Shown here piece after piece: positions 1 to 64,000 of a stretch of 64,000 bases of DNA (within the stretch, counting starts at the first letter, position 1; the number at the start of each line of letters is the position of its first letter). This stretch comes from Octopus bimaculoides (lineage: Eukaryota): contig NC_069002.1 of NCBI RefSeq assembly GCF_001194135.2, positions 37,413,433 through 37,477,432 on the forward strand. Reading direction: 5' to 3'. Under the pieces are notes generated by a model, which was not told the DNA's origin, ran no database searches, and saw only the letters and a program-made list of their open reading frames with translations. Made by a program: the position numbers and the translations under genes.

Positions 1-203
1 GCTTTGCTGTATGGGAAAGTGCTTTGCTGTATGGGAAAGTGCTTTGCTGTATGGGAAAGTGCTTTGCTGTATGGGAAAGTGCTTTACTGTACGGGAGGGA
101 AAGTGCTTTACTGTACGGGAAAGTGCTTTACTGTACGGGAAGGTGCTTGACTGTACGGGAAGGTCCTTTACTGTACGGGAAGGTCCTTTACTGTATGGGA
201 AAA
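1..203. repeat. 20-nt minisatellite (GCTTTGCTGTATGGGAAAGT)n, runs off the window start
   Basis: About 10 tandem units visible; later variants read GCTTTACTGTACGGGAAGGT. Confidence 0.95.
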
Positions 204-1573
204 TGCAATATTGCTAAGTTGGCAAATCTCTGCCAAGCGTTCCTACACTGGATGGCAGTTGTGACACTTGTCACGCCTCAGATGACAGAGAAATTATTAA
301 AGATGAACTAATTTACTATGCAGAAGAGAGATTTCTCTACGTTTATAGTTTAATAAACATGGTTTTCAACTCGTTTTACAAATCTCTCCCGACTGATTCG
401 ACTTTGCTTTTCATCTTTCAGGAATCAATAAAATAATCACCATTAAGTACTGAGCTTTGTATATAACTTCATCTCCTTTGGACACATTTGTGGCTTTGTG
501 TCTGTGTCAGAAATCATTATGTTGTTCTTGTTGCTGTTTCATCCTTAGGTCAACTCAGATGTTTGGTCAAAGGTCTCTGTCTTGAATGCCTCCCCCCCTC
601 TGCCCTTTTTTTTTTTTGGCATGCACAGTATATCTACATTATCTCATGTTAATGTGTTTTTATTTTTTTAGATAATTTTTGCTTTTATCATATTTGTGAG
701 AAAAGAACAGCATTGATGAGTGGGAGTATCTTCAAACTAAAGACATTGCCTAAATACTTGCAATAAACATGGACCCCCCCTAAAGGCACCCGAGGTGTCA
801 GGTGGTTACGTTAACCTGGGTGGTAGGGTAGATTTGCAAGAGATTTGGGGTACTATTTGTGGCAGGCTGGAAACCACCTAGAAGCTCACTTGTTGACTTG
901 TAGAAAAACACTAAAATGGTAGAGTGGTAGAAACAGTTGCTGTGTTAGAGTTTAAATGTAGAGCCCCTCTAGTGCATGGTTACATTTCAAAGTTCAAATT
1001 CTGCCAAAGTTGACTTTACCTGTTATTCATCTGGATTGATGAACTAAATCTCTAAATATACGTTGGAGTTGATTCCATTTACTTTTAAATTTATGTCTGT
1101 TTGCCTGAGTTAGAAATCTCTCAAACAATTGAGTGATCTGTCGTATGACAATCATTGCATTCTGCTGAGGTTGGGGCAAGAGCATATGATGCTGTTGAGG
1201 AGATGCTTGGTGTGAGCAAAGAACAATTGCATAGTCTGTTCTGGAAGACTTTCAGGTCAGTAATTTTGGACAACTTTTAGAAATCCCTGACTTGTGTTAC
1301 TTGGGTGGGAGGACATTACCAGTTTCAGCTAAACTTTAATGGTATGTGTATAATGTGCACAGAGTAATTATTATTATTATTATTATTAGAGTATAAAAAA
1401 TAATGCTTTGCTGTATTTGTTCAATTCTTGCTGAGGTCAACTGGGCCTTTTATCTTTCTGGGATTGATGAAATAAAGTACCAATCCAGTATTGGGGTTGA
1501 TACGATTGACAAACTCTGCTCTCTTCAAAATTGCTGGTCTTGTACCTAAATTAGAAATCATTGTTATAATTAA

Positions 1574-1795
1574 CCCTTTAGCATTTAAACTGGCCATATC
1601 CAGTCAAAGTAATCTACCTGTTTTATCTTCAAACTGGCCAGATCCAGCCTCTCACACCTACCCTACAATATTATTCTAAAAATAAACAATTGTGTCATTG
1701 AAATCTCAAAGCTATAAAAGCTAATTCACGACTAATTCAAAACATTGTAAATAAATAATCATTACATTTGACAGAATAATCTGAATGCTGAAGGG
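1574..1795. mobile_element. piggyBac-like MITE, copy 1
   Basis: TTAA|CCCTTTAGCATT...AATGCTGAAGGG|TGAA: imperfect TIRs with CCC/GGG termini and a TTAA-type target site; internal sequence aligns with the copy at 5366. Confidence 0.75.
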
Positions 1796-2212
1796 TGAAA
1801 AGTGGTGACATAAGAATTAGCAAAACATTAAATGAAATGTTTGATACATCAGTTTTGAACCTCCAGGAACCCCCGAAAGCAAAATGCTCCCCCTCAACCC
1901 CGCTCTTTTTTCTTCCCTTACATCCCTGTGGGATCAGTTGACTGTTCTCCTCCTGTGAGGATGTTGTGAGGTTAAATTCTGTTTGAATTGACTTCACTTT
2001 TCATCTTTTCTAAAATAGAAAAAAAAGAAAATCTATTCAAATTCTTGTTCAATTTAATCAACTTTTCCTTCTCACCTCTTCGTTGATCTTGTAGCAATAT
2101 TAAATTATTGTTGTTGCTGCAGTTATTATTAACTCCTAATCCATATGTATCTTTCGATGGAGTAGAAAGAGAAATAAATTGAGAGAGAAAGATTGTGTGG
2201 GAGTGACAAAGA

Positions 2213-2249
<37 letters not shown>

Positions 2250-3350
2250 NNNNNNNNNNNNNNNNNNNNNNNNNNNNNNNNNNNNNNNNNNNNNNNNNNN
2301 NNNNNNNNNNNNNNNNNNNNNNNNNNNNNNNNNNNNNNNNNNNNNNNNNNNNNNNNNNNNNNNNNNNNNNNNNNNNNNNNNNNNNNNNNNNNNNNNNNNN
2401 NNNNNNNNNNNNNNNNNNNNNNNNNNNNNNNNNNNNNNNNNNNNNNNNNNNNNNNNNNNNNNNNNNNNNNNNNNNNNNNNNNNNNNNNNNNNNNNNNNNN
2501 NNNNNNNNNNNNNNNNNNNNNNNNNNNNNNNNNNNNNNNNNNNNNNNNNNNNNNNNNNNNNNNNNNNNNNNNNNNNNNNNNNNNNNNNNNNNNNNNNNNN
2601 NNNNNNNNNNNNNNNNNNNNNNNNNNNNNNNNNNNNNNNNNNNNNNNNNNNNNNNNNNNNNNNNNNGGGGGGGGGGGTCAACTTTGATCCAAGATGTTTG
2701 CCCATCCTGTATATTTTTCTCTTTTTTGATATAATGCATTATCCAACATCTTTTTCTTAAGATGTTAAAGTGTGATTTTGAGGGAAATTTGGCTGCCATA
2801 TCTAACGACTTAAAGTGTCATTATTGGTTTTGGATGGTTATAGTTGTTGTTTCTGTTGAGCCTCAGATGAGCCCTAATTCAGTTGAGACAAGTGTTTCCC
2901 ATCTAATAAATACTCTTCATTTAAATGCATTATAAAAAAATTTTAAATCAATGAATTCGACAAAGCTGGCAAGAGTAAGTTATCTTCTGATAACAGATTA
3001 TTGGTTGTTGTTCGATGTAGATTCAGCTGTTATTTCTAGTAGATCAAAAGATTATGTAGAGGCTTGCTCATTTTCTAAGTATACATTTTAATGTCTGTCA
3101 TAGTGGCTACAAGAAAGAATTTTCTTGAAAAGTCAATAGTTTTATTGTACCTGTTTGCTATTGCTAATTTTGTTTCATAAATAATTCACTAGGAACATCA
3201 GAATTTTTCTCTTTTTGATTTTTAGTAAAAGAGACACATAAAGTGTGGACATTACATAAATATATTAATAGAGTTTTATGTTTACAAAGGCTTTTGTTAC
3301 TAGTCAAGACGTGTGAATTGATGTTCCATATGACATTTGGTTTTATATAC

Positions 3351-3440
<90 letters not shown>

Positions 3441-3939
3441 TTATTTGCCACTTTTCCTATGCTGGCAGGGGTTGGACTGCCCACATATATTAGTAACAGA
3501 CTCAGCTCTGTATGACTTACACTTTCATGAGCATATCAGTCAGGAGAAAAATGAAAGACAAATTCACGATGGTTTCTAGATGTTAGGCCTCTCTTTGTCA
3601 GCTCAAGTCATGGAGTGTTAATGATGTGGAAGTAAACCGGCTATTTTCTTAGTTCTTAGACCCACATACTCACACAGGATGTTGGTAGGATGCTGGCACA
3701 AAAACAGGGCTGAGGTCACTGACCTCATCAGACTACTTGTCCTGGATACTCTAAAGAACATCCTCCACCCCCACCCCCACTGCTCAGCACATTGATAATC
3801 TCAGAAAATTTTTCAACTCACTAAATACCATGTGAGACCCTACCACATATCTATTGTGTAAGCAGAAGATTCCCCTGAGATGTTTTTCCTTTAACCAAAT
3901 TGTGGAAATTCATAATCAACATCACTTCTCTATCTGTGT

Positions 3940-4420
3940 CATCATCATCATTGTCATCACTTGATGTTCGTTTTTCCATGCTGGCATGTTTTGGACAGTT
4001 TGAAAGGTTCCGTTTTGGCTTGGTTTCTACAGCTTGATATGCTTCCTAATGCCAACCACATTACAGAGTGTGCTGGGTGCTTTTTATGTGGTACTTTGGT
4101 TTTAGGATACCAATTCTGTTATGGTGGGCAGGTCTTCTTGAATACAACAATGTGCTACATATCTTAGTCCTCCTTTATCTCCCTCCCTTGTAAGGCCTAG
4201 CATTTTGAGATTGGCCTTCAATACTTTTTCCCATCTCTTCCTGGGTCTCCTTCCCTCTTCCACAACTTGCCTCCATTTTAAATAACCAGAATCTGTTTAT
4301 GCAACCATCCTAACTATTCTTCTCTCAATACCTTAGTGCTCTGTCACACGTGTACACTGACATTGCACATCCAGTGGAGCATACTAGCTTCATTCCTCTC
4401 TAGTTTTCATATATACAGGA
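3940..4420 (-). mobile_element. 5'-truncated RTE-clade LINE 3' end
   Basis: Minus strand reads CGRG-RPRKRWEKVLKANLKMLGLT (RTE C-terminus), then a 3'UTR (..CATGCCAGCATGGAAAAAACGAACATCAAGTG) and a (TGA)n-like tail. Confidence 0.7.
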
Positions 4421-5365
4421 AAAGAATTTGATTTACAAGAATTTATCAATATTTTTAAATGGTAAGCTCTATTTTTGTAAACCCTTTCAAATACCTTTTT
4501 TTAAAATTTTTTTGTCTTTTATCTTTCTTTTCAAAAAAGTGAAAAACTGAAGAAAAAAAGACTAATTCTTATTTTGGGAATATCTTCAAGTATTTTATCT
4601 ATTATCTATTTTTACCTACTCTTCTAAATCCTTATATAATGTAATTTATTTTCTGGTGTGCTCCACACTCATAGAGGAACAAAGTTTCTGAAACTGCTGT
4701 CTATGGATGTAGAGAGAGTAGGTACTGAAATTAAATTATCAAAAATAAAGAAAAAGAAATATGTTATTTTGTAATTATTTTACTCTGAAAAGTGAATGAA
4801 AGAACAGCATAGAGCTTTCCAGCAAAGTTTCCTTTGCAATGAGTAAATAACAGCCACTGGAAAAGGAATTACATATACAGCAGAGAGACTGCCCTCTGGG
4901 TGGTTTTCTGCTAATTGCTAAATGATAGTGACACATTTGATTCCCAATTTGTGTATTTTTTCTGATGTGTCTAATTTTTCTGTGTATCCTTTATTAATCT
5001 AGTAGTACTCACTTGCTCAGTAAATATTTCTTTGACCATAATTATTTTTTTTTAATTGTTTTAATGTATTGGTCATGGTTTCTTGCACAACTGCTTCTTT
5101 CAGTGTTGTTGATATCAACATCAGGTCTCATATTAATCATCCTGTATCATGGAAACAGTTGTATTTCAGTTTCATATATTTTCCTTCTGAGGCCAATTGA
5201 CAATTAAATCAGCTGAAATATGCAGACAGTTATATAAATGGACTCTAATGTTGTTACACCCCAAATTATTGTTTTACAACCGTGGTTCTCAATCGCTTTT
5301 ATCCTTATGGACTCCTTTGATTCCTATTTTACTTGGGTGGACCTTCATAACCTGTTGATGTTTAA

Positions 5366-5581
5366 CCCTTTAGCATTTAATCTAGCCATATCCAGTCCAT
5401 ATATTCTACTTGTTTTATGCTTAAACTAGCCAGAACTGGCCTCTCAAACCTACCTTCCAATGCCACCATAAAAATAAGCAATCACATCATCAAAATCTCA
5501 AAGCTATGAAATAATGCAGGATTCAAAATAATGTGAATAAATAAACATTAAAGTTGACAGGATAATTTCAGTATTAAAGGG
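5366..5581. mobile_element. piggyBac-like MITE, copy 2
   Basis: TTAA|CCCTTTAGCATT...AGTATTAAAGGG|TTAA with intact TTAA on both sides. Confidence 0.8.
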
Positions 5582-5740
5582 TTAAAAAATCCTTTTATAT
5601 TTATAGAATTGAATATTATTAGGAATTGTATAAAAAAAAAGAATTGTTGAAAAATAATGTGTTCTGTAAAATTGTAACTGATTTTATGGACTCCCAAGGG
5701 TCATACGGACCTTGGTTGAAATACACTGGTTTACAAGCAT

Positions 5741-6472
5741 AAAGACGGTGGATTGGTAGTGGAGCATTGGATAAAATATTTTGTGATAATCCCCTCCCTA
5801 TGTGCTCTGTGTTCAAATCCAGTCCAGGTTCATTTTTGCCTTTAATCTCTTGATAAAGTTTGGTGTGCTAATATAGTTAACTGTAACTGGCATCACAGTT
5901 TGTAGCTGTTACTTATATCAGAAACCATTGTTGTTGTTGTTGTTGTTGGGTGTTAGCATTAGTGGAGCATTAACCCAAAGGCTGAGCAATGCAGTCTTAA
6001 TTTTAACCTGTGGTTTCGAGTTCAAATATCACCTTTGTTCCTCAGTTTCATAGTGGAGTTGTAAAATTATTGAAGTAGCAGACTAAGATGTCTTGTATTT
6101 AGTTGCATAACCTTTGCTTTTTGAGTTCAAATTCTGTTAATGTTCACTTTTATTTCTATCATCCCAAGGTCGATGAAAGGGCCAGTCAGTCTCATCAACT
6201 ATGCCCCCTCCCCCAACATGTGACTTTGTACCAGGCCACTGCTAGATATTGTTGTTGTTTTTATTATCATCTAAGGCGGTGAGTTGGCAGAATTGTTAGT
6301 GGCATTTTATGTCTTTATGTTCTGAGTTATAATTCTGCCAAGGTCAACTTTACCATTCATCCTTTAGGGGTTGATATAATAAGTAATATATGTGCACTGG
6401 GATCAATGTAATTGACTAGCCCCCTCCCTCAAAATTTTCGATCTTGTACCTATATTAGAAGAGATTATTATT
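5741..6472 (+). mobile_element. Four head-to-tail degenerate copies of tRNA-derived SINE family A
   Basis: Repeated B-box-like GTTCAAAT/GTTATAAT followed by GGTCAACTTT..CATCC. The best copy, 6273-6472, starts AAGGCGGTGAGTTGGCAGAATTG and ends AGAAGAGATTATTATT. Confidence 0.7.
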
Positions 6473-6608
6473 AAAGAGAATATCTTAATGTATTGCTGAT
6501 TCATCACTTGGGGTAACATCTTCAGATTGACCAAATGAACACCAATCTTTCACTGTCAACTCTGTTTCTTCTGGTTGAGAATTAATCGCTTTACCTTGCA
6601 GCACTGCA

Positions 6609-6646
<38 letters not shown>

Positions 6647-8026
6647 CCCTCTTTATGTATTACTTTTTTTGTCTGTCTTTGCCTACCTCTCTCTCTTACA
6701 TTCTCACAGATTGGAAAGAGGGAATGGTGAATAATTATAAATAATTTACTGTTTATTGGAAGAGTGCCAGTCAACTTTATGGTTGTGTGGGTGAAGATAT
6801 TTTACAGGTCACTCAGTCCAAAGGAGGTTGTTTATTTGTTTGTGTGTATGTATTCAGGTTGTACAGAAATGATTGCTTTTGGCTTTTTTCTCTTACCATA
6901 AAACCATTTTTGAGTCTAAAGCAAGTTGAATACACACATTCATGTAATCATGTAAAGTGTGTTTGTGTGCCTGCCTGTCTGCATGCACATTCTTGTGTAC
7001 AATTATGACAACTTGTCTCATTGTTTTTCATACATTTTGAATTCCTATTATGACAACCACTAAATTATTTTGTTTCATCCGAGTACCTTGTTGATAGGGT
7101 CTCTATTTTTTGTGTAAGGAAGAAAAACAGTTGAAGTACAAAAAAGGATATGTATTTGCTATTTATTTCCCAAGTGACTCAAAACATGTTTAGAGAATTC
7201 CTTTCTATCCATTTCCATACATTCTGATGGACTTTTTATAATAACATCAGGAATTGACTTTTTCTCCATATTGACGATGCACAATATACAAAATCAGACT
7301 GTTGGAACTTCTTGTGATTTATATCCTAGTTCTTGCCTCTTCAGTTATTGTTACAACTGTATTTTGAGGGTTACTAAGGCTTCATCCTAAATTCTAACAG
7401 ATAAGTGAATGAAAATATAGTTTAGTTGGTAGCCAAAAGCTTACTGAATCTCTTGATACCCCATATGTCAAAAATGGCAACTCAGTTTTGAAATGCATAA
7501 GGAATAACACACACACACACACACAAACTCTCTTTTATATATATAAGATAACTGGATCTGATAAGACAAGACTTCTCAGCCAGACTTGAGTCTTGGACAC
7601 TTTTGGCAAGGAGGGACAAAGAAAAGCTAAAATAGCAAAAATTGAGGAAGCTCGTGATGTGTTCTGGGTGGGCAGAAAATAACACAAATAGTTTCATACA
7701 ATGGTTTGAATTTTATTGGCTGTAGTGGTTTGGGAGTAGAATCCTTTGTCTCGAGACAGATAAGATATCAAGTAACAAGTGTTAATTGAAAGGAAACTGT
7801 CAGGATGGGGGGGGGGGGGTAAAGTGTAGAGGGGTGAAGAAGGCGCATTTATGGTTTTCTGGAGTTAATTAAATAAACAGAATTTATCTGCTTAATCAGT
7901 TGATGTGATGACAAGCAAGTCTGATCACCTGATCCAAATATCTCTAATCATGTGTTTCAAATTAAGATTAATACTGTCTTGACAAAAAACAACAAGCATG
8001 TTTCATTTCAAAACATGCTAACTTTC

Positions 8027-8061
<35 letters not shown>

Positions 8062-8619
8062 ATGCATACATATGTGTCTGTATGTGATTTTTCTTTATTT
8101 CATCAGCAGAAAGAGTTGTCATTTCTATTTCTTCCATGTAATAATAGTAATTGTTTCCAATTTAAGGACAAGGCCAGCAATTTCAAGGATGTGGGAATAT
8201 TTGATTAAATTAACCCCAACACGTGACTGGTATTTTATTAAGTTCAGAAAAATGAAAAGCAGAGTTGATTTAAGTGAGATTTAAATTCAAAATGTAGAGA
8301 TCCGGAACAAATTACCAGAAGGGATTGTCACCTGTGCTCCAACAATTTTGTCAATCTACTTCCCTCCTTAAATAATCATGATAATGTTGATTTCTAACTT
8401 CTGCATGGCTGCAAATTTAGGAAGGAATGTTGGTGAGTATATAATCTCCAGTAAATGTCTGAATTTGTCATGCTTGGAATCACTGAGAATGCTGAAGAGT
8501 CTCACGAAAGGGAAAGACAAATCTGAAGGAGGGTGCTGTATTGATATTCTCTCAATCAATTAGGTGCCTTAATTTCAGTTTTGTGGGTGGGGTAGAAAAA
8601 ACAGAATATGTAATAAGCT

Positions 8620-9000
8620 GTGTAAAAGATCATTATCATCATTTAATGGTCATTCTCCATGCTGGCATGGGTGGGATGGTTTGGCAGGAGCAGGCCAGGC
8701 TGGAGAGGTGCTTGGACTCCATTTGTCTGTTTTGGTATGGTGTCTATGGCTGGGTGCCCTTCCTAATGCCAACCACTCTGCAGAGTGTGGACTGGGTGCT
8801 TTTAATGTGGCACTGGCATGGGTGTTTTACATGGCAGTGGCATAGGCACTTTTATATGATCCTGGAATGAGTGTTTTTACGTGGCACCATGGTACTTTTG
8901 CATGGCACCATGGGTACTTTTACATGGCACCATGGGTACTTTTACATGGCATTGACACATGTGCTTTTACGTGGCACCGACATCTGTGAACCCACACCAC
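8620..9000 (-). mobile_element. RTE-type 3'UTR/tail repeat containing a degenerate ~22-nt tandem array (TGGCACCATGGGTACTTTTACA)
   Basis: Same CCATGCTGGCATGGGT..GGATGG..CCTAATGCCAACCAC sequence as 3960-4130 and 28105-28400; tandem units at about 8790-8990. Confidence 0.65.
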
Positions 9001-10849
9001 TAGGACTTCTCAGCTGAGAGAAGGATGTAGAGGACAATTCTGATCACAGGAAATAGAGGAGTCTTCAGGTTAAGGAATGCATTCAAGTGGGTAGGAACAA
9101 AAGATTGAATATGTCATCAGTCTTCCCCTTACAGGTCATCAGTGTACAGAAGCTTAATATCATCTCTATTGACTGTTTCTGATGTCTATATATGTGTGCA
9201 TGAAGAGTAGAAACCAGCTCTGTCTCGTCTCACTCATTTCCACACAATTCTTTTTTAGTTCTGCTACATTTCTTTCTCTCCCTCTTTCCTTTTTCCTTCA
9301 TTCCTTCCATTCTTTATGTTTCTTGTGACAATTTCTCTTTCGTCTGCTTCCTATTTTGTTCTGCTTTATTTTCATTGTAAATTCTTCCCTTGCTTTTTAA
9401 ATTCTTAATATCAAATAATTAACAGGACAAATAATTAATAGAATAAAAAAACCCATCTTTACTTATGTTTCTGTAAGTTTCAGATGCATTTTATCGCATT
9501 GCTGCCATCCATTTTTTTGCATTTGTTGATATTATAGTGTTCTAGTGAAGTTAGTTGACTGGAAGATTTCATGAGTACATATGTAGACTTGTGCATTGTT
9601 TTGGGTCTTGTTAAAATTGCACCAGTTTTGTTTCTTTTTAGTATCTGCTGGTGTTACCCGAAAGATTTTGTTCTACTCTTTAGTTTCCAGGGTCATTGCA
9701 CACAGTCTCAGTCAGATTAGTAACCAGTAAACAATACTAAGTGCTTTTTAATCATGCTATTTAGAAACCACTTGTTGTCATGTAACATTAAAACACAGGA
9801 TTATCCTCGCTATATTAATGACTTAAATAGCATTGTAATAATAATTGCAATCTTGATGTTACAAAGAATAGAAATTATATGAATCTTTTCCTTCCTCCCA
9901 CATACTCTGTGTGTTTGCATACGTGTCTGTGTGGACTTAATATCTACTTTTCTATGTAGTGTATTTGCGATAGAAATACAATCCAACCTGAAACTATTCA
10001 ATCCAAATCCATTTTTTTAATACCTTTTTCTTGTGTTTATTGTTTAATCAAAAACCCAAACAAAAGAGGTACTATGTGAGTTTTATTTGCATGCCACTTG
10101 CCTAGCAGGTATATACAACAAAGACCATACTTGCCTTGCTCTCCTCTGGTTGTTGCATGTCCTCTCAAGTTTGACACTTGTTACACATTCTGTATAACTC
10201 AAAGGTCATATAGAGGAATAATAAAAAAAAAATCCACTTTATGATCTCTCATATGATATTACTGATTGTAGGGCTTGCTAAAGACTAACTCTATAGCACA
10301 GTGATATTGAAGCTTATTAACCCAACTTGTCAAAATTTTAGTTTCTGTAATAATTATGTTATTGGAGTATATATATGTATTTTGGTTTTAGGTAAACACT
10401 TAGAGATAGGTTTTTTTTATAACATGACATTGCAGGGAGATTTTTTTTCCAAGACCCATCAACTATTACCTAAAACCTTGAGTACTTCACAGGTTTGCTA
10501 GCACAGTTACACTAGATAAGTGATACATTATCATGCGATATCTGCATTGATTGAAACAACTTAACAGTCAGCAATTATGTGATGTCTAATGTCTATCTGG
10601 ATCTCTGGTGTCCAACCATCTAGGAGTCTGTAATCATGTGATGTCTTTTTTTGTGTGTGTGAGGAGCACTAAGTCAGACAAGTGTCAACTATATCTAAGA
10701 AAAGTAGTTTCTTGACTTGCTAGAAAAACCACCCTAATCATACCCATACCATTACAATTCTGCATTATGTCTATAAGTTGATCAACCGCATAGAGTCTAC
10801 ATCCTTACGTGTTATTGCTGTGTTGAATGCAAGCTATTGTTTGTGTTGT

Positions 10850-11080
10850 GTGTGTCTTGATAAATAATTATACCTGTTACGTCTCTCAAAGCATTCGCCA
10901 TAGCTTGCTGAAAGATAGCTCTTGCTGTTTTTGTACCATGTGGTAGATGCAGCCATCTCAATAAGTCAAGTGGGGTACGAACAGTCATTATTTCCTGGGC
11001 CTCATCTGATATTTCAATTTGATAGTATGTTCCAACCAAATCAATTTTTGCAAAATATTTCATACATGCTAACTTGGAGG
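10850..11080 (-). mobile_element. Ty3/gypsy LTR-retrotransposon reverse transcriptase fragment (degenerate)
   Basis: KYFAKIDLVGTYYQIEI..TPLDLLRWLHLPHGTKTARAIFQQAM..DVTGIIIYQDT matches the gypsy RT pattern (KIDL..AY.Q, P.GL....RLPFG, YxDD with the second D lost). Confidence 0.85.
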
Positions 11081-11344
11081 GGTGATTAGGATTATATGTT
11101 TGCTATACTTGACTGTATGTATGTATGAGAAAGGTTTGTTTTATGTAAGTGTATATATATATAGACTATAGCTTCATGTGTGTATAGGTGTAGATTACAA
11201 GTTTTTATGTGTTGTATTGGTGTATATGTTTCAATAAATCCTCAAGTGGTCATGATCAAGTTATGAACTGATGATTATTGTTTTATTTCAACATCTATTG
11301 GAATATCTCAGACACTTCCTCTTCAGACATTATGCAATCTCCAA

Positions 11345-11412
<68 letters not shown>

Positions 11413-11809
11413 GCACACATTTAAAAAATCTTTTATCTTTGGATATTCACACTTCACTTATTAAATACCTTGAGTAATCATTAATTAATATTCTCTACCC
11501 ACCACAGTTATTATTTGCTGTCTAGCTCTATCCAGTTCTTTCAAGGAGGTGAGGTGAAGGAGGAGCAGACATTATTGTTTTTTTTTTATATTTTGCTTTG
11601 TGTTCTGACCATTTTTTTTTTATCTTTTCTTTATTTTGTCTCCCAGTGGTAATACAAAAGTATATTTTCAGAGAATGTTATTATTGTTGTTGCTGTTAGG
11701 TGGGATAATTGATGCTGTGTTAACCAAGACTATTTTTTGCAATTTGTTCTTGTATTACCTCCTCATTGATTATTGCACTTGTGGCAAATAATTATTAATT
11801 TTGGGCAGT

Positions 11810-12035
11810 TGATTGGTAAAATCATTCTAGCATCAGACAAAATGTCTTGAGACCTCATTTGTACCAGTTTTTTACATTCTGTTCAACTTCTGCCAAGGTT
11901 GATTTTTGCCTTTCACCCTTTGGAGTTAATAAGATAAAGCATTGGTCAAGTTCTGTGGTCAGTGATATCAACTTATCTCATCCTCTCAAGATTGCTGGCC
12001 TTGTACCTAAATGAGAAATTATTATTATTATTATT
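11810..12035 (+). mobile_element. SINE family A copy
   Basis: GTTCAACTTCTGCCAAGGTTGA..GCCTTTCACCCTTTGG..CTGGCCTTGTACCTA..AGAAATTATTATT. Confidence 0.7.
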
Positions 12036-13604
12036 TGTAGCTCCATATCTATGTTATTAGAAGTAACAATAATGCTGAAAGGTATATGAGGGTAGCATGT
12101 ATGTTCTGGTGAAATGGCCCAGCTTACTCTCAATATTCAACTGTAGGCTGTAGATGGAAACTAGGAGAGAAAGGGAGATATAGAAAGACAGAGTGAACCT
12201 AGTGTGTATTGGCCTTCTCTTGTTTGCCTTAGGTGGCTGTTCCCCCTATTAGGACTTTAAAAAAATGACATCCTTGAAAATTATTCTTTTGGACCATTTC
12301 GATATTTTTATTATCTTCTCCCACATTGTGTAACTTGCCTTCCACTGTTTTACTAGTTTGTCCTCATCTTATGGTCAATAAAGAAATTATATGATAAATC
12401 ATTATTATAATAAAAAAATAAAAAAAGAATTGTTTCAGTAATTTTATTTTTATTATATGCTTTTCACTACACAACTGACTTCAGCAGTGAGCCTTGAGTA
12501 TGGTCAGTTTTTGTTTTCTATTGCCTGTACTTATGTATGAGTTCTACTAACAGGACAAACTTGATTGCAATATTTCATGGTAATTTCTTTGATAAGCTCA
12601 AGGCTATACCTTTTTATTGACTGGTAAACTTATATATTTGAGCAGTGCTCAAACTCTAGTTTCATGACATTATTTAGAGTTGTTATCAAATTATCCAAAC
12701 AGTGGGTTATTTGGAAATCTAGAATCATTGTTTGTAAGAGTATTAAAAAAATGTTGGTATAATTTGCAGCAAATTTCTGTTAGAGGATGTAACAAGGGCT
12801 CTCATGTTGCAGCTCCCTTTCAAGACATTAAACATGAAGCCTAGATTGCATAGATACCACCCATTTGTTTCCCATGCTATCAACTATTTCTCTTCATCTC
12901 TACTAAATTCTATACAGTCTCTGTCATCTTAATTCAGATAAACACATATCACAAATGCATAGCTAAAATATTGTACAGTTTGATTTACTTTTTGTGACCA
13001 AAATCCATGAATCAGATTGTATTTACCAAACTGACTCTGGCTTGGACATTCTTCTACAATCCTCATCATCATTGCAAAACTTCAGACATATCATCAAAAT
13101 GGTTGGATAACAAACTGAAGTGTGTGGGGGGGGGGGGGGAGAGGTTTCTTTGATTACAACCTTCTACAATATATTAAAGATTTTTTTTTTTAAATGAGCC
13201 AATGAATAAACTTTTATGCTGTCCTTCAGTCTTCTAGAAATAGTAACCAAATCACCTTTAAATAACAGGCTACTCTCTTAAAAGGAAAACATTGTGAGTA
13301 TAGGTCTACTGGATCAAGACTAACCTGGAGCTAAAGAACAACAGCTAATAAGTTATAGTTTGTGAAACATGGGGTTTTCTTCCACAAAGCATGTGTGGTG
13401 TATTGGATTTCCAGCTTCCCATATACTCAGCTATATTCATAGAATAGGCTAAGGGTGTTGAACATATAAGTGTTTGTTCTAAGCCCAGAATCAGTTAACT
13501 TCATATCACTGGCTGAGTTTGAAGAATTCTTTGGGTGATTTCTAACCATTTCACATTATAGGTATGTTAAAGCAAGGTTGACTGACAATATAATAGGGAA
13601 ACAG

Positions 13605-13950
13605 GTAGGGGTAAAAACCCTTTTGGTCTCGAATGATCATGGGATTGCACCTAGAAAGTTCCCTTCCAAGATACAAATCCAGGCAAGGTTGTTTATGGAG
13701 GACCAGCAATCGCCCATGCATGCCAGCCTCCCCTCTCCACACCACCGATGTTGTCCGAGGGAAAAGGCAAAAGGGGCCAGTATAGCTTGGCACCAGTGAG
13801 GTTGCAACTCGTTTCTACAGCTGAGTGAACTGGAGCAGCATGAAATAAAGTGTCTTGCTCAAGAACACAACACAGCCTGGTCCAGGAATCGAACTCACTA
13901 CCTCATGATTGTGAGCCTGATGCTCTTACCACTGAGTCATGTGCCTTCAC
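13605..13950 (-). mobile_element. tRNA-derived SINE family C (CORE-like central domain)
   Basis: Minus strand GTGAAGGCACATGACTCAGTGGTAAGAGC (A box), GAGTTCGATTCCTGG (B box), GTGTTCTTGAGCAAGACACTT (CORE-like); partial copy at 62221-62317. Confidence 0.75.
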
Positions 13951-15619
13951 TGACAGTATATAGCAGTAGCAACAACAACAAAAGCTTTATAGCCACTCTC
14001 CTCTATATCAGATGTTCTAACAACAACTCTTTGAAGTGCTTAAATCACAAGGAGAAATATGTTTTTGTGAAATTTATCAACATTTCAACAATGCAGGGCC
14101 TAAAAGTCTGAAAATGATGCTTCCAATTGGTGAAAAAGTGTTAAAGACAAATGAAAGAACAAAAGACAATGTCTTTGCTTGTTTGTCTCCATAGTAAATT
14201 TCAGAAAAATAATTATTTGAACTTAGACAACTATCATTTTAAAATAAAGTAATTAAAATATAACGAACAAAACAAAATAACAAATTCCATTATGTGTAAT
14301 TACTCTTAATGTCTCAAGTTTTATTTGAAACTACTCACTAAAACTTTGTCTGCAAATACATTCTTTTAATTATTTTAATGAGATTTTTAAGTTGAAATTG
14401 TAACAATTTCTCAACTTGCCATTCTTTTGAGTCACATTGACTCCTGGTAATAATTATTCTGAAAGCTTGCTTTACATCTATATTGCAGTAATCAAGCATG
14501 TTTTTCCTTGGTATTATTTTTTTTTTTTAACATTGAATCAAGTTGGTGTAGACGATGGCCTTGTGGTTGAGAAGTTCACTTCATAATCACATTGTTCTAA
14601 GTTGGATCCACTTTGCAATATCTTCGACAGATATTTGGGTTAACTCATGACTGGAATGTGATAAAAGGAACTTGTGAGAAATCCTGTGTGTGTGATATCT
14701 TTTACACATTGGCAAAATAAAAAAAATAAAAAATGAAAAAAAACAGTGCTTTTTGAATATAAAAAAAAAGTGGTGATATTTGTTGTGTGTCAGGTGATCT
14801 CTTGCTGCTCTAACCACCATAAATGTAGTGAAGCAATGGTTGGCCTTGTTGGAAACATGCAATCACGATATTAAATGTTATTCAGTAATCACAATATTTA
14901 AATGTCTTGCATTATTGTCTTTCATCAATCATTACTTTTCCAGATAGGATTTGGAAGCTGTTTTTATCGTGAGTTAGACAAACTTGGACAGAGTTAGATT
15001 TACATGATTTGCTACATTGTGGTGGTGGTAGCAGGAGGAGGCAGTACGAATGGAGTTTGAGTTCATGATTCATGTATGTGGTTAACAGTTGGACATACCT
15101 GACAGAGTGCTTGTGTATTATACCATATTGCAACAAGGAGGTCTCTATGTTGTCATTCAACCTGCCAGAATCAGCAGCCAAATTTTCAAATCGTAAATCT
15201 ATCCTTGTTAAATGAAGAAGGCTACATTTGACAATGATGTAGTTCCTGATGTACAAACAGACAGGATGATTGTGGTTGGAGCATCTTTGGTCACTGGTCT
15301 GCTCAAACAGAGTTGACCTAGTGCTAAACAACGTTAATCAATGAACAATAAGATAAAGAAGAGAAGTATATCTGGCAATGAAGATGAATTACAAGTAGAA
15401 TGATAAATTGGCCAACCCTATGCCATATTTGATTTGAGCCAGGTTGAAAAACTATTTTGGAAAATATAAACAACAGAATTGTATATATGTTTATTTATGT
15501 TTGGCATAAAACAGAGATTGTACCCGTGAGCCACAGTTTCATTCTGCCAGCACTTCAGTCATCTTTACAAATCAGTAGGTTTGGAGAACTCATCCTTCCA
15601 GAGTAACAACATTGTGACT

Positions 15620-16130
15620 GGTAGCGTCACTGTACAAGGCTTATACGGCTCTCACCAACCACTTGTCTATGCCTAGTTTCTGCATTGACCACCAGATAAG
15701 GGATCAGGGGACCCTGTCAAAGGCTTTCTCCAAGTCAACAAAAACCAGGTACAGATGTTTATCTTTGGCTAGGTATGTCTCCTGCAGCTGCCTTACCAGA
15801 AATATAGCATCAGTGGTGCTTCTGCCTGGCACAAAACCAAACTGCGTCTCATCTAAACTGACTCTCTCCCTAATTAGTTGGGCCTCTCCGCAACTCTCAT
15901 CTCCTGATCCAACAATTTGATACCTCTGTAATTATTTCTAAGGCATCACCTTTACCTTTGTAGCAGTTGACTATGCTGCTGCTACAGCAGTCATTGGGTA
16001 TGACTTCTTCATTAATCACCTGATTTACAATATGAGTGACTAGACCATAACCCACACCACCAGATATTTTAAGCATCTCAGTGGTGATTCTTGAGGAGCT
16101 GAGGGGCTTTCTCTGTCTTCATATCCTTAA
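15620..16130 (-). mobile_element. RTE-clade LINE reverse transcriptase remnant
   Basis: Minus strand EMLKISGGVGYGLVTHIVNQVI..VNCYKGKGDA, then QFGFVPGRSTTDAIFLVRQLQETYLAKDKHLYLVFVDLEKAFDRVP*SLIWWSMQKLG, with stops. Confidence 0.9.
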
Positions 16131-16245
16131 TTGCTTTATCTACTAGGGTACTGTTGATTCAGGTAGCTGGTCCCTCAATTGGATAATAAAATATCTTTAT
16201 CATTCTTAATTTATTTGTCTCTATTTCTATTTTTATCTTTTGCAG

Positions 16246-16275
16246 GTAAGTCAAAGTGGTTTTGAAATCCATTTG
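16246..16275 (+). other. Candidate recursive splice site (AG|GTAAGT) with 30-nt RS-exon
   Basis: CTTAAT branch-like motif at 16205-16210, then an AG-free T/C-rich tract, TGCAG|GTAAGT at 16245/16246, and a second donor TTG|GTAAGT at 16275/16276. Confidence 0.55.
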
Positions 16276-16896
16276 GTAAGTCAGCCATTTTCAGTTTTCC
16301 TCAACTCTGATCTCTTTCCATTCATCCAGCCTCTCCTCTCACTGCTTTCAGAGATTTTCTGTATTTAATGAAAACTGACACGAACGTTTAATATACTGAT
16401 TTGGTTTCACTGAATGTTCCACTGTGTCCAACCATAAATCTGGCAACAGTTCATCACTCAATAAGAATAATGCATGATATATAACATTTCCTTGCTGTGA
16501 ACAGGAGTTACCTTTTCTTGAAAATTTAATTAACCACTGCTTATACTATTTACTACAGGTGGAGGTGTGTATTCTTGCAGCTGTTGTTATTGCTGCTGTT
16601 GTTACCTCTGTTAGCTTATTTAGTACATACATATATATATATATATATATATGTAAATATTGCTTGGTCTTTATATATTATTCATAGCATAAATGTGTGT
16701 GTGCTTGTCTTTGTGTTTGTGACTCCCACAAAATAAGTACATTATTCCTTTCCCAGCTTCTTTTAATGGTGATTGTTGCAGCTAGTGAATAAATACTTCC
16801 CAGAAATGGATATTTTTGATACTGGAATTACAATATTCATTAATGATAATTTTTTGTTCATATCAACTGCCAGAAAATTAAAATGTATAACCAACT

Positions 16897-17200
16897 ACGT
16901 GGTTCTAAGTCCAGTCCCACTGTGTGACACCTTGGGTGAGTGTCTTCTACTATAGCCTCAGGTTGACCAAAGCCTTGTGAGTAGATCTGGGAGACGGAAA
17001 CTGAAAGAAGCCCATCATATATATATATATATATATATATCAGTGTTTGTCCCACCCCCCAACATTTGACAACTGGTGCTGGTGTGTTTATGTCCCTGTA
17101 ACTTAGTGATTTGGCAAAAAAAACCGATAGAATGAATATGATGCTTATAAAAAAAATAAGTACTGGGATTGATACATTTGCCTAAAGATTCTTCAGTGCT
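16897..17200 (+). mobile_element. SINE family B copy with an internal (TA)n
   Basis: GTGGTTCTAAGTCCAGTCCCACTG..CACCTTGGG..GTGTCTTCTACTATAGCC..GGAAACTGAAAGAAGCCC, matching 37910-38066. Confidence 0.75.
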
Positions 17201-18699
17201 CTTTAGCTCCAAGTTGCTTCTGATCAAGCAAACCTATCATAAAAGTGATTCTGGCTATGACCATCTTATCTTTTCTTTTTTAGATAGAGAGCATTATCAA
17301 CATGTTCTTTTCTTAAACAGCAAAGCGTTGTTTGAGGAGGATTGCTTGCTCTTTCTACCTAGTTTAGCAGCCATATAGAAGTTTCTTCATCTCCTTGTAT
17401 TATTTGTCTTTTATCAGATCTACTTTTACTTCTGTGTGTTCCTATGTCACATTCTGTGGATATTTCTAGTTGCCAATCTATATTGAATTGTTGGCACTGA
17501 TGCAAATAGCTACATTAACAATGTATGATGTGTTACTACATGTAACTACAACAACAAATTGTAAATTGATGTTGTTGCAAAAGACTATCTTTATGAACAC
17601 TTATGTAAGAATGTGGCAATGGTGCATGGCTGTGAAATGGGGGTAAGACAGATAGGGGTGGTACTGTAGAGTAGAAATTTCAAAAAGTGTTGATATTCCA
17701 TGGCAAGCAAATATGGGACCAAAACTACTAATGATTGACAATTATTACTGATGAATGACAATTATTACTGATGAATGATAATTATTATTGTTGTTTGATG
17801 ATTATTACTGGACATTGCTGTCTGTTACTCATGATTGTCAGTAATGTTTTTGAACAAAGGAATTGTCTGGTTTTTCTGGATGTAGTGTTATTGTGTGGTA
17901 TGAATGTCTTTGGCTTGATGTGTGCATGAAAAATTACTCTTTGATAAATTCTGGGTTAATTCTAATTTTATAGATCTATGATGAAATGTGTTCTAACTAT
18001 ATACATTACATCTTTACTTTTTTAGACATTTTGTTTTCTTTTTTAGACATTTAGGGCTAGTGTATTTTTTTAGTTAGTTGAACGTGATTTAAAAGTATTT
18101 CAGCTGCTGTTTCTAGACAGTCAAGCATCCATGCAAGGGCTTTCTTGCTGGTTTGTGTTGTTAATGTTGTCATTAGTGTTACCCTGGTGAAGTAGACTTG
18201 TGACCAGCATTCTGAGACCACCCCAGCCTTTTACAGACATAGTATCTCTCACAGCTTTTTGAACAGGCACATCATTTCCCTACATGTCATTGGAAGCGAG
18301 TAACAGGGCTGGCATGAAAAGAGTGCCTATCCATAAAACTCTGTCTCAGAAAGTCCTACACTACCCATGAGAATTGAAACTGTATTCTTGAGTTAACTTA
18401 TTTATCGATATCATATTCCATGTACATACGAATATTTGGTTACAGGAGTCCAATGGACCAATTATCAGTTTATTGCATGAACAATGGAATGCATACATCA
18501 TTCAGATGGAACAAACATCAAATAACAATTTTATTTGAAAGCATTAGCTAATACCAAAAGTGCATTGCAGTCATTTTGCATCCTATGTAGAGCCCATATG
18601 CAAGGTACTACGTACTCCTTTCATTGCATGCACACACCTATGCTAACAAGGAAGCTGTAAATATGAGCCAACAAGGATATAAATAGTTGTTCAACCCTG

Positions 18700-18852
18700 T
18701 TAGAAATAATAGCCAAATCTCCCTTAAATCACACTCTATTAAAAACGATGAATGTACTGTCTGGAAAAAAAAAATCAAAGATGGGACAGTTACAACAAGA
18801 ATACTTTAGGTCAAAGGTCTGCTCGGTCTAAACTGACCTCAGGCTATTACAA
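18700..18852. repeat. Unclassified ~190-bp dispersed repeat (representative copy; further copies near 13232, 20175, 26440, 27690, 34960, 40230)
   Basis: Shared TAGAAATA.CAGCCAAATCTCCCT.AAATCACAC ... GGGATGGTCAC..CTGGAATG..TTT..TCATAGGTCTGCTC..TCAGG.TGACC...CTAAACAAC; occurs in both orientations. Confidence 0.6.
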
Positions 18853-21800
18853 CTAGATTTGGAATTCTTATTAGTTGCCCTCTACAGGGAAAATTTAGCT
18901 TCTGAAAAGGAGATAACCAGGCCCTAGTTGGAGATAGGGAAGGGGACTCTTAAGACCTTGTATTTAGAGGAGATGGCCAACAACTGTTTATTTAAGCAAA
19001 AATTCACTTGCCACTCTGCATATAACAGAACTCCCTCCCATCACAGTCAGCCATGTTTTTGTAGGTTTCTTTTTCTTTTCTTTCTTTTTTTGTAAAATGT
19101 ATTTGTGTTTGTTTGAGATAGTTACTGTTGCCCCTTCAATAGGGCAGGGTTATTAGCGGGTGTGGAGTAGGGGAGGATGTGTGAAGAATGGATAAAAGGA
19201 ATGACACCTGTAAATGTGTAGCAATCAACTAGAAAAAAAGTTTACATTCCCTTGCTACCATTTACAGGAGTAAGTCTGACCCCTTAGCTAATTCTCTTCT
19301 CTTGCTCATCCCTTTCCCCCTCACTTTTGAAATTGTGGTAGGTGGAGGGGTTGGAGTATCAGAGAGACAATGGTGGTTGTGAGAGGGTAGTATCTGAAAG
19401 GATGGATTTACTTGCTTTTGTTTTGATGGAGTGGAGCGTGGTGGTAGGTTGTAGCAATGGACTGAACTACTTAACTAATACATGGTCGCCAACATACATG
19501 ATGATACGAACCCATTTTTTCAAGAAGGGAGAGGGGCTGCATCACACTTCCTCCCACTCCAGCTATACTTACCCCCTCCATAGTGTAGACAAAGCCCATA
19601 GGTAATTAGCAGGTGAGTCAGAAGTAAATTTACTGAGATTTATTTTATTGGCTCCTTCACTCCATCCCTCCCAAACACTGACCATCTCCTTCACCCTCTG
19701 ACCATCATTCTATCCAAACACTGATGTGGCATTTCACTCTTTCCTTCCCATTGGGGTGTGGATGTGGAGGGGTTGTGTTCAGTCCTTAATAATTTTTGGC
19801 CATAAACCAGGGTCATGTCTTTTGGTCATATAACATTCTTTTATTATTATATTTAAAACTAGCAGAGATACCCGGCATTGCTCAGGATTAAAATGGCATA
19901 GAATATCTTGTTAAACGTGACAAAAATGTTTCACTATGTTCAGTATTTACTATCATTCATTTGTTCTGAATTCAAATCATACCAAAGTAGACTTAGTCTT
20001 TGGTGTGTGTGTGTGTGTTTTGCTATTCATAAGCATGAGTGTTTTTTTTTAATATATCTTTACGGTAAAGGAAGGAGGCAAGTCTGTTGAGTCTGAACGA
20101 GACCTGTAGTTATGGACTTGCAGTCCCAACTAACCGCCTCATACACAAGGAGGCCTGTATGTGACCACACTATCTGCTAAATAGCAGCCAAATCTGTCCC
20201 AAGTCACAACCTGGTGTCTCAAAAATTGCAGTGATATGGATAATGTAATGATGGGTGTACACTGGATAATTGGTCACCTGATTTCACACCACCCCCTTGT
20301 CTTTGGATGCTTTTAGTAGATTCTATTCTTTCTGTTGCATGTTATTGTGGCCAGGTCTTCAATCTAAGGATAATCTTTGATCTGAGAGTAACTCCATTTT
20401 GTCCTCCCACCTATTACAGATGCCTTGAGATTGGTAATGATACTGTCCTTCCTTTTCTGAGTGATAAAAGAAAAATAATTTTCAGAAGTAGTTCTGAATG
20501 CACTTAATGAAAAAATAAAGATGAGACAGTCTTCACAAGAACATCTTTGATCACCATTTTGCTTGATTAATCGAGGTTGACCTGGGCTTTAGCTCATAAA
20601 ACAGAGTGTATAGTTATTGTATCTTTTGTTTTTCCTACTGTGCAGTCACAGTTCCCATAAAGTACTAACAATGTTTATTCATTATTACTAATTTGGTTAT
20701 TAATAGTCAATCATCTTGCTTTGTTCAAGTCAATATTGCTTCCATCAATCATTTCATATGAAGTGGCAAGAAAGTCCTGCCATTAGAGATTCATAAAATA
20801 TAAAGAGATCTATGTCTGTTTGTCAGTTTACCTACCAATCAATATATCTGTATATCAATCTATCTAACCAGCTTTCAATCAGCCTCTCTGTCTCTCTGCT
20901 TGACTGTCTGTCAAAATCTATGTATCTCAGTCCACTATCCTAGTCAATCTATCTAACAATCAATCTATGTTTGTTGATCATGCGATCTGAAGAAACACCA
21001 ACCTTTGAAATGAAATGTTCCCAAATCAATGTCTTGTTTATTCTACCTTTCATTTGGTTTTCAGACTTATCTGGGACTACATTATCATGCAATGTGTCCT
21101 TTCCTTTTAAGCTGAGATTTTGACTGTGGATTCTTGTAGCTTGTGTGTGTGTGTGAGAGAGAGAAAGAGGGAGAGAGAAGACTTGTTGATAGATTTGTAA
21201 TGCACAAACAAGAGGCCAAATTCTGCAACAATTATTGTTTTGTATTTTGGTGTAAGGCTGGTACTTGTCCAGTTGGAAGTGTCTATTTGTTGTCATAAAT
21301 ACAAAACCCAAATAAATACTAGCTTCATGTATAGATTTATGCTCAACTCAATTTATGCCAACCACAAACATCAAGTTAACATCAATTAAGCAATGACACA
21401 CATCATTACAACACAATTCTGCTTTTTTACTTGTCTCTCTCTATCTCTCTCCGAGACCTTGAATACTATAAAACACCCATGCATTAAAATAGCTGTGAAA
21501 AATAATCTTTTCTGCTAGCTTACCTGTGTTAACGATTCTACTCACATTTGATATATTCAGTTAAATTATACTTCTCCTGCTGTGCTAACCAATTCCAGCA
21601 TTTAGGCCGTTCCAAAATACACTGCATTGTAAAAGGTATTCAACTACACACAGCTATCATATTCCAATCTGAAAGATCAATCCCAAAATGACAATATATG
21701 CATGCTGTGTTCTTAAGACAAACAAGATCAAAAGCATATCAGTTTGACTGTATAACTCTACCATAATTATTTCACTACAGCACTTTACCCACACCTACAC

Positions 21801-23109
21801 AACAGCAACCACTGCAAATGACATAATTGGTAGAGCAGTTTATGCCTTACCAATCTACCAAAATAGATATAAAATTAGACATCTTTCACTCAGATTAAGT
21901 TTGACATCAAATAACTTCACATGAAATACTCTCTGTTTCTGTCTCTCTCTTTATATATGTTTTATATTAACATAAATGATTCTCATACGTGAAAACGTTT
22001 TTAATGTTTATAACACATTAACATCTTCAAACATATCTAGTCTTGCTGTTGAAGAAGAATATTGGATTATATTCAGTTTTATTACAAAATGATTTTCCAA
22101 TCATTAAAAGTATGTCAGCTCTGATCAATTTGTCTTTTTATTCCTGTGATAGAGTATATGTTACCTAATGCAGCCTTCCTTTTTGTTGGTGCTTAAAATG
22201 TCAATTCAACTGGAATTAAATCGACAAATGATCAAAAACATTCAAGTCATAAGCCTCTGTCTTATTTTCAACCGTGGCATATTGGGAACAACGTTTTCCG
22301 ATATTTACTTCCTTTATTAAGACACACATGGTTACCCAACCTGAGGGAAGTGCAAGAAAAGGAGAGAGAGTGGGAGGTGGCAGGATAGAGATGGTGGCAA
22401 AATGCTGGGCATACTCACAAGGAACGAGGATCAGAATATAAATGGGATGGTTGAGTCGAGGAAGAGAGAGATGTATAGATGGTGGTATATATATGTGTAT
22501 ATATATATGTGTGTATGTGTATATACATGTACATATATATATATATGTATATTCCTGTTGTAATGGTGCAATAACAAGTGAGAAAATATTTTTGGAATGA
22601 TGGGGAATATGTTGATGGTCAATAGTCAACAAAATCAATAGGAAAACTTTTGTAGTTGAGCCCCACCAGATGATAGTATTGTCTAATGCCTGGGGATGGG
22701 GATGGGGCAGAAGCTAATAAAGAAGAGACAAAAATGTAAAGTAGAGGCATGCAAAACAAAATTGCTGTTGCCATGGTGAATTTTAAAGTGAAGATAAATG
22801 AATAATAAAACCAAATGTAATCAGCAAATAACCCCCAAAATAATCTTGTAAATTTATAAATAAATATAACACTGAATTATAATCTTGTTGGGGCAGAGAC
22901 TTTTCTGTAAGTGTAATATGTAAAAATAAGTTTGTGTTAGGAGTGGTGTTAGGGTTAGGGGTCAGGGTTTTTACTGAATGTGTGCTAATCTCTTTGAAAA
23001 CAAACATTTTGCTGTATCTTTGGGCNNNNNNNNNNNNNNAGATACAAAAATGAAAGAAACAAATAATAATAATAATAATAATCCTTTCCACTGAAGGCAG
23101 AAGGCTTGA

Positions 23110-23399
23110 GATTTTACTTCTTTCCTCATTGCTTCCTGCAACTCATCTAAAATCTTCTGATCTTCCTCACTCGTCGGTGCCAGTTGTCCCCTCCTCGTTG
23201 GTAGCACTATTATTATTTTTTCCTTCAGATTCTTCTTTGGTTCGAGATGCATCTCTGGTGTTGTTGTTTCTCTTCCCCACTGCCTGGTCTGTCCTTCCCC
23301 AGTTCTCTTGTGATCTCTTCTGCTTCCAATTCTGTCGTCCACTTTCTTCTCCTAACAGCATTAGCTTCATCAATTAATCTCTGCTCAGTCACTTTAAAC
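23110..23399 (-). mobile_element. Probable R4/Dong N-terminal ORF fragment
   Basis: MFKVTEQRLIDEANAVRRRKWTTELEAEEI resembles the recalled N-terminal VTEQRL.DQ...I...WL...E.EEI motif. Confidence 0.5.
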
Positions 23400-23810
23400 A
23401 TTATTATTATTATTATTTATTGTCGTTGTACAACTTCTAATGCTGGAGATGTACTATGGTGTCAGCTGTTCACTGCCAGTGAACTAAGGTAACACCTCTT
23501 ATTTTTCGAGCACCATCTGGAATATTCGGACAATTCCAAGCAGTGCTGTTTTCTGCAAGTGTTCCACCCTTATTGCAGCCCCTATTTGTTCCATGTACTT
23601 CTCAAGATTGTTGCTCACTGTTCCCAGGGCTCCGACAATTATTGGTACTACTACCACCTTTTTCATCGACTACAACTGCTTAACCTCCCAAGCTAACCTG
23701 TCATATCTTTCGACTTTTCTTTCTTCCTTATCGCATACCTTGTTGTCAGTTGGGCATGCTATATCTATGATCCAGCATTGTTTGCTTTCTTTTTCAATTA
23801 ACACTATAGT
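23400..23810 (-). mobile_element. R4/Dong-clade LINE 3' end with restriction-like endonuclease and (TAA)n tail
   Basis: IEKESKQCWIIDIACPTDNKVCDKEERKVERYDRLAWEVKQL..VVVPIIVGALGTV..LQKTALLG fits the PD-(D/E)xK RLE C-terminus; ends in AATAAATAATAATAAT. Confidence 0.85.
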
Positions 23811-24152
23811 AGTAGTAGTAGTAGTAGTAGTAGTACCCTTGTAAAAAGTTATTGTATTCTTAGTAACATTCGTGTTGAAGTTAAGTTTATAGGTGACATT
23901 GTTCCAAACTGCTGTGAGGGTTATCAAGTTACCACTAACTTTGTACCATTCTGTTGTGTGTGCTGCCTAGCTGCCCTATTCACCAGATCAATAATTCCAA
24001 CTGTAATACAAGTCTGCTGTGTGGGAGGGCGACTAATTGTGGGGTAGATGGGTGGGGGTGGGGGGGTTCTTTTCAGTTCACTTTTGTTCAGACTCATTTT
24101 TGGGGTTTGTTTTGATGGTCTTATATAATTAACATGACTTTATACATACTTG

Positions 24153-24202
<50 letters not shown>

Positions 24203-24949
24203 TATATATAAATACATACACACATATATATATATACACACATATATATACATACTTATATATATATACATATACACACATATATATATAAATATATGTG
24301 TGTGTATGTATGTATATATAACAAATTAGAAGCAGTATTAGTAATGTAAACATTATCGATCGCACATACACAATGTTTGTATTTTGTTCATTCACCAAAT
24401 TCATGGTGAGATAGTGTTTGGTGAGAGACTCCTTTGTGACACTGGATGTTAAAATACCTGAAGGTCAAAGACCAAATGAGACAACTTGCCTCAGAACAAA
24501 TCAAAAATGGTGGATACTGGTACTTCACCATTATTGTGCCCTTATCCACACCATGCACCTGGTTCTTTATTTCTCAGCGTTCTTGTGAAATAGAATCTTG
24601 CCTCTGTTTCTATTCTGAATTGCACTTCAGCTGTGCCATATTTTTTTCCATGGGTAATGTGGGTCTTGTGTTCTCACACATACCAAAGCACTTGTGTATT
24701 TGTATCTTAGTTACAATGCAATTTTGTTCTAGGGCAGTGGTGCATAACTTTGCGTCTTGGAGTGTTTTGTATTACATCAGGTGGAGAGGGAAAACCTGTT
24801 TAATTGTGAAAATTTAATGTCCTGGCCATAACAAAGTCTCAGAAAAAGCAATTGAGATATGATGATCTAAAGTGTAAAATACAATGACTGTGGTTATTGA
24901 AAAAAGGTGATTATTATATTGTTATTGTCGGAGCTTTGGGTTGAAGAGA

Positions 24950-25130
24950 TTGAAGAGATTGGGGTAAAGACAGAGCTTTTGAAGAAAATACTTTTGCTTG
25001 GAACTGCATGACTCTTCAAGAGATCTGAAGGGAAAGCATTGCCTTATTCCACTGGCTGCAGACAGCTGACACCTTGTTACGTTCTCCAGCAAAGTTTCTG
25101 TGTTAAACATAAATAATAATAATAATTATA
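24950..25130 (+). mobile_element. Short R4/Dong 3' end, same family as 23400-23810, opposite orientation
   Basis: CCTTATTCCACTGGCTGCAGACAGCTGACACC..CTCCAGCA..TAAATAATAATAAT aligns with the reverse complement of 23400-23500; encodes ELLKKILLLGTA. Confidence 0.7.
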
Positions 25131-28104
25131 CAGACATGTATGTGATCATGTATACACATATACGCAGAATACATTCCCAGCAACCTATCATCAGCTGTTG
25201 GTGTTAGTAATCCAGAGCAAAAGAAACAGAAGATTAACTCCTCTATCTTTCTAATCCACCTGAAATCTAACTCGTTAATTCCTGACATATTTTTAATGAG
25301 TCTCTCCTTCTTTTTCCCCCTCATATATTATTCATATATTTTGATATCAGCTGTTTTACCAAAACTGCCATTATCACTCTCATATCTTTTGAAAATTGAT
25401 TTTCCTTTTTATATATTTTTACTTTTGCTTTTTAGTTTATTGAGTAAAAATGAAGTTTTCCAAAATTGGAGTTTTATCACAAAGCTTTCTCTTCTTTCTT
25501 TTTTCTCTTTCTTTATATATTCTGAGACTGTAATTTTCTAAAAATTCTAGTTTTGCTGGTTGACGAAACCTAATCAGTGCAGGTTATAAAATTATTCACA
25601 TTTAAATTATTTTGCATATTGCTATTTTACTAGTGTACTACTCGTTAAAAGTAACGAGGCTTATGTCTGCCTCGGAAATTCTTAAAGGGTTTCCTTCAAA
25701 CCTTGCTTCAGTTTTTTTCTTGTGTTTCATTTTGCCTTCTTGTTAATCTTTTCCCCCAACTCATTTCATTACATCTTCTTTTCCTCTCTCTATATTTCCT
25801 TTGCCTTTTTCTCTCACTGACAATCTTCCTTTTTTTCATTCCCAACATCTCTCTCTCTCTCTCTCATGTATGAATTTCCTTCTTCTCTCTCACTCTTTCT
25901 CTATTACCCTGTTATTCTATCCTATTCACTCTCCAACTCTCCCTCTCTATTATAGAGTTTTCTTGCCTTTCTTTCTCTCTTACTTGTGCTTTCTCTCCCT
26001 CATTCTTTATTCCATTCCTCCCTATATTTTACTGTCTGCTCGTCAACCCTTTTTTATGGTTGTACCTGTTATAAACCTGGGATACATAGAACCAAGACAG
26101 TCATATAGTAATGGCTATTAATTCTTCTCACGGAGTAGACTGCAATATGTGTAACTACCAGTAAAGTAAATCCAAAAACCTGGTCTTCAGCAATCCAGCA
26201 GTACTAGTAATAATGTCCACCAGTATTTGGCTGTTGCCTTTGTCTCCATATCGCAAATGCTTCAGATTGTGAGATCAGTGTTGATTGAAAGATAAAAAGA
26301 ACAGACCAAAATACCAACTGGGATTGTTATTGTCTTTCATGTTCTTGGATTCTTTGATATTGATTCATTGAAGCCAGCTCTGATCCAACTTATTTTATGA
26401 TCAAACTTATTCTATCCATAACTCTCCTATTTTTTTGCTCTAGCCTAATTCAATGTGTCCTTTTTTTTTAAGATGGTAGAGTGTGATCTGAGGGATATTT
26501 GGCTGTTGTGTCTTGTAGGATGCTTGACCACTCAAATGAGTGGTTTCCAACCTTTTAACAATGCAACCCATTTCGACTAATCAGTTTTCCTGTGTGGACC
26601 CCTTTTTTAGTATATTCCAGTGAGGCTTAGTTAACATTTCATCCTCTTTCAGTGTGTGTGTGTGTGTATTTAAGCATATATTTCCTCTTCTTCCATTCTT
26701 CCACCATTAACACAATCATTACAGAGAGAGAGTCTATCCAATCCAGTCCAACAAGAAATAGTGGGTTTTTTTCAATTAGTTAAATTGTAGCCTCCTCCCT
26801 CTTTCTGTCCCCTTTTTTTATTTCTAATACACTGCAATCCTCATTCTGCTTTCTCTTTCTCCCCCCCCCCCCCCGATTCCCCTCTTACTCTCTCTTTCTT
26901 TCTCTGGATTAGTGATTTTCTGTGCACCTTGTTACTATCATTACAATCATCATCATCGTCATCATCATCATCATTGTCATCATAGCTTTGTTACAACCAT
27001 CAACATCATCTTAGCATAATCTGCATCATCAACTCCATCATCATCATCATCATCACCACCAGCAACAATCATCATCATCATCAACACAATATCCTTATCA
27101 GTAACAGCGTAACTGGCCTACATATGTATATATAATCATTAACGATATTGTTAATTAATCTTCTGGTCACTGTAACCAGGTGAAGGTTACAACAGTATTG
27201 AGATCAGATGAAATCCAATCAGATTAGGATTTTATTTGGCAGTCAGGGCTTCACCTCCTCTCACCTTGCTCTCTCTCTCTCTCTCTCTTCACTTAGATTC
27301 TGGTGATATTGCTGCTTCACCTTCCTACAGCATTCACTCATGCAACTGTTATTTTTTAAATCCAGGTCAGAACTGATTGAACTGTGTGCAAATCCATTTG
27401 CCACTAGGGGACAATGCCACACATTCAAATATGCCTCCGAAAACCAATTGAGTCTAATGACTGTGAGAAATGTTATCATGTAACTGTTGGCCAAACCAAG
27501 TTATATGGAGATGCAGTCAACCACACAGCTAGTTGGCAGCCGACAGATCCTTTGCTATTACGACCTGAGGACTATTGCATGTTCTGACAATATGGTGGTT
27601 AATTGAATTGAGAGCAGAAGGATGAGGGCAATCTATATCATGAAAATGGTTGAATACACTGAAGTCATATCATATTGTAATAGTTATTTGTTAAGTCCCA
27701 GGTCAACCTCAGTTGAGTAGTCTTATGGTTAGTCATTCCAACCATGACTATCTTATATTTTATTCAAACAGTGCATCTTGGAATACATTATCCAATGTGT
27801 CACACAGTATTTTTGTTCTTGCTTTTTTTTTTAATCTGTAGAGTGTGATTTGAGGGAAATTTGGCTGTTATTTCTAGCCACTTGAGTGACCAGTTAAAGG
27901 TTCCTTTACTGGTTTGTAACAACTGATCTAAGTCTGTTGTGTGTTATTGAGAAGACAATTTAGAAACCACAGAAGCAACAACAACAGATAATGCTTTGTA
28001 TTCTGGGAGATTAAACTAATTAACCTATTTTGAGATCTATTCTAGGAGTGATAGATTTTTGCATGGAAAGATTATTTGTGTGTGTACACACACACATCAT
28101 CATC

Positions 28105-28410
28105 TCATCATTTAACATCCACCTTCCATGCTGGCAAGGGTTGGATGGTTTGACAGGAGCTGGTAAGCCAGAGGACTGTGCCAAGCTCTACTGTTTACTT
28201 TGGCATGGTCTCTATGGCTGGATGCCCTTCTTAATGCCAACCACTTTATTGAGTGGACCGGGTGCTTTTTACATGGCACCAGCACTAGCAAGGTCACCAA
28301 GTAAGTTGCAAGACAAAAATCCCTTAACTGAGAATGGGAGCAGAATTGAGGGAGATAGCTTTGTACCAGAAGATGAGAGGTTAGTGTATGGCAGAGGGAT
28401 AGAAACAGGT
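28105..28410 (-). mobile_element. RTE-type 3'UTR/tail repeat
   Basis: Same family as 3960-4130 and 8620-8830. Confidence 0.65.
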
Positions 28411-28420
28411 ATCATACTAT

Positions 28421-29337
28421 AAGTTCCTGGAAGACAGTGTCACTCCTGGAAATGTGGAGAAAATTTATCAGCTTTGGCATGAGGATCATTGGAGGACAAT
28501 CAATGATTTTACTGATGTTGTTGGTCTGTCGTATGCCTGAGCACCATGCAAGCAATCTTAACATCTGAATTGAACCAGCGGCATGTCTCTGCCAAATTTG
28601 CTCCCTGCCTGACCACAGAAAGAACATGCCATTGAGGACCCATCCTTCATGTCGAGGATCATCATCAGTGACAAGAGTTGGGTCTATGAGTGCGACCCTG
28701 AGACAAAGCAGCAATCGTCACAATGGAAGACCCCTTAAGCTCCATGACCGAAGAATGCATGACAGTGCCACTGCTCAATCAAGAGTGTGTTCATCATTTT
28801 TTTCAACATCCGCAGTATTGTGCATCAAGAATTTGCCCCCCCCCCCTTCCCTGGGCCAGACCATCAATCGAGAGTTCTACTGTGATGTTTTGAAGTGTTT
28901 GAAGGCAAAACATTAGGTGAAAGCAACCGGATCTGTGGAGTGCAAGGAATTGAATTTTTCCTGATAACAATGTCACTGAGCTTTTCTCACTGATGAGTTT
29001 CTTGCCAAAAACAACATGGTATCACTTCCACACCCACCCTTTTCACCTGATTTAGCATCTGTGGACTTCCATCTTTTCCCCAAGATGAAAGTGCAGCTCA
29101 GAGGTCACCGTTTTAACACTGTTGTCCAAATCCAGAGCAATTGGAGAAGCTCTTTGATTCATTTGTAGAAAAAGACTTCCAGGCCAGATTCCAAAAGTGA
29201 CAGGAATACTGGGACTGGTGTATCGCTGTGCTCGGTGACTATTTTGAAAGAGATGATGCTATAACTTTGGTAAATAAGTTATTTTGTTTTTTTATTAAAC
29301 ATAATTAAGTCCAGGAACTTTTGAGAATTACCTTCAC
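28421..29337 (+). mobile_element. Degenerate mariner (DD34D) transposon with 5' internal deletion
   Basis: IIISDKSWVYECDPETKQQSSQWKTP (TGDE.W), GQTINREFYCDVLK, HPPFSPDLASVDFHLFPKMK (YSPDL). TIR core AAGTTCCTGGA at 28421 and its complement TCCAGGAACTT at 29310. Confidence 0.9.
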
Positions 29338-29340
29338 GTC

Positions 29341-29690
29341 AGCCTGATTGCTTGAACCCTAGTTGACTTTCACCTTTTTAACTCATAGACTTTCTCTAGG
29401 GTTCAGGTCAGGTGAATTATTTGGCCCACTGATGTGAGGATTAGTAAACCAAGCAGTGGTTGGTTTGACATTCTGTGCAGGCGTTGAATCCTCTTAAAAT
29501 CGGAATTCAGCAGCATCAAACAGCTTGTTGGTTGCTTCAAGAGGTTTTGATAAACCATTGTGTTGATTGTGATTCAGATTAAACACAATGGTCCAGTACA
29601 TGCGTATAACATTGCACCCAAACTGTCACTGACTGGAACTTCGAATCGCTGAGGTTGAAGAGTTTGGAGGAGGGCTGCAGAGGCACAGAA
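29341..29690 (-). mobile_element. Tc1 (DD34E) transposase remnant
   Basis: Minus strand F*EDSTPAQNVKPTTAWFT..GPNNSPDLNPRESL* (FQQDNAP..H and SPDLNPIENLW motifs), with upstream SVTVW..GPLC. Confidence 0.8.
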
Positions 29691-30689
29691 CTAGGATTTT
29701 TATGCATCTAGGGCTACATTATTCAGTGCCTCACACACACCATTTTATAGATGGTAGTCTGTAATCTGAGAGAGATTTGGCTACAGTGTTTTTCTTTTTT
29801 TCATATTAAGCAAACATTCTCTTCTTGGTTTGACCCTGGTTGGTTCTGAGCAAAGAAAATACCCGATCCAACTGTATCAAGCAGTTATCTTATCTTTCTG
29901 TATCCTCAACTTTTAAATGGTTACATTCCTATTGTATATTGTTTCATAATACTGTGTACATTTTTTTTTTTTGTTCTTAGGTCAGTAAGTGTTATTTCTT
30001 ATTTGATTCTGTGTAGAAATCAACGGTAATAACTACTATTCCCTTCAAACTTTGACCTGGACCTATTTTCCATTACATTTCACACAGATTCAGTTTGCTG
30101 AGTTGCTGAAGCAGAAATATCATTATAGCAAATATTCTGCTCAATACCACAGATTTGCTTATCAGATGCTTGACCTTAACCACTTGAACATGGTTGACAA
30201 TATGTACAACTCTAATTATGAACAGGAGTAGTGGGGGAGCATCATAGCCATGCGTTGAGAGGGATTGTTTGGGGATTTAAATAAATGTAACAAAAGCAAA
30301 GTTTGAAAGAAATATTAGCCATTTTCCATACATATTCTAAGGGAAGCCAATAACAGTTGCTACCCAAGGACAACAATAATCTATTACACAGAGTAAGCCA
30401 GATGCATACAAGTTGACCAACCTTATTCAATAATTAGATTTCTTTTTTTTCTATACTTTTTTGGTTGCAAATTCATAAATGAAGAATATTCTTTCTTTCT
30501 TTCTTTCTTTCTGCCGATTGTCTCAAGGTCTTCTTCAGATCCCGTATAATTAGCCGCATCATCTCATCATCTTTTTGTAAACAAGCATCAGCATCATTAA
30601 AGTGCTCACTGTTGTCCTACTGATATCTCTCTCTCTTTAAAACTTGAAATTCCAAGTAATTTCATCACTCCTTACTTCTATTGTACTTC

Positions 30690-30720
<31 letters not shown>

Positions 30721-30753
30721 CATGTGTGTACGTGTGTGTGTGTGTGTGCATGT

Positions 30754-30790
<37 letters not shown>

Positions 30791-31079
30791 TCTCTCTCTC
30801 TCTCTCTCACATACACCATATCTCTGAATGTGTGTGTACCTACCTCTATTTACAGCTCTCTCTCTACTCATTTCTCCTTCCCTCCCTTCTTCCCCTCTCT
30901 ATCTATTTTCACTTCTCTCTTTCCAAGTCTATCTTTATATCCATTTGTGTATACCTAACTCTCTCTTTCTCTCTCGGGTCTGTTTCCATGTCTCTCTAAT
31001 AATATCGTCTGCCTGTATATCTTATTCGTTTTTTACTACTCCCTGTCTCTCTTTCTTCCTCCCCCTCTCTCTCTGTATG

Positions 31080-31116
<37 letters not shown>

Positions 31117-31160
31117 TATCCTTATTTTCTTCACTTTCTTTTCTTTCTCCCACTCTTATG

Positions 31161-31192
<32 letters not shown>

Positions 31193-32403
31193 CATACATT
31201 CTCTCTCTGAATGGTGTATTTTCATTCCTTCCTTTTCCTACTTTCTCTTCAGTTGTGTCGTTAATAAAGTCAATACAGAAATATAGATCTGATCGATTAG
31301 CTCTGTCCCACCACACACAGAGACACCTATCTACCCAACGGAAAGATGGAGTTAAACTGTAATGTCGTTGTTCGCTATCGAGCTTATTACTGCTACTCCC
31401 ACTACCACCACCACTGCCACCACCACCACCACCAACACCACCACTCCCACTACCACCACCACTCCTACCACTATTTCATCTGATAAACTGAAAATGCCTC
31501 CCTTTCATGTAACATGTGGTTCATTTTGGTATCATATCTGCAAAACTGACTGCATTTGGTGTGTGCATGTAATGCAATGGTGTCAATATGCCAATAGTGA
31601 TGCTGTTGATGATGAAAGTGTGTGTAGAATATGTTAATGGTGATGATGATGCTGTGTTCATATGATGATGATGATGTACATGTGTGTCTGGGTATAATAG
31701 TAATGTCAGTAATGATGGTGTTGATGGTGACACAAATGCAAACATATAATCAGTGGTTGTGTGTGTATCTGTCTGTTTGTCTGTCTGATAACGAAGGCAG
31801 CTATTCACAATATAAAACCAAAAAATAAAAATTCAGTTGCCACTAATTGAAACTGAGATGGTGCAGGGTAGCACCTACATTGCTAGAAATAAGAGTTTAA
31901 AAAACCCTGAGAGCCACAAGGAAGCACATATTCATTCACTGACAGGGGAGATAACCACCCCACAGAAAACAAGATCACTCTACTAGTCTCGTTTTGCTTA
32001 AAATTAAATCTCATCTGTGGTGACGATTCCATCACTGGATGGTTTGGCTAGATCCTGCCTGTCAGTACATAAGTATTTACTTACCATATGAATCAATGGC
32101 TGACTCAGCAACAGACCCTCACTGTTTTCATTCCATTCCATCCACATTTATGTTATGAATTTTTTTTTTTTTTTTTTGCGGTTCGTTTCAATCACTGTTG
32201 GTAATGACCATATAAGGAAGACAGAATAAATAAAATCAGCAAAAACATGCCATCCATTGTTTGTCACTAATGAAGAATACATTACATCCGCTTGCATTGG
32301 AGACCAAGAGAGAGATTGATCTGGTTGTTAGAGAAACCTGGGCCATGATTTGTTGGGGGAGTATCTGACTTGTCTGTCAATAAAGGTGATGGATCGCTCT
32401 ATA

Positions 32404-32437
<34 letters not shown>

Positions 32438-34489
32438 ACATTGCAATTGTTTTTTTATGGTAGTCAGAATAATGGAAAGCCTTCAGAGTCCTTCCCTTAG
32501 TCAAGGTTCTGACACGACCAATGTTCATTTTGAGGGCTTCGAAGAAAACCCGAGCAAAGTTCTCAGAAGGAAGAACTGGTTAGAGTGGTTAGTGAAGGGA
32601 ATAAATGGGGGACACACACACACTATGAATAACAAAACAAGAAGAGTGGGTCACAAGTGCTTGAGCAGATGTGACGTGAGACTAACCAAAATGAGTTGAG
32701 GCAACTGTACCAGCTGCAGAGAAAGTAGAGAGAAGAGACAGGACATCTGTAAGTTAAAGATATTGTTGTTGTCTTCATTATTGAAATCCTTTGTAGTTTA
32801 TCTTAGGGTATTCCCAGTCAGCTCCATCACCCATTGGCAATTTTGTTTCTATATCAGTCAGTGTTTTTTGCTAATTGTTCAGCATTTTTAATATTTTTTT
32901 TTCACTTTCTCCACATTTGTTTTGATTATATTAAATCAGATCTACTTTTGGTGTGATTTTGTGTATTTTTGGTGCCTAAGTAGTAATAAGATGAGATATG
33001 TAAACAATATATGTATGTGAGCATTCTTTTTTCCTGGAACATATGGCAACCATCAATGATATGCAATGAACAGTAGAGATGTAGATTCCACCAGCTGAAT
33101 GCATGTAACTAATCTAAAAGAGTAGTAACTACAAATAAAAAAAATAAATAAAACTGGTCAATGTGGACTTTTTAATTTTTACCATAGCCAACTTCTCAAA
33201 TGCCAGTATCACAATAGAATATTGTGTAAAGTGGTTGAATGATATAAAGGGCAGCCAGTTCTAAGAATTATAGTCCCCTCCTCCACAATAACAAAGATGG
33301 CCAGTTCTCACCATTGCTGTTAACCAATCCAACCCATTCCTAAGCCATTGCTATTCCTACACTGGTCAAATATCAGCCCTTTAAAGCATTTGATTATGCA
33401 TTCAAAAGGGTTGGGAGTTGAAGTAGGGAAGCATAATTTCATATTTTGAAAAGGATGGAAGAGAGAAACTAGATGGAAAATCTTTGGTAAAATGTTTCAA
33501 AGAAAGAAAGAATCCTAGTGAAATCTTTTTTTACAAACTACACAACAACTATAACAGTCCAATTGATGAATAATAATCCTGTTAAAGCTGTTATCAGTAT
33601 TTTAGTATTAATCCATTTGAGATATAAAACTTTCCATAACTATATCCATAAATAAATGAAATTTCCCTCAAATTATAGAAACAGTCCAACTGAAAATTTA
33701 ATTAGCTTTAATGAAACATTTGCAATATTCAATAAGTTCATTTAGATGTACATACATGCACTGAAAAAATAATCCACAACAAAAAATAGAAATCAACTTT
33801 TAATTAGTATTTTCAATAAATATAATTAATTCAAGCAAGTGTACCAATTTCCCATTCAGAAATAGGTTTTGTATCCATTGAAAAGAAATTCATATTTTTA
33901 TCGATCGATCAGCCAAGGCAAAGTTGTTAGAGCAAGGAATAAGACTGTCTTGCAATATTCAATCCATCCTGTGCCTGAGTCTAAATTCTACAGACGTCAA
34001 CTTTGCACTTTTATCTTTTCAGGGTTAATAAATAAAACGAATCAACCCCAGTACTTATCCTTTTTAAGGCCTCTTGCTTATTCTATTAATCTCTTTTGCC
34101 AAACCGCTAAGTACAAGATGTAAACACACCAATATCAGTTGTCACGTGGTACCGGAGGACAAATGCGGACACAAAGATACATACACATAAATAAAAAAGA
34201 AGATACCATAGCTTTAGAATTGTAATGAATTTCAAATCAAGAGGACACTTGGCAACCAAAGACTCAACTTTGTACTTTTGTGTAAGATATCCTCAAGATA
34301 TCACACTGATATTATTTGATATTGTTCTAGAGAACATTTCATTTTTCAACTTTTCTTCTTTAATGGTGGTGGTGGGGTGTCTTTATTGTTAAAACTGAAT
34401 ACAAAATTAATTAGATTTGGATGTAGAATAACTTATTGAATAATTTATTTATGATCAGAACTGTGAAGCCTAAAATAAAAAAGAAATAT

Positions 34490-34715
34490 GGAAAATAATT
34501 CTTTCTACTACATGTACAAAGCCTGAATATTTTGAAGTAGGATCTAATTGATTACATTGACCCCAGCGTTCAACTGATACTTATTTTTATCAACCCCCAA
34601 AAGATGAAAGGCAAGGTCAGCCTTGGCAGAATTTGAACTCAGAACATAAATCTGGAAGAAATGCTGTGAAGCATTTTGTCCTGTGTGCTAATGATTCTGC
34701 AAGTTCGCTGCCTTA
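34490..34715 (-). mobile_element. SINE family A copy (antisense)
   Basis: Reverse complement starts AAGGCAGCGAACTTGCAGAATCATTAGCAC..GTTCTGAGTTCAAATTCTGCCAAGG. Confidence 0.8.
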
Positions 34716-36150
34716 AGAAAAGCGAAGAGGATGAAGAGAAATATGAATTACTTTTAGGAACATTTTCATTATTTCCTATCCGATATTTATGAGATGTTGT
34801 GTACTAATATTGGCCAATCCACTTTCGTTATTGACCTTAATCCAGCAAGTTCAATAACTTCATTAAGTCTTACATCACATTTGCTAGAACTTTATTATCT
34901 TCACAAACCAACAAGGGAACCAGTATGTGATCATTCAGCCTGCAGAAGTAACAATCAAATTCCCTCACTGCATCCTACCATTCTAAAGAGAAACTGGGAT
35001 GGTCACAACTGGGATGGTCACAACTGGAATGGCTCTGGTCATAGGTCTCTTCAGTCAAGGATGACCTTGAGCTAAACAACAACATCAACAATAACTGAAC
35101 ATTCAATTGCAAAATGGGTTTTCACTTTCAACCTTAGATACAAGAGATAGATACAATGTTCAGATCCAAAGGGATAGATACAAGGTTCAAATCCCTTTAT
35201 TGATCATATTTCTCTTGTCTGTCTTATACAAAATTCTTACAATATCCTGTTAAATCTATGACTGATGGGAAATACCCAGGCCCACTTTAATTAATAGTAA
35301 AGTTGATACTAATGGATTTGATGAGCCAAGAAATAAAGGTGGCTAATTGGCAGAACCATTACAATATTGGCCAAAAGGCTTTACAGTATTTATTCCAGCT
35401 CTCTGCAGTCTGAGTCGAAATGCTACTGAGATGACCTTTGCCCTTCGTCCTTTTGGAGTCAATGAAATAAAATACCAGTCCAGAACGGTACGTTGGTGGA
35501 ATGGTTAGAGTTGGGCAAAATGCTTTGTAGGATTAATGTTATTACATTCTGTTGCAAGCACTGGGTCATGTCTTTTGTTTGAGAATTATACCCTTCTTTC
35601 TCCTCACCAAGTCTCTGGGGCCATGGAAAGTAAAGGGTCATGGGAACTACCCTTCTTTCCTTGACCAAGCAGTAAAGAAGTAATTCAATTTCATCTGAAG
35701 TGAAGTGAAAAGAGAAAAACATTCTCTAAATGGTTAATTCTGGTTTGCTCTTTGGTAACCATAGAGACAACTCCAGATATGTTTCACTCAGACCTCTTCA
35801 CTCAAATATAGTGTACTGATACTTGCCAGACTTTAGAATGACTGAAGAGTTGGAGTGAATAAACATTGGCAGGTAAATATGTGAGAATTTAAATGAATGA
35901 CTGCAGGAAAATTAGTCAAGGACCATCTTCTGCATGGAAAATGCTTATTTAAGCCATATTTAATGGGTGTTTCTTTTTTCTTTTGCAACTGTCTTATATT
36001 TTAATTATTTTAATTATTTTAATTATTTCAGATAGGTCCTTGTAATAGCTGGCACCCTTTAAATCTATGTTTCTGTCTCTATTTCCATCCTGATGTCTGC
36101 TGTAGTGACTAAAATCCTATCAAATGCCTGCTTTTTATTTTCATTTGCAG

Positions 36151-52816
<16,666 letters not shown>

Positions 52817-52990
52817 TGACAAGGCAACTGACTTGACGACAACTTTACATTTCAAACCAATAATGACGAGAACCAAACTGTCAAGACCAAACAGTTTGTT
52901 TTTTACTGGGGTTGTACGTTAGAGTTTGTTTTTTCTCTTCAGTAACTTTGGAATCAGTGAAGTTCCAAACGTGAGTGATACAGATGTGGA

Positions 52991-52996
52991 AATAAA
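52991..52996 (+). promoter_or_regulatory. Candidate proximal polyadenylation signal (AATAAA)
   Basis: First AATAAA seen after the stop, about 175 nt downstream. The hexamer is common in AT-rich DNA, so use is unproven. Confidence 0.3.
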
Positions 52997-53339
52997 GAAA
53001 ATGTTTAACAAAAATTTAGAAAAATTACAAAAAATTGATGAGGTCCATTACAAAGAGCGAATTTTGAAAGAAAACAAATGCCTAAATATTAGGACGCCTG
53101 CTCTTACTCCCTATTTTTAAGCTGCTGTTGCTGGTACAGTCAAATACAGATGTCTTCTTTTCTTTTTTCCTCTTCTTATAAGTTCACTTTCTTTCTCCAG
53201 TATTCTGATCTCATAACGACCCACAATCCTCAGTTGCTTTAACAAACTAAACATATCACAACTACACATTATTTTATGCAGTTCGCTTCTACATTTTATT
53301 TTCTCTCTTTCACAAGTTTTCTAACTATAATCTGTCCTT

Positions 53340-54040
53340 CTGTTAATCTATCCATATTTCATCTCTACTTTCCTGTACCTATCTAGCTAGTTCTATAGCT
53401 AATTAACCCTCTGTATATTTGACTAAGTTGGTAGCTAACTATCTATCTTTTTAGCTTCTCAGCTAGATAGGAAACTACTTACCTATCTATTTACCTTTCT
53501 ATCTGCATTTATCTATATCAAACTATCCACCTACTAACCTATAGAGTTGATTACCCATATATCTGAATAGCTAATTTACTTATCATATTAATCTTGCTAG
53601 CTACCTAGCATGCTGATTTCTACTTNNNNNNNNNNNNNNNNNNNNNNNNNNNNNNNNNNNNNNNNNNNNNNNNNNNNNNNNNNNNNNNNNNNNNNNNNNN
53701 NNNNNNNNNNNNNNNNNNNNNNNNNNNNNNNNNNNNNNNNNNNNNNNNNNNNNNNNNNNNNNTATATATGATGGTGATGATATATATGCATCTATCTATT
53801 TATCTGTCTATCTTTAAGTAGCTAGCCAGCTAGCTAGTTACCTACCTACCTACCTACCTATCACCTACCTACCTCTCTAACTAGCTATCAATATCTATTT
53901 ACCTACTTATCTATCAAGCTGACAACTATCTAAATAGCTTCCTAGCTAGCTAACTTCCTACTTACCTATTTTAGAATCATACTATCTAGTTAGCTAACCC
54001 CCCCCCTCTCTCTATATATATATATACATATATATATACA
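53340..54040. repeat. Degenerate TATC/TAGC/TACC tetranucleotide mosaic
   Basis: Runs of ctatctat, tagctagc and tacctacc on both sides of the gap at 53626-53762. Confidence 0.8.
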
Positions 54041-56627
54041 CTTCATACCGTAGACTTAATGATTTAGATACAAAGAAGATGATTCCTTCAGGAAAAGATT
54101 GTCATTAAAGGAAGATGAAAGAAAACTAAGTCCTTCCCATAACTGTAAACTTCTTTAGAACAGCAGGCTAATTCATTCCACTTCATAACTTTTTTCACTT
54201 CTCTATTTGCTGAAGTAAACCATTTCCAATTTCCTTTAGTCCTAATGATCCACTTGTAAATCTAGTTATTCGACTATCTGGCTATGTATCTACTTAGCTA
54301 TCTTGCTAAATAGATAGCTATCCAAATACACCATTAACGCTATAGTATTGGCATGAATTTGAAAAATATAAACCCCCAAATTTTATTTTATTCTGTTGGT
54401 TAACAATTAAGCTGGAAATATTTAATGCTCATTAATAATTAATGATAATAATGATTAAATAGTTTAACTTAGTTAATCTTTCTTTTCTACTTGTAAATGT
54501 CAGCTGGATCGGAATTAAAACAAAGCCCTATCCACACACTCACATAAACACAAAGGCATCTCATCTCATCTCGTATTGTATCATGCTTGATAAATCATTT
54601 TTTAAAAAGCCTAGCCTTGATGCTGAGACTTTCTATTCATAAAGCAAATCAAATAAACATAACAAGTGAGTTACTTTAAGTTTCAGTCTCTCAGCTCCTT
54701 TGAATCTTGTGTCCCCATTTTTATGATAATTAGGAAAAGAATTGCGAAGTATTTTCCTTTAAAACTTCTGCGGCTGTTAAATTGGATAACTCTTCAATAG
54801 TAACGGGTCATTCTTTGACTGTCAATTGTTTTAATCTTGAAGAAATTGAAAAAAAGGTTTTGTTTAATTGAGGAAATACAAATGTGTAACTTCAATGAGT
54901 TAAATGAGTTTAATTCATCAATTCATATTATGTGGGGAATGTAAAAAGAGTGGAGGAAAGGGAAGATAGATAGATATTACAAAAGGTAAATTACAGGAAT
55001 AAGAAGGAGGTTGGAAAAGGAAATTGGGCAAATATGATTTTAGTCATGTAAAGGTGGTTTATCTCAGTTACATAAAAGTAGCTGTTCAAAGTGCTTGCAT
55101 CTCTTGAACATCTCTGATCTGGTGTTTAGCAAATGCAAGCCCTTTGTAAAGCATCTAGTACAGAACTGAGGGAATCTACATTTACTGGACAAAACCACAT
55201 AGATGCATGCAAAGCCATCTATAATTCACTTTTTCTATCTTTCCTCCTCTTTTTACTCTCCTTCTAACTTAGTTTTTTTGGGTTTTTTCTCATGTCATCT
55301 ATCTCATCCTCCTTTATGTTCCACCACACTCATATTACACATTTGTCTTCCCTTGATTTTAAAGAAAAAAACAATGTTTTTGTTTTTTTTTCTCCAATTT
55401 CACCATGATTAAAACCACTGACACTCAAAGGGCATTAACTTACTAATAATAGCAAAGAATTATCCACTTTAGTAGAAGCTGGAGTTTTAAAGGTAAAACT
55501 TCTTTTAAAACTTTTCATAAAACTATGGAAATATCAGGCTTGAAAGAGCAGTGTGAAGGTAGCCCACATGTGTATGTGTCTATTTTATTTAAGTATATAT
55601 ATATATATATATATGTATATGTAGATAGATAGATAGATAGATACTTGTATCAGCATGTATGTACAAAGCAAGATGGAGAAAAGAGCACTTGAATAACGAA
55701 GTATAGAGTTTAAATGAAACTGGAAAACTTCAGAAATTGTTACTCCATGTTTCACGTTACTGATTGTCAGAGAGAAGGAAACTTTCAGAACAATACAATG
55801 TGTTGTTTTAAAAGTTCACTTCTGTTTTATCATGGTTATGTGAAACACAAATAACAGTTTGTAAAGTTTTTCAACTCCAATAAAATTGTGTCTGTGTGTG
55901 TGTGTGTGTGTGCACGCATGCATGCACACACAGACACACACATACATATGGAGAGAAAATATTTGTAAAATGTAAAACAAATTCTTTGTAGCTTTTGGGT
56001 TGCCTTTTTTTTTTGTTGTTATTGTTGTTTAATTTATTACCTTTACCCCTGCCACCAATTAATGATTCTGACCAAATTTTGTTGAATGATGCAGAACGTT
56101 GCATCGAAAACCAGCTGGCAAAGAATCCACCTGGGGTTAAACTAGTAGTAACATTCACCTGCCACTTTAATGTGGCGACTCACTCTACTGTTTAGTATAC
56201 GTTACTACTCTATCTCTTCTTGAGATTTTATAACTTGCTACTTTGCAAATCAGTGACTGATGGTCACTTTGTTTACAATATATGACTGGTAGAAGTGGAT
56301 CTTAGCTATCACTCCATTGCGCAGGCACGCAGGGCTGAGGAAGAGCCAACTAGCTTGAAGCAGGGCCAATCCCACAATCCTGTTCAGTTGAATTAGGTAC
56401 TTAAATTGAGGCACCTTGTTAGGTTGATCTAATTCGCACACCCAAACAATATCAGGTGAACATCAAACTCTGTGCAGAAGTGTTTGCACTTAATGTTCTT
56501 GCTGTGTTTGCAGATAACACAACCCAACTTAGGGAAGAGATCCGCTCGTGGTTGTTCAGACATGTACTTTATATAAAAAGTCTTTCTCTATTTCTGAAGT
56601 GCAGAGTCCAGGGTAGGTGAATAAAAT

Positions 56628-56911
56628 ATGAGTAACAAAGATTTTACAGGTGTCGATTCATCACGGTCGTTTCAAGTGATTCCTTTAATTGATTAACGAA
56701 AACATTAAATCACTGCAAAGAAACCATTTTCATTGCAATGGCTGCATAGACTTCAAACACAAAGGACCAACCAATCTTTGTGTTTGAAGTCTATGCAGTC
56801 ATCTGATGAAAATGGTTTCTTTGCAGTGATTTAATGTTTTCATTAATCAATTAAAGGAGTCACTTGAAACGACTGTAATGAATCGACACCTGTAAAATCT
56901 TTGTTACTCAT
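56628..56911. repeat. Long inverted repeat (hairpin): arms 56628-56764 and 56776-56911, 11-nt loop
   Basis: Manual alignment of the left arm to the reverse complement of the right arm: 5 transitions plus one small internal loop over 137/136 nt. Confidence 0.97.
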
Positions 56912-57981
56912 TTATATATATATATTTTTTCTTTTATCCTTTTATCCTTTTATCCTTTTATCTTTTAGTCTTTTTGACTGCAGTCATTTATAAAAACGGT
57001 ATTTATGTAAAATAATATTATGTATAGAAGACAATGTCTTTACTATCTGTACAGAATCAAAAGAAAGAATTGGTTGTGGGTGAAGAGAACAGAGCAGTGG
57101 GTGGGGGTGTCTGTGTGAACTTGGTATCTGCAGAATTAGAACTCACTTATTCTCTGTTTGAAAACCCAAAAGCTAAAATTACAAAATACCAAAAGTATGA
57201 AACATATCCTCCTCCTCCACTACTACTACTACTACCAACAACAACAGCCCAACTGAACAACACTTTGTAAAATGGTTACTAAAAAGAAGAGAATTTTTTT
57301 CATTTATAAAACTCAGGATGTGAATTCCTTGTCCCATTTCATTTTTTGGCTTTTGCCTATTCCTTCCCTTTTATTGAAAAAAATTTTCTTGTTTTTACTT
57401 TTCCATTTAATTTTTATTACCATTTTATTTTATTTCCATTTTTGTAAAATTTACTGTTTTTTTAATGTTGTTGTTATTATTATTATTATTATTATTCTTA
57501 CCACCTAAGAATTTTGCTTTGATTTTGGAGTTAAACATATCAAATCTTAAAAGTAAAATTAAAAAGAAAAACAAGCAAAAAAAAATCATGCAAAATTATT
57601 TTTTTAGCTGCATTTTTGAATCACTTCAATAACATATTTGTCCTTTTGAGTTTGTGTATGTGTGTGTATGAGCATGTGTGTGTGTGTGTGTGAGTGTGTT
57701 ATTGAGTTTGCTTTGATTTCATTTTTTTTTTTTTTTTCATTTCTCCTCCCACCAAATCACTAATTTTCTCACAAATTTCAATGTGAGAAATTGAAAATTA
57801 AACGAACAAATCCATTATATATTCTCTCTCTTTTTTCTATAAAACTAACCAAAATGTGATGGGACTCAACTAATTTTTATCGGTTTTGAATTCATTATCT
57901 GTTAAAATCAAAACCTAGAAAACGATATTAACATTATACTTCGTTGCTTTACAAGTAAATGACAGTCATTAGTCATTATTA

Positions 57982-59470
57982 TTGGCAGAATTGTTAGAGT
58001 ACCGGAAAAAATGTCTTGTGATACTTAGTTACGGCTCTTTACTTTCTGAGTTTCAATTCTGTCAAGGTCAACTTAGCCTTTTTATTCTTCCAGGGTCAAT
58101 AAAATAGAGTATCTGTTAAGTAATTAAGTAATGGGGGTTGATTTAACCAACTCTCACCTCCCCACAAATACCAGGCCTTATGCATGTATTAGAAGCAATT
58201 ATTAATATTAGAGACTAGTATAAAAAAACGGTAAGCTGGCAGAATCATTACCAAACCAGACTCAATGTTTAGCGGCATTTTATCCAGCTCTTTATGCTGT
58301 GAGTTTAAATTCTATCAAAGTCAGCTTTGCCTTTTATTCTTTTGGGGTTGATAAAATAAGTACCAGTTGAGCATTGGGGGTTGATGGAATCAACCAGCTT
58401 CCAATATTTCAGGCTTTGTACCAATATTAGAAAGGATTATTGTTGTTGTTGTTAGAAAGATCAATGGAGTGACAGAATTAGTAGAGCGGTGAACAAAATG
58501 CCTTGTAGTATTTGGTTACATCTCTTTACAGTCTGAGTTCAAATCCCACCAGGATCATTTTTGCTTTTATTTTTTTCTTGGGTGGATAATATAAGTACCT
58601 ACTGAGTTGACTTAATTGACTGCCCCTTTCCTTAAAACGTGTGGCTTTTGTGTCAATATAAGAAACTATTGTCATCATCATCATCATCATCATATCTCTT
58701 CTTGTTCTCAATCCTTTCATCATTCTGAGATGTAGATGTCATACAGTAACTGAGTTCAATACCGGGGTTGTTGCAATTAATCATAAACCCCCTAGTGACC
58801 TAAAATGGGTGGCTGTCAACCTCTGTTCCAAATCATTATTATTCTTACTATTTTTATATAGAGCAGTAAGTCAACAGAAGAGGTTTGCACCATGGATGAA
58901 ATGCCTTGTGGTATTTAGTTACATAACCTTGTATCATTAAAATAATGTACTTTATGGGATGGAAACAGTTTTTAGCTAAACCTCAAAATTTATGGCCTAC
59001 AAGCATCAGATTGGCAAAATTGTTCGCACATCAAACAAAATACCATGTGGCATGTTCCAGCTCTTTACATCCTGGGTTCAAATCCCCACCAAGATCAACT
59101 TTCTTTTTATCCTTCTGGTGTAAATAAAACAAAGCACCAGTCAAATATTAGGGATGGTATTGATTATTCCCCTCCCTGTAAAATTTCAGGCTTTGGGCCT
59201 GTGTTAGAAACATTAATATTACCAGGGTACAGAATCTGTAAAGGCCTGGCCTAAATACCATTCGGCTATTTTCTGTTCTTGGTTTCAAGTCTCACTAGTG
59301 TTCACTTTGCTTTTCATTTTTGAGAATTATATAAGCTTCAATAATTTACCAATCCTCCTCCTATCTCACACTTTCACCTGATCCAATTAACTATGCTCTC
59401 TGATTTACCTTTAGAAATTTAGCCAGGGTCTTAAACTATAAAATCAAATCATTATTATTATTAATGTTAT
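57982..59470 (+). mobile_element. Stack of about 7 head-to-tail SINE family A copies (full and partial)
   Basis: Heads at about 57982, 58229, 58465, 58740 (partial), 58865 (partial), 59008 and 59230; most end in ATT/GTT/ATC repeats. Confidence 0.75.
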
Positions 59471-60215
59471 ATGGTTTTTAGGCGGGGGGGGGGGGGGNNN
59501 NNNNNNNNNNNNNNNNNNNNNNNNNNNNNNNNNNNNNNNNNNNNNNNNNNNNNNNNNNNNNNNNNNNNNNNNNNNNNNNNNNNNNNNNNNNNNNNNNNNN
59601 NNNNNNNNNNNNNNNNNNNNNNNNNNNNNNNNNNNNNNNNNNNNNNNNNNNNNNNNNNNNNNNNNNNNNNNNNNNNNNNNNNNNNNNNNNNNNNNNNNNN
59701 NNNNNNNNNNNNNNNNNNNNNNNNNNNNNNNNNNNNNNNNNNNNNNNNNNNNNNNNNNNNNNNNNNNNNNNNNNNNNNNNNNNNNNNNNNNNNNNNNNNN
59801 NNNNNNNNNNNNNNNNNNNNNNNNNNNNNNNNNNNNNNNNNNNNNNNNNNNNNNNNNNNNNNNNNNNNNNNNNNNNNNNNNNNNNNNNNNNNNNNNNNNN
59901 NNNNNNNNNNNNNNNNNNNNNNNNNNNNNNNNNNNNNNNNNNNNNNNNNNNNNNNNNNNNNNNNNNNNNNNNNNNNNNNNNNNNNNNNNNNNNNNNNNNN
60001 NNNNNNNNNNNNNNNNNNNNNNNNNNNNNNNNNNNNNNNNNNNNNNNNNNNNNNNNNNNNNNNNNNNNNNNNNNNNNNNNNNNNNNNNATGGGGAGAGAG
60101 AGAGACTGATAAAATACATTTTAGACTGAAATAAGTACTGGGGTTGATATGGCAACTAAAACTTTTGAAGATTGTGCTCCATATGACTGGAGTTCAATAA
60201 CTTTATAAGAGTAAA

Positions 60216-60269
<54 letters not shown>

Positions 60270-60839
60270 GTATTGGGCTTTTTTCCCCATTTGTAAATAA
60301 TTCTGTCTGTGAGTTTATCATACTGGACCAAGACTAGTTGCCCTTTCTTAGGACAGGGTCTCTTCAAATTCACTTATAAGATTTTTTTCCAGGCTGTCCT
60401 TACAACTTACCTGTCTAGCTTACAGCTCATATGTATGCCCCACCTCCCATTCTAGAAGTCTTATTCCACAGGCAATTGTTCTATGTCCACCTGGACAGAA
60501 TTTTATATATTTAGAAAGTTTTGTGCTCTTTCCCCTGCTTTCAAACTTCACACTGTGAACGAAACACAAATCAATCAATCAATCTATAAAATAATGAACT
60601 ACATTTTGTGTTTTAATTTTTATTTTATATTTACAGTTTATATTTCTTCTTGTACGATGTATTCTAAATAGTTTTGGAGGTCATTTCCCCTGTAAAGGTT
60701 TTGGGAACAAAGCACAAAATTTCTTTTGTTTTTTTTTTTACTTTTTTTTTCTTTTTTGGGGGGAGAGAAACTGTTGAAACAGCAGAGATGTGTATCTTGT
60801 TGAAGGCAAATCTAGAAAGCCATGTTGAGAGGAAGGCAT

Positions 60840-61158
60840 GTGTAGACATATGTACATAGACAAGCATATGTTATTGGATATGGTAGCTATGTGTAGTATG
60901 TGTATGTACATATATCTGTATGCATGTATGTATATTTGTGTGTGTGTATATGTGTATATATGCAGGTGTGTATATATGTATATACATGTGTATATATATA
61001 TATGTATATGGTTATGTGTGTGTGTATTTGTATATGTGTATGTATATATATGTATATGATTATATAAATATATGTATATGTGTATATATTATATTTTTAT
61101 ATTTATATTGTACAATATATATATTTTACATGTATGCATATGTATAAATATGTGTATG

Positions 61159-61212
<54 letters not shown>

Positions 61213-61280
61213 CATAATACACAATACACATAGAGATCTATGCATACATATATATACATACCTACACACTCACAGATCTA

Positions 61281-61318
<38 letters not shown>

Positions 61319-61340
61319 TACATCTATATATATATATGGT
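60840..61340. repeat. Compound AT/GT/AC low-complexity tract
   Basis: Directly visible; similar tracts at 3345-3438, 24146-24320 and 30686-30810. Confidence 0.9.
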
Positions 61341-62837
61341 GTATGTATCTTTGTATGTGAGTTCTTCTTTTCTCTCTCTCTCTGTTTTTGATGTCTTCAT
61401 CCTCTCAACATGGCAAAATGTATCAACTGTAAATTTAAGAAATTATGAGAGGGATTTTTAAAATTATAATTGCTTTAAATTAAAATGTAATGATTTAAAA
61501 TATATAATAAAAAAAAGAAAAAAACTTTAAATATGTCCCCCATCCCTCAAAAGAAGAAAATTGATTTCCCTCCAAAAATGTTGATATTAGTGCACCAACT
61601 GCAGAATTAGTGCACAAACTGCAGAATACTGTTTTATTTGAAAAGAATTCTAAACTTATAGTTTTTTAGGTGAAAAATAAAAATGTTAAAAAGCAAAAAA
61701 AAAAATAAATTAAATAAATAATAATAATAATAACGACCTATGAATTGAAATAAAGGTTAATTGTACTTGACATTGGTTTGTTGACATTGACTTTGTCAAC
61801 TCGAAAAATTGACGTAATTCATTCAGACTTGTAAATTTATTTTCATGTTAAAACTTGTCATTTATGCTGTGTCACCTTCATTCTGAGAATAAAATATAAA
61901 AAAAAAAATACCAGCAATCATCAAAATGCAACTTTCTTTTGTTATTGTTGTTGTTATTGTTATTTCTATTATTGTTGTTGTTTTCTTTCTATTGCTTTTA
62001 TGGTGGTAATGATGGAGCATGGATATTGAAAAGCTAACAAACCTGCACATCTCAGCAAGTGGTCATCCTCTTACCTCTCTCAGGACCTATGAGAACACAA
62101 AAGCAGTGAAGGAAGTCTAGAGGGGTTAAATGGTTCATGTGGCCAAGACATTGTGTGCAACAGTTTAGTTCATCTGCACACAGATGCCTTAGTGCATACT
62201 TAAAAGCACGGGGACCATTTCTTTCTCAAGAACACAACACAGCTCAGTTTGAGAATTGAACTCACTACCTTGTGATTGTGAGCCCAATGCTTTTACCACT
62301 GAGTCATGCATCTTCACAGTTAGAGGTAGAGAAGAGAGAGAAAGCATGTTGTTAGAAAATTCATTGTCAGAAAGGATTTAAAAAAAAGAGAGAAAAGATA
62401 CATTGAAGGTTACAGCAGATAAAGAGGAGAAAGGGTCTTAATAAAAGTGTGAAATTCACAGGAGAGGAGAAAAAGTGTTGGTAGAAAGGGTCACATTCGA
62501 AATAAAGACGGGAGAAAATGTTGATAAAAAGTTGAATAACACAGAAATAAGTGTTGGTAGGAAATTGAATTTATAAAGAACAAAATAGAGACGGTTTCAA
62601 AGGACGTAGTGTGAAAGTAAATGAGTTGTAGGAATCTATCCTGGAGACAAATTGAGAATTTAGATATGGATGCAAGTAAAAAGGGTTTTTGTTGAACCAA
62701 AGTTCAGTAAAGGTTAAGTAGAGGACTTCCGATGGAAGGGATTCCATTCAAATTATTTTTGAGTGACACACCATATAAAGTGTATCCGTTCATCTTCTAT
62801 ACTGAAATAACTTGGCTACATAAACTGTTCTCCACTT

Positions 62838-64000
62838 AGCTATGCAGACGATCTTCCCTTTGGCTATACACATGATCTTCCGTTTAGCTACAAACGATCT
62901 TCCGTTTAGCTATACAAACGATCTTCCATTCAGCTGTACAAACGATCTTCCCTTTAGCTATACAAACGATCTTTCCTTTAGCTGTACAAACGATCTTCCC
63001 CTTAGATTTACAAACGATCTTCCCCTTAGCTATACAAACGATCTTCACTTTTGTTATACAAACGAGCTTCCCTTTAGCTGTACAAACGATTTTTCATTTA
63101 GGTAAACAAACAATCATCACTTCAGCTATAAAACGATCTTTCCTTTAGCTATACAAACGATCTTCCCTTTACCTATACAAACGATCTTTCCTTCAGCTAT
63201 AAAAAAGATCATTTCTTAAGCTATACAAATGACATTCCTTTAGCTATACAAACGATTTCCCTTTAGCTATACAAACGATCTCCCCTTTAGCTGCACAAAC
63301 GACCTTCCCTTTAGCTATACAAACGATCCTCACTTCAGCTATACGAATGATCTTTCCTTTGGCTATACAAACGATCTTTCTTTTAGCTATACAAACGATC
63401 CCTCCTTAAGCTATACAAATGACATTCCTTTAGCTATACAAACGATCTCCCCTTTAGCTATACAAACGATCTCCCCTTTAGCTGTACAAACGATCTTTCC
63501 TTTAGCTATACAAACGANNNNNNNNNNNNNNNNNNNNNNNNNNNNNNNNNNNNNNNNNNNNNNNNNNNNNNNNNNNNNNNNNNNNNNNNNNNNNNNNNNN
63601 NNNNNNNNNNNNNNNNNGCTGTACAAACGACCTTTCATTTAGCTATACAACCGATCTTTCCTTTGGCCATACAAACGATCTTTCCCTTCGCTATAGAAAC
63701 GATCATTCATTTAGCTATACAAACGATCTTTCCTTTGACTATACAAACGATCTTCCCTTCAGCTATACAAACGATCTTTCCTTTGGCTATACAAACGATC
63801 TTTCCTTTGGCTATACAAAAGATCTTTCCTTTGGCTATACAAAAGATCTTTCCTGTAGCTATACAAATTATGTGTTCTTTGGCTATATAAACGATCTTCC
63901 CTTTAGCTAAACAAACGATCATTCCTTTGGCTATACAAACGATCTTCCATTTAGCTATACAAACGATCTTCCGTTTAGCTATACAAACGATCTTCCCTTT
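62838..64000. repeat. 24-nt minisatellite (CTATACAAACGATCTTCCCTTTAG)n, runs off the window end
   Basis: Roughly 44 sequenced units, interrupted by a 100-N gap at 63518-63617; gives 8-aa periodic ORFs (TNDLPFSY). Confidence 0.97.

Follow-up and report, generated by a model that had tools for sequence, protein, structure and literature searches.

The window analysed here, 64,000 nucleotides of Octopus bimaculoides DNA, carries a TMEM184B-like gene on its + strand, and a 30-nt exon lies in the long intron upstream of the first coding exon of this gene (Table 1). The reconstructed product has 511 aa and contains a Solute_trans_a domain. Among database entries, it agrees best with 'transmembrane protein 184B-like [Octopus sinensis]' (98% identity), and intronic DNA shows only about 82-92% identity to the O. 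sinensis locus. The protein start MTNN/MTNH is common to O. sinensis, Argonauta hians and the transcript-derived protein of a third octopod. Because this start is conserved, the ATG at 36151 is the start codon and all sequence upstream of it is 5'UTR. The N-terminus is Ala/Thr-rich and of low complexity, being encoded by GCA/ACA repeats at 36240-36370 in exon 1, and the differences in protein length among octopods (475, 511, 512 and 576 aa) fall mostly in this N-terminal region. An mRNA contig of another octopod (L003) shows a frame shift (~640-1040) between the N-terminal and the Solute_trans_a parts, with two ORFs called, which probably reflects misassembly or a retained piece.

Table 1. Positions in the window of the gene, its introns and the splice sites around the 30-nt exon. 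A slash marks a splice junction.
Feature	Position	Strand	Basis or remark
Upstream intron, 3' part	1..16245	+	Sub-intron of at least 16.2 kb; leader ends absent from the window
Candidate branch site CTTAAT	16205..16210	+	Fits YTNAY, A at 16209, 36 nt before the AG; assigned from the sequence
Polypyrimidine tract and acceptor ttgcAG, used 3' splice site	16211..16245	+	RNA matches start at 16246, with leader A before
GTAAGT at first base of the micro-exon, potential regenerated (recursive) 5' splice site	16246..16251	+	Predicted
30-nt 5'UTR micro-exon GTAAGTCAAAGTGGTTTTGAAATCCATTTG (RS-exon)	16246..16275	+	Four RNA contigs, exact match, exon sequence on both sides
Micro-exon donor TTG/GTAAGTCA, used 5' splice site	16276..16283	+	Contigs leave the genome at 16275 and continue ATGACAAACAACACG (36151 onward)
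Downstream sub-intron, 19,875 nt	16276..36150	+	Junction 16275/36151; 14-N gap at 23026-23039
First coding exon, TMEM184B-like	36151..36570	+	ATG is the first three bases, directly after ttgcag; accepts leader B or the micro-exon
Coding exons	41299-41464, 44829-44919, 46653-46728	+	Reconstructed from orthologous mRNA contig
Coding exons	49130-49221, 50947-51116, 52296 to ~52822	+	Reconstructed from orthologous mRNA contig

The sequence around the 30-nt exon has the layout described in an earlier note on this DNA, namely CTTAAT, an AG-free tract, AG/GTAAGT and, 30 nt further on, TTG/GTAAGT with no ATG between the two donors (16246-16275). In the acceptor ttgcAG/GTAAGT, the AG occupies 16244-45 and the GT 16246-47 of the + strand; the GT of the second donor is at 16276-77. 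The tract (16211-16243) is T/C-rich, with 17/20 pyrimidines when counted over the 20 nt that stop 3 nt short of the AG, and the candidate branch site is identical in the orthologous contigs of two further organisms (B and C). The distance to the coding exon, given before as 19.9 kb, is 19,905 nt (36151-16246), and this exon does begin at its acceptor. The arrangement as a whole agrees with the published definition of an RS-exon (PMC8605326, PMC6224609).

By itself, CAGGTAAGT is within chance: the window contains 2 copies where 0.57 would be expected, and 2 were reached in 10 of 100 shuffles. The composite AGGTAAGT-N20-50-GGTAAGT was found a single time in the window and never in 100 shuffles. 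Seven AG/GTRAGT sites are present in the window, and a good pyrimidine tract was found only at the micro-exon site and at a true exon end (51115). Another AG/GTGAGT lies on the + strand of the same intron at 19611, where pyrimidines make up 8/20 and the tract is not AG-free; having no pyrimidine tract, it is not credible as a ratchet site. Both donors of the micro-exon region carry the same 9-mer GGTAAGTCA (16245-16253 and 16275-16283). These copies form a short direct repeat that brackets the micro-exon and are possibly a trace of the second donor's origin.

Usage of the exon was assessed with RNA-seq contigs aligned to the first 95 nt of the coding exon and then to 16200-16330. Organism A denotes the species of the window and organism B a second Octopus label. 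In contigs that carry the exon, the RNA reads leader A (…CAACCTGACAACCCA), then 16246-16275, then ATGACAAAC… (36151). Over 16200-16330, these contigs match the window at 16246-16275 only, with …TTGCTTCTTTGCGGTCAACCTGACAACCCA of leader A before and ATGACAAACAACACG… after the match. In organism A, they come from three studies: X32 (1005 nt, depth 41), X41 (256 nt) and X20 (646 nt). The sequence by which transcripts of X41 and X32 enter 36151, AGTAAGTCAAAGTGGTTTTGAAATCCATTT(G), equals window 16246-16275. An RNA run of organism B (X27) gave a 590-nt contig (depth 28.8) of the same structure, in which the 30-nt exon is identical and the leader A orthologue is TCGCTTCTTTATGGTCAACCTGACAACCCA. Since the contigs start at 16246 and jump from 16275 to 36151, both splice sites are used precisely. 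The junction 16275/36151 predicted by the earlier note is thus present in RNA contigs of four runs, and the upstream exon joined to 16246 that it expected was found as leader A in the same runs (X41, X32, X20, X27). Its assignment of the site to the TMEM184 strand also proved right, the site being on the + strand of the TMEM184B-like gene and spliced into its first coding exon.

The segment at 16246-16275 has a used acceptor and a used donor, is contained in some mature mRNAs and absent from others, and lies upstream of the ATG, as is expected of a 5'UTR cassette micro-exon. A silent ratchet point is therefore not what we find here: the segment is an expressed alternative micro-exon, and the transcripts that carry it account for ~30% up to practically all in some samples. 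A coding role was considered and rejected, as the retrieved octopod proteins (O. sinensis, Argonauta hians and the third octopod) all have the MTNN/MTNH start. The open frame through leader A and the micro-exon has 20 codons, which is within chance, and 2/10 codons of leader A differ non-synonymously in organism B. Inclusion of the micro-exon changes the context of the start codon from …CCAAG/ATGA (A at -3) to …CATTTG/ATGA (T at -3). We speculate that this exchange of A for T at -3 could lower translation initiation.

For organisms B and C, the region 16114-16520 is covered by orthologous DNA contigs that are single copy. Among 327 single-copy positions compared in these two organisms, 17 differences were found, and none of them falls within 16226-16291. 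For this 66-nt block, the probability of being free of differences is P ~0.01-0.03, and for such a run anywhere in the 327-nt alignment it is P = 0.33, so the conservation of the block by itself has modest statistical weight. The conservation of the motif that the earlier note had asked about is nevertheless seen, with 16226-16291 unchanged in organisms B and C and the exon used in mRNA of organism B. Unspliced RNA contigs of two organism B runs (X27 and X61) represent a more diverged allele or genome, which has a 33-nt deletion at 16300-16332, 9-12-nt deletions downstream and a TC insertion after 16280; AG/GTAAGT, the 30-nt exon and G/GTAAGT are kept in it, a result that says more than the block in organisms B and C. 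Over 16185-16492, these two RNA runs are more diverged than the DNA run X16 of the same label, which is due either to strong polymorphism or to a label that covers more than one species. In four contigs of more distant cephalopods (L004, L007-L009), neither a micro-exon-like sequence nor a ratchet motif was found within 10 kb upstream of exon 1, and the site may lie further away. The O. sinensis locus (L005) reaches back only 10 kb from the ATG exon (from window 27331 on) and so ends 11 kb short of the site. Runs of organisms F and G gave only short pyrimidine-tract matches to the site, and L001 and L002 were discarded because their matches are of low complexity.

Two further elements were noticed in the upstream intron. 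The segment 15524-16182 is a very high-copy repeat, with a DNA contig depth of 10^4-4x10^5 compared to 21x for single copy, and contains an antisense ORF (15897-16076) with a reverse-transcriptase-like stretch (…IPNDCCSSSIVNCYKGKGDA…). It looks like a degenerate LINE fragment that ends ~64 nt before the micro-exon acceptor. A short element at 13684-13880 has very high RNA and contig depth, and reads from it continue into GCAGCCCGGTCCGGGATTCGATCTC…, a flank resembling the tRNA-related portion of a SINE; no tRNA was detected in the window by ARAGORN. No second copy of the micro-exon segment was found in the window. In total, the window contains 1,436 N, in runs at 2250-2666, 23026-23039, 37178-37326, 43985-44012, 53626-53762, 59498-60088 and 63518-63617.

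A second form of the mRNA lacks the micro-exon and begins with a different leader. This leader B (…GGAAATTATACCAAG) is spliced directly to 36151. Its sequence before 36151 is …TAATTGATATAAAAGTCGGAAATTATACCA(AG) in X25, X48 and X32, its end can also be given as …TAATTGATATAAAAGTCGGAAATTATACCAAG with the final bases CCAAG, and its orthologue in the organism B run X27 ends …GGAAATTACTCCA(AG). Leader B thus ends in AAG in organisms A and B, as do the leader-B-like sequences of two further octopod mRNAs; these mRNA contigs (L003 and L006) contain the leader-B-like form only. The terminal 30-mers of both leaders could not be matched to either strand of the window when up to 3 mismatches were allowed, their last 14-20 nt followed by GT are likewise missing from it, and no match to the leader ends was found in any other locus compared. 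As the leader ends are absent from the window, both leaders lie upstream of position 1. It follows that the intron behind leader B exceeds 36 kb, in keeping with the very long 5'UTR intron proposed earlier, and that both pre-mRNAs contain the micro-exon.

The choice of leader and the presence of the micro-exon are coupled without exception in the contigs. Leader A occurs only with the micro-exon (X41, X32, X20, X27) and leader B only without it (X25, X48, X32, X34, X27, X61); neither an A/36151 nor a B/16246 contig was found in any of the eight runs. Contig depth, a rough measure of transcript share, was used to compare the two forms. In X32, the depths are 41.2 for leader A with the exon, 97.3 for leader B and 151.2 for the shared coding contig, and in X27 they are 28.8, 13.8 and 46.2, respectively. 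The two forms sum to approximately the depth of the shared contig, so the micro-exon form accounts for ~30% in X32 and ~68% in X27. In X20 and X41, it is the sole form retained in contigs. Contigs with leader A and the exon show no branch over up to 946 nt upstream, within the exon or on entering the coding exon, also in runs that have both isoforms, and leader A is therefore not an upstream part of leader B. We infer that A and B are alternative leaders, most simply from alternative promoters. Leader usage is sharply sample-dependent, with leader A plus exon alone in X20 and X41, leader B alone in X25, X34, X48 and X61, and both in two runs. These differences between samples suggest tissue-specific or stage-specific alternative promoters.

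The competition model for RS-exons states that such an exon is skipped if its own donor is weaker than the regenerated 5' splice site and is included otherwise (PMC6224609, PMC8605326, PMC6110456). We estimated donor strength as the duplex energy with the 5' end of U1 snRNA, which serves as a proxy for a splice-site score in place of MaxEntScan. By this measure, the donor regenerated after leader B (AAG/GTAAGTCA) has a duplex energy of -10.6 kcal/mol, the micro-exon's own donor (TTG/GTAAGTCA) -9.1 kcal/mol, and the donor regenerated after leader A (CCA/GTAAGTCA) -5.6 kcal/mol; the other donors of the gene range from -5.6 to -11.0. The observed order, in which the B-regenerated site is above the own donor and the own donor above the A-regenerated site, is the order that the competition model needs: according to the U1 proxy, the regenerated site is the stronger one in the form without the exon and the weaker one in the form with it. 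AAG is the general consensus for exon ends, and the AAG of leader B is for this reason not specific evidence.

A mechanism can be proposed in which this ranking sets the outcome. The micro-exon is bounded by a strong acceptor and a strong donor. Its first six bases are GTAAGT, and the joining of a leader would create a new 5' splice site at the junction, whichever leader it is. The micro-exon would always be recognised, as it is constitutive after leader A and its acceptor is transcribed ~20 kb before the competing acceptor at 36151, and the last three bases of the leader would then pick between two donors 30 nt apart. With leader A (…CCCA), the regenerated CCA/GTAAGT would be weaker than TTG/GTAAGT, so that the exon's own donor would be used and the micro-exon kept in the mRNA. 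Leader B (…CCAAG) would first join 16246 and regenerate AAG/GTAAGT. As this site would be stronger than the exon's donor, re-splicing would remove the micro-exon together with the 19.9-kb downstream intron in a second, recursive step, leaving leader B directly on the ATG exon. The predicted recursive intermediate would read …ACCAAG/GTAAGTCAAAG…TTTG GTAAGTCAGCC. Contigs drop rare variants, and the missing B/16246 contig is thus weak evidence in either direction. Raw reads from three RNA runs (X24, X30 and X31, ~6% of each) had no read on 16215-16340 and yielded no intronic coverage that was unique. Raw reads at 13500-19000 and 34500-39500 were almost all repeats, and 98% of them run into unlike sequence.

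For the leader B transcripts, we lean towards recursive removal of the micro-exon after splicing into 16246. All direct observations are of inclusion or skipping in mature mRNA, and they would also be obtained with an ordinary promoter-coupled cassette micro-exon, where leader B is joined to 36151 in one step and the GTAAGT at the exon start is never a donor. Promoter-dependent alternative splicing is a known phenomenon, which counts for such one-step skipping, as does the fact that no B/16246 intermediate is among the contigs, from which rare forms are dropped. Most human cassette exons with an AGGT start, moreover, do not act as RS exons (PMC6110456). Against this, the micro-exon is constitutive after leader A and hence a strongly defined exon, and one-step skipping would have it missing after leader B although the same intron is transcribed ~20 kb before the competing acceptor. 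The sole known cis difference, CCA versus AAG at the junction, ranks the three donors just as the competition model needs, and the perfect GTAAGT, duplicated within the 9-mer at both exon ends, is kept across species. We consider one-step skipping a possible but doubtful explanation.

Another way for leader B transcripts to lack the micro-exon would be that the last exon of leader B is hidden in the 14-N gap at 23026-23039, in which case these transcripts would never contain the micro-exon. This N run does lie inside the downstream sub-intron, and the known end of leader B is its last 32 nt. The gap is sized at 14 N, however, and the sequence that precedes the junction in leader B contigs amounts to 620-993 nt. 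The flanks of the gap are unlike leader-B-like octopod 5'UTRs, a weak comparison as those UTRs are only 66% alike among themselves, and in the O. sinensis locus the 10 kb leading up to the ATG exon contain nothing of leader B. With a gap so small, B contigs so long and flanks that are not leader-like, this arrangement is unlikely. A chance motif or an artefact of a transposable element might be suspected from CAGGTAAGT, which taken alone is within chance, and from the LINE-like repeat upstream. This explanation is refuted, since both splice sites are used in spliced RNA of four runs under two species labels. Exonisation of a transposable element was rejected as well: DNA depth is 10^4-10^5 in the repeat up to ~16182 and 21x, i.e. 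single copy, from 16194 on, which includes the tract, the exon and the donors. Returning to recursive splicing as read by the earlier note, its architecture, strand and position, the use of both sites and the predicted junction have stood, the silent ratchet has not, and the re-splicing is something we infer.

Taken together, 16246-16275 is a genuine, expressed and conserved 30-nt 5'UTR micro-exon of the octopus TMEM184B-like gene, and it can be compared with several known systems. Expressed RS-exons are known from the ~73-kb intron of Drosophila Ultrabithorax, the microexons m1 and m2 (Hatton et al. 1998, as summarised in PMC8605326). As in Ultrabithorax, a very short exon (51 nt there, 30 nt in octopus) lies deep in a very long intron, has a donor consensus right after its acceptor and its own downstream donor, and appears in only a subset of isoforms. 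The Ultrabithorax microexons differ in that they are coding and that recursion has been experimentally shown for them, whereas the octopus exon is in the 5'UTR and tied to a leader, and its recursion is proposed. With Drosophila ratchet points, the octopus site has in common the tract, AG/GTAAGT, a short exon, a second donor, a long intron and a conserved junction (Duff 2015; Joseph 2018; Pai 2018, PMC6110457). The cryptic RS-exons of Drosophila, in contrast, almost never appear in mRNA ('0-nt' exons) and have poorly conserved bodies, while the octopus exon does appear in mRNA and is unchanged, body and junctions alike, among the Octopus genomes compared.

In vertebrates, RS-exons act as a binary switch, for example with an alternative CADM2 isoform, in which the regenerated RS-5' splice site competes with the exon's own 5' splice site (Blazquez et al. 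2018, PMC6224609). Where the site regenerated by an alternative upstream exon is weaker, the RS-exon is included (PMC6224609, PMC5126111, PMC6110456). Inclusion of vertebrate RS-exons is usually rare and adds a premature stop codon; inclusion of the octopus exon is abundant (~30-100% in some runs), and this exon is in the 5'UTR with no ATG and no in-frame stop. Sibley et al. (2015) are reported to have linked RS-exon inclusion to cryptic promoters or exons that fail to reconstitute an efficient 5' splice site. With an ordinary promoter-linked 5'UTR cassette exon, the octopus locus shares two leaders and an internal non-coding exon in one isoform. Such a cassette exon, however, does not need, and usually lacks, a perfect GTAAGT start, and it would not be expected to depend in an all-or-none manner on the three final bases of the leader.

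Recursive splicing is established from work on insects and vertebrates. The introns of cephalopod genes are very long and full of repeats, and it is fair to ask how they are spliced accurately. None of the papers searched ties recursive splicing to octopus, and the few in which it comes up together with cephalopods or molluscs mention it in passing. The locus is a compact natural experiment, with one micro-exon, two upstream exons, the same animal and all-or-none outcomes that are predicted by donor competition, and the donor-competition model is directly testable here in a third animal lineage. Even without recursion, the data provide the correct annotation of a conserved 5'UTR micro-exon and two leaders, all of which a gene model restricted to the CDS would miss. 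As a wider and more tentative reading, which we would place a little short of an even call, recursive splicing would act here as a leader-dependent binary switch, the first documented in a mollusc or lophotrochozoan, with the choice of promoter also setting the translation efficiency of TMEM184B. If this is true, promoter choice would keep (CCA) or erase (AAG) the micro-exon, and the start codon would stand in a poor context whenever it is kept.

What the first reader, a model, noticed from the sequence alone, without database searches (positions are those of the whole stretch)
56628..56911. ~137-bp near-perfect hairpin 3.8 kb downstream of the TMEM184 stop
Seen: arms of 137 and 136 nt, an 11-nt loop (GACCAACCAAT), one internal loop and five substitutions, all transitions. 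On a + strand RNA these give three G-U wobbles and two A-C mismatches, and A-C mismatches are favoured ADAR sites (established). Two changes are CpG decay, so drift is also possible. It is single-copy in the window and has no clean TSD. Candidates are a 3'UTR editing or retention element, a hairpin-RNA/endo-siRNA or miRNA-like precursor, or a foldback MITE.
Basis: partly seen in the sequence, partly recalled or inferred. Interest (0 to 1): 0.7.

Follow-up and report, generated by a model that had tools for sequence, protein, structure and literature searches.

The report
Old palindromic repeat in octopus DNA
The 284-base near-perfect hairpin is real, but it is an old palindromic repeat, most likely a small transposon relic, sitting past the TMEM184B gene of Octopus bimaculoides and decaying like neutral DNA, so it is ordinary for this genome.

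Summary
In detail: arms of 137 and 136 nt, an 11-nt loop, five transitions and one small bulge. The RNA fold is -208 to -216 kcal/mol (z = -33), and it starts 3,811 nt after the TMEM184B stop codon. The window is Octopus bimaculoides chromosome CM046622.1.

The same hairpin sits at the orthologous site in O. sinensis and O. vulgaris, which split from O. bimaculoides about 34 Mya. It is therefore not an assembly artefact.

It is no better conserved than its flanks (about 88% against 85-87%). Its pairing has decayed to about 87% and 82% in the other two species. Only 1 of 133 pairs changed on both sides, no more than shuffled controls. No arm difference is shared between lineages, so the palindrome was perfect at about the time of the split. 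O. bimaculoides has few changes because its lineage evolves about half as fast; other repeats in the window show the same.

The G-U and A-C pattern follows automatically from transitions and is no evidence for ADAR.

Best reading: a foldback, MITE-like insertion in a (TA)n tract, or less likely a one-off inverted duplication. ADAR hyper-editing, if it is transcribed, would be a by-product. Copy number, transcription and editing could not be tested here.

The parts
56628..56764 (.). Left arm of the palindrome (137 nt). It carries 4 of the 5 O. bimaculoides-lineage substitutions (56662 T->C, 56680 C->T, 56697 T->C, 56741 A->G) and the complex change at 56734-56737.
56765..56775 (.). 11-nt loop or spacer, GACCAACCAAT. 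It varies strongly between species (GATAACCTAAC in O. sinensis, GACAAACTAAC in O. vulgaris): 5 of 11 sites differ against 28 of 270 in the stems, Fisher p = 0.005.
56776..56911 (.). Right arm of the palindrome (136 nt). It is 99.3% identical to the ancestral arm inferred from six arms; its only change is + strand C->T at 56874, a CpG decay.
56734..56737 (.). Left side of the internal loop (TGCA), opposite CTG at 56803-56805. It is a complex change specific to the O. bimaculoides left arm; all five other arms read CA-G.
56912..56925 (.). Right flank TTA(TA)n, followed by a (TTTTATCC)n microsatellite. In O. sinensis and O. vulgaris the left flank has four extra bases (ATAA), so the palindrome extends 6 bp further on each side (ATATAA...TTATAT). 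That ancestral state is compatible with a TA or ATAT target-site duplication, but the (TA)n context makes this indecisive.
56620..56627 (.). Left flank AATAAAAT, which includes an AATAAA hexamer at 56620. O. bimaculoides has a 4-bp deletion here, just before 56628, relative to the other two species.
52283..52816 (+). Last coding exon of TMEM184B (stop TGA at 52814-52816). It is the nearest gene and lies 3,811 nt upstream of the hairpin. The other exons found are at about 36124-36569, 41308-41464, 44827-44921, 46653-46727, 49127-49221 and 50945-51118.

Best explanation
This is a real, old palindromic DNA element. It is most likely one copy of a foldback, MITE-like non-autonomous transposon that landed in a (TA)n tract. 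It lies in intergenic DNA, or at most a very distal 3'UTR, 3.8 kb past the TMEM184B stop codon of Octopus bimaculoides.

It was a perfect palindrome of at least about 290 bp at about the time the O. bimaculoides lineage split from the O. vulgaris/O. sinensis lineage, roughly 34 Mya. Since then each arm has drifted independently at the neutral rate of its lineage. It still looks near-perfect in O. bimaculoides because that lineage changes about half as fast, not because pairing is selected.

Shown here: it exists, it is orthologous in three species, it is not specially conserved, it shows no covariation, and its rate matches the background.

Inferred: a transposon origin. Also inferred: any transcript that reads through it would fold into a duplex of about 137 bp and be hyper-edited by ADAR, as happens to many palindromic repeats in this genome. 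That would be a by-product rather than a function.
For: - Identity of the window: it is 100% identical to O. bimaculoides GCA_001194135.2 CM046622.1. The hairpin is L020:30478-30761, which is record positions 37470060-37470343.
- Orthologous copies: O. sinensis L018:47140-47420 at 87.7% identity and O. vulgaris L021:112678-112959 at 88.1%, inside colinear flanks at 85-87%. In 250-nt windows the hairpin scores 83-88%, among the less conserved stretches downstream of the gene.
- Decay of pairing: arm differences are 5 substitutions plus one bulge in O. bimaculoides (8/136 if the bulge columns are counted), 18/134 in O. sinensis and 24/135 in O. vulgaris. The folds are -207.7, -148.9 and -132.0 kcal/mol.
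- Site patterns: in the six-arm alignment no site has a left-versus-right difference shared by both lineages (0 of 135; upper 95% bound 2.2%). At most one site (column 40) has both O. bimaculoides arms derived together.
- Covariation: 1 of 133 pairs changed on both sides, 21 pairs are simply broken, and 339 of 500 shuffles reach the observed score.
- Rates: in other repeats of the window, polarised by their paralogues, changes are 20 in O. bimaculoides against 49 in O. sinensis, and 42 against 75 in O. vulgaris. The hairpin gives 5 against 17 and 3 against 21. Per site that is 1.8% against 2.0% for O. bimaculoides and 6.2% against 4.8% for O. sinensis, neither difference significant.
- The class is common here: other palindromic elements of 148-284 nt lie in the same gene's introns in O. 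vulgaris and O. sinensis, and two of them have extra partial copies elsewhere. Porath et al. 2017 report that 0.44% of random 50-bp loci in O. bimaculoides lie in long, nearly perfect dsRNA-forming structures, and that palindromic repeats can be edited on their own (PMC5625713).
- Tc1-Mariner and MITE families are annotated in O. vulgaris (PMC13282606).
- The split date of about 34 Mya is from PMC10700109.
Against:
- Nothing was found in scans of public collections with an exact 20-mer, but those collections hold mostly prokaryotic and viral DNA, so the scans say little.
- There is no unambiguous target-site duplication. The termini (TAAATGAGTAAC... or an inner TA|CAGGTGTCG...) were not matched to any superfamily, and no Repbase, Dfam or octopus repeat library was available.
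- No empty site was seen. Argonauta hians aligns only in exons.
- With O. vulgaris as the comparison, the lineage asymmetry is nominally stronger than the background (3:21 against 42:75, Fisher p = 0.03). A weak extra constraint in O. bimaculoides is therefore not fully excluded.
Confidence: 0.6

Rival explanations
1. It is a one-off local inverted duplication. A fold-back or template-switch repair event would have copied about 140 bp of local sequence in reverse next to itself shortly before the species split. It was never mobile and has drifted neutrally since.
For: - It is single-copy in all DNA available here.
- It has no clean target-site duplication and no recognisable transposon terminus.
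- It was a perfect palindrome at the split.
- It shows the same neutral decay as under the best explanation.
Against: - Its size (284-296 bp), short loop, AT-rich (TA)n target and possible TA/ATAT duplication fit small palindromic transposons.
- Several such elements lie nearby in the same gene in Octopus, two of them demonstrably repeated.
- The DNA sample searched is far too small to call the element unique.
Confidence: 0.2
2. It is a selected double-stranded RNA element in an extended TMEM184B 3'UTR. On this reading ADAR hyper-editing or nuclear retention controls the mRNA, and selection keeps the stem nearly perfect in O. bimaculoides.
For: - The duplex of about 137 bp is near-perfect on either strand.
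- O. bimaculoides has exceptional hyper-editing (PMC5625713).
- The element lies on the sense side downstream of a neuronally relevant gene.
- There are nominally fewer O. bimaculoides-lineage changes than background in the O. vulgaris comparison (p = 0.03).
Against: - The pairing is not maintained in O. sinensis or O. vulgaris.
- There are no compensatory changes.
- Its sequence conservation equals or falls below that of its flanks, whereas the first 1.2 kb or so after the stop codon is 92-99% conserved and then drops.
- The per-site rate in O. bimaculoides equals that of other repeats (1.8% against 2.0%).
- Transcripts of a distant cephalopod relative (about 82% identical in the coding sequence) extend only about 1.8 kb past the stop codon and lack the hairpin.
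Confidence: 0.06
3. It is a hairpin-RNA/endo-siRNA locus or a miRNA-like precursor, diced into small RNAs.
For: - It is a long, near-perfect inverted repeat, which is the architecture of Drosophila hairpin-RNA loci.
- It gives a sub-threshold Rfam match to MIR7993, which is itself a long hairpin (64.6 bits, E = 3.7e-11).
Against: - The MIR7993 score is below its gathering threshold of 100, and no family in the whole window reaches its gathering score.
- A 137-bp stem is not a canonical animal pre-miRNA.
- Molluscs, including O. bimaculoides, are reported to lack a siRNA-type Dicer and Argonaute and detectable endo-siRNAs (PMC12479628).
- The structure is not conserved.
Confidence: 0.03
4. It is an assembly artefact, such as a chimeric or fold-back read.
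For: The window is a draft with many N gaps.
Against: Both arms are present at the orthologous site in three separate assemblies of three species, each with its own substitutions.
Confidence: 0.01

Closest known systems
Palindromic (foldback) MITEs, for example Stowaway-type Tc1/mariner-derived MITEs and the palindromic Harbinger-derived repeat of Xenopus that is hyper-edited on its own (Porath et al. 2017, PMC5625713)
   Same: It is non-coding, about 290 bp long, and almost entirely two inverted arms with a short loop. It sits in an AT/TA-rich site with possible TA flanks and forms a long, nearly perfect duplex as RNA. It evolves neutrally after insertion.
   Different: No further copies, no unambiguous target-site duplication and no autonomous partner were seen. 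Its termini were not matched to any superfamily, so family membership is unproven.
Other palindromic repeats in Octopus introns: L018:26179-26341 = L021:91860-92022 (163 nt), L021:39858-40005 (148 nt), L021:55444-55690 and L021:15540-15806
   Same: They are in the same genus and the same gene, share the architecture (near-perfect hairpin, short loop) and often lie next to (TA)n. The 148-nt element also starts ATGA... and ends ...TCAT, and the 163-nt element starts TGAGT....
   Different: There is no sequence similarity beyond 4-5 terminal bases. Two of these elements have additional partial copies in the sampled DNA, whereas the hairpin studied here has none.
Drosophila hairpin-RNA (hpRNA) endo-siRNA loci
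   Same: It is a long inverted repeat able to form an intramolecular duplex of more than 100 bp.
   Different: The host clade is reported to lack the siRNA pathway (PMC12479628). The structure is not conserved, no target is known and small RNAs were not tested.
Inverted-repeat (for example inverted Alu) elements in 3'UTRs that are ADAR-edited and cause nuclear retention (established knowledge, mammals)
   Same: It would be a long duplex downstream of a coding region in an organism with very active ADARs.
   Different: Here one palindromic element supplies both arms. It lies 3.8 kb past the stop codon, beyond the conserved part of the downstream sequence, and neither transcription nor editing has been shown.

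Membership tests
MITE / foldback non-autonomous DNA transposon | Small (under about 800 bp) and non-coding | tested here: met
   284 nt (about 296 in the ancestral state). The longest stop-free stretch is 41 codons.
MITE / foldback non-autonomous DNA transposon | Terminal inverted repeats | tested here: met
   The arms of 137 and 136 nt span the whole element.
MITE / foldback non-autonomous DNA transposon | Target-site duplication of a length typical of a superfamily | tested here: inconclusive
   None is visible in O. bimaculoides. The ancestral flanks from O. sinensis and O. vulgaris allow TA or ATAT, but the site is a (TA)n tract, so such a match is expected by chance.
MITE / foldback non-autonomous DNA transposon | Many dispersed copies in the genome | not testable with these tools
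   No extra copy was found in about 280 kb of octopod DNA. Exact 20-mer scans of the metagenome, GTDB and IMG/VR collections gave only chance matches of 20-21 nt. No whole octopus genome or repeat library could be searched.
MITE / foldback non-autonomous DNA transposon | Empty orthologous site in a related species | tested here: inconclusive
   The element is present in all three Octopus species. In Argonauta hians only exons align, so the site cannot be read.
Conserved structured RNA (cis-regulatory hairpin) | Base pairs kept by compensatory changes across species | tested here: not met
   1 of 133 pairs changed on both sides, 21 pairs are broken, and 339 of 500 shuffles reach the observed score.
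Conserved structured RNA (cis-regulatory hairpin) | Sequence more conserved than neutral surroundings | tested here: not met
   The hairpin windows are 83-88% identical against 78-97% around them. Per-site rates equal those of other repeats.
Animal miRNA precursor / Rfam miRNA family | A match at or above a family's gathering score, and a hairpin of about 60-80 nt | tested here: not met
   The best match is MIR7993 at 64.6 bits against a threshold of 100. Nothing in the whole window reaches a gathering score. The stem is 137 bp.
hpRNA / endo-siRNA locus | The host has a siRNA-type Dicer and Argonaute, and the locus yields 21-23-nt duplex reads | not testable with these tools
   No small-RNA data were available here. 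The literature reports no such pathway or reads in molluscs, including O. bimaculoides (PMC12479628).
ADAR hyper-editing substrate | Long, nearly perfect intramolecular duplex | tested here: met
   133 pairs; -208 kcal/mol on the + strand and -205 on the - strand.
ADAR hyper-editing substrate | It is transcribed, with clustered A-to-G mismatches between RNA and DNA | not testable with these tools
   No octopus RNA reads or transcripts covering the locus could be retrieved. The only transcripts found are from a distant cephalopod and lack the element.

The most novel reading that the evidence does not exclude
The hairpin is included in a long, probably neural, TMEM184B 3'UTR isoform or a read-through transcript in O. 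bimaculoides, where it is heavily A-to-I edited. Because its duplex is still 96% paired only in this species, it would then impose a lineage-specific effect on the mRNA, such as nuclear retention, stability or dsRNA sensing, that O. vulgaris and O. sinensis have largely lost.
Probability: 0.07. Interest if true: 0.4.

Novelty: new member of a known kind. Interest (0 to 1): 0.15.

Why it matters
It matters little in itself. It is one of very many long dsRNA-forming palindromic repeats in a genome already known to be unusually rich in them.

Two things are useful. First, it is a worked example showing that a near-perfect hairpin beside a gene need not be functional. Orthologues show free decay, and the slow O. 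bimaculoides lineage alone explains why the hairpin still looks near-perfect. Second, a palindrome dated by a species split gives a small internal clock: its two arms serve as each other's outgroup. Here that clock gives about 1.9% change per site in the O. bimaculoides lineage against about 6-8% in the O. vulgaris/O. sinensis lineage over roughly 34 My, with a loop that changes much faster than the stems.

Tried and rejected
- **Rfam.** A permissive scan of 54000-59500 gave only a sub-threshold MIR7993 match and microsatellite-driven miRNA look-alikes. A scan of the whole window at gathering scores gave nothing.
- **First protein search.** The last-exon query gave a best hit of only 73% identity and missed the 100% match to the full-length Octopus protein. 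All listed hits were under 300 aa. The distant loci it led to (L001-L009) have no hairpin. A second search with a 402-aa multi-exon query identified Octopus.
- **Public DNA scans.** The exact 20-mer ATCACTGCAAAGAAACCATT gave 3 metagenome hits, 5 GTDB hits and no IMG/VR hit, all chance matches of 20-21 nt, or 40 nt at 82%. These collections hold little octopus DNA, so the result says nothing about copy number.
- **Transcripts of a relative.** The cDNA contigs L022-L031 are about 82% identical in the coding sequence and come from a distant cephalopod. They extend about 1.8 kb past the stop codon, cannot be aligned there, and have no hairpin.
- **Peptide search.** The longest stop-free stretch of the hairpin (41 aa) was searched against 1.84 billion protein representatives in the hope of catching spurious ORFs over other copies. 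It gave only weak repetitive matches at 29-45% identity.
- **Run accessions.** A literature search for the run and assembly accessions found nothing.
- **Repeat library.** The supplement of the O. vulgaris repeat paper holds no library sequences.
- **Bacterial promoter/terminator scan.** It is irrelevant to a eukaryote.
- **Gene conversion between the arms.** I considered it as the reason for the near-perfect O. bimaculoides stem and rejected it: at most one site has both arms derived together.
- **An inner Tc1/pogo-like end.** I considered TA|CAGGTGTCG... at 56645-56655 with an outer palindromic target. It is not supported by anything beyond the motif.
- **Search not run.** That would detect only families with several thousand copies or more.

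Full report
**Observation.** The left arm is 56628-56764 (137 nt), the loop is 56765-56775 (GACCAACCAAT) and the right arm is 56776-56911 (136 nt). The arms differ by five substitutions, all transitions, and one small indel region: TGCA at 56734-56737 opposite CTG at 56803-56805. As + strand RNA the mismatches are three G.U and two C.A. The fold is -215.9 kcal/mol with flanks, z = -33 against dinucleotide shuffles. The element alone folds at -207.7, and the minus strand folds as well at -204.9. The hairpin is single-copy in the window and starts 3,811 nt after the TMEM184B stop codon. The G.U/A.C pattern carries no information: a transition in a stem can only give one of these two, and the opposite strand simply swaps them (two G.U, three A.C).

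**What genome this is.** The window is eukaryotic, with introns, microsatellites, SINE-like repeats and N gaps. A first protein search with the last exon alone was misleading: the best hit was 73% identical and every listed hit was shorter than 300 aa. After locating the exons with relatives and a probe, a 402-aa query matched TMEM184B-like of Octopus sinensis at 100%. Its cluster also contains the O. bimaculoides and O. vulgaris proteins, and Argonauta hians matched at 91%. Fetching those loci showed that the window is 100% identical to O. bimaculoides GCA_001194135.2, chromosome CM046622.1. The hairpin is L020:30478-30761, record positions 37470060-37470343.

**Orthologues.** The hairpin is present at the colinear position in O. 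sinensis (L018:47140-47420, 87.7% identity) and in O. vulgaris (L021:112678-112959, 88.1%). The flanks there are 85-87% identical. [quoted passage not shown] In Argonauta only the exons and two short blocks align, so the site cannot be read there.

**Conservation downstream of the gene.** In 250-nt windows the first 1.2 kb or so after the stop codon is 92-99% identical between the Octopus species. Identity then becomes patchy, between 78% and 94%. The two windows holding the hairpin score 88% and 84% (O. sinensis) or 87% and 83% (O. vulgaris), among the less conserved.

**Is the structure under selection?** No.
- The arms differ at 18 of 134 sites in O. sinensis and 24 of 135 in O. vulgaris, and the fold energies fall to -148.9 and -132.0 kcal/mol.
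- On the three-species alignment, with the O. bimaculoides pairing imposed, 106 of 133 pairs never vary, 5 vary on one side only and 21 are simply broken.
- Only one pair (columns 40/245) changed on both sides. The covariation score is reached by 339 of 500 shuffles.

**Why O. bimaculoides still looks near-perfect.** Aligning all six arms lets each arm act as an outgroup for the other.
- No site shows a left-versus-right difference shared by both lineages (0 of 135; upper 95% bound 2.2%). The palindrome was therefore perfect at about the time of the split.
- At most one site has both O. bimaculoides arms derived together, so gene conversion between the arms is not what keeps them alike.
- The changes are simply unequal. 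The O. bimaculoides lineage has five substitutions and one complex indel, four of the substitutions in the left arm. The vulgaris/sinensis stem has 8 changes in the left arm and 10-11 in the right, plus later ones.
- The right arm of O. bimaculoides is 99.3% identical to the inferred ancestral arm.
- Polarisation corrects one detail. The CG at 56697-56698 is a T->C gain, not the ancestral state of a CpG decay. Only the change at 56874 is CpG decay.

**Is the asymmetry special to the hairpin?**
- With Argonauta as outgroup, the exons give 20 O. bimaculoides-specific against 30 O. sinensis-specific changes.
- Other repeats in the window, polarised by their own paralogues, give 20 against 49 (O. 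sinensis) and 42 against 75 (O. vulgaris).
- The hairpin gives 5 against 17 and 3 against 21.
- Per site, the O. bimaculoides lineage changed 1.8% of hairpin sites against 2.0% of other repeat sites. The O. sinensis lineage changed 6.2% against 4.8%. Neither difference is significant.
- Only the O. vulgaris comparison is nominally uneven (p = 0.03).

The simplest reading is neutral decay at each lineage's own rate, with O. bimaculoides about half as fast.

**What it is.** The element is non-coding: all frames have stops, and the longest open stretch is 41 codons. In O. sinensis and O. vulgaris the left flank has four more bases (ATAA), and the palindrome runs 6 bp further on each side (self-alignment spans 47134-47426 and 112672-112965). 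The ancestral element therefore read ...AAAATATAA ATGAGTAAC ... GTTACTCAT TTATATAT..., set in a (TA)n tract. This can be parsed as TA or ATAT duplications flanking the termini, but a TA-repeat context gives such matches by chance.

No second copy exists in the roughly 280 kb of octopod DNA available to me. The public collections I could scan hold little octopus DNA, so their chance-only matches are uninformative. A transposon origin is thus inferred from architecture and context.

That context is supportive.
- The same gene's introns in O. vulgaris and O. sinensis hold other near-perfect palindromic elements of 148-284 nt, often beside (TA)n, and two of them have extra partial copies nearby.
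- Tc1-Mariner is the most numerous TIR transposon group in the recently-active-insertion table of the O. vulgaris repeat annotation, and that table also lists MITE families (PMC13282606).
- Porath et al. report that O. bimaculoides has an exceptionally high fraction (4.4e-3) of loci in long, nearly perfect dsRNA-forming structures, and that palindromic repeats can be edited on their own (PMC5625713).

The alternative, a one-off fold-back inverted duplication, fits the single-copy observation equally well. It can only be separated by a whole-genome search or by an outgroup's orthologous site.

**How it most likely works.** As DNA it is inert apart from the usual instability of palindrome centres. 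The loop differs at 5 of 11 sites between O. bimaculoides and O. sinensis, against 28 of 270 in the stems (p = 0.005). As RNA, if any transcript reads through it, it would form a duplex of about 137 bp on either strand. By established ADAR biology and the octopus data of PMC5625713 it would then be hyper-edited, which is a generic fate of such repeats rather than a selected function.

The small-RNA readings are weak.
- Rfam gives only a sub-threshold match to MIR7993, itself a long hairpin family (64.6 bits against a threshold of 100), and nothing in the window reaches a gathering score.
- A survey that included O. bimaculoides found no siRNA-type Dicer or Argonaute and no endo-siRNA signature in molluscs (PMC12479628).

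Whether TMEM184B transcripts reach the hairpin is unknown. The only transcripts I could retrieve are from a distant cephalopod, extend about 1.8 kb past the stop codon and lack the element.

**Verdict.** The element is a new member of a known kind and is ordinary for this genome, so interest is low. The remaining unknowns, namely copy number, an empty site, transcription and editing, each need data that these tools do not hold.

Noticed in passing
window 57000-57249, 59000-59499, 60500-60749, 61500-61999: These non-coding blocks are 93-97% identical between O. bimaculoides and O. sinensis/O. vulgaris, against 78-88% around them. Window 61819-61863 also matches Argonauta hians L019:34678-34723 at 91%. 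The 59.0-59.3 kb block overlaps a 120-aa gene call in O. vulgaris (L021:115020-115382) that I suspect is repeat-derived.
   Followed up: partly
L018:26179-26341 = L021:91860-92022; L021:39858-40005; L021:55444-55690; L021:15540-15806: These are other near-perfect palindromic elements (148-284 nt, down to -141 kcal/mol) in TMEM184B introns of O. sinensis and O. vulgaris, several of them beside (TA)n. The 163-nt and 148-nt elements have extra partial copies elsewhere in the loci. They have no sequence similarity to the hairpin studied beyond 4-5 terminal bases.
   Followed up: partly
window 56765-56775 (loop): The loop evolves much faster than the stems: 5 of 11 sites against 28 of 270 between O. 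bimaculoides and O. sinensis (p = 0.005), and 2 of 11 between O. sinensis and O. vulgaris, whose flanks differ by about 1.5%.
   Followed up: partly
L018:47140-47420 versus L021:112678-112959: Between O. sinensis and O. vulgaris the left arms are identical (0/135) while the right arms differ at 7 of 135 sites, against a local background of about 1.5%. This is unexplained; it could be chance, polymorphism or assembly error.
   Followed up: no
whole window versus L018/L021: The O. bimaculoides lineage appears to change about half as fast as the O. vulgaris/O. sinensis lineage in presumably neutral repeats (20 against 49, and 42 against 75, paralogue-polarised changes). The exons with Argonauta as outgroup lean the same way without reaching significance (20 against 30, p = 0.2).
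   Followed up: partly
window 4007-4070, 8724-8787, 28192-28255; 13853-13950, 62220-62317; 37365-38039; 38858-39982: There are two SINE-like repeat families, the second with a tRNA-like head that ARAGORN does not call. There are also two inverted repeat pairs in intron 1 of TMEM184B (124 nt at 85% and 134 nt at 83% complementarity, with spacers of 427 and 857 nt) that could also form dsRNA in the pre-mRNA.
   Followed up: no
window 28030-28916 and 47019-48012: These are decayed transposon coding fragments inside or near TMEM184B: a mariner-like transposase remnant (...GQTINREFYCDVLKCL...) and reverse-transcriptase pieces (...LLYIDDL...) with a cysteine-rich finger ORF. They were not classified with profile searches.
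   Followed up: no
window 62800-64000: A 24-nt tandem repeat array (consensus near TTAGCTATACAAACGATCTTCCCT) runs to the end of the window and is interrupted by an N gap at 63518-63617.
   Followed up: no
L018 versus window, introns of TMEM184B: The coding range of the gene spans 16.7 kb in O. bimaculoides and 33.6 kb in O. sinensis, and the O. vulgaris gene model spans 99 kb. There are large lineage-specific insertions or unaligned stretches, for example L018:25604-32862.
   Followed up: no
tool behaviour: A 171-aa query from the last exon did not retrieve the 512-aa Octopus protein that contains it at 100% identity, whereas the 402-aa query did. Short queries seem to be matched mainly to short database proteins, which nearly hid the host's identity.
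   Followed up: yes
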